From Massalongia carnosa (taxonomy: Eukaryota), in assembly GCA_965645245.1 (NCBI GenBank), contig OZ287072.1:2418001-2482000 (forward strand): DNA of 64,000 bases. Reading direction: 5' to 3'. Below, piece by piece: positions 1 to 64,000 of this stretch. Position numbers and translations under genes: made by a program. Under the pieces are notes generated by a model. That model did not search any database, was not told the origin of the DNA, and was given only the letters and a program-made list of their open reading frames with translations. Within the stretch, counting starts at the first letter, position 1; every line of letters starts with the position of its first letter.

Positions 1-134
1 TGAAGAACTCGTTTTAACATTCTTTATGTTCTTCGCTTTTTTCACACCCTTATCGTCGTCCTCTTCTTCCTCGTAATTCTCATACTACTTATTCTACTTG
101 TCATCGTCCTCGTCCTCGTCCTCATGATCTTCAT

Positions 135-3012
135 CTACTCATCCTCCTCGACCTCCTCGACCTCATTCTCCCTCGTACTGGATTCACTGCGCCGTCGCAG
201 CCTGTTCTCATCAATTTCCCAGCCTATCAAAGGATCCAAGTCCCTTGGCTGGAGGCACTTAGGTAACGGCTGCACAAATGGCTACCTCTCGATGCCCACT
301 CTCAGCTTACCGTCCATACCGGTGAATTTGCCGAATCCAAAAAGCCATGAGGCATCCCATATTCCGCCTGCAGCTGCGAGACTGCTGCCTTCGAATGTGC
401 ATATTAGGCTGGCTATAGTCGTCGGCATGTACGGCAGAATTTGCTGCGGCCGGTACCAGTAGTACGCAATGGCAACGAGCACGTCGAGGATTAGAACGAT
501 GCTACATACGTAGAACATGACATCGGACATGAAAACGCGCGTTTCTGAGGTTCTTATAGTGGCGGAGATGGTTACGCCCTCGGAGGCTGGAAAGGGGAAA
601 AAAAGCTCGCTATTCAATGAAATGATCGCAGCTGATAGCTGGCTATACAACGCAGACACTGCCGGTATAACTGTAGAAGCGGATGGTGCAGGTAATGAAG
701 TATTGACTGTATCCCTGGATCTCAAGATCACGGATACGAGATACGGGAACAATCGAGATGCAAATGAATCGTTGTGCAAAGGAGCATATTCCATCAAATC
801 ATCTTGATTAGCTCTGAAGTTCTGTGATATTAGCCAATTGAGATTAAGATAAAAACCGGAGACGTTTTGCGGTATAGCTAAGTACTCGGATAAGTTATTT
901 GATGGTTGATTTTGGCGGACTGACGATATGACATGGCCTGACTGTGACAGCTGCACGGAATAATTCGAAATCTCGAGAGTAGGCTGACAAACAAGGCATA
1001 AACTCGATGTTGTAGTGAAGATAGCTGAAACATTAGAGGAAGATTTTCCAAGCCCACGCTGATACACGACAGACAAGGTTGAGTAACATGTAGCAGCGTC
1101 ATCAGCAGATGCATCTGCATTATACGCAAAAATTGGGGTAAGATCCTCATATCCTTCAAGCCCGAATAGATCAATTTGTGATTATTCGTAATCATAATGA
1201 TTAAGGTAGCATTCAACGTTTCGTCCGTCTGGTTTGATGACGGTTATATTGAATGAGAAAGTTCGGCTCCGGTGAATATCTTTATTGACAGCAACTTCAT
1301 TACAAGAGAGACCAACATGGAACCCATAAGTGTTTAGAGTGACTTCGGCCGGATAAATGATATCCAAGACCGCTGGTAGGAAGTACGTCTCTTTGGAAGT
1401 CCATGGAGGGAGACTCGTATTCGCCGATAGGTTACTTGCAGTTACATAGAAGAAATCTTGGAAGCTACTATCCCTCGACGCTATTACCAGTGCGGTTGAG
1501 TTGAAGACTGGCTTGCTTTTGGCTTTAAGAGTCATATCAGTCTCGGAAAATGCAGCGTCTGGGTTCAGAAGTGCTCCCAGACCAACTGTCAATACATTAG
1601 CTAAGAGTGAAATTGAACAGACTGCTGCCAATAAATGATCCTTTGCCCGTAAAGCGCGCCAGAGAGCTAGTGATGGAGGTAGCGCTGAGTAACGTAAATC
1701 CAGGGAATGCTTGGCTTTGGCTCGACAACTTTTCAATTCTTCAAATGGCTGAAGAAGACATAACATCCGATTCAAAAGCATCCAATACGGTTCCAGAAAA
1801 GTCGAGAATATCACCGGAACATAGCTAAGGAAAACCTATACAGCAACCTCGTTCTTATAAGGTAATGGAAGGCCATTTTGATACTTGATTAGGATTTTCA
1901 GCGTCATTAATGCAACTATCATTCCCAAAAGAAGTATCACAAAAATGAAGCCAGTGATTGGTCCAAGATAAAATGGGCGGGAGAAAACCTCATTGAAAAC
2001 GATTCGGAATGAAGATCGACATGACTGATCAGTTCGATGATAGGAGAGTCGCTCTGATACTTTCCCACGCCGACTACGCTGCAAAGAAAAACAAACGCCG
2101 TTCGAATTCTGAATGATTACTAATGAAATTTTTAGTCTTTGGAAATTATCGGTCGCTGATTCAAGCATTGCAGCCATATCTGTGAGGCTTGCGGGATCTT
2201 TAGTTAGACAGCTAGGTCTTCTTGCCGAAATGAACATTAGTGAAAGAACACCAACAACAGCACATCCTAACAACCCCTCGATAACAATTGCAAGCGGCCT
2301 AACAACCGAGATCGCGTAAACTGACACGGTTGCAGTTAATTTAGTCGGAGCACTTTCGTTGCGAGCGGTTGTCAGAATCCCGTTTATTGCGAGCGCAAAA
2401 AGGAGTTTGTGAGCTTTTTCTAAACTGAAAATCAAAATTTCTCGCTCCATGTACGCTTCAGCCGAGAGTCTAGTGGCCCCGACAGCAAAGCCAGCCGTAA
2501 AGGAGCCCTGAAGGTTAATATTCAAAGTGCGGAGTCTCCAGCTCATGTCCAGGTAATTTTGGTTATCGATAAGATGCCGTTTGATGAACAGATTATCGAG
2601 CTATCTCCTCTTAGTTGGCCTTTCCATAGTATGGTTTGAAAGCTGGTCGCGTTGAAGTCATCGTAGCTAAGCTTCACTGGTGAAGCAAGTGGCGTTGATG
2701 AAACAACGGTCATGTCATGTTCTTTAACTGTGAGAATGCCGTCTTGAATCCAATAGCTAGTTTGGCAAAATTCGGCTGTAATGTGTTCGACCATTGGCGT
2801 TGCCATGATAGCAAGATATATGCTAGATGAATTTACCGGGCAGCTAATGCTTGGAGAATTTTCTGTATCTTCTTGATGTCCGATGTACCAGAAGCAATAT
2901 TCATCTTCCCAGCAAGGGATAGGCAAATACAACATTTCACCCTTGCACCCAAAGTGACCGTCGAAACTGTAGGTCGTCGAAGCGCTGGAACGTTTGATAG
3001 TATCGTATTCGA
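135..3012 (-). pseudogene. DUF3433-like fungal membrane protein, fragmented and 5'-truncated
   Basis: Collinear ORF pieces 2543-2935, 1836-2546, 1182-1814 and 282-1076 carry family-like motifs (EPYWMLLNRMLCLLQPFEEL, LRYSALPP..LWRAL, LP.MPTTIAS, FGFGKFTG.DG...GIER). After the TAG at 282-284 the frame continues (PFVQPL...) to a stop at 135. The gene is cut at 3012 by the duplicated segment. Confidence 0.7.
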
Positions 3013-3699
3013 CTACTGGTTAGTTATTAATGGCCTTGGACGTGTACTCGTGAAACGAAGTGGCTTGATCGATCGCAACTGAATAGGAGCACCAATGGAA
3101 AGAGGTAAAAAGCGACTACGATTATAAAACACGTATCATAATCATTGTGCTCGAGGATTCCTTAATTCCGACAACCTCTACCCTGAGATCCTTCATTGAT
3201 GGAAAGGCTAGGAGGAGCGCTATCTCTGAAGAAGTCCAGCCGGCCGCAATGAGAAAGACTAGGATACATAAGATATTAAACCAAACAAGATGAGCGTATA
3301 CGCTAACTTTTGCGCCTATCCAGGAAGGTCCCTTATTATGCAGTTCCCTTTCGTGCTCAATCGAATAAACCTATTGCCAACTGTTATCGCTATGATGGTG
3401 GACCCCCTCACGCTGCTTAGCGCCCTGGGCAATCCAGAAGATCACAGACGTTACATTTCAGGCTGCCTCTGACAAAGCCAAATATGTCGCAGTAAACATT
3501 TGGAGCAAGCATTTTGCTACTGTAGTTAACTTCAAGCAGCCGTCAAGGAAGTCGTTAATAGAAGTCTGCGGACACAACCATTCAGAGAATCTCAGAGAGC
3601 CAGTACAACATCGAGATCGCGATAATTTTTATAGCGTTGAACTTATGGCCTAGACGGAGATCCTCTAACAAGTCAACAAGAAACGAGGCGGAAGCACTG

Positions 3700-4446
3700 C
3701 GCAAAGAGTTCCACCATACAGATACCGATGCTTCTAACCGCTTAATAACGGGTACTTTGCGGTAGTTGAGGACAAGCTCTTTCGACGTCTCGACTCGAAG
3801 AATCACTTCTACGTTCAGCATTACTATGACTCGCTCATCGTATGTTTCTTGAAGCTCGTTCTGATTCAAGTGATCGCCTTCCACTTCCGATGCCGTGCGC
3901 TCGAGAAGTCAGACAAGAAGCGCATCAACCAATGGGCCAAGGATCTCCTAGCAAATCTTAGGAAGCAGAAAGGAAAAGTACTTAGCCTCATTGCCGGACT
4001 CATACTGAGGCTGAAACCAAGTTTCGAAGAGCCCGCCGTCTCCGGAGGACACTGATGGCCTCACGCATGGCGTTAAGAACAAGTACTCCTCTCACCTAGG
4101 GCGACCACGAAAGGCCAAGCCCTTGGAAGGAGTGAAAATTCGCGTCTCGACTTCTAGTTATTGTTGATCGCGCCCCAAACCCTCAAACTTGGACGGAGAG
4201 GTTCGCAAAAATCGATCAGAACAAGAACCCCGAGCAATGGAATGCCCGTGAATAGAAAGAGGCCCTCTGTTTCACAAAGATCATCTGTCGCATCACTTAA
4301 GAACCAATTTGCTTGGAGAGGAACAAGCTTAAGGTAAGCCAGACCGACAACGAATACAATAGGATTAAGTTCAAGGTCCTCCTGATTAAGAAGAACACGA
4401 AGCCTATCTTTGAGATTCATGGAGTGCTTAGGAAAGACGCTAAGTA
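3700..4446 (+). pseudogene. Degenerate hypothetical gene, more decayed copy of 35902-36707
   Basis: Aligns to the 137-aa and 130-aa ORFs of the other arm but has a deletion near 3750 and extra in-frame stops (TGG>TAG, TGG>TGA). No family recognised. Confidence 0.35.
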
Positions 4447-4718
4447 GCTGAAGACCAATTATTTTGCGTATAATTTTATCAGGGATAGGTTTTTTCTGAT
4501 TCTTAGAAGACCCCGGAAAGCCGGAAGGATCGACATATTATTTTTTGGATTTGTTGATTTACTGAAAAACAGTTAGATTCCAATGAACCGAAAGCAAAAT
4601 TAGATATGCTGTGGTAGATTTTTGTTCATTTAAGTATTTGATTTATTTACGTTATGTAAATTATAATATGTTAAATTTATAAAATAACAGAGCGCTTGAC
4701 CTTGCGGCACAGAGAAGC

Positions 4719-5378
4719 TTGGACATCGAGGTGCAAATCCTCCACATTCTCGGCGCGCATCCTCGGATCATCAAGTTCAAGGGCGGTGACGCCCAGCAAG
4801 GCCTACGTCTCGAATACCCGGTCAACGGAAATGTGGCGCAGAATCTCCATCAGGCGACTCTGTCCCAGAAGTTGAAATGGTCACAGCAAGCCGCGGAGGC
4901 CGTGGCCTATGTTCATAGCCGAGGAGTTCTTCACTATGCCATCCACACGCATAATCTCCTCCTTTTCGATGCAGACATGAATGTAAAACTCGCCGACTTC
5001 CAGGGCCGACACCTTTTTCCAGACAGGAGCACGCATCTTGATGGCTACCTATCGGAAAACATCAAGTCATAGATGCCCCGCCACGATGCGAATCACACCG
5101 ATCAGAAGACCGACGTATTTGCCCTGGGCTCCGCTATTTACGAGAGCATGCAAGGCCACGAACCCTTCCCAGAGCTGGATCCTCGTGACGATGAGTCGGA
5201 AATCCTAGTGCGATTCGAATCGACTCGCTTTCCTTCGTTGAGGCCTGATTGGGGAGGCGACGTTGTGCGGGATTGCTGAATGGGGAATTACGGGTCGGCT
5301 AGTGAAGTCTGTCAAGATTTGGCTGAGCTTGTAGGAAAAGCCTTCAAGGATAAATGTAAGGAGTTAGAATATAATTAG
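4719..5378 (+). pseudogene. Protein kinase pseudogene, N-lobe truncated
   Basis: Motifs HPRII, AVAYVHSRGVLH, VKLADF and TDVFALGSAIYE...GHEPF. The catalytic-loop Asp is absent (HYAIH). In-frame stops at 5070-5072 and 5277-5279. Confidence 0.85.
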
Positions 5379-6167
5379 GGGTCAAGAGCTTTGAAAGGTA
5401 ATCGGGCATGATGATGCGACCACAAACAAACATGAGTATGTAATCCATGCGTCTGTATAGTAGCTCATGTATAGTAGTTCTTTCTTATGAATGTCTCTCT
5501 TAAAAACATCATGCTGGCTAGCAAATGCTTCGATTAGCAATACTTATACATTCTCTTTCCGTGGTTTCATACACACATCCAATTATAATTCCTCGCAATT
5601 CTGATACCTTGATTGCCCATTCGTAATGCTTTTCACACTCACTCACTATACGCCTTGAAACTGTGAGCAAAGATTCGGAACACAATCTAGCCAAAACTTA
5701 CAGGCGATTCAATATTTAAGACATATTCCCCCAGAGACGGTGCTTTTGCCTAGATGATTTTCCTTCGTCCCAGTGCATTGAGGCGTTCCGGCCACTTGAC
5801 ACGGCCGCAGATCGTGGTGGGTGATGATATGTTTTGGTGAAGCAGTGTAGTTCCTGTAAATCTGAAGCAAACTTGATTTAGCTATGTACATACGTCTGTC
5901 TAGATCTCCGGCGCTGCAGCCCCGACCGCACAAGTCATTCTCTGGTATGAACGTCTCTCTCCAACACATGTCAACAAGGCTTGGGTTTGTTGGAATATAT
6001 TCTAGCAACAGATCGCGACGATAGCTTTGATAAGATGCTTTCAATGCTTTGTCGAGTAGTCAGATTGTAGAAACTGCCAACCGGTCAACAAGTTGTGATA
6101 GCATTTCTAACAGGTATACCCTTCTGATACTGTTGACGTTTCACAAAGTTGGAAAGCCGCTCGCGTA

Positions 6168-8073
6168 TTCGTGCCCTACACTTTCGCTCGGTCGACTCGC
6201 TTAGTGCTAGCCAGCCATACAGCCAGGACCAGCCATACAGCCAAAATCTTCAAATTTCTACCCACCACCTTTGAAAAATTCATTATCCACCACCATCATG
6301 CCTGAATCTTATACTATAATTGAAAATCGTATTGCAAAGGCCATTGACGCCTTAAACTCACGCAAAAACGCCAAACTCAGTGCAATTGCGCGAGAATTTA
6401 ATGTACCTAGAGGAAGACTTCGTTCTCGGGTCAAAGGGGTGTCATCTAAAACGAAAGTACGAGGACTGCATAATAGACGTCTAAAACCCGATCAGGAGTT
6501 GGCCCTACGTCTATATCTTTTGAAACTGGATTCTTTGGACATTCCGGCTCGTCTGCATATGGTGGAAGTGGCTGCATACTCCATTCTTCGTCAAACGGCT
6601 TCCGATTCGACGCCTCCTCCTCCTCTCGGCTCGCATTGGATCAAAAGATGGCTAAAACGTCAGTCAGATCTTTACAAGGTTAAACGTAAGCCTCTAGCTG
6701 CTGAGCGCAAAAATGCGCATGATTTGGAGTTATTGATGGGGCATTTTGAAAAATATCAAGAAGTAGTGAACAAGTATGGAATAAATCCGAAGGATCAGTG
6801 GAATTTTGATGAAACTGGGTTTCGTATTGGTATGGCACGAAGTGATTGGATAATCACAGCAGATTCTTCTCGACAATCATACAGTTCCGATCCATCAAAT
6901 CGAGAATCGCTGACAGCGGTGGAGTGTATCAACGGGGCTGGTCAGGACATTCCCCCTTTTTTAATTGTGTCTGGCATCAACATCCTCGCTCCCTGGGTCA
7001 AAAACGATCTGAGCAATGATGTAGTCATTTCTACAGCTGAATCAGGCTGTACAAATGACTGGTTGAGTTTGCAATGGATCAAGCATTTCGACAAACACAC
7101 TGAAAAAATAAGAGAGGGGGCTTGGAGACTTTTGATAATGGACGGTTATGGATCTCATCATACTCGAGAATTTCTAGAATATTGTGAAACGAAAAACATC
7201 ATTCCATTCGGATTACCATCTCACACCACACATCTCTTACAACCATTGGATGTGTGTGTTTTTCAACCTCTGAAACACTGGCATTCGGAGGCCGTCAATG
7301 AAGCAATTCAGAATGGAGATCAAACCTTTTCCAAAGTCGAATTTCTGAATGCATTTAGCAAGTTTCGATCGCTGGCTTTTAAACCTTCCACCATACAGTC
7401 TGCTTGGAGAAAAACAGGCTTGATTCCGTTCAATCCAGGCATTGTTCTCGACAAAGTTCGAGAACTTCTTCCTCCCCCTCCTCGTGAGTCAACTCCGTCT
7501 CATACAGCCCCCCTATCTGTACAAGAAACCCCTCGAACCGTGCGACAGTTGGCCACAGTAGCCACAGAAATCATGACGCATTCAGCTTGCTCGGATGACC
7601 TCGTACAAATTGTTAGCAAATTTGTAAAGGGAGCTGTTGCCGAGGTTCGAAAAGGCGATCTTCTGGAACAACGCTGGGAACAACAAATCAAGGCCCAAAC
7701 TGCTCGGAAAGCTCGTAAACGAGAGGCCAATAAGATTCTTCATCACGGAGGCGTACTTACTGTTGGTGAGGCCCGTTCAATGGTTCGTGGTAGGGAGGAG
7801 CAGGAGGAGATAAGGGAGAAAGAGCGAAACGTCGCATGGGAAAAGCGTTATTGTACGGCTCTTACCAAAGTGGTTAGGCAGTCAAAAGCGCATAGAAAGA
7901 TGCTTATGACTAGAAGCATGAATAGTCACAAAAGATGGATGATGATCATGAAGGAATTGCTGAAAAAAACCTCGATGTATGTAGGATAGTTGATTTTTGG
8001 CTGTATGGCTGGTCCTGGCTGTATGGCTGGCTAGCACTAAGCGAGTCGACCGAGCGAAAGTGTGGGGCACGAA
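6168..8073 (+). mobile_element. Fot1/pogo-type DNA transposon, full length
   Basis: About 79-bp TIRs (TTCGTGCCC...CCAAAA) with 1 mismatch. TA target duplication at 6166-6167 and 8074-8075. The empty site is visible in the paralogous NLR2 and NLR3 upstream regions. Confidence 0.97.
6298..7989 (+). CDS. Fot1/pogo DDE transposase, intact (563 aa from ATG)
   Basis: N-terminal HTH/CENP-B-like region and catalytic motifs WNFDETGF, LLIMDGYGSH and LQPLDVCVF, in an uninterrupted ORF. Confidence 0.95.
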   Translation: MPESYTIIENRIAKAIDALNSRKNAKLSAIAREFNVPRGRLRSRVKGVSSKTKVRGLHNRRLKPDQELALRLYLLKLDSLDIPARLHMVEVAAYSILRQTASDSTPPPPLGSHWIKRWLKRQSDLYKVKRKPLAAERKNAHDLELLMGHFEKYQEVVNKYGINPKDQWNFDETGFRIGMARSDWIITADSSRQSYSSDPSNRESLTAVECINGAGQDIPPFLIVSGINILAPWVKNDLSNDVVISTAESGCTNDWLSLQWIKHFDKHTEKIREGAWRLLIMDGYGSHHTREFLEYCETKNIIPFGLPSHTTHLLQPLDVCVFQPLKHWHSEAVNEAIQNGDQTFSKVEFLNAFSKFRSLAFKPSTIQSAWRKTGLIPFNPGIVLDKVRELLPPPPRESTPSHTAPLSVQETPRTVRQLATVATEIMTHSACSDDLVQIVSKFVKGAVAEVRKGDLLEQRWEQQIKAQTARKARKREANKILHHGGVLTVGEARSMVRGREEQEEIREKERNVAWEKRYCTALTKVVRQSKAHRKMLMTRSMNSHKRWMMIMKELLKKTSMYVG

Positions 8074-8239
8074 TAATAGCTGGAGCCTACTTTGGGCTTC
8101 AGCCTCGTTCTAAAATCTGTTCGTCAACATATTAACCGTTACGTTCGTGGAGTCTTTCACAATTGGTCGGTCGCTGGCTTTGAAACGCAAAGAGCGGAAG
8201 CAACACCCACGATCTATGTGAGTCTGAAAAGCCGTCGAC

Positions 8240-11200
8240 ATGGGCTTACGGGTTTTATATCCATCAAAAGACGCTGGGGAGTCGGAGGTCATCAAGGCTG
8301 AGTGAGCCTTTATACATCGCCGCTCCTGTAACATACCGATATACTTACGTCTTCTACTCAGTATCGTTGCGGTTCATGGCCTCAATGGAGACCCGAAGAA
8401 CACTTGGACGAGCCGTCAGACGAATGCCTTCTGGCTCAAAGACTTCCTTCCACACGACGTACCTAATGCTCGGGTCATGACATTTGGATACAATGCTGAT
8501 GCGGCATTCGGGAACACCACTGCAGATATCATAGATCATGCAAGGAGTTTGCTTAGCGGTTTGATTGATAAGCGTGAAGAAGATGATGTGGGTTGCCGAT
8601 ACTCATTAGGATCCTGAAGACGCTAAGGCTGAGATATTTCTTAGGAGCTGCGCCGTCCCATTATATTTGTCGGACATTCGCTCGGCGGAATAGTGATTAA
8701 ACAAGTCAGTGCCAAGTTTGATCGAGAGGCATGTGTCTAATGTTGCGTGATTCAGGCGTTGTTTCAGGCAAAACTTGAGCATCGATACAACAGCATCAGC
8801 GAATCCACAATTGGGATTGTGTTTCTGGGAACTCCTCATCGGGGAAGCGAAAAAGTAGCATACGGAAAGGTCCTTGCAACTCTTGCTACGGCTGTTCTGA
8901 ACAAACCATCGCCACGCCTTGTCAATGCCTTGCAAGTGAACAGCGAGGCGTTGATGTCACTTACGACCAACTTTAGATTTCAGCTGCCAAAATATCAGGT
9001 GTATAGCTTCTACGAGATGAAGCCAATGAAGATGCTTTCCACTTTGGTAAGCACCAAGATGAGAACTTTGCTTATAAATATAAACTTGACCAACAGAACA
9101 ATTTTTACTAGATCGTGGAGAAACATTCTGCACTGTTAGAGATCGACGGAGAAGAACAGATTCCAGTGGACGCAAACCACGAAGAGATGTGCAAGTTCAT
9201 GGAGCGCGAGGACGACGTGTATGAGAAGCTTTTCAAGAGGGTTCGTAGGATGATAAAGGAACAAGATAGCGTTCCTTCAAATAAATCTTGTACGTAGATC
9301 CAACCAAAGTACTCATTTAAAATGATTTTGCATATATATTTTGCTCATGTGAATCTAGATATTTACAGAGTCTCGTCCTATAACAAACATTACTGTGTTC
9401 CTCTCAACTTAAGTACGATGTTCACTGGCCGCGATGACTTAATTCAAAACATCTCTGAAGGGTGTTTACCCTTCGACAATGAAAAGATGCTTTCCAAGCA
9501 GAAAAGGTTTGTTTTGTTTGGCCTAGGAGGCTCAGGAAAGACTCAAGCCTGTCTTAAATTCGCTCATGATTATCGGGAAAGGTAAGTGGTTAAACCCGAG
9601 AGCTTTCGGGCTTGTGTCTGTTACAGGACTGATGCTGAAGGTTAGGTTTTGGGGTATCTTCTGGATCGATGCGAGTAGCTACATTACAGCTCAACAAGGG
9701 TTTCTGGAAATATCTCGAACGTGTGGAGTGGAAGAGGACCCTAAGGCTGTAAGACAATGGTTGTCGAATATTCAAGATCCCTGGCTGCTGATAATTGACA
9801 ACGCCGATGACCCGTCTCTAGACGTCTCCGACTTCTTTCCGACAGGCAATAGAGGCTCCATCCTGCTCACTACTCGCAATCCTGACTGTAAGATCCACTC
9901 AACTGTAGGCTCGTGCGAGCTCGGACAACTGAACATGGACGAGGCCGTGACGCTTCTATTGAAAGCTGCTGGGGCGGAAGTTACTGCTGATGAGGATGCA
10001 CGAAGGAAGGCAAAGCCTGTAATCCAGACGTTGGGATTTTTAGCGCTTGCAATCACTCAAGCCGGCGCATATATACGGCGGGGTCTCTGTAGCATCGAAG
10101 AATACTGTGATGTGTACACCCGTCGTCGGCAAAAAATGCTAATGCATCGTTCAGTTCAAGCGAACTCCGATTACAAATATAGCGTGTACACGACCTGGGA
10201 GATCTCCATCGAAGCAATCGAGAAGAGACGTGACGAGACTTCTCATAATGCTATGGAACTCCTTCGAGTATTTGGCTTCTTGCATTACGATGGGATTACC
10301 GAAGACATATTTGAGCAGGCGTGGAGAAATAACTATAGGAGAGGAGACTCGTCTCAAGACATAATTCATATGTTTTACATGCAACCTCAACAAAAAGCAG
10401 GAGATTGGGATCCAACAATGATTCGAGAAGCGGCAGATCTTCTTGCGTCGTTCTCACTTATAAATTTAGGTAGAGAGAGAGATACTAAAAGGATTGATGA
10501 AACGGGGCGTCGCATGTCAATGCATCCATTGGTACATGTGTGGGCCAGAGACCGACTCTCGGAAGAGCTTCAGAGATGTTCCTGGATTATAACCAGTTCC
10601 ACCTTAGCTGCTACCATGTCTTGGGAATATGCGCTGACCGACTTTCGCTTCCGACGGTCTTTGCTGCCTCATATCGAGTCTTGCATAAGTCTTTGCAGAG
10701 ATAAGCCGTTTCTTGACGAATACTCAGGGCTCAATCGTGTTAGTATGGCGGAGAAGTTTGCGATTGCGTTTCATGAGAATGGCCGGCTGCACGAGGCAAT
10801 GGAATTGCAAGAAACGGTGTTGGAGGCACGTCAGAGGACGCTGGGAAGCGAACATCCGGACACTCTCAGGACGATGAACAGTCTTGCAATTAGTTATAGC
10901 GATTTAGGACGCAAACAAGAGGCAATGGAATTGAACGAAACAGTGTTGAAGGCACATCAGAGGACTCTGGGAAGCGAACATCTAGACACTCTCAGGACGA
11001 TGAACAATCTTGCAGCTGATTATAGCGATTTAGGACGCAAACAGGAGGCAATGAAATTGAACGAAACGGTGGTGAAGGCACGTCAGAGGACGCTAGGAAG
11101 CGAACATCCGGACACTCTCTGTACGATGAACAATCTTGCGAATAGTTATAGCGATTTAGGACGCAAACAGGAGGCAATGAAATTGAACGAAAAAGTGTTG

Positions 11201-12337
11201 AAGGCACGTCAGAGGACGCTGAAAATCGAATATCCGGACACTCTCAATGCGATGAACGGTCTTGCAAATAGTTATAGCGATTTAGGACGCAAACAGGAGG
11301 CAATAGAATTGAACGAAACGGTGTTGAAGGCATGTCAGAGGACGCTAGGAAGCGAACATCCGGGCACTCTCAGGACGATGAACAATCTTGCACTTAGTTA
11401 TAGCGATTTAGGACGTAAACAGGAGGCAATGGAATTGGAAGAAACGGTGTTGAAGGCACATCAGAGGACGCTGGGAAGCGAACATCCGGACACTCTCAGG
11501 ACGATGAACAATCTTGCACTTAGTTATAGCGATTTCGGACGTAAACAGGAGGCAATGAAATTGAACGAAACGGTGGTGAAGGCACGTCAGAGGACGCTAG
11601 GAAGCGAACATCCGGACACTCTCTGTACGATGAACAATCTTGCAAATAGTTATAGCGATTTAGGACGCAAACAGGAGGCAATGGAATTGAACGAAACAGT
11701 TTTGAAGGCACGTCAGAGGACGCAGGGAAGCGAACATCCGGTCACTCTCAATGCGATGACCGATCTTGCATTTACTTATAGCGGTTTAGGACGCAAACAG
11801 GAGGCAATCGAATTGAACGAAACGGTGTTGAAGGCACGTCAAAGGACGCTAGGAAGCGAACATCCGGACACTCTCAGGACGATGAAATATCTTGCACTTA
11901 ATTATAGCGATTTAGGACGCAAACAGGAGGCAATGGAATTGAACGAAACAGTGTTGAAGGCACGTCAGAGGACGCTGGGAAGCGAACATCCGGACACTCT
12001 CAAAACGATGAACAGTCTTGCAATTAATTATAGCGATTTAGGACGCAAAATAGAGGCAATAAAGTTGATAGAAGAGACGCTGAAAGCAAGTCGAAAGACG
12101 TTGGGAAGCGAACATTCAACCACTCTTCTTGCGCTGGACAATCTTGCGAAGTTAAAGCAGATTGAGGTAGAAATAATTGACAACTCGAAAGAGGTAAGCC
12201 AGCAGACTCTCAAATTGTATGAAAATACTAACCTACTAAAGTTGACACAAAGCTCCCCATCTGACGAGCATCCACAATTTTTATTGACGAAATCCGCAAG
12301 GCGGACCAGATTTCGCAGATGGCTTAGAAGGATCTAA
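8240..12337 (+). CDS. NLR1: SesB-like alpha/beta-hydrolase, NB-ARC, TPR NLR-like protein (about 1243 aa, 7 exons)
   Basis: Inferred exons 8240-8301, 8362-8587, 8645-8704, 8756-9046, 9112-9289, 9359-9581 and 9646-12337 are all GT-AG and splice in frame. Motifs: IVAVHGLNG, GHSLGG, FLGTPHRGS, DANH..MCKF, Walker A GLGGSGKT, Walker B WLLIIDNADD, TTR, MHPLVH, then 11 TPR units. Confidence 0.93.
10781..12154 (+). repeat. 126-bp (42-aa) TPR tandem array, 11 units
   Basis: Repeating unit GRKQEAMELNETVLKARQRTLGSEHPDTLxxMxxLAxxYSDL with high nucleotide identity between units. Confidence 0.97.
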
Positions 12338-13299
12338 AGTGTGATCTATCAATCATGTGAACGATGCATGCCTTCTCGAGCGTACTTCCCGATCCAGACA
12401 ATTCCGAATTCTGCGGTGGTCGTTATGTTAGACTGAATCGAAGTCTGAAACCCGCACGAGCTTCAACTATCCCAGATTGAGCCGATACAGTAGATGTTAA
12501 TAGATCGCTTGATAATTCAGCCATGAGGCGTGCGTTGACGACACATTTAAATAGTCTCCTTCACAATGCAAGATCTTTTTTTCTTGATCATGCTTAAAGT
12601 ACGGTAGCTTCGATCAGTAATGTATTTCACTAGCTTTCTTCTCATGGCTGCGCCGATAACTCACACTTTGCACATGGGGATCGTCATACGAACACATCCA
12701 AAGCGCAACAGGTCGCGGAAGCAAAATACAGACGCCAAGAAGAAATCAATGAGGTCAGGGTTGAAAAGGAGCAGGAAAGGGGGTTTCGAGAGATCTTTCA
12801 AAATCTAGTGTCTCAGCGATGGTTGAACCTAAAAGCACATGTGTTCATACTCATCTCGAGAAGCCCTTGACTGGATTGGCAGCACAGAAGCTAAAGCGAT
12901 CGTCGCAGTTTTCGGCTTGCTGTCTGACGTAAGTCACGGTTCAAGGTCCGAGCATGGAGTCATGAAGATAAATACAAGGAGCCAGCAACTAAGAGAATGA
13001 GGTCAATCGGGAAAGAGGCGTCTGGCGCAGGAAAGTGTATATGGTGTGGAAAGAAAATTGAAAGCAGAGCGAGGCAGACGGAAGATACTGATACACTTGG
13101 AAACCGGCGAGAAGCTATGCTGAGGCGCTTTCCCAGATTAGGAAGGACGCCAAGATCCGGTCTATCAAACACTAGCAAGAAGAGTATTACGTTTAATTGT
13201 TGTCTTTCTTAGACCTAGAATTCTATGTATAGAGAGAGAGAAAAGAAAAGAGAAACACATCGTATCATTCATTAAAGACAAGCGAACCTGTCAATTCAG

Positions 13300-16000
13300 C
13301 AAACTCAGTAAGCTCTTCTCGATCTCCAGACGAAAATACAAAGGGTTAAAGGTATCAAAAAAGGTTTCCTATTTCTTTCGTGATCCCTCGCAAGCGGCAA
13401 GCAGTGCTCCTAAATCTTGTAGAGAACTCTCCATGTATCTCAGGAGATATATTCCACATCGTGCCTGTTTGCTTGCAAAGGGAGATTTAATCTGTTCAGA
13501 CATGAATAGGCAATATCATCAACGTTGCTAATTTTTTGGAGAACTCTAGCTGGAATAACTATACTGCCCGAGACTTCCAATGTTCGAGAGATTCCGAACG
13601 AATCAAAGGCCATGATACACGAACAGGACATGCTGTTACCTTGATGATCTGAATGCTTCGCCTTTGCAATAGTATTCCTTACGACAAGCACGTACCGATG
13701 GAAATTCTCATTGACGGCACTATAGCATAGCTGCAGTCAAGGATATATGCAATCTCCTTTCTCAAAGAGTTGTTGATCTGCTGCTGGCTTTGAATTCGAT
13801 CGAAGAAGTAAATTTTGCAAAACATACTCAAAACTCTGTCGTTTGTAATCGTTTCGCCTGTAGAGGAGATAGAAGTTGATCAGATTGTCATTCAGATATC
13901 GGCTATCACGCGGTCTATCTTGATCCTATCGCTCCACCCAACCGGTCTGGCGGTTGTAGATGAGTCAGGAATACTGATCGAAGCGGAGCGATTGGATTTG
14001 CTGAGACTGAGCAGTACCTTGATCGGAAGGGTCTGGAAAAACATCTCCCCCTTTTCGGTTTCGTTCCATAGCCCATCTTGCAGTATATCGCAGTCACGTG
14101 CCAACGTGAAAACCTGCTGTCGACAAGTTCCCAGCCAAAATCGAGCGCTCTCGCAATAGGTATTGTTTTTTTCTGCGGGAGTTCAGTTAAGCTATGGTTC
14201 ATCTGGTATCTAAGGTTTCAACTTCTTGAGTCAACTCGTTCATGTCTGTTTGCAACTGCTATAACTTGGACCTTATAGCCTCTACAGCTGCCCGAATGAC
14301 AGGATTGGTTTTCTCTTCAACAGGAGGGCAATGAATGAATGCATCATTATCCTTCAGAGTCATCTTTGCAGCCGATAACGAGTCTTGCGCATTCTTAAAG
14401 GTGTTCTTGTTCGTTTCAATTCTTGTCCTTGCATCCTCAAGAACTCGGTAAGACGTTTTAAAGTCATCTAGTTGTTGCGACATTGTCTAATAGGCTTCAA
14501 GCATTTGGCAACGCGATAGGTCGAGCGCACTTGAAGTAAGTCCATTAACCTCGAGTGCGATTTTATCAGGGAATCGGTCTTAATAGATTTTGCTGCTTCA
14601 GAAATTTGCAAAGTGCTGGCGTCATCAGAGATTTCGAGACAAAAGCTTCGGTATTCGTTCAAGCTCTCGAATGTTATTACGTAGGAGACCGAAAGCCTTT
14701 TAGAATAGTCTAGGATTTCCTCCATTTCAAACATATCCTGATCTTGAATAAGCGAATATTCTAGATCGGGACAAATAAATTTTGACGGTCGGACAACAGC
14801 TCGAAATTGTTTTATACTTTAAGCAAACGTAAGCGATTGCAACGAAATTAATAGGAGAACTTACCCTATCAGACATTGACTCCAAGGAATCATCTAAACG
14901 AGAATTTCTTGATAGAATTTTTATTCTGATGTTCCCACCTAATCATTTCTGCGTTTGCGTTTCTTGTATGATCTTGCGACGTTTTTCAAGGTCTGGATGG
15001 CTGGGATATTCGCGGAGATATCGCCATGCTCTCCAGCATTGTCGAGGATTCTAGCCTGACGTTGCTCCTGTTTAAGTTTGTCATTCAATGCTTTCACGTC
15101 CGCCAAGGTCAGTTTCTTCTTATTTCTCTGGCCTGCACGCCGATGTAGATTGCTTCTTCGTTCGTTTAGTATGGCCCGAAGGAGTTCTCTTGCTCTTTCG
15201 AGGCCACATCTACTCGCGCCCAGCACAAGTTGTTCAAGAACGTTTCTGAATAACGGTTTGTCCTCGTACCAGTCCGCGTCTGGAATTAAAGCAAAGAAAC
15301 TCCCCGTGCTGTTGCTATTTTCGACTTTTACGACAAGAGTCGGGTTTTCAACGACTGCGTCTTCTTTAGACTTTTCTCGATTTTGCGAATTTCATATACT
15401 CTCTTTACCTCGGCCTTCCAGGTATGGATAGATTCTGACGAAGGCTCATCACCCCTCTCCAGCTCGAGAAAAAAGTCCCAGACAGCATCAAGCGTCAAAA
15501 TCTAAATGTCATCCTTCTCGATTTCGTATTGAAAGCGTTCTCCAAGAAGTGTTCGTACCGCTCCAGTTTTGCTGCAGGTGAGAGATTACGAGATACCGCT
15601 CGTATTGACCGCTCTATAGTTCAGATTTATAGAGACCACCATTGGCTTTATAATGAACAAATAGTCACTACCCATGCCAACACCAATAGGTTGATCCCAG
15701 GTCTTTCTAATATTGCGAAAAAGCTGTCATATCGTGTAAACGCAGGCCCGCGCATCAATCGCTCAACGCGGTTGTCTAAGGTTGTGGTTTATTACAAATC
15801 CTGTGTCACTTTATAAACCCCTCCATCAATTTTTCTTAACTGTCCCTTAAAAATCGCCATTTCTTCATGCAAGTGAGGATGTAATGCTGCGAATTTTTCA
15901 ATCTCTTCAAGAAGAGTCTTATGATTCTTTATTGAGTAACTCAAGTAATTAATTGCGAAGTCCTGCAAATTACAGTCCGTTAAAGAAAACCGGTTAAAGC
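13300..16000 (-). pseudogene. Degenerate hypothetical gene or genes
   Basis: A chain of protein-like minus-strand ORF pieces (14939-15226, 14468-14734, 14259-14483, 13892-14202) broken by stops and frameshifts. No family recognised and boundaries are approximate. Confidence 0.35.
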
Positions 16001-17423
16001 ATGCCGCAATCTTTCTTTGTGTGTGCGGGTGCGGGTTTCTTTGTCACCCGCGTGACAGTACTCATCCACTCATCCTGCTCTAAAATACGGCAAACTACAA
16101 TTAACTACGCATTCGATTCTGGCTTTTGGATGTGGCGCAGCAGGAGAGAATAGAGAATAATAACAGCTAACGATCGTAGGTTACGGTCGAGAAGTGTTGC
16201 AGAAAGTTGCAAAATAGGTGGTAAAATGGGTGAATTTAAACAAATCCTGAAATTGACTACGCAGACCGCTTTCCCCGACTAGAGGTGGTACACCTCGTAT
16301 GGAGGCAGCTAAGCGAGGCCGACGATTACAAGGCGACTGCTTTCGTTCCCGATAATTTCCTGCTTACAATAGTTACTTCGCTTCGTCATCGCTTACATTT
16401 ACTTAAAGTATATAACAATTTCGAACTGTTTTCGGACCGTCAAAATTTACTTGTTTCGATCTAGAATGTTCCCTTATTCAAGATCAAGATATGTTGAAAT
16501 GGAGGAAATCCTAGGCTATTCTAAAAGGCTTTCGGTCTCCTACGGAATAACATTCGAGAGCTTGAACGAATGCCGAAGCTTTTGACTCACAGCGGGTGTC
16601 AAAAGTTTTTACCTAATGAGGGTAGGTTTTTTAAGCGAAAATCCCCCATGTGCATGAAATTTTTTTTAGATTTCCTCCCCCAATCAACCATGGCACCATC
16701 TACTCCACCACCACAGGCAAAAAAATCCCCTGATGCTGATACCATCATAAAAACCCGCTTTTTTCATGCTATTGATCATCGGCTGGAAAATGTCACCATC
16801 AAAGATGTCTGCGAGCAGGAGAGCATCAAGCTCGATCGAGGAAAATATTGGCTGAAGCAACGCCAGCGCCTTGAAGACGTCGCCTATCGACGACGTTCTC
16901 GTAGCGGTCGACCTAAAAAAGTGAGCACTCAGTTGATAAATCAGATGCTGGATCCACATACAAATAGCGTTCGCGATCAGCCGTACACCGTACAATTGGA
17001 GCACTTTCATATAGATGTAACGCGACGTACACTGCAAAGAGCATTCAGTGCTCGTAAACCTCGTGCCGCCCGATTTTAAAAAGCGAAGGTGAAAACGCTC
17101 AGTCAGAAAAACGAGCGACTACGAGATCTATACGGGAAAGAGCATGAAAATCATACTATTGAGAATTTTTGGCATTACGTTCATTTCACGGCTGAGGCTC
17201 AGTTCGACCCGGATCAAACGTAGCAAGAGCGAGTTCTTCGAGAAGAAGGCACTAGATACGAGTCAGAAAACATGCAAAAGATGCCGGATATGAAGGGGAT
17301 AAAACTGCATGTGGCCGCTTCTATTTCGTGGCATCATAAATGGCCTCTGACGTTTTACAATGACGAGCACGACGCGCCTGAAATTCAGGTTCACAAGCCC
17401 AGAAAACCACGCAAGTCGAAGAA

Positions 17424-17596
17424 TGTCAGGGTCCTGAGGTCACCTGACATCAGACTAGCATCGATTAGGTAATGTGCCGAGGAACCGACTTTTCAGGGGT
17501 TATATAGAACTCCGCCCGAGTAAAGCTTTTAGACTTCGTCTGAAGATTTTGGTGTAGAACTAGGCTATTGAAATTGAACTCGTTTTATCCCTCACA
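17424..17596. mobile_element. Solo LTR (173 bp)
   Basis: TG...CA ends with 5-bp TSD AAGAA (17419-17423 and 17597-17601). Removing it restores the transposase frame KSKNETE. Confidence 0.9.
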
Positions 17597-19489
17597 AAGA
17601 ATGAAACGGAGCATGATCATCGTCAGCGAATAGCTGAATGGGAGGCGTCTCTACCTCACGATATAGAGATTAAATCAAAAGGCAATAGCATGACTCAAGC
17701 TTATTATACGGAGCGTCTGCTTCCCGGCTATATGACTGAAATTCTTAAATTTCGTGTTTTCATGATCGATTTTGCATCTTTCAAGAAGATAACGATCATA
17801 GTCACTGTCATGAAATCGAACCAACCCGATCCAGAATCAATCCCGCAGATGAATCTGACTAGGCTCCCGTTCCTCTATTCAGCTTAGTCAGAATCTCATT
17901 AACTAAATCGAGTTTAGACCCCTCTCAACGGCTTCAGGTCAAAGCTGTACCACCACCATCAAAGCGTACCAACGACAGGAGAACCTCAACTCCATCTTTT
18001 ATCGTCAAAGACCTCGTCAAACCTTCGTGCCGTACGTCTCCTAATAGGGGGAGATGAACACTGATCGAATCTTCATGCAAAGGGGTTCGAGACAAATATA
18101 AAAGGAAGGACAAGTTAATTAGATAGTTGACTCCTTGTCCGACGTCTTGTATAACAATCCATCACCTAGCTACAGCCTTATTAATAAAGACGTCTTGATC
18201 ACCCAATCCAATTCCTAGGAACATTAGTTCAATCCCCTGCCCAGTCCTTGACATTACGTCGGACCTACATCGAAAGGTGCCTTTCATAGCACTAGCCCCT
18301 GTCCCCCCTCATATTCCACCATCATGTCTTCCTCTTCAGAAGAGATGACCGTCCCCCAAAATCCTCTCATCGACGAGAACGTGAAGTTGTTTCAAAACCA
18401 GTTCCAAACCAATCCTGAAGCATTCGTCGCGGAAATACGACGACTTCAAGACGAGGTGGCCCGGTTGCAGGCCGCCCCAGCTCCCGACCCCCCTATACCC
18501 ACTCCAGCATCAACCTCGTCTCCCTCGTCCGTTCCGGCAATGGACCCTCAGATAGCTGCCCTCCTGCAGCTCCTTTTGACCCGGAATTCCGAGTCCAAAA
18601 CCGATCTTCGTTCCGAAAAACTTCCCGACATCTCCGAGTACGATGGAGATGAAGCCAAGTTGGACTCCTGGGAACAGAGCCTGATTCAACGGATGCACGT
18701 TAATCATGATCGATACTCCACCGATGCCTCCAAGATTGCATACGCGGAGAATCGGCTCACCATCGGGAAACGAGCTCACAACCTTATGAATGCGTATCGA
18801 GTGGATGGCATTTGTAGACTCACCACCTTCTCCGAATGGCGTTCTGCTCTTCGCCTAGCCTGCGGCAACCCCTTCGAACAAGAGGATGCCCGTAAGTACC
18901 TTCGAGAAACCCTCAAGCAGGGCTCTCTGAGTTTCGAAGAGTACAACACACTCTTCTCTCAGAAAAAAGACCGATCCAGAATGGAAGACGCTTCGTTGAT
19001 TGATGCCATGAAGGCAAACATCAACTACTCCGTTCAAACCGCGGCCGTCCACTACCGAGTCCCCGGCACCAATCTTGTTGGATACCAACCTATGGCGCTA
19101 GACATTATTATGGTCACGTGTAACAGTAGACCTATTCCGGTATGCGGCACGCATCCTGGACTAGGAGGATTTCAGACCTTAGAAGTAGAGTCATGGAATC
19201 ATTAATATAACAACAATGAATAACCTCATACTTCTACAGGTTATGAGCCCGGCCAGCGCATAAGCTCATTAATCTTCGCTAGCGACAGGCCACAAATACC
19301 CCACACCCCCCAGAGCAAAGCACCTAGAACGAAGAACTTCCTACCCGAAAAGGAGGAATGGTGTGAGGCGGGAGGGTTAAGACCACTTGGCTACCAAAAG
19401 GAGCCAATTCTGAAATGGCGGTGTGGAATCAAGCCAATGCGCCTGACCACCTACCACAATAGATAGGAAGAGTGCTACGCCCACGTACT

Positions 19490-19780
19490 GAAAGGATACG
19501 AAGTAGAACGCTCATATACCAAAGGCTACGAGGCAAACGCTCACATACCAGACGGCTACGAGGCGAAGACGCTCATACGAAGCAGAACGCTCACATACCG
19601 AAGGCTACGAGGCGGAGAACTTGCTCATATACCAAAGGTTACGAAGCGAAGACGCTCACATACCAGACGGCTACGAGGCGAAGACGCTCATACGAAGCAG
19701 AACGCTCACATACCGAAGGCTACGAGGCGGAGAACTTGCTCATATACCAAAGGTTACGAAGCGAAGACGCTCGCATACCA
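19490..19780 (+). repeat. Tandem repeat in the copia 5' leader (about 31-bp subunits, 115-bp higher-order period)
   Basis: Recurrent AAGGCTACGAGGCG..ACGCTCA(C/T)ATACC units. The block at 19551 recurs at 19666. Confidence 0.85.
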
Positions 19781-19852
19781 CAACAGCTACAAGGCAACCC
19801 ACCTTCCTACAACCCAAAGGCGTTGAGAACTCTTCGCCCAAAAAACCACAAA

Positions 19853-20809
19853 ATGTCAGACCGACGAGAAGAGCAGGAGAAGGCTCCCCGCATCATTCTC
19901 CAAGGCTCCGAGAACTATACATTATGGCGATCCTACATTCTGGGAGAGCTCAAGCAGAAGAACTGCGCCTGGGCAGTCACCGGAAAGCCAGAGCCAACGA
20001 AGGAGTCCGTCAGATCGGACATCATAGCCATGGGCTTCAAACCCACCGAAATGACGGCCCAAGCACTCTGGACTGCCCTCTCCACCGAAATTAAAGAGCA
20101 CCGAGCCTCCCTGAGCAAAGCGGAGGGCATCATCAAAAACTCGGTAGCCTCCAAACACCAAGCAGCTATCGAGGGCAAAGAAGCCAAGGAAATGTGGGAA
20201 ACCCTACAAACGAAATTTCAGCACATCTCTCCAATGAGCATCTCGCGACTCATCCTGGAGACCACCAAATTACGACTATCGGACTGCACAGACATTCACG
20301 GATATTGCAGCAAATACCAAGAGGCCTACGACACTGTGTGCGGCCTCATTCCCACAGATTCCGAGATCCCCGCAAAAGGAGCCGAGGTACTCCTGCAGGC
20401 AGGACTGCTCACTGGGATGGGAAACGAATACTCGGGGATCGTCTCTATGATGGAGACAGAGTGGAAAATGGGGAACACAAACATCGCCGAGAGCACTAAA
20501 AAGCTTATCCGGTTTGCAGAAATCAGGAAAGAGAACGACCAAACTCCAGGACAATCCGGCACACCCAAACAATCGGCACTCTTCACCTCCAAACCACCAA
20601 AGCCTAGTAATCGAGCACCCCCGGGGACCTGCACAAACTCAGATTGCATCAAGAAGGGAAATACACAGCACTACACAGACCGTTGTTTCCTGAGATACCC
20701 CGAACTTCGGCCAAAACACTCGCTGCATCAGATGAGAACAAAAGGCTCTAGGCAAAACCTCCAAAGCCAGACAGAGAGCCCTTCCGAGACCCCGTCCCGC
20801 GAAAGTTGA
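19853..20809 (+). CDS. Copia gag
   Basis: ATG at 19853 (MSDRREE), copia gag-like LQGSENYTLW and AKEMWETLQTKF motifs, a Cys/His knuckle, and a TGA end. Confidence 0.88.
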   Translation: MSDRREEQEKAPRIILQGSENYTLWRSYILGELKQKNCAWAVTGKPEPTKESVRSDIIAMGFKPTEMTAQALWTALSTEIKEHRASLSKAEGIIKNSVASKHQAAIEGKEAKEMWETLQTKFQHISPMSISRLILETTKLRLSDCTDIHGYCSKYQEAYDTVCGLIPTDSEIPAKGAEVLLQAGLLTGMGNEYSGIVSMMETEWKMGNTNIAESTKKLIRFAEIRKENDQTPGQSGTPKQSALFTSKPPKPSNRAPPGTCTNSDCIKKGNTQHYTDRCFLRYPELRPKHSLHQMRTKGSRQNLQSQTESPSETPSRES

Positions 20810-23800
20810 CAACCAAAGGTGCTAGCGGTCAAAGGGCCGAGAGACGCTTCCTGGCTGGTTGACAGCGCGGCGGACGTGCACGTGTGCAATGATCGAAGCT
20901 TGATGACTGAGTACCACGAAAAGCCTACCCGGATCGGAGGCTCAACTGCAGATGGGGTTTCACCAGGCCGTGTAAAGGTGCGCCTTCGCCTCAGCCTGAA
21001 AGACGGTCGCGAAGGAGTGATCCTGAACCTGAACAACGTGTTTTTCCTTCCCCACAGTCCTTCTAATCTTGTCAGCCTCGGCCTTCTTAACATTCATGGA
21101 ATTTTCTATGATAATGAGAACGAGACACTCTATGATAGAAGAACAAAGGAAACCCTGGCTTACGCCGAAAGGTGGAGGACCAGCTTCCTTCTTCACCCTC
21201 TCAACCTCTCTGTCTCTGCAACTCATCTAACGCAGATCGACGCCAACACGTACGAGTGGCCACCACACGCCTACAGGACCACCACCTCATCAAAACTACC
21301 TCTCACCACCTGGCACAAACGACTCGGCCACCTCAACTTCCCCTCACTGAAGCAACATCTCCACAAACTGGAGATCGACTACGTGGACGACTCAGAAAAG
21401 TACGTGTGTGACAGCTGCCAACGTGCGAAAGCCACAAAAATCTACAACCGCCACGAGCCTCAGAAACGAGCAAGCGAGTCGTACCAGTTTATACACACAG
21501 ACCTAGTAGGTCCCATCAACCCTGTTGGTTTTGGAGGGGAGAGATACTTCTTCACATTTACGGATGACTTCACGCGATATACCGAAGTGCACACTGGTGC
21601 CCGGAAAAGCGATTGGTTCAAATGTCTTAAGACCTTCTACAACCTCTGCAAAACCAGGTCACACAAGGAGAGACCAGTCGAACGCCTACGTTTAGATTAT
21701 GGATCAGAACTGCAGAGCAAAAGGGTAGAGGAATGGTTTGCGAAGAAGGGCATCACTTTTGAACCCTCAGCACCGTACTCTCAGGAACAAAACGGCGTGT
21801 CAGAACGAATGGGAAGAACCATCATGGATATGACAAGAGCGACAATCCTAGAGGGAAGCCTTGATGACGAGCTGTGGCCTGAAATTGTTCTTGCGATGAC
21901 GTACGTCAAAAATGTTCGTCCCACGAAGGCTTTAGGTGGAGACAACCCCTACCATGCACAGCAGAAAATCCACCCAGATATCCAACACCTCCGAGTGTTA
22001 GGCTCGACAGTGTACGTTCTCCTACACGAAGAGGAACGAGCCTTAAAGTCTGAGAAGTGGAACCCACGAGCCTTACGCGGTATTCTTGTTGGATACGATG
22101 GTCATACAATCTACAGAGTCCACATCCGAGAACAGAACAAAGTCATTCGCATCAAAGATCTCAGAATCTTTGAAGACTACGAGGCCAAGACGTCCACCGA
22201 GCTTCCTGAATACAAAAACACTCCCACCTTCTCAGGTTTCTTACTCTCCGATGACGATGACGAGGCGACGAGCGACACACAGATGTTGGATGTAGGCCGA
22301 AAGTTCAACAATGCAACAGGTGCCAGCGAGTCAACTCCCAGTAAAGTAACCCCTAGGAAGGGCCGAAAGGTCACTACTAGAGATGAAACTACTGGAGCGT
22401 CAAATGAAACTACGGAGACAAGGAAGTCTCGGTCTGGCCGAACGATAAGGCCTACACAAAAGGCTCAAGATCAAGATCTGATAGTACATCTCAGCAAGCT
22501 GCTAGACCTTGACTGGGAACACAGCTCGGAGGAAAAAGCAAACGCGTTCCTGACAAACATCGAATGCGAGGAGGACGGCCATGACGCAGACGACGACCCA
22601 TACACAATCTTGACTTCGAGGCTCATTCAGGCCAACGCCCAAAGTAAAGGAGACTACGTCCTTGCCACCCAATTAGATGTCGAAGAACCTGAGTCATACA
22701 ACAGGGCAATGCAATGCCCCCACGCCTCGCAGTGGGCACAGGCAATGAAAGAAGAAATAGACTCTCTACACGAAAACAAGACCTGGGTTCTCATACCAAA
22801 GAACGAGATGGAGTCAGGTCATCGACCTCTGGGGGGGAAGTGGGTGTACAAGGTCAAGCGTGATGTCGAAGGCAAGGTATCTAGATTCAAAGCCAGATGG
22901 GTTATCAAAGGGTACCTACAACAGTTTGGTGTTGATTTCGATCAAACCTACGCATCCGTGGTGAAGCCAATGGCCTTCAGAACCCTGTTCGCCCTTGCCG
23001 CCTTCTTCGACCTGGACATCGACCAGATGGACGTAAAAACGGCTTTTCTCTATGGCCTCATTGATCAACTGATATATATGGAGATTCCAAAGGGAACTGA
23101 GACAGAAGCCACAAAGAATATGGTTTGCAAACTGTTGAAAGCTATCTACGGCCTCAAACAATCTCCTCGCCTCTGGTACGAACGCTTTTCAGCCTTCCTC
23201 CTCGAGAAAGTAGGCTTGAAACGCATCCACGCAGACCACAGTATATTCGTATCGGGTGCAGGGCTGAAAGGTCCCGTACTCAGCGTCTTCGTAGATGACA
23301 TCAAGATTATGGCGCCAAAGGACAGTGGGATAATCAAGCGAGTCAAAGCAGAACTCACAGCTGCATTCTCTATGTCAGATATGGGTCCCATCAGCTTTTA
23401 CCTAGGACTGAGAATAGATCGGGATCGAAAGCAACGAACCATCAAACTGTCTCAACCGGCCTACATCGAAAAAGTGTTGGAGAGATTCCATCTCGACAAA
23501 GCCAACCCCGTCAACACCCCGATGAAAGAATCTGTGCCACTCTCCCAACGCGAGGAAGGAGAAGCCTCACCACCAGAGAAGGAGAGATACCAAGGAATGA
23601 CGGGGTCCATAATGTTCTCCATGGTAGAGACCAGACCAGATATTGCCTTCGCCACGTCCCTCGTAAGTCGCTTTGCCAAGAACCCGAGCCATCAGCACAC
23701 CGAAGCAGTCAAAACCATCCTCAAATACCTCAAGGGCTCGAAACATCGAGGCATAACCTATGGGGGGGATGAAGAACTGAAAATCGAAGGCTATTCGGAC

Positions 23801-24340
23801 TCGGATTGGGCAGGTGACAAGGACAGCCGGAAGTCAACATCCGGTTTCATCTTTATGCTGAACGGGGGACCGATAAGCTGGTGCTCTAAAAGGCAATTAA
23901 CAGTTGCTCTCTCTTCCACAGAAGCGGAATACATCGCACTCACGCTGGCCGCCAAAGAAGCCACCTGGCTTCGTCTACTCCTCACAGAGCTTGGGGTGTT
24001 GGAAGCGGACCAACAGCATGTTGAGATCAAGGTCTCCAACAAGAACTCGTGCGTACAAGCGATCGACAGAGACCTCAACAGCCTCAAGCCCAGCGACGGA
24101 GACCCCACTGTTTCACTCAAAGGTGACAACCAAGGATCTCTTGCTCTGGCACACAACCCAGTATTCCATGCCAGGACCAAACACATCGATATCCAGCACC
24201 ATTACATCCGAGACGAGGTGGAGGCAAAGAGAATCGAGTTGACCTACGTGCCAACTGGGGAGATGATCGCCGACGGCCTGACGAAGGCCCTAACGCACGC
24301 AAAGTTCCACACCTTTGTCGAACAGATGCAGATGACCTAG
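20810..24340 (+). CDS. Copia pol (protease, integrase, RT, RNase H), in frame with gag
   Basis: Motifs WLVDSAA, WHKRLGH, HTDLVGP, NGVSERMGRT, QMDVKTAFL, VFVDD and GYSDSDWAGD in an uninterrupted ORF. Confidence 0.96.
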   Translation, partial: QPKVLAVKGPRDASWLVDSAADVHVCNDRSLMTEYHEKPTRIGGSTADGVSPGRVKVRLRLSLKDGREGVILNLNNVFFLPHSPSNLVSLGLLNIHGIFYDNENETLYDRRTKETLAYAERWRTSFLLHPLNLSVSATHLTQIDANTYEWPPHAYRTTTSSKLPLTTWHKRLGHLNFPSLKQHLHKLEIDYVDDSEKYVCDSCQRAKATKIYNRHEPQKRASESYQFIHTDLVGPINPVGFGGERYFFTFTDDFTRYTEVHTGARKSDWFKCLKTFYNLCKTRSHKERPVERLRLDYGSELQSKRVEEWFAKKGITFEPSAPYSQEQNGVSERMGRTIMDMTRATILEGSLDDELWPEIVLAMTYVKNVRPTKALGGDNPYHAQQKIHPDIQHLRVLGSTVYVLLHEEERALKSEKWNPRALRGILVGYDGHTIYRVHIREQNKVIRIKDLRIFEDYEAKTSTELPEYKNTPTFSGFLLSDDDDEATSDTQMLDVGRKFNNATGASESTPSKVTPRKGRKVTTRDETTGASNETTETRKSRSGRTIRPTQKAQDQDLIVHLSKLLDLDWEHSSEEKANAFLTNIECEEDGHDADDDPYTILTSRLIQANAQSKGDYVLATQLDVEEPESYNRAMQCPHASQWAQAMKEEIDSLHENKTWVLIPKNEMESGHRPLGGKWVYKVKRDVEGKVSRFKARWVIKGYLQQFGVDFDQTYASVVKPMAFRTLFALAAFFDLDIDQMDVKTAFLYGLIDQLIYMEIPKGTETEATKNMVCKLLKAIYGLKQSPRLWYERFSAFLLEKVGLKRIHADHSIFVSGAGLKGPVLSVFVDDIKIMAPKDSGIIKRVKAELTAAFSMSDMGPISFYLGLRIDRDRKQRTIKLSQPAYIEKVLERFHLDKANPVNTPMKESVPLSQREEGEASPPEKERYQGMTGSIMFSMVETRPDIAFATSLVSRFAKNPSHQHTEAVKTILKYLKGSKHRGITYGGDEELKIEGYSDSDWAGDKDSRKSTSGFIFMLNGGPISWCSKRQLTVALSSTEAEYIALTLAAKEATWLRLLLTELGVLEADQQHVEIKVSNKNSCVQAIDRDLNSLKPSDGDPTVSLKGDNQGSLALAHNPVFHARTKHIDIQHHYIRDEVEAKRIELTYVPTGEMIADGLTKALTHAKFHTFVEQMQMT

Positions 24341-25065
24341 AGCCAAATCAGCACAGCCACACTACCTGGAGCCACAACCTACCAATGAACCGATGCAACC
24401 AACAGCTGCTGATTCTTCCAGAAAAAACGAGATAAAAATCGATTCGTTAGCGTGGGCGATTCTTACGTAACTAGCGCATAGCTTGTGGGGTGTTGGATAC
24501 CAACCTATGGCGCTAGACATTATTATGGTCACGTGTAACAGTAGACCTATTCCGGTATGCGGCACGCATCCTGGACGTCATGGAATCATTAATATAACAA
24601 CAATGAATAACCTCATACTTCTACAAATCTGGAGCCAATCACCTTCGACGAGCACGTCGCAATGTGGTTAAGCACGGACCGGAAAATCCGTCAGATCCGT
24701 CATCTGGCACCCAAGGCCACGACTCCGGCCACATCAGTTCCCGCCAATCGAAGAAACGGCACCAACCTTCCTCCTGCCCCTTTCCCCCGCACTGTCGTCA
24801 AGGGCACGGTCACCCCATCGATCCCAACCCCCGCCTTCCCCCCAGCTGGAGACCCCATGGACCTAAGTCAGGCCATGGCGGCTGTCAAAGGTCAGTCGTT
24901 GAAAACCGAGGGAGTAAGGAAGATCTGCGAGAATTGGAACCTGTGCTTCTATTGCAAATTGCAACACCTCGGGTCGGCCTCCGACTGTCCAAATAAGCCT
25001 ACCAAACGCCTTCGCAACATGGAAGTCGTCTCGACCCTCACTCCCGAGACTGACGACTCGGGAAA

Positions 25066-28000
25066 CGTCTAGACTCTGCGCATCGTCGCGCGCAGAGCCC
25101 TATTTTAATTTCTTCTTGTCTGTTAGCCAACTCGTTTTCTCCCCCCCTTCAATCAAACACTCGTTTTTCCGCAGCCTCCGCTTTGGAGCTGTTTGAAACC
25201 GAAGAAGCGTTTCGAGATAGCCACCTAGTGGTATCATGTATCTTACGTTTAGGTAGATCTCGAATTCAAGCTCTCAATCTGATTGATTGTGGTGCATCTG
25301 GCTATGCATTCATTGACAAGAAGTTTGCGCAAACTCACCAAATCCCCCTTCATCCCCTCAAATACGCCCGACGCCTTGAAGGCTTCGACGGTCAGCCGGC
25401 TCTGACTGGAAATATCACTCATGTGGCCGAGGTAATCATGGACTTAAACGGATATGTAGAAAAATTATTCCTTTTCGTAACAGGACTGAAAACCTACCCC
25501 ATCGTCCTGGGACACCCGTGGTTGCGACGACATCAAGCTCTCGCTGATTTCGAGTCCAACTCTCTCTCCCTGTCTTCCTCTTTCTGCCTGGCTCATTGTA
25601 GCCCTCATCCAGTCAAGGTGAAGGCCTACACGGGCGAGAAATTCCTATCTCCTGCGGAAAGTCAGGAAGTATGGGAATCGGAAAACTACTCGTCCAATAG
25701 TCAAATCCTGTCCGAAAAACCTGTCCTGTCCGATAAAACCACGCCGCGCGATAGTAAGACAACTTCTCTCGAAAATCAGGACATCAGTCGTATCGAAAAA
25801 GCGATTGAACAGGGCGACTCACCGAAAATCCGATATCGAAGTCCCTCTTCGTATCGCACCTCCACTCAGCGACATGCTGCCCAGCAGAATCGCAATCCTC
25901 CTGTTTTGGACGTCTGTGAAATCGGCGCCCTCAACTTCAACTATCTCGGACGAAAAAAGAGTCACGAGATGTTTGCTCTCTCCTTGAAAGAAATCGATCA
26001 CTTTGTCGGCCTGACTCAACCTGAACCTAAGCCTGAACCCAAACCCGAATCTCGCCTTCGTCAAGAGACTGACTGGGCACACTCGAAACCAACCTACCAA
26101 CCCAACCCCCGGTCCAGCCCTAGTGAAAAGAAATATCACTTAGCACTGTTCCGTATGAACCAGGCTCTGACACAGTTATGTTCAGTGACCGAACCCGAAC
26201 CTCAACCCTTGACACTGCAATTATCAGTGACCGCCGAAGAACTGAACGCTTATCGTGAGCGAAAGAACGTCGACCCAGCCCCCCTTCTACCCAAACAGTA
26301 TCACGACTTTCTGGATGTCTTCTCCAAAAAAAGAATCGGACATCCTGCCCGAACACTGACCCTACGACCATGCCATAAAGCTAAAAGAAGGCTCTCCAAT
26401 CCCGAATCAAGCTCTTTATGGCATGAGTCGAACCGAAATCGAAGAACTCCCGCTACCTTGATGAGAACCTGTCGAAAGGCTTCATCCGAGCTAGTAAATC
26501 CCCCGCTGCCTCCCCAGTCATGTTCGTAAAGAAGCCAGGAGGAGGACTTCGCTTCTGTGTCCACTATCGAGGCCTCAATGCCATCACGATTAAGAATCGG
26601 TATCCGCTTCCCCTGATCACCGAAACCCTGAATCGCCTGAGTCGGGCTAAGATATTCACCAAGCTGGACATTATTTCAGCGTTCAATCGGCTCCGCATCA
26701 AGGGAGGAGATGAAGAACTCACCGCATTCAGAACCCGTTTTGGCCTCTTCGAATCCCTGGTCCTACCATTCGGCCTCTGTAACGGCCCCGCCTCCTTTCA
26801 ACACTTCATCAATGATACTCTTCGAGAGTATCTCGACGACTTTTGCACGGCCTATCTAGATGACATTCTCATCTACAGCGAAATTGAAGGCGAGCATGAA
26901 ATCCACGTCAAACGTATCCTCATCAAGCTGAGAGAAGCCGGGCTGCAAGTAGACATCACCAAATGCAAATTTCATGTCACAGAAGTTGCCTATCTCGGAC
27001 TAATCGTAACCACCGAGGGAATCAAAATGGACCCCGCTAAAATCGAAACAGTAACTCATTGGCCAATACCGATCAATATGAAAGATGTACAAAGCTTTCT
27101 GGGATTTGCTAACTTCTATAGACGATTCGTATACGGCTTTAGTAAGATAGCCGGCCCACTGACGAATCTAACCAAAAAGGAGGTCAGCTTTCAATGGACT
27201 GACAAATGTCAACAGGCATTCGAAACTCTAAAAAAAGCTTTCACCTCGGAACTAATACTGATGCATTTCGATCCCGATCGTCCTATCATCGTGGAAACCG
27301 ATGCTTCGGACTACGTCTCTGGTGGTATCCTTTCTCAGTATGACAACGAGAACGTGCTTCGCCCCATCGCATACTTCTCCAAGAAACACAACCTGGCCGA
27401 ATGCAATTATGAGATCTATGACAAGGAACTCATGGCCATCGTCCGATGCTTCGAAGAATGGAGACCGGAATTGGAAGGTTCTGCTCACCCCATCAGCGTT
27501 ATCTCAGATCATAAGAATTTGGAATACTTCGCTTCAACCAAACAACTCAGTCGTCGTCAAGCTCGCTGGTCCGAATTCTTATCCCGATTTGACTTTAAAT
27601 AGTCTATCGACCCGGAAAAGCTGGTGGAAAACCAGATGCACTGACTCGTCGCTCAGGAGACCTCCCTAAAGAGGGGGATGAAACTGATGAAAGACATAAA
27701 CATCAGCATCAAACCATCCTGAAAACTCATAACCTGGACGACGAAGTGGCGAAAAGTTTCTTATCCACGATTATCCTAGCCCCCGCGTTCATCGAACAGG
27801 ATCCCGAGTCCGTTGAACATGATCACGAGTTCATTGAACCTGAACCACAGCTGGATCAGCCTGCCGACCAAACCAATCCTGGCCAAGACCCGACCGACGT
27901 CCCAACTCAGCTGTTATGGGAACAAGCTCTGGAACAGGATCAATTCTCTCTGAAAGTTCTAGACATGCTTCGCAATAATGTCAGATATCATAACGGCATT

Positions 28001-29449
28001 CAGCTAGCCGAATGTGAAGATAAAGAAGGGATTCTTTATTTTCGAAACCGTCGATACGTACCCAATTCGGATCGGCTCCGTTTCCGTCTCATTCAACAGG
28101 CACACGACAGCATAGCAGGTGGCCATCCCGGTCGTTCCAAATGCTACGAACTAATGAATCGATCATACTAGTGGCCCAGTATGCATCAAACCGTCAAACG
28201 ATTCATTCGTAACTATCACACCTGTAGACGATCCAAACCATCCCGCCAACGATACCAAGGATGACTACGCCCTCTGTCCCCACCCGAACGTCGATGGCGT
28301 GACGTTTCCATGGACTACGTAGGTCCGCTGCCTCCGAGCACCTTCATAGGTATAACCTATCGTTATATCCTCGTCTTCATCGATCGCCTTTCCAAGATGC
28401 GACATTTCGTCCCCACCACCTCCATAGAGGTAGAAGAGGCTACTAACTCCTTCTACCAAAATGTATGGAAATTACACGGTCTCCCAGACGCCTTGATTTC
28501 GGATCGAGGCACCCAATTCACCTCCGATTTCTAGGACATCATGTGTAAACGGCTTAGAATTGATGCTAGGCTATCAACCAGTTTTCATCCCGAGACAGAT
28601 GGCCAAACCGAGAGGGCTAATGCAACCATGGAGCACTATCTTCGGGCATACGTCTATTACATGCAAGATGACTGGGCCCAGTACTTACCCGGTGCCGAAT
28701 TCTCCAGCAATAACACCGACTCCTCCAGCATTCTCGCCTCTCCCTTCCTGGCTAATTATGGACAACACCCCAGGGTAGGATTCAAACCCGAAGAGCCCCT
28801 TCCGCAAGACCTGACCGCCCAGGGAATCGCTAACCTGATCGCCGCCAATCGATTCGTAGACAAGATGCGAGACGTAGACACTCACCTACGAGAAGAGATG
28901 TTGATCGCGCAGGCCTCATACGAATCTTCCGCCAATGAGAACCGCCGTCCCTGTCCTCGTTATCTTGTAGGAGACATGGTATGGCTGAACACCCGAAATA
29001 TCCAGACAGCCCGTCCGGCAGCCAAACTGGACGATCGAAATGTCGGTCCTTACCGAGTCTGTAAGGTGTTCGCCAACCCTCTTGTTGTTCAACTGGAACT
29101 CCCCGACACGGTTAAAATTCATCCGGTCTTTCATGTAAATCTGCTACAACACGACGCAGACGACCCCCTCCCAGGACAAATTCCCGAGCTTCGCGACCCA
29201 ATAATAGCCGAAGATGGACAGCGAGAATGGTATGTCAACAGCATTCTGAACTCGAAACTGGACAGACGTTATCAACCTCCGCTTCTCAAGTATTTCGTCA
29301 ACTGGGAAGGACATACCCCCACCTGGGAGCCATTTTACCTACTAACCAACTGTCAACAAGCTCTGGACGAATTCCACGAAGCCTATCCTGGTGCATCCGG
29401 CCCACATCTCACCCCCTGTTCCATTCCTCGATGTCGCTGTCATGAATAA
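25066..29449 (+). pseudogene. Gypsy pol (PR, RT, RNase H, integrase, chromodomain), disrupted
   Basis: Motifs [38 protein letters not shown] and a chromodomain (EWYVNSIL..KYFVNWEG..TWEP). Frameshifts near 26.3-26.5 kb and stops near 27600, 28169, 28262 and 28532. Confidence 0.93.
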
Positions 29450-30165
29450 AACTGCTTCGCAGGAGCTCAGCTCTTGAAAGGGGAACTACTGTCATGAAAT
29501 CGAACCAACCCGATCCAGAATCAATCCCGCAGATGAATCTGACTAGGCTCCCGTTCCTCTATTCAGCTTAGTTAGAATCTCATTAACTAAATCGAGTTTA
29601 GACCCCTCTCAACGGCTTCAGGTCAAAGCTGTACCATCACCATCAAAGCGTACCAACGACAGGAGAACCTCATCTCCACCTTTTATCGTCAAAGACCTCG
29701 TCAAACTTTCGTGCCGTACGTCTCCTAATAGGGGGAGATGAACGCTGATCGAATCTTCATGCAAAGGGGTTCGAGACAAATATAAAAGGAAGGACAAGTT
29801 AATTAGATAGTTGACTCCTTGTCCGACGTCTTGTATAGCAATCCATCACCTAGCTATAGCCTTATTAATAAAGACATCTTGATCACCCAATCCAATTCCT
29901 AGGAACATTAGTTCAATCCCCTGCCCAGTTCTTGACAGTCACGGCACACGATCTACAAAAAATATCGTACGTAGATTCAAGGCAGCTAGCTGGATTGAAA
30001 CGTTGAATCATCCTTCGCAATCCCCTGATCTCAATCTAACGGACGGGGTATGGAATATTCTGAAATAGCGAGTTAGACGGCGACGGTGCAGCAATGTGAG
30101 AGAGTTAAAACAGGTGATTCTAGATGAATGGGACAGAATTTCTATAGATGATATTCGAGCCCGAG

Positions 30166-33100
30166 TTAAGGAGATGCCTGATCGATGAAAGAGATTAATA
30201 GCGATTCTACCTCAATCTGCTTTAAATTCGCAAGATTGTCCATCGCAAGAAGGGTGGTTGAATGTTCGCTTCCCAACGTCTTTCGACTTGCTTTCAGCGT
30301 CTCTTCTATCAACTTTATTGCCTCTTGTTTGCGTCCTAAATCGCTATAACTAATTGCAAGATTGTTCATCGCACCGAGAGTGTCCGGATGTTCGCTTCCT
30401 AGCGTCCTCTGACGTGCCTTCAACACCGTTGCTTCCAATTCCATTGCCTCCTGTTTACGTCCTAAATCGCTATAACTAATTGCAAGATTGTTCATCGTCC
30501 TGAGAGTGTCCGGATGTTCACTTCCTAGCGTCCTCTGACATGCCTTCAACACTGTTTCTCTCAATTCCAGTGCCTTCTGTTTGCGTCCTAAATCGCTATA
30601 ACTATTTGCAAGATTGTTCATCGTCTTGAGAGTGTCCGGATGTTCGCTTCCCAGCTTCCTCTGACGTGCCTCCAACACCGTTCCTTGCAATTCCATTGCC
30701 TCCTGTTTGCGTCCTAAATCGCTATAATCAGATGCAAGATTGTTCATCGTCCTGAGAGTGTCCGGATGTTCGCTTCCCAGCGTCCTCTGATGTGCCTTCA
30801 ACACTGTTTCGTTCAATTCCATTGCCTCCTGTTTGCGTCCTAAATCGCTATAACTACTTGCAAGACTGTTCATCGTCCTGAGAGTGTCCGGATGTTCACT
30901 TCCTAGCGTCCTCTGACCTGCCTTCAACACTGTTTCTCTCAATTCCAGTGCCTTCTGTTTGCGTCCTAAATCGCTATAACTAAATGCAAGATTGTACATC
31001 GTGCTGAGAGTGCCCGGATGTTCGCTTCCAAGCGTCCTCTGACGTGCCTTCAACACTGTTTCTCTCAATTCCATTGCCTCCTGTTTGCGTCCTAAATCGC
31101 TATAATCAGATGCAAGATTGTTCATCGTATGAAGAGTGTCCGGATGTTCGCTTCCCAACGTCCTCTGATGTGCTTTCAACACCGTTTCGTTCAATTCCAT
31201 TGCCTCCTGTTTGCGTCCTAAATCGCTATAGCTAGCTGCAAGATTGTTCATCGACTTGAGAGTGTCCGAATGTTCACTTCCTAGCGTCCTCTGACGTGCC
31301 TCCAACGTCGTTTGTCTCAATTTCATTGCCTCCTGTTTGCGTCCTAAATCGCTATAACTATTTGCAAGACTGTTCATCGTATAAAGAATGTCCGGATGTT
31401 CGCTTCTCACCGACCTCTGACGTGCCTCTAACACTTTTTTTCTCAATTTCATCGCCTCCTGCAGCCGGCCATTCTCATGAAACGCAATCGCAAACCCCTC
31501 CGCCACACTAACACGATTAAGCTCTGAGTATTCGTCAAGAAACGGCTTATCTCTGCAAAGACTTATGCAAGACTCGATATGAGGCAGCAAAGACCGTCGG
31601 AAGCGATAGTCGATTAGCGCATATTCCCAAGACATGGTAGCAGCTAGGGTGGAACTGGTTATTATCCAGGAACATCTCTGAAGCTCTTCCGAGAGTCGGT
31701 CTCTGGCCCACACATGTACCAAAGGATGCATTGACATGCGACGCCCCGTTTCATCAATCCTTTTAGTATCTCTCTTTGTACCTAAATTTATAAGTGAGAA
31801 AGACGCAAGAAGATCTGCCGCTTCTCGAATCATTGTTGGATCCCAATCTCCTGCTTTTTGTTGAGGTTGCATGTAAAACATATGAATTATGTCTTGAGAC
31901 GAGTCTCCTCTCCTATAGTTATTTCTCCACGCCTGCTCAAATATGTCTTCGGTAATCCCATCGTAATGCAAGAAGCTAAATATTCGAAGGAGTTCCATAG
32001 CATTATGAGAAGTCTCGTCACGCTTCTTCTCGATTGCTTCGATGGATATCTCCCAGGTCGTGTACACGCTATATTTGTAATCGGAGTTCGCTTGAACTGA
32101 ACGATGCATTAGCAGTTTTTGCCGACGACGGGTGTACACGTCACAGTATTCTTCGATGCTACAGAGACCCCGCCGTATATATGCGCCGGCTTGAGTGATT
32201 GCAAGCGCTAAAAATCCCAACGTCTGGATTACAGGCTTTGCCTTCCTTCGTGCATCCTCATCAGCAGTATCTTCCGCCCCAGCAGCTTTCAACAGAAGCG
32301 TCACGGCCTCGTCCATGTTCAGTTGTCCGAGCTCGCACGAGCCTACAGTTGAGTGGATCTTACAGTCAGGATTGCGAGTAGTGAGCAGGATGGAGCCTCT
32401 ATTGCCTGTCGGAAAGAAGTCGGAGACGTCTAGAGACGGGTCATCGGCGTTGTCAATGATCAGCAGCCAGGGATCTTGAATATTTGACAACCATAGTCTT
32501 ACAGCCTTAGGGTCCTCTTCCACTCCACACGTTCGAGATATTTCCAGAAACCCTTGTTGAGCTGTAATGTAGTTACTCGCATCGATCCAGAAGATGCCCC
32601 AAAACCTAACCTTCAGCATCAATCCTGAAACAGACACAAGCCCGAAAGCTCTCGGGTTTAACCACTTACCTTTCCCGATAATCTTGAGCGAATTTAAGAC
32701 AGGCTTGAGTCTTTCCTGAGCCTCCTAGGCCAAACAAAACAAACCTTTTCTGCTTGGAAGGCATCTTTTCATTGTCGAAGGGTAAACACCCTTCAGAGAT
32801 GTTTTGAATTAAGTCATCGCGGCCAGTAAATATCGTACTTAAGTTGAAAGGAACACAGTAATGTTTGTTATAGGACGAGACACTGCAAAGATCTAGATTC
32901 ACATGAGCAAAATATATATGCAAAATCATTTTAAATGAGTACTTTGGTTGAATCTACGTACAGGATTTATTTGAAAGAATACTATCTTGTTCCTTTATCA
33001 TCCTACGAACCCTCTTGAAAAGCTTCTCATACACCTCGTCCTCGCGCTCCATGAACTTGCACATCTCTTCGTGGTTTGCGTCCACTGGAATCTGTTCTTC

Positions 33101-34010
33101 TCCGTCGATCTCTAACAGTGCAGAATGTTTCTCCACGATCTAGTAAAAATTGTTCTGTTGGTCAAGTTCATATTTATAAGCAAAGTTCTCATCTTGGTGC
33201 TTACCAAAGTGGAAAGCGTCTTCATTGGCTTCATCTCGTAGAAGCTATACACCTGATATTTTGGCAGCTGAAATCTAAAGTTGGTCGTGAGTGACATCAA
33301 CGCCTCACTGTTCACTTGCAAGGCATTGACAAGGCGTGGCGATGGTTTGTTCAGAACAGCCGTAGCAAGAGTTGCAAGGACCTTTCCGTATGCTGCTTTT
33401 TCGCTTCCCCGATGAGGAGTTCCTAGAAACACAATCCCGATTGTGGACTCGCTGATGCTGTTGTATCGATGCTCAAGTTTTGCCTGAAATAGCGCCTGGA
33501 TCACGCAACATTAGACACACGCCTCTCGATCAAACTTAGCACTGACTTGTTTAATCACTATTCCGCCGAGCGAATGTCCGACAAATATAATGGGACGGCG
33601 CAGCTCCTAAGAAATAGCTCAGCCTTAGCGTCTTCGGGATCTAATGAATATCGGCAACCCACATCATCTTCCTCGCGCTTATCAATCAAACCGCTAATCA
33701 AACTCCTTGCATGATCTATGATATCTGCAGTGGTGTTCCCGAATGCCACATCAGCATTGTATCCAAATGTCATGACCCGAGCATTAGGTACGTCGTGTGG
33801 AAGGAAGTCTTTGAGCCAGAAGGCATTCGTCTGACGGCTCGTCCAAGTCTTCTTCGGGTCTCCATTGAGGCCATGAACCGCAATGATACTGAGTAGAAGA
33901 CGTAAGTATATCGGTATGTTACAGGAGCGGCGATGTATAAAGGCTCACTCAGCCTTGATGACCTCCGACTTCCCCGCGTCTTTTGATGGATATAAAACCC
34001 GTAATCCCAT
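30166..34010 (-). CDS. NLR2: paralog of NLR1 with 10 TPR units and a replaced C-terminal tail
   Basis: Same 7-exon layout and motifs as NLR1. Homology stops at 30205, then 12 codons of antisense Tc1 sequence lead to a stop at 30166. Confidence 0.9.
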
Positions 34011-34968
34011 GTCGACGGCTTTTTAGACTCACATAGATCGTGCGTGTTGCTTCCGCTCTTTGCGTTTCAAAGCCAGCAACCGACCAAGTGTGAAAGACTC
34101 CGCGAACGTTACGGTTAATATGTTGACGAACAGATTTTAGAACGAGGCTGAGCAGCTAAAGCCCAAAGTAGGCTCCAGCTACTACGCGAGCGGCTTTCCA
34201 ACTTTGTGAAACGTCAACAGTATCAGAAGGGGTATACCTGTTAGAAATGCTATCACAACTCGTTGACCGGTTGTCAGTTTCTACAATCTGACTACTCGAC
34301 AAAGCATTGAAAGCATCTTATCAAAGCTATCGTCACGATCTGTTGCTAGAATATATTCCAACAAACCCAAGCCTTGTTGACATGTGTTGGAGAGAGACGT
34401 TCATACCAGGTAATGACTTGTGCGGTCGGGGCTGCAGCGCCGGAGATCTAGACAGACGTATGTACATAACTAAATCAATTTTGCTTCAGATTTACAGGAA
34501 CTACACTGCTTCACCAAAACATATCATCACCCACCACAATCTGCGGCCGTGTCAAGTGGCCGGAACCCCTCAACGCACTGGGACGAAGGATAATCATCTA
34601 GGCAAGAGCACGGTCTTTGGGGGAATATGTCTTAAATATTGAATCGCCTGTAATTTTTGGCTAGATTGTGTTCCGAATCTTTGCTTACAGTTTCAAGGCG
34701 TATAGTGAGTGTGAAAAGCATTACGAATGGGCAATCAAGGTATCAGAATTGCGAGGAATTATAGTTGGATGTGTGTATGAAACCAGGGAAAGAGAATGTA
34801 TAAGTATTGCTAATCGAAGCATTTGCTAGCCAGCATGATGTTTTTAAGAGAGACATTCATAAGAAAGAACTATTATACATGAGCTACTATACAGACGCAT
34901 GGATTACATACTCATGTTTGTTTGTGGTCGCATCAGCATGCCCGATTACCTTTCAAAGCTCTTGACCC

Positions 34969-35630
34969 CTAATTATATTCTAACTCCTTACATTTATCCT
35001 TGGAGGCTTTTCCTACAAGCTCAGCCAAATCTTGACAGACTTCACTAGCCGACCCGTAATTCCCCATCCAGCAATCCCGCACAACGTCGCCTCCCCAATC
35101 AGGCCTCAACGAAGGAAAGCGAGTCGATTCGAATCGCGCTAGGATTTCCGACTCATCGTCACGAGGATCCAGCTCTGGGAAGGGTTCGTGGCCTTGCATG
35201 ATCTCGTAAATAGCGGAGCCCAGGGCAAATATGTCGGTCTTCTGATCGGTGTGATTCGCATCGTGGCGGGGCATCTATGACTTGATGTTTTCCGATAGGT
35301 AGCCATCAAGATGCGTGCTCCTGTCTGGAAAAAGGTGTCGGCCCTGGAAGTCGGCGAGTTTTACATTCATGTCTGCATCGAAAAGGAGGAGATTATGCGT
35401 GTGGATGGCACAGTGAAGAACTCCTCGGCTATGAACATAGGCCACGGCCTCCGCGGCTTGCTGTGATCATTTCAACTTCTGGGACAGAGTCGCGTGATGG
35501 AGATTCTGCGCCACATTTCCGTTGACCGGGTATTCGAGACGTAGGCCTTGCTGCGCGTCACCGCCCTTGAACTTGATGATCCGAGGATGCGCGCGCCGAG
35601 AATGTGGAGGATTTGCACCTCGATGTCCAA
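34969..35630 (-). pseudogene. Protein kinase pseudogene, copy 2
   Basis: Mirror of 4719-5378. It shares the KS-TAG stop and the missing catalytic Asp (HCAIH), and has its own W>stop change and 2-bp frameshift. Confidence 0.85.
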
Positions 35631-35901
35631 GCTTCTCTGTGCCGCAAGGTCAAGCGCTCTGTTATTTTATAAATTTAACATATTATAATTTACAAAGCGT
35701 AAATAAATCAAATAATTAAATGAACAAAAATCTACCACAGCATATCTTATTTTGCTTTCGGTTCATTGGAATCTAACTGTTTTTCAACAAATCAACAAAT
35801 CCAAAAAATAATATGTCGATCCTTCCGGCTTTCCGGGGTCTTCTAAGAATCAGAACAAACCTATCCCTGATAAAATTATACGCAAAATAATTGGTCTTCA
35901 A

Positions 35902-36707
35902 CTACTTAGCGTCTTTCCCAAGCACTCCATGAATCTCAAAGATAGGCTTCGTGTTCTTCTTAATCAGGAGGACCTTGAACTTAATCCTATTGTATTCGTT
36001 GTCGGTCTGGCTTACCTTAAGTTTGTTCCTCTCCAAGCAAATTGGTTCTTGAGTGATGCGACAGATGATCTTTGTGAAACAGAGGGTCTCTTCCTTTTCA
36101 CGGGCATTCCATTGCTCGGGGTTCTTGTTCTGATCGATTTTGGCGAACTTCTCAGTCCAAGTTTGAGGGTTTGGGGCGCGATCAACAATAACTAGAAGTA
36201 GAGACGCGAATTTCCACTCCTTCCAAGGGCTTGGCCTTTCGTGGTCGCCCCAGGTGAGAGGAGTACTTGCTCTTAACGCCATGCGTGAGGCCATCAGTGT
36301 CCTCCGGAGACGGCGGGCTCTTCGAAACTTGGTTTCAGCTTCAGTATGAGTCCGGCAATGAGGCTAAGTACTTTTCCTTTCTGCTTCCTAAGATTTGCTA
36401 AGAGATCCTTGGCCCATTGGTTGATGCGCTTCTTGTCTGACTTCTCGAGCGCACGGCATCGGAAGTGGAAGGCGATCACTTGAATAAGAACGAGCTTCAA
36501 TAAACATACGATGAGCGAGTCATAGTAATGCTGAATGTAGAAGTGATTCTTCGGATCGAGACGTCGAAACAGCTTGTCCTCAACTACCGCAAAGTACCCG
36601 TTATAGGGGTCGCTGGAATCAACACTATTCTCACTTATTAGGTAGCTGTGCAGGGGTATTAGGCGGTTAGAAGCATCGGTATCTGTATGGTGGAACTCTT
36701 TGCGCAT
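35902..36707 (-). pseudogene. Hypothetical gene relic (two abutting ORFs, 137 and 130 aa)
   Basis: Protein-like ORFs, less decayed than the arm A copy. No family recognised. Confidence 0.35.
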
Positions 36708-37880
36708 TGCTTCCGCCTCGTTTCTTGTTGACTTGTTAGAGGATCTCCGTCTAGGCCATACTCTAAGTTCACGCTTTCAACGCTATAAAAATTATCGCGA
36801 TCTCGATGTTATACTGGCTCTCTGAGATTCTCTGAATGGTTGTCTGCAGACTTCTATTAACGACTTCCTTGACGGCTGCTTGAAGTCAACTACAGTAGCA
36901 AAATACTTACCCCAAAGTTTATTGCGACATATCTGGCTTTGTCAGAGGCAGCCTGAAATGTAACGTCTGTGATCTTCTGGATTGCCCAGGGCGCTAAGCA
37001 GCGTGAGGGGGTCCGCCATCATAGCGATAACAGTTGGCAATATGTTTATTCGATTGAGCACGAAAGGGAACTGCATAATAAGGGACCGTCCTGGATAGGC
37101 GCAAAAGTTAGCGTATACGCTCATCTTGTTTGGTTTAATATCTTATGTATCCTAGTCTTTCTCATTGCGGCCGGCTAGACTTCCTCAGAATAGCGCTCCT
37201 CCTAGCCTTTCCATCAATGAAGAATCTCAGGGTAGAGGTGGTCGGAATTAAGGAATCCTCGAGCACAATGATTATGATACGTGTTTTATAATCGTAGTCG
37301 CTTTTTACCTCTTTCCATTGGTGCTCCTATTCAGTTGCGATCGATCAAGCCACTTCGTTTCACGAGTACACGTCCAAGGCCATTAATAACTAACCAGTAG
37401 ATATGTATTCCATCCGCGCATCGGGCAACAGCCACAGCAGTCACTCCACCGAGTTCCCAAGCCTCGATCAGCGAGACCTGACGCCATCTAGTTCGCTCGT
37501 TGCTAAAGGTCTCGGTTCCGAGAAACTTTGCAAACGACTGCGAGCGATTTCTTCTCGTTGCTGATTTGCAAGAGTCTCTTTCCACGGGTGATTTTTCTAT
37601 TGTTGGAACTTTTGGAGTCTGACACCTCCCATCATCTCACGAGGTTAAATGTTATCAGAAATCAAGGTCGGATCGAGGGAATTCCTCATTGAGTCAGGCT
37701 AGGGGCCAATGCCCCCCCAAGGTCATATTTATTCTAATGCTTTCGCACTTAACGGGGTTGAAGAATTACAATAATCCAAGACATAGAAGACTTTCTATGT
37801 TATTGATGATTCGTTTTAATTAGTTAAATTGAATTGCATTCGTTTTGGCACAGTCTAAAAGTAATTCGGTTGAATGCAGA

Positions 37881-39060
37881 GACTCAGTGCTCAAAGACGC
37901 TACCGTACCGGCTCAAAGACGCATTTTCAACATTTTACACCTCAACTTCGACACGTCAACAATCAACAACATAATGGTCAATTCATATTCAGCTATCGGG
38001 GATCGAATTGACAGTGCGTTACACGATGGTTTGTATACTAATTGTCGAACTGCAGTCATAGCTTTGACGTTGCCCCGCGTACGGTTCAAAAACTATGGAA
38101 TGGAGGCAACTCCAAAAGCAGTCGACCTAGGACCAACAAAGCTCTAACGGATGAGCAAGAACAAGCTGTTCGTGACTACATCGAGCGATTGGACAAGGCC
38201 AACATGTGTGCGCGACCCAAATTTATCGTTGGGGCTGCAAATTATCTGATTCGTTTTGAGAATTGTACAATACTCTTGGTCATCAGTGGCTGAAGCGATT
38301 TCTTGATCGAAATTCCGAGTTTCATGTACGAAAGCAGAAGCCTCTCGCGGTCGATCGAAAAATAGTCACGACGTTAACGATATTGTTGAATATTTCAGCA
38401 AATTAGAAAGGGTGATGAGGGAAAAGGGAATAACGGAGCTGGATGTATGGAATACGGACGAAACAGGCTTTCGAATTGGATGCGGACGAGCTCAAATAGT
38501 AATTACCTTCGACCCACGAAAGCCTCTTCGTATGACTGATCCGGATAATCGTGACTACATTACTTCTGTAGAGTGTATCAGCTCAGCCGGTGACGTTATT
38601 CCACCATTACTTATTCTTTCGGGTATTCATATTCTTCATAAATGGTGCCAACACAACGATCTCGACGGAGAGACGTTGATTGGGACCAGCGAGACCGGCT
38701 ATTCAAATGACGATTTAGCCATGGATTGGCTTCGTCATTTCATCGAGCATACACGGACTAAAAGACGTGGAGCTTGGCTACTTCTAGTCATCGACGGGTT
38801 TAGGTCTCATTTAACCATTCCGTTTTTGAAGCTGGCCACTGAAAATCAGATCTTTCTATTTCGTCTTCCAGCACATTCTACTCATTTGACTCAGCCATTA
38901 GATGTAGGTGTTTTTCAGCCGTACAAACATTATCATGCTGAGGCCATTGATCATGCGATACGAATGGGAGACACGGAATTTGGAAAATTGGAATTTGTAG
39001 CCGCATTCCAGGTATTTCGCAACAAGACATTCAAATCATCTACTATTCGTCATGCATCTC
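37881..39060 (+). mobile_element. Degenerate, 3'-truncated Fot1/pogo element (different family member)
   Basis: Motifs WNTDETGFRIG, LLVIDGF.SH and TQPLDVGVF, with frameshifts. A GCTCAAAGACGC direct repeat lies in the leader. The element abuts the LINE and the left boundary is approximate. Confidence 0.88.
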
Positions 39061-42000
39061 GACAATGGAGGATTTAAAGCATGAATAGAGTTCGTAATCA
39101 GGAATCGTTAAAATAGAGATCCGAGGGTTTTAGAAAACTTGAAGGAAAAGAACTCGAAACCACGAAATAGTCAACGACTTAGCGATCATATTAAGATGCT
39201 GATATCTCGGAGCAAATAAGATTTTATCGATAGATAAGTCGATAGGGACACGCATAGAACGGAAGGATACAACTTCTCAAAGCAACGCCGCTGCCGCCAC
39301 GGGGCGAGGTCGTGATGGACCCGCACTCCTAGCGAACAAAAATGTCAAGTCTCAACCGTCTTCCAAGGACAGAACACCTACACCGAAGGAAGCGCGACGC
39401 GCTCGAGAAATCACTGTTCACATGACGGAGAATGCAGATAACGAAAAAATAATGCTGATGCCAACCAAAGAGCTGGTAGAAACGTTGCAAAATGGAGCAA
39501 AAGGAATACGAGGAGTGTCGCGCTTGTTAAATGGCGACATAAGGATTCACACGGAGTCATTGGAGGCAAAGAAAACTCTGCAGGAAAAGACCGACTAGAC
39601 TCGCATGATGGCCGCCTCCGCAGCGGTGCATACTCCTACCTTAACCGTAAGGGCAAATGGAATCAAGGTGGAAAACATCAAAGTGGCGAATCAATCAACT
39701 GCTATCGCGTACCTGCAGGCCGCCAACGCACGCCTGCATCCTGATCTCAAGATCATCAAAGTAGCTTGGTCAGTCAAGGCCATCAGGGAGAAAAAAGCAT
39801 ACTCCATACTACACATGGAGGTCGCTACAACCGAGATAGCCAACCGGCTCATTACCGAGGGCCTGATGGAGGACTACGAAATAAAAGACTGTGAGCGTTT
39901 TACACGTGGTTGCACCATGACCCAATGGTTCAATTGTCAGAAATATGGCCACATAGGTAGATCATGTCGCAATCCCGCTGCTTGTGGTCACTGTGCCGGT
40001 GGACATCAAAGTAAAGAATGCAACTTGGAGACAACGGGGCAATACCGTCGATGTGCCGTATGCGGAGAGAAGGGACACGAGGCGTGGTCTACAGCATGCA
40101 AAATCAGAAAGGCTGAAAAGCGAAAAACCGAAATTGCTATGCAAAATCACGCTCCACTATACACAATCGCCCTTATTCCAGTTTCAAGGAGCGCCGACAC
40201 TCGCAGCTACACAAACGAACGAAATTTCGTCAACGTGGAAGATTGTGAACGGCAAGAAAAGAAAAATGCACAACGCGGGGCTCTCAGCCGACTCATCACC
40301 AGGCTCTCCCCGAGGAGAGCAAGTATCAACCTGGGCTAATATAGGCATTATGAATCCTGGAAACATGATCAAAGCCTTAGCAAAAGCAGCGCTAGGTAGA
40401 CCCCGCGCAGAATCCGTAGTAACGACAGGTACCCAGGCCACCCCAGTCACAGTGGTCGAAACCATGGAAATCCTATGAGGGACACAAAATCCCTCTCGAT
40501 ATTGCAGTATAATGTCAGAAATGACAGAGTGAGTGCAGACACAAACACCCAGGACTATGATATCATTGCAATACAGGAACCGTGGCGCAACTCATCCGCC
40601 CCCACATCGCTCAGTTCACATCAAAGTGGCTTTCACCTTCTATACCGCCCAGGAGGCGACACCAGAGTGTGCTTCTACAGTGGGTATGATTAAGTGTTCG
40701 TCATTTCGCGTAATTTTCGCGAAAAATCGCGTCTCCCCCAAACTCATCCTTTTCAACCCACCATCACCATGCCCAAACGAAGCCCATTGATCCCCATCTC
40801 TGCTAATAAGACCCCTCGAAGGGAGTTATCTACGTTTACAAAAGGTCAAATATCAGGCCTCGCCCGGGCGGGTTTAACACCCACTGAAATTCATCATCAA
40901 TTGAACGTCTCCCGCACCACCATTCAGAGCTTTTTGCAGAGAGAACAAACAGTTCCGTCTAGAGAAAACAGACCCCGATGCGGCCGGCCCCCTGTTGTTA
41001 CCCCTCGAGCGGTCAGATTCGTGCTGCGGTATGTTCGAATCAACCCAAAAACAAGTTGGAATCAGGTCAAAACAGCCTTGGGGTTGAAGATCTGCAGGCA
41101 GACGTTCAACAAGGTGCTCAAGCACAATGGGATAGCTCGTTGGATGGCCTTGAGGCGGCCTAAATTGACCCAGCTCTGGCAAAACTCCAACTGAATTGGG
41201 CACGAAAACACGAGGACTGGACGGTGGAACAGTGGAAAACTGTGATCTGGTCAGATGAGTCTTCTGTGCGAAGGGGTTCGGGCAAAGGCCGTGACTGGTC
41301 TTTTGGAACTCCTGATTAGAAATGGGATCGTGATAAGCTTCAGGAAGGTCCCAAAGGCAAGGCCTTTAGTATAATGATATGGGGGACATTTTGGGGATCG
41401 GGAAGGTCGGATCTTCATCTTTTGGAGCGGGATTGGGAGTCTAAAAAGCAAGGGTACTGAGTAAAGTCCTACATATAGGTTTTGGAGTCCAACTTGCTAG
41501 GAATATGGACGCCCGGTCTTGTTCTCATGCAGGATAATGCCCCATTCATGGAGCGAATAAAACAAAGGCGTGCTTTAAGGAATGGGGGATAGAGATAATG
41601 GACTGGCCACCCTACAGTCCCGACTTAAATCCCATCGAAAATCTTTGGGCCCTTCTCAAGAAAGAGGCCTACAAAGTTTATCCCGACATCAATTCTCTAG
41701 ATGGCAAGGGCGACGAGGCAGAATCCAAGCTGTTTAGCATTCTGCAGGAGTCATGGGGGAACATTCGTGAGGAGGTAATAGATGGACTGATTGCAAGCAT
41801 GCCCCGCAGGGTGGCAGCACTTATTGCTGCGGAGGGGTGGCATACAAAGTATTAGCACCACCAAATTCGGGTAGCAAATAGAGCACATATCAATCGATTA
41901 TTAATGCAATTTTGGAGGTTTCAAACGGTTGTTTGGGGGGTAGGGAATAGGTGGAACAAATGTGCTGTAAAAGGGAATTCTGGTTTTGGTGGGGTGTGCC

Positions 42001-45000
42001 GAAGACTTTTTCACAGCTAGTGTACATACATCAACGACCAATAGACACTGACAGCTGGGAAGTAGAATTTCCCTCGGCCGACATGTGCACGCTAAAAATA
42101 GAAAAATGCACCGAAGGCGTAGCGGAGGTGATCCATATACAATCCCTCTCCTGCCTCCTATTCGTCCCCCGACAGCCCTTCTACTTTATCGACCGCTCGG
42201 AGCATGCTAACCGAAGACGTGCATCATATCCTGCTTGGTGATTTCAGCATCATCCATTTTGGAACGGTCCTTCAAGACCTACACAACATGCTGCAGCTGA
42301 TCAATTGTTAGAAATCATCGATGAATTTAATCTCTCGCTAACATTGCCGAAAGGCACCGTAACATGGGAAGCAAGAAACACGTTTAGCACGATCGATCTA
42401 GTTTTCATGTCAGAACATCTAGTTGAAAGACTTGAACACTGCATGACCAGACCAGAATTAAATCAATCGTCCGATCATGTACCGATATCAACCCGCTCCT
42501 ACTCGGTAGCGAGTCGCAACCAAAAAGTAAACGCAAAACTTCTGAATTTGGAAAAATTAAGGGAAGCCGAGCGCCACGCACCTCCACCGACGTCTCCCCG
42601 CACACCTGTCGAGATCGATACATACACAGAATCGATTCAAAACTTCCTACAAAATGTCATCAATGCAGCCGTTCCATGGGCGAAACCTAGCGAATATGCT
42701 AAGCCTTTCTGGACAGAAGAGTGCAATATTGCCACCAAAGCCACACGAAAATTACGCCGCATATGGTCTGACACACGAGATCCAGCGGACTGGTCCAACT
42801 ACATGAAATCTAATGACAAGAAACAGAAAATTATCCAAAAAGCAAAGAGGACAAATTTTCGTCAAGAGATCAGTAAGGCTACCGAAACGTCTCAGGGTCT
42901 GTGGCGGCTAGCGAAATGGGCCAAAGACAAAAGTCACACAGCTAGAGAAGTACCCAAAATGCCGACTTTAAAGTTCAATGATCAAATAGTAGACACGTTC
43001 GATGAGAAAGCCGAAATGCTGAAAAGCATTTTCTTTCCCGCACCACCACCGGCCGGTTTAAGCGATATAGAAGGATCCTTCTATCCAGCATCGCCGCACT
43101 GTCCAATGATCATCACCAGGTCAGAAGTGTCGAAGGCCCTGCATCGGCTCAAGCCCGATAAAGCACCGGGTCCTGACGGCATATCTAATAGAGTACTCAA
43201 GGCATGCGCGGAAAAATTTGTTGAATTATTAATACCTCTGTTTCAGGCGTGCGTTACACTTTCGTACCATCCCCGAGCCTTCAAAATGGCAAACACAATA
43301 GCATTAAGAAAATAGACAAAGGAAATTACACCACGCCGAAGGCTTACCGACCAATTGCATTACTCAACACGCTCAGCAAAGTAATGGAATCTATCATAAG
43401 ATCAAAAATAACCTATTTAGCGGAAACACATCGGCTCCTACCCGACACACAGATGGGAGCGAGAAAGGGCAGATCTACGGAATCAGCTCTGGAGTTACTA
43501 ACCGAACAGGTTCACACGATTTGGGGACAATGAAAAGATAAAGTAGCCACACTTTTAAGCATGGACGTCGCCGGCGCGTTTGATACAGTTTCACATCAAA
43601 GACTAACGCACACTCTACGTAAAAGAAAAATCCCGAAATGGATCACTGATTGGTTAAGCAGCTTTTTAAATGATCGTAACACAACTCTAGCTATAAATCG
43701 AAAAGCGACCGGACGATTCGCGGTGAGAACTGGCATACCACAGGGCTCCATTCTCTCATCCATTCTTTATCTATTCTATAATGCGGACCTATATGAAATA
43801 TGTGAGCGACCAGGCACAAACACAAGTGCTATAGGATTTGTAGACGATGCCAACATTTTGGCATACGGAAAAAGCACCGAAGAGAATTGCAAGACTCTGG
43901 AGTCAATACACAGACAATGCGAAAAGTGGGCTTCCGACACGGATCCCTATTCGCTCCGACGAAGTACGAACTCATTCACTTGTCTAGAAATCCCAAAAGA
44001 TTCAATATGGCTGCATCCATCAACATTGCAAGCACCGAAATTGAACCTAAAACGGACATTAGAGTCTTAGGCTTACAAATTGACACCAAATTGAAATGGG
44101 GGCCGCACGTTCGCAAAACTCAAAAGAAAATGGTCAAACAATCCATGGCATTGACAAAAATCTCCACATCGACCTGGGGTGCCACCTTTACCAAAGCAAG
44201 GCAAGTTTACAGCGCCGTAGTGCGTCCGGTCATGACATACGGGTCAACCGTATTGCACATGCCCAAAGAAGTCAAAAAGTCAAAAACGTCAATTCGTAAA
44301 CTCTCCGTTATGCAAAACAATTGCCTTCGCACCATAACCGGTGCCTTTAAAGCCACTCCCATTCCAGTTCTTGAAGTAGAGACATACATAGCACCCATAG
44401 ATGTACACCTCGATACGTTACAGGCGCAGGCCAGACATCGACTCCGAACCGGAGGTCAATCGAAGGTCATTTCTTCCGCATGCAGCAAAATAGTTAACAA
44501 ACTCCGAGGCAAGGCAGGTCGCAAACGCCTTCAAAAATCCACTCCGGGAGAGCTAAAGCACACCTGGGCCCAAAACCTACTGATCGACGCAAAAATCGTT
44601 CAACCACCCAAAGCACACCCACCATGGTCCGACCCCCCCAGCGCATCTCCGCGAAGTCTCCGTAGCAGCATTGGCTCGTCAAAAACAAATGCAGACAGTT
44701 AAAGCACGACAGCTGAAAGTCTGGAACGACTCGTGGAGCGCATATCAAAATCGCGTCACCGAACCCTCCATAGCGCAATCAGTCCCACTGAGCAAAAAAT
44801 GACTGAAAATACACACGCTGCTAAAAAAGGCAGAAAGCGCCCTGACAACACAGATCCGCACCGGTAAGATCGGTCTAGCTGACTTGCTCTACCAGCGACG
44901 GTTCCCCGCCGTCACCTCACCGGCCTGTCCATGTGGCTGGCACAGACAAACTCCAGAACACGTAATCATGTTCTGTAGACTTATTCACATTAGAGAACAG

Positions 45001-45373
45001 ATGTTTCGCGCCGCTGGCACGAACAACTATCAATAGCTAACCGAAACATCAAAAACTCTAAAGATATTAATTGCTTGGCTAATGAAAACAGGTCTACTGA
45101 CCCAATTCTCACTGGCATCTACACTATTGTACAATCAACAGTAGTTTCACTTCTCTTTTCCTTCCCATCTCACAAGGCGTTACAGTTCTCACAATATTTT
45201 CGCTCTGCGTCTCCTGTCCGACGTCGACCCGGTGTCACATCGGACAGGTATCAAGGGATATGGTTTTTACACCTGAAAAAGGGTTTCCATGTAACATAAC
45301 TTAGATAGCTTTGCCCGCATGGGCCGGCCTACGGCCGGTGACATATCGGAGTATGAATAGATCATCATCATCA
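39061..45373 (+). mobile_element. Tad1-like LINE, degenerate
   Basis: ORF1 has three Cys/His knuckles. ORF2 has an APE endonuclease (LQYNV, IQEPW, SDH), RT (KAPGPDG, YRPIALL, DVAGAFD, GIPQGS, FVDD) and a C-terminal CPCG..H..C. It ends in an (ATC)4 tail at 45361-45373. Several stops and frameshifts; the 5' boundary is approximate. Confidence 0.93.
40678..42022 (+). mobile_element. Tc1-type (impala-like) element inserted in LINE ORF2, degenerate
   Basis: TA flanks and imperfect 26-bp TIRs (about 18/26 matches). The transposase at 40769-41855 has WSDES, MQDNAP, WPPYSPDLNPIENLW and GWHTKY. The LINE frame RVCFY|IND resumes after it. Confidence 0.92.
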
Positions 45374-45469
45374 AGTCGACAGGGATTTAAAAACGTCGAG
45401 GACATACGTACAATCGCTATTGTTATTCCAGGCTCAACTTGAAATATTGATGGCATGGGCCGAGCTCGG

Positions 45470-46262
45470 TTATGATTTATGATCTTGAAAAAACCAAGTC
45501 AGAAGCTGCTTCGCGTTATCCTTGTTCTTCTCTTTCTGCTCTTTATTTCTTTGGCTGAGAACAGTCTCGTTGAACAATATAAATGGACAAACACTGTCCG
45601 ATTTATCGTCATTCGAAGGAAGCATAGGACTCATAGAACGATCGAGAATGGGCTGAGTGCTTATATACTGCATCTCGTCGTCGTCGGAGACGATAGGCGC
45701 GTTTTCGATTCTCTTCATGACTAAGTTTTCTTCTGAACCTATTGTATTCAATATTAGCCGATCCGGGCGCAATAGTGAGTTCTGTGATCAACGCGAAGCC
45801 TTGGGTGAAGAGATAGTCTTGAAGATGATTCTTCGCCTTCTCTCAAGACGAAAATAGCTCATTCTCTTGCGGAGGGAGGAGGTGAGATGAGGGTAGAAGG
45901 GTAATGGCATGTTGCTTCCGTGCATTCAAAGAAGTGGGATCGAACTTCATCGCGATGAGGAGTAATAAATATATAATATGAGGTATAGCATAAGTGGATA
46001 GGGGAGATTTAGGGAGGGCAAAGGGTTAGGACAAGGGCAAGGGCAAATGGTAAGTGAGGGTGACGGTGAGGGTGACGGTGAGGGTGATGGTATGCTTTAT
46101 CAGATCGAGTAGGGTAATTATTAGTAGCAATTAACACGTCATGCGATTTAAACCGAAAAGAGTTTAATGTGCTGTTGACAGCAGCATTACTAGCTTGTAG
46201 GCACCCTGGATGAGCAATAAATGGCTGTTTACTAGCAAAAATGACGGTCGGGGGACTGTCCC
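45470..46262 (-). mobile_element. Possible Mutator (MULE) transposase N-terminal relic
   Basis: Minus-strand LLPPQENELFSS*EKAKNHLQDYLFTQGFALIT near 45790-45885 resembles the FAR1-like start of fungal MULE transposases. No catalytic domain or paired TIR is seen. Confidence 0.4.
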
Positions 46263-46988
46263 TAAGCATCTCGCTGTTGTGACGAGGGAGGGAAATGGGG
46301 ATACAGGCTCATGCCCGAACAACTAGTTGTAGCCATGCGGTATTCGTTACTCTGTACGGAGTACTCGATACCGATCGCTAAACCCTAACCGAGAGACCCT
46401 GCCGTGCCTGCCTCGATTAAGGTTGCCTGTTGATATGACTCAATTAGGCCCCGCTAGAAGCCTAATCGGATTCTGATTGAACTTTTAACCTGCCCTACAA
46501 GGCATGACTGCTTTCGTTTCTGACAGTGCCTTTGATTTCCCGCTTACAATACTTCGCTACGTCATCTTGTCTGAAAACGGGCGGATTTAATCGCAGCATC
46601 GGAGATAAAGCTGAAGAAGTGAGTTCAAACCTTTGCTATTTCTTTGATGACTTCTACCATCTACTCTCATCGTCCACTCATTGAGGATTTGGATCATGTC
46701 TCTAAATGAAAGCCGTGCATGTCCGGTCACGACGAAACGACACTCATGTTTTCAGAGGGTTGCAACGCATCAGCGCAGACCCTTCCAGCAGCGGATTCTC
46801 AATAGGTAAGGCACAGATCAAGAAAATAACAAAGGATGAAACATTGGACAGAATTTTGCTAATTACAATGATATACAGGGCCTCAGAGCAAATCTATACC
46901 TTCATTCCCACCTTCATCCCCACCCTCTCTTCTGGACCCGGCCGAAGTTGATCAGCTTTGGACACAAGTAAGATCCATCGGTCAAAAC

Positions 46989-47950
46989 ATGGCGAGAAAG
47001 CCAAAGACTGCTTCGCAAGATGCTTCGACCTTGAATGAGCAGAAGATAGCGAAAAAAGGGACTTGGAATGATCGAAACGAGGAGCTTGCATCCCGAAAGA
47101 TCTCGATTCTGAATGGCAGTCTAAAGAATGGATGGGCGCATTTACCGGAGCCCAACCTTCTTCCGCAAGAGAAAGTGAACGCTAAGAGAGAAATACAGCC
47201 GTACGTTTCATTGGAGTCTCAAGGATACGTATTATTACCTCCAAAGGAAAATTCGAGACCTAGTTTAGAGAGGAAAAGAAACGCCAGTCGATTTTGCCAT
47301 TGCTTGACTTGACTGGTGGCTTTGGACAGGATCAGCATAGCACAAATAACAAAAACATCATCTCTTTATAAGCTCAGCGTGGCATGAGGCCAGACATCAT
47401 GTACGCGACCCAACTGTCGGAACTGGAAAAATCGAAATGCTATATCAACTTCCCAGCCATTCGGACCTTTGCCAGCATCGACGCGTTACCGCCTTACTTA
47501 ATTGCAGGGTTTAAAAATACCAAGTCACAGGAAACTGAGACTCATCAATTTCTTGCTCTTTTGGGTGCGATGATGCTCTTAGAACGGGTGAAGCTTCGAC
47601 GACAGTCCTCAAGCTTGAACTTGAGAGACATCACTTTATTCGCGCTGACGTGCTGTGGCCCTCGCGTGACTCTTTACTGCATGAAGATTCCGCTGGCACA
47701 AACTAAACATTTCGAAATGTTATCCTATCACATGATCAATTGTAATGCCTACAGTGTATTGAAGGAGGAGGACATCGTGGAGCTAAGTCGAGATTTGAAT
47801 CGCATTCAAAAATACAGACAGACTGTTCATTTGAATAGTCTCAAACGTGATCTTGCAAATGTCAGCGTCGAGTTTTTTACGAGATTGATCAACATTCTTA
47901 CGAGTATACCCAGAACTCGGACGAATTTAGGAAAAACGATAAGCTTGTAA
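46989..47950 (+). pseudogene. PD-(D/E)XK nuclease-like hypothetical gene, probably disrupted
   Basis: MRPDIMY...PYLIAGFK (ExK position reads GFK)...HQFLALLGAMML resembles fungal restriction-endonuclease-like domains. The ORF is broken at 47312. Confidence 0.45.
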
Positions 47951-48658
47951 AGAAGGATTCACAGTTACAGTCAAACAGCTGTCAACAGTCAAATGATAAA
48001 TCATCATTTTTTATCAGTCGTAAAGTTGTTACCACAGATCATTCGAGTCTCATTCCTCGGATATCGCGCGCATCAATTACTCACACATCACAATCCACCG
48101 TTGCCGTCTCCTTGCCGCGGCTCAAAGAATCTTCGAATCCCACAAGCTCTTCGCGCAGTTCCACTCTGGCGCTTAACCCTGCATCTCAGCCTCAAACATC
48201 GGTTCCGGAACGCAGCTCCGGGAGACAACTACGGAGCGGAGCCAAAAACCCTCGTCTACCTCAGTCGATGATGAGAAAATTGTCATACCCCTTGACAACT
48301 CGATAGGTGCCCTGTATGTCATAATTTCTAGTGTTTGATTGATCGAAAATAAAATAAAATAGAAAATTGAGATCCATGACTTGAATTGAGATTATTCTTG
48401 TAAGTTATCGAGTTGTCTATAATTTATGTAAAGATTTATAAAGAAAAACACATAAATTATAAACTGCATAATTATTGCAAAAATCATCAAAAAAGAAATT
48501 CGAGTATTGTTGACATAACTATGTAAGGTAATATACTATTGCTCATAATTCATGAATCGTTACTGTAAACATACATGTCGGGAACATCTCGACATGTCTA
48601 ATATTATAGAGAAAAAACATTCCCGGGTATATCAAGATCCTAACGAAACCACATCTGA

Positions 48659-49630
48659 CTACCCCAACCGCCCGTTTATAACAAGTTGATTGATGACGTT
48701 CTCGATGTTCGGTACCTGTTTCCTCGCACATCTCATCACACTCGACTGAGCGGAAATCTGCAATGCTAGAGCTCTTCTCATGTACGCGACCAACCCGGTA
48801 GAGATGTCATGAGTGCGGTCTGGTCCGGGGATGCTATCAAGCCCCTCCACTCTGAGAGCAGAGTAATGTTTCAAGATAGCCACCGTTGGCAATGGAGACC
48901 AGTTTTTTAGGAAAGATTTCCATGCCATGTCTAAGCGGATCTTCTCAAAGTCTTTGTCAAGCCTTTTGGCATTGTACCCAACATAGTCGATCTCGGTCTT
49001 AACGCTGACATGCTTGGACGTTGCTGTAACCTTCCTCATGAATTCCGAAGCAAGTCCCGCCCCTGTTGCGCTGCCATTGAAGCCAACATTTAGCTTTGCT
49101 TGAAATTCGTCGAGAATATCCGAGCTTTTGGCTGTGTGGACACATATCGCGAAGAATGTCGATTGACACGTCCAGCCGGAGATGCAGTACTCGCCGAATC
49201 TTCGAACAAAGTCCTCAGCGCTGCTTGCTTTTGATTTGGCTTCCTCCGTAAACTGCAAGGAAGCATCGAAGTTGTCGGTGGGCAGTGTAGCCGTACATCG
49301 AATGATAGTCACCATGCTGGTTGTATTACATTTCGCCGTCTGCAAAAGCTCCATTGAGAGTATCACAGATATCAACATATGTATCACAGATGCGCTAGCA
49401 CTCGATTCGAGAATCCTCATGATGTCTTCTTGGTTTCGCATCGTCTCGTACGTAAGATGGATCTTGCAGATGTTTTTGCCTGGCGTCACCGGATGCTTGA
49501 ATTCTCGAAAAGGTGACTGGAGGGTATTGTGCCCGGCCAGATTATATCCATCTCCAATCTTCATGCCGTCTTCCCAAGCAATCCTGCCGTCTGTGCGCAC
49601 GTAGTTGCTGATCCCAGATTCAATGGCCAT
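48659..49630 (-). CDS. MACPF/CDC-like putative pore-forming protein (323 aa, intronless)
   Basis: Motif order resembles MACPF: WEDGMKIGDGYN, a Ser/Ala-rich segment (ILESSASASV), the signature-like FVRRFGEYCISGWTCQSTFFA, a second Gly/Ser/Ala-rich segment (KLNVGFNGSATGAGLASEF), and W..F....PLPTVAILKHY. The canonical GG is replaced. No signal peptide is evident. Confidence 0.65.
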   Translation of the reverse strand: MAIESGISNYVRTDGRIAWEDGMKIGDGYNLAGHNTLQSPFREFKHPVTPGKNICKIHLTYETMRNQEDIMRILESSASASVIHMLISVILSMELLQTAKCNTTSMVTIIRCTATLPTDNFDASLQFTEEAKSKASSAEDFVRRFGEYCISGWTCQSTFFAICVHTAKSSDILDEFQAKLNVGFNGSATGAGLASEFMRKVTATSKHVSVKTEIDYVGYNAKRLDKDFEKIRLDMAWKSFLKNWSPLPTVAILKHYSALRVEGLDSIPGPDRTHDISTGLVAYMRRALALQISAQSSVMRCARKQVPNIENVINQLVINGRLG

Positions 49631-52600
49631 GATTCTCCTGTCGCGCTTGCAATGATTTCAATGTGAAGTTTTTATAAAACAGAGAAGGTATTAACTCTAA
49701 GGTATTATGATTGTAGGATAAGCTTTATTTGCAACAGATGAGACGATGTAAGACGATGATTTGGATTGAATGCTGGATACTACGATCCTTTTAATGCTGC
49801 GCTCCATCATGAAAAGATTATTCAGTCGCAAGGACTCAAGCTTCTGCGCCATGGTCCAGAGCAACAATAATAGAATGAGAAACAGATGTTCAACTCATGA
49901 ATACCATCTTCTCGAACTGAAATAGCATCATGCGTTATTGTTGAAAATCAAGATGAAAGCAACAGTCCACACATCATAACTATCTTGGTTCGAGTTTACC
50001 AGGCTGAGTTTATTATAAGACGATTATTAATAACTTTGTCTATTTTGAGTCTAATAACGGAAGATTCCGAGTTTGGATCGTGGTGGGGTAACTTAAAGTC
50101 GATCGTGATCAGATGCTTAGGGGGGTTTTTTGTCCTATCCGCACGACGTCTTTGACGATATAAACGATAATCTAACGCAGTTCATTGCGGATGTTTATTA
50201 GTCAACGACTTGCAGATTGAGATGTCTTAAATAAGTAAACACAAAGTTTTTATCCTTCTCCAAAGACATGTACTCCATAATCAAATGAATGGTATACTGT
50301 TTCATCTGATTGTGTAAGATCACTTCAAATCGCTTACTTTCAACTAGACAACCGAAGCAACGAGCTTGATGAATTGTCATCTTTATCCGTCTCGAATCAA
50401 AATCATGACGATGATCCTATTGAATACGATGACCAGGCCACATTAATTGGAAAGAGGCAATCCTACTGCATCAAGTTCAGGACAGCCTATAGCTCGCAGA
50501 GCATACTTCTGGATGATTTCTGCTATACTTTGCTTCTCTTTACCATCTCAATTCGTCGAGCCTCTGGCTTACAGCTCCGTGAGATAGGTACCATATTACG
50601 TGGATGGAGCGGTACTGCTTGACTTGAAAAATAAATGATGCCGGGCCGGGTTATTCATGGCAATGGCATGATATGTATCCAAGTCAACGATCGGGCATTG
50701 TATTGCGCGCGGAGGACTGGCGAATCTAGTATCTGCAACCTTGGTCGAACCTCGTACCTCGAGGACTTCTCGAAGAGTTATATTATCATGAAGTGCTGTA
50801 CATACCGGTCAATACAACAGTAGCAAAGATCACGATGCCTATTTTCAACTTTAAATCCTTCAATTTGGTCATTGATATAGCCACCTTGCCATCTGATATT
50901 GCAGAGAGTGTTAAGGGCGTTGGATTCCTGATTATCAGTACCCGCGATAACCCTATGCAGTTTAATCCGATCGAGGGGAACGTTGCGTTGTTGAAAAATA
51001 AACCGTGAAGGAGCTATGCATCGAAGTATCCCACTGAACTGATATTCGCCGGAGGAAAGTACGTTGCGGTTTTGGTTCAGAGAGTGATAGGGCCAAACTG
51101 TTCATCTGTTACGTCAACTTTTGGCCAGCTCCCAGTACCTGTTCCTTTACTGCTTACACTTTATTACATACAACAATAACGAGACAATCTGTTACGCATT
51201 CGCCAAGCCGAATGTCTAAATTAATAAAACGTGACAAGAATTAGCAATAACAAGGAGAATTTAATCAGCTCCGAGAACAAAATTATTGAAAAATTCAGTT
51301 TATAGTTGTTTTTCTTTTTTTCGAAACAAGAATTCTAATATCACGTTAGGGAGTCCCGGGATATCTCTATGTAGTTTCCACGAACTGGCGAAAGTATATA
51401 AAGATTTACTGATTAATGGAGTGCTGCTTTACACCCGCGCTAGCGACTATTTCAGCCAACTGCTCTCCTAGTATTCCTACATGTTCTCTCTCTGCTCTCT
51501 CCTGTTCTTTTTAAATTCTCTTATACTCCCCTCTCTTCTCCCTCTTGCCCCCTTTCCCCTACTATTGTTGTGATGTAGCCCTAGATTGCTTATTCGAGTA
51601 CTCAGGATTAGGACAAGCAGCTGGGGGCATGGAGCCTCGTCGAATGCAAGCAGATGGAGAGAGTATACATAATATACATAGACCACATAGCCTCAATGGA
51701 TTCTCACTTCCCAGCGGTCGCAGGCCTGTGATCTGAGGTTCGAGCGACGTGCAGCTGCCCCAGGGGCACTGGTTGCGCGCGATACTACCCCCCGACGACG
51801 CTGCAGCGGCTACGCCTATGATGGAGCGTGAAGCATGTGCTCGAGCGAGGAATCGAGTATTTTTCCCCACCCGACCTTCCCTTCACAACAATGGACCGAG
51901 AAATTGCCGAAGGTGTAGAGAAACTTGAAGTTCTATATGACCATCTCAAGTGTTCAGCTTCTTAGTTCATTATAATATGATCCTCTGCAGCTATATCGTA
52001 TTCCCCATTAGACTCCACAAGACCTACAATCTTCACATCATCCTACTACAAGGCGTAAAAGCAGTTGATGATGAAACTCGCAGAATTCGGAATTGCCTGG
52101 ATTGGGAAGTACGCTCGAGGAGGCATGCATCGTTCACATAATTGATAGATCATACATTAGATCCTTCTAAGCCATCTGCGAAATCTGGTTCGCCTTGCGG
52201 ATTTGGTCAATAAAAATTGTTGATGCTCGTCAGATGAGGAGCTTTGTGTCAACTTTAGTAGGTTAGTATTTTTATGCAATTTGAGAGTCTGCTGGCTTAC
52301 CTTTCCCGAGTTGTCAATTATTTCCCCCTCATTCAGCTTAAAAATCGCAAGATTGTCCATCGCAAGAAGGGTGGTTGAATGTTCGCTTCCCAGCGTCCTC
52401 TGACGTGCCTCCAACGTCGTTTGTCTCAATTTCATTGCCTCCTGTTTGCGTCCTAAATCGCTATAACTAATTGCAAGATTGTTCATCGTCCTGAGAGTGT
52501 CCGGATGTTCGCTTCCTAGCGTCCTCTGATGTGCTTTCAACACCGTTTCGTTCAATTCCATTGCCTCCTGTTTGCGTCCTAAATCGCTATAACTAATTGC

Positions 52601-53461
52601 AAGACTGTTCATCGTATAAAGAGTGTCCGAATGTTCACTTCCTAGCGTCCACTGACGTGCCTCCAACGTCGTTTGTCTCAATTTCATTGCCTCCTGTTTG
52701 CGTCCTAAATCGCTATAATTATTTGCAAGATTGTTCATCGTCCTGAGAGTGTCCGGATGTTCGCTTCTCACCGACCTCTGACGTGCCTCTAACACTTTTT
52801 TTCTCAATTTCATCGCCTCCTGCAGCCGGCCATTCTCATGAAACGCAATCGCAAACCCCTCCGCCACACTAACACGATTAAGCTCTGAGTATTCGTCAAG
52901 AAACGGCTTATCTCTGCAAAGACTTATGCAAGACTCGATATGAGGCAGCAAAGACCGTCGGAAGCGATAGTCGATTAGCGCATATTCCCAAGACATGGTA
53001 GCAGCTAGGGTGGAACTGGTTATTATCCAGGAACATCTCTGAAGCTCTTCCGAGAGTCGGTCTCTGGCCCACACATGTACCAAAGGATGCATTGACATGC
53101 GACGCCCCGTTTCATCAATCCTTTTAGTATCTCTCTTTGTACCTAAATTTATAAGTGAGAAAGACGCAAGAAGATCTGCCGCTTCTCGAATCATTGTTGG
53201 ATCCCAATCTCCTGCTTTTTGTTGAGGTTGCATGTAAAACATATGAATTATGTCTTGAGACGAGTCTCCTCTCCTATAGTTATTTCTCCACGCCTGCTCA
53301 AATATGTCTTCGGTAATCCCATCGTAATGCAAGAAGCTAAATATTCGAAGGAGTTCCATAGCATTATGAGAAGTCTCGTCACGCTTCTTCTCGATTGCTT
53401 CGATGGATATCTCCCAGGTCGTGTACACGCTATATTTGTAATCGGAGTTCGCTTGAACTGA
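48949..53461 (-). repeat. Arm B of a second inverted duplication (partner 59490 to beyond 64000)
   Basis: Mirrored coordinates sum to 112949-112951. ORF translations are identical or nearly so outside the 52768-53461 portion. Confidence 0.96.
50298..52081 (+). repeat. 1.8-kb repeat R1, containing a decayed plus-strand coding relic
   Basis: Direct copy at 55597-57380 (more diverged) and inverted copy at 60870-62652 (near-identical). Confidence 0.93.
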
Positions 53462-55371
53462 ACGATGCATTAGCAGTTTTTGCCGACGACGGGTGTACAC
53501 GTCACAGTATTCTTCGATGTTACAGAGACCCCGCCGTATATATGCGCCGGCTTGAGTGATTGCAAGCGCTAAAAATCCCAACGTCTGGATTACAGGCTTT
53601 GCCTTCCTTCGTGCATCCTCATCAGCAGTATCTTCCGCCCCAGCAGCTTTCAACAGAAGCGTCACGGCCTCGTCCATGTTCAGTTGTCCGAGCTCGCACG
53701 AGCCTACAGTTGAGTGGATCTTACAGTCAGGATTGCGAGTAGTGAGCAGGATGGAGCCTCTATTGCCTGTCGGAAAGAAGTCGGAGACGTCTAGAGACGG
53801 GTCATCGGCGTTGTCAATGATCAGCAGCCAGGGATCTTGAATATTTGACAACCATAGTCTTACAGCCTTAGGGTCCTCTCCCACTCCACACGTTCGAGAT
53901 ATTTCCAGAAACCCTTGTTGAGCTGTAATGTAGTTACTCGCATCGATCCAGAAGATGCCCCAAAACCTAACCTTCAGCATCAGTCCTGTAATAGACACAA
54001 GCCCGAAAGCTCTCGGGTTTAACCACTTACCTTTCCCGATAATCTTGAGCGAATTTAAGACAGGCTTGAGTCTTTCCTGAGCCTCCTAGGCCAAACAAAA
54101 CAAACCTTTTCTGCTTGGAAGGCATCTTTTCATTGTCGAAGGGTAAACACCCTTCAGAGATGTTTTGAATTAAGTCATCGCGGCCAGTAAATATCGTACT
54201 TAAGTTGAAAGGAACACAGTAATGTTTGTTATAGGACGAGACACTGCAAAGATCTAGATTCACATGAGCAAAATATATATGCAAAATCATTTTAAATGAG
54301 TACTTTGGTTGAATCTACGTACAGGATTTATTTGAAAGAATACTATCTTGTTCCTTTATCATCCTACGAACCCTCTTGAAAAGCTTCTCATACACCTCGT
54401 CCTCGCGCTCCATGAACTTGCACATCTCTTCGTGGTTTGCGTCCACTGGAATCTGTTCTTCTCCGTCGATCTCTAACAGTGCAGAATGTTTCTCCACGAT
54501 CTAGTAAAAATTGTTCTGTTGGTCAAGTTCATATTTATAAGCAAAGTTCTCATCTTGGTGCTTACTAAAGTAGTAAGCATCTTCATTGGCTTCATCTCGT
54601 AGAAGCTATACACCTGATATTTTGGTAGCTGAAATCTAAAGTTAGTCCTAAGTGACATCAATGCCTCACTGTTCACTTGCAAGGCATTGACAAGGCGTGG
54701 CGATGGTTTGTTCAGAACAGCCGTAGCAAGAGTTGCAAGGACCTTTCCGTATGCTGCTTTTTCGCTTCCCCGATGAGGAGTTCCTAGAAACACAATCCCG
54801 ATTGTGGACTCGCTGATGCTGTTGTATCGATGCTCAAGTTTTGCCTGAAACAGCGCCTGGATCACGCAACATTAGACACACGCCTCTCGATCAAACTTAG
54901 CACTGACTTGTTTAATCACTATTCCGCCGAGCGAATGTCCGACAAATATAATGGGACGGCGCAGCTCCTAAGAAATAGCTCAGCCTTAGCGTCTTCGGGA
55001 TCTAATGAATATCGGCAACCCACATCATCTTCCTCGCGCTTATCAATCAAACCGCTAATCAAACTCCTTGCATGATCTATGATATCTGCAGTGGTGTTCC
55101 CGAATGCCGCATCAGCATTGTATCCAAATGTCATGACCCGAGCATTAGGTACGTCGTGTGGAAGGAAGTCTTTGAGCCAGAAGGCATTCGTCTGACGGCT
55201 CGTCCAAGTGTTCTTCGGGTCTCCATTGAGGCCATGAACCGCAACGATACTGAGTAGAAGACGTAAGTATATCGGTATGTTACAGGAGCGGCGATGTATA
55301 AAGGCTCACTCAGCCTTGATGACCTCCGACTTCCCAGCGTCTTTTGATGGATATAAAACCCGTAAGCCCAT
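52157..55371 (-). CDS. NLR3: complete paralog with 4 TPR units
   Basis: Same exon layout at a constant 21361-bp offset from NLR2. GHSLGG, GLGGSGKT and WLLIIDNADD are intact and the native tail ...RRTRFRRWLRRI is present. Confidence 0.92.
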
Positions 55372-55596
55372 GTCGACGGCTTTTCAGACTCACATAGATC
55401 GTGCGTGTTGCTTCCGCTCTTTGCGTTTCAAAGCCAACGGCCGACCAAGTGTGAAAGACTCCGCGAACGTAACGGTTAATATGTTGACGAACATATTTTA
55501 GAACGAGGCTGAGCAGCTGAAGCCCAAAGTAGGCTCCAGCTATTACGCGAGCGGCTTTCCAACTTTGTGAAACGTCAACCGTATCAGAAGGGATAT

Positions 55597-57380
55597 TGTT
55601 TCATCTGATTGTGTGAGGTCACTTCAAATCGCATACTTTCAACTTGACAACCGAAGCAGCGAGTTTGATGAATTGTCATCTTCATCCGTCTCGAATCAAA
55701 ATCATGATGATGATCCTATTGAATACGATGACCAGGTCAAATTAATTGGAAAGAGGCAATCCTACTGCATCAAGTCCAGGACAGACTGTAGCTCGCAGAG
55801 CATACTTCGGGATGATTTCTGCTATACTTTGCTTCTATACCATCTCAATTCGTCGAGCCTCTGGGTTACAGCTCCGTAAGATAGGTACCATATTACGTGA
55901 ATGGAGCTGTACTGCTAGACTTGAAAATACTTGCTGCCGGGCCGGGTTGTTCATGGCAATGGTATATATAATATGTATCCAAGTCAGCGATCGGGCCCTG
56001 TGTTGCCCGCGGCAGGACTAACGAATCTAGTATCTGCAACCTTGGCCGAACCTCGTACCTCGAGGACTTCTCGAAGAGTTATATCATCATCGAATACTAC
56101 ACCGGTCAATACAACATTAGTAAATATCACGATGCCTGTTTTCAACTTAGAATCCTTCGATTGGGTCATTGATATAGCCGCCTTGCCTCCTGGTATTGTA
56201 GAGAGTGTTAAAGGCGCTGAATTCCTGAATATCAGTACCGGCGACAACCCTATGTAGTTTAATCCGATCGAGGGGAACGTTGCGTTGTTGAAAAATAAAC
56301 CGTGAAGAAGCCATGCGTCGAAGTATCCCACTGAACTGATATTCTCCGGAGGAAAGTACGTTGCGGTTTTGGTTGAGAGAGTGATAGGGCCAAACTGTTC
56401 ATCTGTTACGTCAACTTTTGGCCAGCTCCCAGTACCTGTTCCTTTACTGCTTACACTTTATTACATACAACAACAACGAGACAATCTGTTATGCATTCGC
56501 CAAGCCGAATGTCTAAATCAATAAAACGTGACAAGAATTCGCAATAACAAGGAGAATTTAATCAGCTCCGAGAACAAAATTATTGAAAAATTCAGTTTAT
56601 AGTTATTTTTCTTTTTTTCGAAACAAGAATTCTAGTATCACGTTAGGGAGTCCCGGGATATCTCTATGTAGTTTCCACGAACTGGCGAAAGTATATAAAG
56701 ATTTACTGATTAATAAAATGCTGCTTTACACCTGCGCTAGACACTATTTCAGCCAACTCCTCTCCTAGTGTTCCTTCATGTTCTCTCTCTGCTCTCTCGT
56801 GTCCTTTTTATACTCTCTTATACTCCCCTCTCTGCTCCCTCTTGCCTCCTTTCCCCTACTATTGTTGTGGTGTAGCCCTAGATTGCCTATTCGAGTACTC
56901 AGGGTTAGGGCAAGCAGCTGGGGGTATGGAGCCTCGTCGAATGCAAGCAGATGGAGAGAGCATACATAATATACATAGACCACATAGCCTCAATGGATTC
57001 TCACTTCCCAGCGGTCGCAGGCCTATGATCTGAGGTTCGAGCGACGCGCAGCTGCCCCAGGGGCACTGGTTGCGCGCGATACTACCCCCCCGACGACGCT
57101 GCAGCGGCTACGCCTATGATAGAGCATGAAGCATAAGCTTGAGTGAGGCATTGAGTGTTTCCCCCCACCCGACCTTCCCCTTCACACTAATGGACCGGGG
57201 AATTGCTGAAGGTGTGGAAAAACTTGAATTTATATATGACCATCTCAAGTGTTCAGCTTCTTAGTTCATTATAATGTGATACTCTGCAGCTATATCGTAT
57301 TCCCTATCAGACTCCACAAGACCTAAAATCTTCACATCATCTTACTACAAGGCGTAAAAGCAGTTGATGATGAAACTCGC
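55597..57380 (+). repeat. 1.8-kb repeat R2 (direct copy of R1)
   Basis: Runs from TGTTTCATCTGATT to GATGAAACTCGC, with parallel ORFs at an offset of about 5297 bp. Confidence 0.93.
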
Positions 57381-57532
57381 TCCGTCAAGAGACCTTTCTT
57401 AACAATATACCTTCCAGGTCCAACCCCCCTCCTCCCCCCAGCCCTGCTCGCCATGATCGGCTACCGGAAGCTGTTCCCACATTGAAAACCGGACGCTAAT
57501 TAACACCCTTCTACAGCTTAAGCCCATCTATT

Positions 57533-57793
57533 TGTTAGATGAGACAGCCATCCTATGTGCCGTGCCAGACGGCAACATAACGGCTTGGGAATAACGTCTC
57601 AAGTGATCCGCACACGGCTAGCTAATGAGGTGGTACGGCAGGGAGATTCAAGGCAAACCTGCCCTGCCGCTGTGCCTGCTCTTTATCTTATTCATCTCTC
57701 ATCTATCTAGCTATATAAACATAGTAGATAGCCACCTAGATAGAATAATCAATCCTTCCCACACATACTATTACCTACCTATTTAACTCAACA
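57533..57793. mobile_element. Solo LTR (261 bp)
   Basis: TGTT...AACA termini, 5-bp TSD CTATT (57528-57532 and 57794-57798), and an internal TATATAAA. Confidence 0.85.
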
Positions 57794-58353
57794 CTATTCA
57801 CCCCGGCCTGGCTGCAGAATATCATCCATGATGCGATATTGAACTAATTTATGCAGAGCCCAAAGTGTCCGGTGTCGACACGGGTGCTGGGGGCTAGGCA
57901 CAAGAGGTAGAAGGTAAAACCAGCAAACGAAGGACTTAGGGCCTCATTTGGGCAGTAGGAGCTCGTGACATTATGCAGGCTGCTTCCGTCGGTTCGGAGT
58001 GACGTGTCTTCCACGATACTCCGCCAGCAATGGGCCAAGACAGGCCCATGGACTGGGAGGCTGTCATTGAGGGCTATTTCCCGTTTATGGAAAGTTGATG
58101 TTTTCTGCCTCTGACCTCGCGCTTCAGCGACTGTGATGATTATCGGATGGATGATCGAGTCTGTCAGTGGTTGCCTGCAAGAGTGAGGGTTTGTATATGC
58201 TGAAGCAATTCATTTGGAGGCCCATATATACTGAAGCTGATACCCACGGTAGGTGGCCGTGATAGGCTATCGAGGACAGCACCAAGCAACTTGCGGCCCC
58301 GATATCCACAGCCTAATCCATGATTATTAAGTTGTGAACTTCAGAGACATTGT

Positions 58354-59489
58354 CTACCCAACCGGTCCGAGCTCATGAGGAATCCAAGTGCCGTCCGATT
58401 CCCAAGTTACAGGCTTTGTGAACTTTCCCACGGAACTTTCGAGCAAAAGCTCGTATTTCACATAAGCGAAACAGAAGTACTCGAGCTCCGCCTCTTTATA
58501 TCGCGTCCAAGTAAAAAAATCTTCGTCGTGATCTTCGGAGCCACGGAAGCGCTCGACATCGTTTACTAAAACGCTCATGCCATCGTATCCGCTTTGCATA
58601 TCACTCCATGAGAAGGTGATACTATTGTTGATGCTATCGATAATGGGCATAGCAATTTGGGGGATCGGACTGTTGAAGTCGTCCCCGAAAAATTCTCTGA
58701 GTGTTTACAGGATGCTATCGAAGCACTAGCGCGCGATTCCGTTGATGAACAAGCCCACGAGGAGGCCTTGGTATAAAAGACTTGGGCGTGTCTGCAGTGT
58801 TGTGCCCGGGAGGAGTAAAAGTGTCAACATATAATGATGGATTCGAACGTTCGTGTGCGGGATTGCCACCAGCGCTAGAATTAGCAGGCCAAGACAGGTG
58901 TAGAAAGTTAGATATCGAGGCATTCTACCTTCGATCCTAAACGCCCAGGCCTGGAAGATCGCAATGAGAAGGATAGCGAGGACAATTATTACCACGGTAG
59001 GTATTGGCCCTGGTTGCTGAAGGTCGTGGAGCGTCAGACGCTGGATGGCAGCCTCTCAAATGTGAGGTTACTGGACGCGCCAAGCCAACAACCTCCTAGC
59101 CATAGAATAGTCTTCTCAACTTGTGCGGTCAAGCGGTTGAGGCTGTGATGGATGCAAAAATGATAAATGAAAAGTCCAACGAATACTGCAGGGAGGAAGC
59201 CACGAAAGGCCCATGAGACGACGGACATTTAATCTTCAAAAGCAGGAGGATCCGATGCTAGTGGAACGAAGAAATATATCTGACAAACGAAGAACCAAAG
59301 AATACTGACGGTGACGTGGTAAATATGGACACCGTGACCGTGAAGAGCACTGTGATAACAAGCAGCCTCCACCGAGGATCGTTGCATTGAGCTGTATTCC
59401 CACTAGCGTCGTTCAAAAAGGTGAACGACAGGGGAAAGCTAGGGGTGAAATTAAGGCTCGAGATGCCGTTCGCTTCAATAGCTGGGAAC
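58354..59489 (-). pseudogene. Fungal LCCL-domain membrane protein, 3' half only
   Basis: Family-like motifs NGISSLNFTPSFPLSFTF..C.DPRW.LL, TAQVEKTILWLGGCW, RIHHY.L.LLLLPGT.LQTRPSLLYQGLLVGLFINGIAR and SVLVNDVERFRG. It has stops and frameshifts and is cut at the NLR4 junction. Confidence 0.8.
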
Positions 59490-60794
59490 TCAGTTCAAGC
59501 GAGCTCCGATTATAAATATAGCGTGTACACGACCTGGGAGATCTCCATCGAAGCAATCGAGAAGAGGCGTGACGAGACTTCTCATAATGCTATGGAACTC
59601 CTTCGAATATTTAGCTTCTTGCATTACGATGGGATTACCGAAGACATATTTGAGCAGGCGTGGAGAAATAACTATAGGAGAGGAGACTCGTCTCAAGAAA
59701 TAATTCATATGTTTTACATGCAACCTCAACAAAAAGCAGGAGATTGGGATCCAACAATGATTCGAGAAGCGGCAGATCTTCTTGCGTCGTTCTCACTTAT
59801 AAATTTAGGTAGAGAGAGCGATACCAAAAGGGTTGACGAAACGGGGCGTCGCATGTCAATGCATCCATTGGTACATGTGTGGGCCAGAGACAGACTTTCG
59901 GAAGAGCTTCAGAGATGTTCCTGGATAACAACCAGTTTCACCCTAGCTGCTACCATGTCTTGGGAATATGCGCTGACCGACTATCGCTTCCGAAGGTCTT
60001 TGCTGCCTCATATCGAGTCTTGCATAAGTCTTCGCAGAGATAAGCCGTTTCTTGACAAATACTTAGAGCTCAATCGTGTTAGTGTGGCAGAGGAGTTTGT
60101 GTTGGCGTTTCGTGAGAATGGCCGGCTGCAGGAGGCAATGGAATTGGGAGAAAAGGTGTTGAAGGCACGTCAGAGGACGCAGGGAAGCGAACATCCGGAC
60201 ACTCTCAGGACGATGAACAATCTTGCAAATAATTATAGCGATTTAGGACGCAAACAGGAGGCAATGAAATTGAGACAAACGACGTTGGAGGCACGTCAGT
60301 GGACGCTAGGAAGTGAACATTCGGACACTCTTTATACGATGAACAGTCTTGCAATTAGTTATAGCGATTTAGGACGCAAACAGGAGGCAATGGAATTGAA
60401 CGAAACGGTGTTGAAAGCACATCAGAGGACGCTAGGAAGCGAACATCCGGACACTCTCAGGACGATGAACAATCTTGCAATTAGTTATAGCGATTTAGGA
60501 CGCAAACAGGAGGCAATGAAATTGAGACAAACGACGTTGGAGGCACGTCAGAGGACGCTGGGAAGCGAACATTCAACCACCCTTCTTGCGATGGACAATC
60601 TTGCGATTTTTAAGCTGAATGAGGGGGAAATAATTGACAACTCGGGAAAGGTAAGCCAGCAGACTCTCAAATTGCATAAAAATACTAACCTACTAAAGTT
60701 GACACAAAGCTCCTCATCTGACGAGCATCAACAATTTTTATTGACCAAATCCGCAAGGCGAACCAGATTTCGCAGATGGCTTAGAAGGATCTAA
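59490..60794 (+). pseudogene. NLR4: headless paralog (late NB-ARC/winged-helix region, 4 TPR units and tail)
   Basis: Homology starts abruptly at TCAGTTCAAGCG (SVQA). It lacks the hydrolase and Walker A/B, but the reading frame is still open to the native stop. Confidence 0.9.
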
Positions 60795-63318
60795 TGTATG
60801 ATCTATCAATTATGTGAACGATGCATGCCTCCTCGAGCGTACTTCCCAATCCAGGCAATTCCGAATTCTGCGAGTTTCATCATCAACTGCTTTTACGCCT
60901 TGTAGTAGGATGATGTGAAGATTGTAGGTCTTGTGGAGTCTAATGGGGAATACGATATAGCTGCAGAGGATCATATTATAATGAACTAAGAAGCTGAACA
61001 CTTGAGATGGTCATATAGAACTTCAAGTTTCTCTACACCTTCGGCAATTTCTCGGTCCATTGTTGTGAAGGGAAGGTCGGGTGGGGAAAAATACTCGATT
61101 CCTCGCTCGAGCACATGCTTCACGCTCCATCATAGGCGTAGCCGCTGCAGCGTCGTCGGGGGGTAGTATCGCGCGCAACCAGTGCCCCTGGGGCAGCTGC
61201 ACGTCGCTCGAACCTCAGATCACAGGCCTGCGACCGCTGGGAAGTGAGAATCCATTGAGGCTATGTGGTCTATGTATATTATGTATACTCTCTCCATCTG
61301 CTTGCATTCGACGAGGCTCCATGCCCCCAGCTGCTTGTCCTAATCCTGAGTACTCGAATAAGCAATCTAGGGCTACATCACAACAATAGTAGGGGAAAGG
61401 GGGCAAGAGGGAGAAGAGAGGGGAGTATAAGAGAATTTAAAAAGAACAGGAGAGAGCAGAGAGAGAACATGTAGGAATACTAGGAGAGCAGTTGGCTGAA
61501 ATAGTCGCTAGCGCGGGTGTAAAGCAGCACTCCATTAATCAGTAAATCTTTATATACTTTCGCCAGTTCGTGGAAACTACATAGAGATATCCCGGGACTC
61601 CCTAACGTGATATTAGAATTCTTGTTTCGAAAAAAAGAAAAACAACTATAAACTGAATTTTTCAATAATTTTGTTCTCGGAGCTGATTAAATTCTCCTTG
61701 TTATTGCTAATTCTTGTCACGTTTTATTAATTTAGACATTCGGCTTGGCGAATGCGTAACAGATTGTCTCGTTATTGTTGTATGTAATAAAGTGTAAGCA
61801 GTAAAGGAACAGGTACTGGGAGCTGGCCAAAAGTTGACGTAACAGATGAACAGTTTGGCCCTATCACTCTCTGAACCAAAACCGCAACGTACTTTCCTCC
61901 GGAGAATATCAGTTCAGTGGGATACTTCGACGCATAGCTCCTTCACGGTTTATTTTTCAACAACGCAACGTTCCCCTCGATCGGATTAAACTGCATAGGG
62001 TTATCGCGGGTACTGATAATCAGGAATCCAACGCCCTTAACACTCTCTGCAATATCAGATGGCAAGGTGGCTATATCAATGACCAAATTGAAGGATTTAA
62101 AGTTGAAAATAGGCATCGTGATATTTGCTACTGTTGTATTGACCGGTATGTACAGCACTTCATGATGATATAACTCTTCGAGAAGTCCTCGAGGTACGAG
62201 GTTCGACCAAGGTTGCAGATACTAGATTCGCCAGTCCTCCGCGCGCAATACAATGCCCGATCGTTGACTTGGATACATATCATGCCATTGCCATGAATAA
62301 CCCGGCCCGGCATCATTTATTTTCAAGTCAAGCAGTACCGCTCCATCCACGTAATATGGTACCTATCTCACGGAGCTGTAAGCCAGAAGCTCGACGAATT
62401 GAGATGGTAAAGAGAAGCAAAGTATAGCAGAAATCATCCAGAAGTATACTCTGCGAGCTACAGGCTGTCCTGAACTTGATGCAGTAGGATTGCCTCTTTC
62501 CAATTAATGTGGCCTGGTCATCGTATTCAATAGGATCATCGTCATGATTTTGATTCGAGACGGATAAAGATGACAATTCATCAAGCTCGTTGCTTCGGTT
62601 GTCTAGTTGAAAGTAAGCGATTTGAAGTGATCTTACACAATCAGATGAAACAGTATACCATTCATTTGATTATGGAGTACATGTCTTTGCAGAAGGATAA
62701 AAACTTGTGTTTACTTATTTAAGACATCTCAATCTGCAAGTCGTTGACTAATAAACATCCGCAATGAACTGCGTTAGATTATCGTTTATATCGTCAAAGA
62801 CGTCGTGCGGATAGGACAAAAAACCCCCCTAAGCATCTGATCACGATCGACTTTAAGTTACCCCACCACGATCCAAACTCGGAATCTTCCGTTATTAGAC
62901 TCAAAATAGACAAAGTTATTAATAATCGTCTTATAATAAACTCAGCCTGGTAAACTCGAACCAAGATAGTTATGATGTGTGGACTGTTGCTTTCATCTTG
63001 ATTTTCAACAATAACGCATGATGCTATTTCAGTTCGAGAAGATGGTATTCATGAGTTGAACATCTGTTTCTCATTCTATTATTGTTGCTCTGGACCATGG
63101 CGCAGAAGCTTGAGTCCTTGCGACTGAATAATCTTTTCATGATGGAGCGCAGCATTAAAAGGATCGTAGTATCCAGCATTCAATCCAAATCATCGTCTTA
63201 CATCGTCTCATCTGTTGCAAATAAAGCTTATCCTACAAGCATAATACCTTAGAGTTAATACCTTTACTGTTTTATAAAAACTTCACATTGAAATCATTGC
63301 AAGCGCGACAGGAGAATC

Positions 63319-64000
63319 ATGGCCATTGAATCTGGGATCAGCAACTACGTGCGCACAGACGGCAGGATTGCTTGGGAAGACGGCATGAAGATTGGAGATG
63401 GATATAATCTGGCCGGGCACAACACCCTCCAGTCACCTTTTCGAGAATTCAAGCATCCGGTGACGCCAGGCAAAAACATCTGCAAGATCCATCTTACGTA
63501 CGAGACGATGCGAAACCAAGAAGACATCATGAGGATTCTCGAATCGAGTGCTAGCGCATCTGTGATACATATGTTGATATCTGTGATACTCTCAATGGAG
63601 CTTTTGCAGACGGCGAAATGTAATACAACCAGCATGGTTACTATCATTCGATGTACGGCTACACTGCCCACCGACAACTTCGATGCTTCCTTGCAGTTTA
63701 CGGAGGAAGCCAAATCAAAAGCAAGCAGCGCTGAGGACTTTGTTCGAAGATTCGGCGAGTACTGCATCTCCGGCTGGACGTGTCAATCGACATTCTTCGC
63801 GATATGTGTCCACACAGCCAAAAGCTCGGATATTCTCGACGAATTTCAAGCAAAGCTAAATGTTGGCTTCAATGGCAGCGCAACAGGGGCGGGACTTGCT
63901 TCGGAATTCATGAGGAAGGTTACAGCAACGTCCAAGCATGTCAGCGTTAAGACCGAGATCGACTATGTTGGGTACAATGCCAAAAGGCTTGACAAAGACT
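63319..64000 (+). CDS. MACPF/CDC-like protein, copy 2 (partial, runs off the window)
   Basis: ATGGCCATTGAA at 63319 and a near-identical mirror of 48949-49630, open to the window edge. Confidence 0.65.
   Translation, partial: MAIESGISNYVRTDGRIAWEDGMKIGDGYNLAGHNTLQSPFREFKHPVTPGKNICKIHLTYETMRNQEDIMRILESSASASVIHMLISVILSMELLQTAKCNTTSMVTIIRCTATLPTDNFDASLQFTEEAKSKASSAEDFVRRFGEYCISGWTCQSTFFAICVHTAKSSDILDEFQAKLNVGFNGSATGAGLASEFMRKVTATSKHVSVKTEIDYVGYNAKRLDKD

Follow-up and report, generated by a model that had tools for sequence, protein, structure and literature searches.

NLR3, one of four NLR paralogs found in the 64-kb window (the whole stretch of 64,000 nucleotides that was analysed), is, judged by alignment with its neighbours, a genuine mosaic of paralogs as it stands in this assembly. 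It was probably made by ectopic gene conversion, that is, by ordinary homologous repair, among clustered fungal NLR paralogs. NLR3 provides a base-pair-resolved case of interparalog recombination in fungal NLRs with near-identical repeats, and its value is that of a clean case for researchers of NLR evolution.

The NLR paralogs and their TPR arrays

The four genes are clustered, lie in TE-rich segmental duplications and are assigned by sequence to the fungal NLRs of sesB-like/NB-ARC/TPR architecture (Dyrka et al. 2014; PMC4986451). NLR1 (8074-12415, plus strand) is the third full-length paralog and the polarity reference, and NLR2 (34235-30205, minus strand; feature 30166..34235), whose C-terminal tail is replaced at 30205, is the likely donor of the NLR2-type tract of NLR3. 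NLR3 also lies on the minus strand, with homology from 55596 to 52079 and a gene (52157..55371) that runs from an ATG at 55371 to a stop at 52157. The gene appears intact, with a start (MGLRVLYPS...) at 55371, the motifs GHSLGG and GLGGSGKT and exon-wise colinearity with the homolog P0002 in a tblastn comparison. Its domain order is a sesB-like/DUF676 hydrolase head, a P-loop NOD, a helical DUF7779 region, four TPR units and a tail. The exons matching residues 1-229 of P0002, GHSLGG included, are 64-70% identical to it, and P0002 itself has a DUF676 match of 32.7 bits (cut-off 20.3). The predicted N-terminal effector domain of the sesB-like alpha/beta-hydrolase (lipase/esterase) type is assigned to NLR3 by transfer from this homolog, because the split head exons 2 and 4, scanned alone, gave no Pfam match at E values up to 5. 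The P-loop GLGGSGKT is present in NLR1, NLR2 and NLR3; on the exon after it, NLR3 has an NB-ARC match of 18.3 bits (E 0.0015), which lies below the cut-off of 23.5. DUF7779, which comes after NB-ARC in proteins of such architecture, was recognised by Pfam in NLR3 with 28.4 bits (cut-off 27), and the C-terminal TPR units were recognised as TPR_10 in NLR3 (6e-34) and NLR4 (5.5e-38). These 42-aa units number 11, 10, 4 and 4 in NLR1, NLR2, NLR3 and NLR4, respectively. When the window's own protein is set aside, the closest outside relatives are Geoglossum-type proteins (62-66% identity), and metagenome loci reach at most 57%. The runs that hold the stretch include a lichen metagenome.

Because the 126-bp TPR units are as alike between arrays (mean nucleotide identity 0.88-0.89) as within them (0.89-0.90), and exact matches between arrays are limited to short tracts of 45-78 bp, the picture is consistent with ongoing unit shuffling. 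Over the 19 internal units, mean identity is 0.89 for nucleotides and 0.81 for amino acids (range 0.64-0.98), an average near, but below, the threshold of high internal conservation (HIC), which is given as repeats more than 85% identical over at least 100 aa (PMC4986451). The variation is of the HIC type in that it is held at few positions (12, 13, 19, 32, 35, 36, 39 and 40, with 4-8 residues each, and 19 of the 42 positions being invariant) and in that unit number varies, paralogs and not alleles being compared here.

The switch point in NLR3

In a three-way alignment, NLR3 agreed with NLR2 at 41/41 informative sites from 53448 to 52768 and then with NLR4 at 44/44 sites from 52749 to 52357. 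The probability of such a perfect order is 1/C(85,41) = 3e-25 (triplet test), and there was no exceptional site. A four-way table gave the same result: NLR3 equals NLR2 at every variable site between 53500 and 52768, and from 52749 onward it equals NLR4 and NLR2 differs. The significant phase switch and the presence of both parental types in the window mark NLR3 as an interparalog chimera. The first-pass annotation had read from the letters that NLR3 matches NLR2 and then NLR4, with a change of phase at 52750-52767, and the alignment confirms this reading. The peptides that it quoted are likewise as stated, KKRDE, GTKRDTKRID, ALIDYR and EGFAIAFH being found in NLR2 and NLR3, and KRRDE, GRESDTKRVD and EEFVLAFR being the counterparts in NLR4.

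The switch interval (52750..52767, minus strand) is the 18-bp invariant SEHPD core of TPR unit 1. The 18-mer GAAGCGAACATCCGGACA was correctly located by the annotation at 52750-52767 (-) and, mirrored, at 60184-60201 (+), but it is not a unique switch word: the window contains 15 copies of it, since most TPR units of all four genes carry it as their conserved SEHPD core. Recombination or gene conversion between NLRs whose repeats are nearly identical is expected to break in a repeat core, as observed here. This supports the earlier attribution of the mosaic, as it stands in this assembly, to exchange between paralogs.

The NLR2-type part of NLR3 (52768..55596, minus strand) extends over 2.83 kb. 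It does not differ from NLR2 at any position of its last 750 bp (53519-52768), and upstream of 53519 the sequence becomes patchy, with NLR1-like and private sites. The heads of NLR2 and NLR3 align with 0 gap columns and 27 mismatches in 2081 bp (1.3%), yet with none in those last 750 bp. Roughly half of the mismatches occur in NLR3 alone and roughly half are common to NLR1, which indicates that the NLR3 head is a distinct copy and not a collapsed NLR2. On the other side of the switch, the NLR4-identical tract (51049..52767, minus strand; partner 60184-61902) comprises the rest of the TPR array, the tail, the stop and 1.1 kb of 3' flank. Comparison with other isolates was based on Logan contigs of four other runs. 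At 53084, 53137, 53139 and 53162, the NLR2/NLR3 letters give way to NLR1/NLR4 letters in the contigs of 4/4 runs, so that NLR2 and NLR3 share a lineage-specific patch. Simple unequal crossover was excluded, because the 5' flank of NLR3 is the element F' and not the flank of NLR2.

An error of assembly or polishing, in which reads of paralogs were mixed into the consensus and made the junction or the two identical tracts, is an improbable origin of this pattern. From the window alone a consensus error is possible, because the junction lies inside a 2.47-kb stretch without any NLR3-private variant, and no independent data set among the contigs of other isolates displays the junction. Short-read assemblies have been reported to create chimeric repeats in NLRs of high internal conservation (PMC12222747). 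However, the window's own protein lies on a 2.85-Mb contig, which suggests a long-read assembly, and the identity common at the switch (18 bp) is too short for an assembler jump. In addition, the private sites of the NLR3 head and its own flank F', which is 6.8% diverged from the 3' flank F, mean that long reads would be well anchored.

The inverted repeat and its headless copy

NLR3 and NLR4 face each other in an inverted repeat. Its left arm (48949..53461, minus strand) may extend further left, the alignment being stopped at 48949 only by the end of the window, at which its partner arm is cut (64000), and the right arm (59490..64000, plus strand) runs off the window. The 6.0-kb spacer (53462..59489) holds the NLR3 head, F', a high-copy element of 271 bp (57533-57803) and a gene with minus-strand ORFs (57844-59228) without Pfam match; among the spacer ORFs of at least 100 aa that were scanned, 0/4 had a Pfam match, recombinase-like or other. 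Matches to DDE_1, integrase and RT in other parts of the window come from ordinary transposons.

Divergence between the arms changes in steps. NLR3 and NLR4 have 42 differences (about 6%) from 53462 to 52768, none in the 1719 bp from 52767 to 51049 and 15 (about 0.7%) from 51048 to 48949. The comparison of 0/1719 with 15/2100 in the outer arm gives P = 1.3e-4, and chance is an unlikely source of the zero-difference tracts. Inward of the junction, arm homology continues for 694 bp at 94%, a stretch over which NLR3 matches NLR2 at 100%. F (50287..52078, minus strand), the 3' flank element of NLR3, recurs 3' of NLR4 as F'' (60873..62663, plus strand), at 0.39% from F. F' (55587..57380, minus strand) is an older copy of this 1.8-kb flank. 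It sits immediately 5' of NLR3, and its junction with the NLR 5' boundary is marked by about 10 bp of microhomology. The divergence between F and F' (6.8%) and between the NLR4-type helical region and those of NLR1 and NLR2 (5.1-5.8%, NLR1 and NLR2 already differing there by 4.3%) gives no clean dating of the presumed events.

NLR4 (59490..60794, plus strand, with homology to 60872) is 5'-truncated and consists of a helical DUF7779 region, four TPR units and a tail. As the annotation had noted, it has neither the hydrolase effector nor a P-loop but keeps an open frame. This frame spans 59391-60794, and its first ATG lies at 59463. The open frame is weak evidence for function, because the non-identical part holds about 40 substitutions and the remainder is identical to NLR3. 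The 22 private sites of NLR4 within 693 bp (7 synonymous and 15 non-synonymous changes) correspond to an omega of about 0.6, which with 22 sites only is indistinguishable from drift.

No gene in the window explains these private sites, and they would suit a history in which the inner 694 bp of NLR4 were overwritten by an unseen paralog, NLR3 being unmixed and NLR2-like with an array that diverged fast by intra-array shuffling. Near-identical repeat arrays outpace heads, so that the lower identity of NLR2 and NLR3 from the first repeats onward would need no swap. Such a history is quite improbable: no donor is visible among the database relatives (62-66%) and metagenome loci mentioned above, the conversion tract must reach the very edge of NLR4 homology, and the 100% identity of NLR2 and NLR3 over just the 750 bp beside the junction is left unexplained.

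The homology of NLR4 to the other NLRs begins abruptly at 59490, in the helical region after the NOD, and a rearrangement breakpoint is placed here (59487..59490). A 3154-nt contig of run X5 matches 57351-59486 and then goes on with 1184 nt that do not resemble the window. Over 1255 nt of the spacer, the X5 lineage has 37 other letters and 15 gaps, a divergence of about 3%, and its arrangement could be derived and not ancestral. Because this contig departs from the window within 3 bp of where NLR4 begins, NLR4 probably arose already truncated, in an inverted duplicate of the 3' half of NLR3. If so, the newcomer in NLR3 would be the NLR2-type stretch, with its at least 750 identical bp, and not the sensor. 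The cheapest account is that NLR2 overwrote NLR3 inward of the junction after the duplication, because the 94% arm homology there coincides with 100% NLR2 identity. The annotation had proposed that the sensor module was replaced; the probably born-truncated NLR4 and the 694-bp stretch point to a changed head side instead.

At the outset of the proposed history, NLR3 would have adjoined F' and carried a TPR array, a tail and a flank F of its own. An inverted partial duplication of its 3' half, from 53461 outward over at least 4.5 kb and across the 6-kb spacer, would have given rise to NLR4, which would have lacked a head from the beginning. A later break, within the first part of the NLR3 TPR array or close to it, would have been repaired by copying, the head-side end from NLR2 and the tail-side end from the NLR4 arm, which would leave the at least 750 bp identical to the former and the 1719 bp identical to the latter. 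The two new strands would have been joined in the 18-bp SEHPD core common to all units. As an outcome, the helical region of NLR2 would be fused to NLR3's own sensor, re-homogenised with NLR4, and NLR4 is best explained as a by-product, a fossil of the earlier NLR3 sequence and at most a passive repair template. Since both zero-difference tracts meet at the junction, they suggest one recent two-donor repair; two separate conversions would also give the abutting tracts. The more cautious proposal of the annotation, one historical recombination event, comes close to this account. The order and direction of events rest on parsimony, and a third, unseen locus that carries NLR4-type sequence may have supplied both arms or have been the donor of NLR4.

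The opposite polarity is possible, although rather unlikely. NLR3 would have been NLR2-like throughout, and its TPR array, tail and 3' flank would have been copied from an older headless NLR4 in one event, by long conversion or break-induced replication from TPR unit 1. This agrees with a head only 1.3% from NLR2 over 2081 bp and with the 99.3-100% NLR4-type sequence of NLR3 for at least 3.8 kb 3' of 52767, and the 1719-bp tract denotes a recent arm exchange in either direction. However, NLR4 starts at a rearrangement breakpoint and therefore looks like a copy, not an old gene, and the position of F' immediately before NLR3, with a junction exactly where F homology stops, ties the F-type flank to the NLR3 locus. 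The replaced tract would also have to span at least 3.8 kb and leave the window, and the 0.7% divergence of the outer arm would still need a separate, earlier duplication. A caution follows for similar loci, in that a 'sensor swap' and a 'head swap' look alike unless a third copy gives polarity. Here the direction of one conversion can be deduced from a single genome, because the truncated duplicate preserves an earlier state.

A lasting role of the inverted pair was also considered. The pair may be kept as a repair scaffold, on which the fragile TPR array of NLR3 is healed from the headless arm and any full-length paralog; heads and sensors would be re-assorted repeatedly, somatically or at meiosis, the head could flip between arms, and the present array identity would be a snapshot just after one event. 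This is very unlikely. The least probable reading is a standing diversification device for recurrent sensor swap, in which the headless copy serves as a silent donor cassette, as the annotation had suggested, or the 6-kb head-bearing spacer inverts between the two arrays. The inverted geometry (head inside the spacer, arrays in the arms), the recent exchange between arms and the open frame of NLR4 would fit such a device. Contrary to it, the several differing silent donors of a programmed system are represented in the window by one headless copy, identical to NLR3 in array, tail, stop and the next 1.1 kb (0/1719). The supposed cassette consequently stores no alternative specificity, and because the two arrays and tails are identical, inversion of the spacer would change nothing in the protein. 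Nor did the Pfam scan of the four spacer ORFs point to a dedicated recombinase or initiating site nearby, and the omega of NLR4 needs no selection beyond drift. The joints seen in the four runs, which may lack the locus, were two, both in X5 and neither strand-changing.

Comparison with known systems

The mosaic most likely represents a known way in which such genes diversify, interparalog exchange in fungal NLRs, and not the undescribed diversification system that the annotation had suspected. In trypanosome VSG, Neisseria pilE/pilS and chicken pseudo-V genes, cassette gene conversion draws on many diverse silent donors, and switching is recurrent and often induced. NLR4 resembles these cassettes as a promoterless truncated copy that shares sequence with an expressed gene, with conversion between the two, but it is a single donor, identical to the expressed array, and shows no evidence of recurrence. 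In yeast, template switching and two-donor repair occur during gene conversion and break-induced replication. The abutting tracts of NLR3, each identical to a different ectopic donor and joined in short shared homology, look alike, although here they are read from one sequence and not from an experimental break, and two separate events also fit.

Among plant NLRs, Arabidopsis HRT is reported as a chimera with an LRR similar to RPH8A and a CC-NB-ARC similar to RPP8 (PMC6032283). As in HRT, head and sensor of NLR3 derive from two different linked paralogs, combined within a cluster by recombination and gene conversion. In contrast to HRT, the sensors are TPR and not LRR, the kingdom is another one, and NLR3 is known from its sequence, without known ligand or phenotype.

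The closest precedents come from Podospora. Repeat exchange has been reported between TPR NLRs of high internal conservation, with PaPnt1 and Pa_7_3550 as TPR genes of Podospora anserina (PMC13449251), and the WD40 precedents of the same species include het-e, nwd6 and the pseudogene nwdp-2 (PMC12222747). The genes of the window share with them near-identical units (here of 42 aa) with few variable positions, a varying unit number (11, 10, 4 and 4), association with TEs, identical repeats between otherwise diverged paralogs and broken copies with intact repeats. They extend the Podospora observations to a distant ascomycete lineage. In contrast to the Podospora cases, the window represents a single genome and not a population, and the site of exchange can be narrowed to 18 bp. 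The block concerned is the whole array with tail and flank in an inverted segmental duplication, and not single units, and the helical region that precedes the repeats was most likely the last part to be transferred. Not only the repeats, but also the helical region between the NOD and the repeats, would thus be exchangeable in such NLRs.

The NLR cluster and its repeats

Self-comparison of the window places the four fungal NLR paralogs in two inverted pairs. NLR1 (8074-12415, + strand) and NLR2 (34235-30205, - strand) form, with their 5′ flanks, a convergent pair (3013-6167 against 37400-34183). NLR3 (55596-52079, - strand) and the 5′-truncated NLR4 (59490-60872, + strand) are divergent, facing apart, and lie in an inverted repeat with arms at 48949-53461 and 59490-64000 that share 98.8% identity over 4513 columns, lengths which are lower bounds as the right arm extends past the window end. 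Transposons are abundant across the cluster: pogo-like DDE_1 genes occupy 6211-7989 and 38307-39077, polyproteins of copia and gypsy type fall within 18-30 kb, and a LINE-like endonuclease/RT is present at 42242-43315.

Several traces of this activity lie close to the NLR genes. A pogo-like transposon with DDE_1 and Tc5 HTH domains (6168-8076), carrying a 592-codon open frame (6211-7989), has inserted ~164 bp before the start codon of NLR1 (8240), and NLR2 is colinear across the corresponding empty site (34181-34183). The second pogo DDE_1 piece (38307-39077) is found between the two NLR pairs, as are LINE-like remains with a zinc knuckle and endonuclease/RT (39599-44702). The C-terminal tail of NLR2 is replaced at 30205 (region 29883-30205), beside a short ORF that looks like the terminal part of a Tc1/mariner transposase. 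A pair of 450-bp direct repeats (17804-18253 and 29488-29937; 98%) encloses ~11 kb with polyprotein frames of both copia type (RVT_2, rve) and gypsy type (RVT_1, RNase H, chromo), which indicates nested retroelements; the copia-like gag frame contains a perfect internal 115-bp tandem duplication (19537-19766).

The architecture of the genes was examined by tblastn with P0002, the closest outside homolog protein, which places the start of NLR3 at ATG 55371 (MGLRVLYPS...) and aligns with successive exons through GHSLGG and then the P-loop GLGGSGKT. P0002 matches the Pfam family DUF676 of putative serine esterases (32.7 bits against a cut-off of 20.3). The large last exon of NLR3 matches TPR_10 (6e-34) and DUF7779 (28.4 bits, cut-off 27), and its NB-ARC scores 18.3 bits, below the cut-off of 23.5. 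The NLR genes here are accordingly predicted to have the sesB-like/NB-ARC/TPR architecture, which appears among the fungal NLRs of Dyrka et al. 2014 (PMC4986451). NLR1, NLR2, NLR3 and NLR4 contain 11, 10, 4 and 4 TPR units of 42 aa, respectively. The 19 internal units have a mean identity of 0.89 at the nucleotide and 0.81 at the amino-acid level, with variation clustering at positions 12, 13, 19, 32, 35, 36, 39 and 40; nucleotide identity between genes (0.88-0.89) is about the same as within genes (0.89-0.90).

The phase switch in NLR3

The first-pass annotation had described NLR3 as a chimera of NLR2 and NLR4, and this was confirmed in the present assembly. In a four-way site table, NLR3 equals NLR2 at all variable sites from 53500 to 52768 and equals NLR4 from 52749 on. 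A triplet test found a clean SNP-phase switch, in which 41 of 41 informative sites are NLR2-like and the following 44 of 44 are NLR4-like without exception (p = 3e-25). Compared directly, NLR3 and NLR4 show 42 differences over 53462-52768, none in the 1719 bp from 52767 to 51049 and 15 over 51048-48949. The 18-bp word reported at the junction is indeed present at 52750-52767 and 60184-60201, and the peptide differences said to set NLR2 and NLR3 apart from NLR4 had been quoted correctly. The word corresponds to the SEHPD core of the TPR unit, and the window contains 15 occurrences of it, so that the switch falls at the most recombination-prone word common to the arrays.

An assembly artefact could in principle create such a junction, and chimeric repeats have been reported in short-read assemblies of such genes (PMC12222747). 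The window's own protein lies, however, on a 2.85-Mb contig, which suggests long reads, and 18 bp is too short for an assembler jump. We regard an artefact as very improbable, and it keeps this small share because the junction sits inside 2.47 kb that carries no NLR3-private variant.

Other isolates or lineages were represented by Logan contigs of four public runs (X1, X2, X4 and X5), compared over 52450-59750. Among the matches listed for these runs, no contig bridges 52750-52767 in the NLR3 form or the joint at 55596 between NLR3 and F′, the flank copy upstream of it. Cover is zero in bins 55622-55865 in X1, X4 and X5; contigs testify to presence, not absence, and such gaps are no evidence for a missing NLR3. 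The contigs of all four runs display an NLR2-type gene that exits at 55596 into the 5′ flank of NLR1/NLR2, and an X1 contig exits at 52746 into the first unit of NLR2. At 53084, 53137, 53139 and 53162 this otherwise NLR2-type sequence carries NLR1/NLR4 letters in 4/4 runs, an indication that short-tract exchange is common among these genes. The window's NLR2 and NLR3 share their letters at these four sites (53084-53162), so the patch is present in two paralogs and is, to judge from the contigs, specific to the window's lineage. The head of NLR3 has further patches, in which the sites at 55385-55109 resemble NLR1 and those at 54648-54566 are private.

Direction and number of the exchanges

NLR4 proved to be headless, as had been claimed: its homology, whose first base is 59490, starts within the helical region that follows the NOD, with unrelated sequence upstream. 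Outside the junction the arms are duplicates, with 99.3-100% identity over 3.8 kb or more; inside it, arm homology continues for 694 bp at only 94% and stops abruptly at 59490. NLR3 does not differ from NLR2 anywhere in these 694 bp, and the identity extends to 53519. An X5 contig of 3154 nt tracks the spacer, the 6.0 kb between the arms, over 57351-59486; beyond that point it runs on through 1184 nt of sequence unmatched in the window. The first homologous base of NLR4 is thus at most 3 bp from a structural breakpoint between lineages, and NLR4 looks truncated from birth, as part of a segmental duplication.

The simplest history would involve two steps. The 3′ half of NLR3 would have been copied in inverted orientation, giving rise to NLR4, and NLR2 sequence would later have overwritten NLR3 as far as the first TPR core. 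NLR4 would then be a fossil of the earlier helical region of NLR3, whose sensor would be native. The first-pass annotation had the sensor module replaced; the polarity is probably the reverse, given that NLR4 starts at the breakpoint and NLR3 equals NLR2 over the inner 694 bp. A molecular clock was rejected as decisive for polarity because every pair shows greater divergence in the helical region than in the head. The upstream flank of NLR3 is F′ and not that of NLR2, which excludes a simple unequal crossover between these two genes. Contraction of the present NLR2 array into that of NLR3 was also rejected, since unit identity peaks at 0.94 and exact matches extend over 45-78 bp at most.

The flank is a 1.8-kb unit with sharp ends, present in three copies: F, 3′ of NLR3 (50287-52078), F′, directly upstream of NLR3 (55587-57380), and F″, 3′ of NLR4 (60873-62663). 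Divergence is 0.39% between F and F″ and 6.7-6.8% between F′ and either of them (6.8% for F). F begins 3 bp past the end of NLR1-NLR3 homology, and the end of F′ coincides exactly with the end of F homology, where it meets the 5′ boundary of the NLR at ~10 bp of microhomology. The F-NLR-F arrangement looks like an old replicative template-switch insertion, and the position of F′ ties F-type sequence to the NLR3 locus, a further pointer to the polarity. None of the ORFs scanned in F matched Pfam.

Two further features were observed in the spacer. A 271-bp element (57533-57803) has very high contig depth in 4/4 runs and is omitted by an X5 contig, which joins 57532 to 57804; the element is a high-copy one whose insertion here is polymorphic, and a MITE was rejected, terminal inverted repeats and a second window copy being absent. 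Several ORFs at 57844-59228 (- strand) apparently belong to one gene with hydrophobic stretches, with no Pfam match in the four pieces scanned; contigs of X1, X2 and X4 cover it without differences and X5 at about 3% divergence.

At the junction, 750 bp identical to NLR2 abut 1719 bp identical to NLR4. The flanking divergence is 27/2081 for the NLR3 head against NLR2 and 15/2100 for the outer arm against NLR4, and the probability of all 15 arm differences lying by chance within the outer 2100 of the 3819 bp is 1.3e-4. We infer that a single two-donor repair fits these abutting tracts: one break near the array start would have been healed with NLR2 as the head-side template and the NLR4 arm as the tail-side template, the new strands meeting in the TPR core common to both. 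Two separate conversions would also fit. RIP was rejected as the dominant cause of the differences because transition/transversion ratios are 1.5-2.1 in four comparisons and the CpA excess between F and F′ is only mild (34/82 transitions).

The headless copy and comparison with known systems

The idea that NLR4 serves as a silent donor cassette does not hold up well, as there is a single headless copy, which has exactly the same array, tail and stop codon as NLR3 and so offers no alternative specificity. Inversion of the spacer, also put forward as a means of diversification, would leave the protein unchanged because the arrays are identical, and a recombinase-like Pfam match was found in 0/4 spacer ORFs scanned. 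The open frame of NLR4 is a weak sign of function, since its non-identical part is only about 40 substitutions from the paralogs. Its private changes (7 synonymous, 15 non-synonymous) give an omega of about 0.6, at which constraint and drift are inseparable with 22 sites.

A protein database search with NLR4, confined to longer proteins, scored 7999 candidates, of which 1721 matched with E values no higher than 1e-30. The window's own 923-aa protein ranks first (78%), ahead of matches at 62-66%, and none of the 1721 is a near-identical full-length NLR4-type protein. The 14 loci in metagenome contigs reach a top identity of 57% and include neither close relatives nor the orthologous locus.

In this assembly NLR3 is a real and very clean mosaic, for which ordinary ectopic gene conversion within its duplicated, transposon-rich cluster is the best explanation. 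In searches aimed at other points, we met no published description of an inverted headless duplicate that polarises a conversion. Repeat exchange between paralogous NLRs of high internal conservation is described for WD40 genes, involving het-e, nwd6 and the pseudogene nwdp-2 (PMC12222747), and for the TPR genes PaPnt1 and Pa_7_3550 (PMC13449251). NWD pseudogenes are also noted to retain nearly intact repeats (PMC13449251). Head-plus-sensor chimeras such as HRT are described in plant NLR clusters (PMC6032283). Interparalog exchange in such NLRs is already in print, and NLR3 is a further case of a known process.
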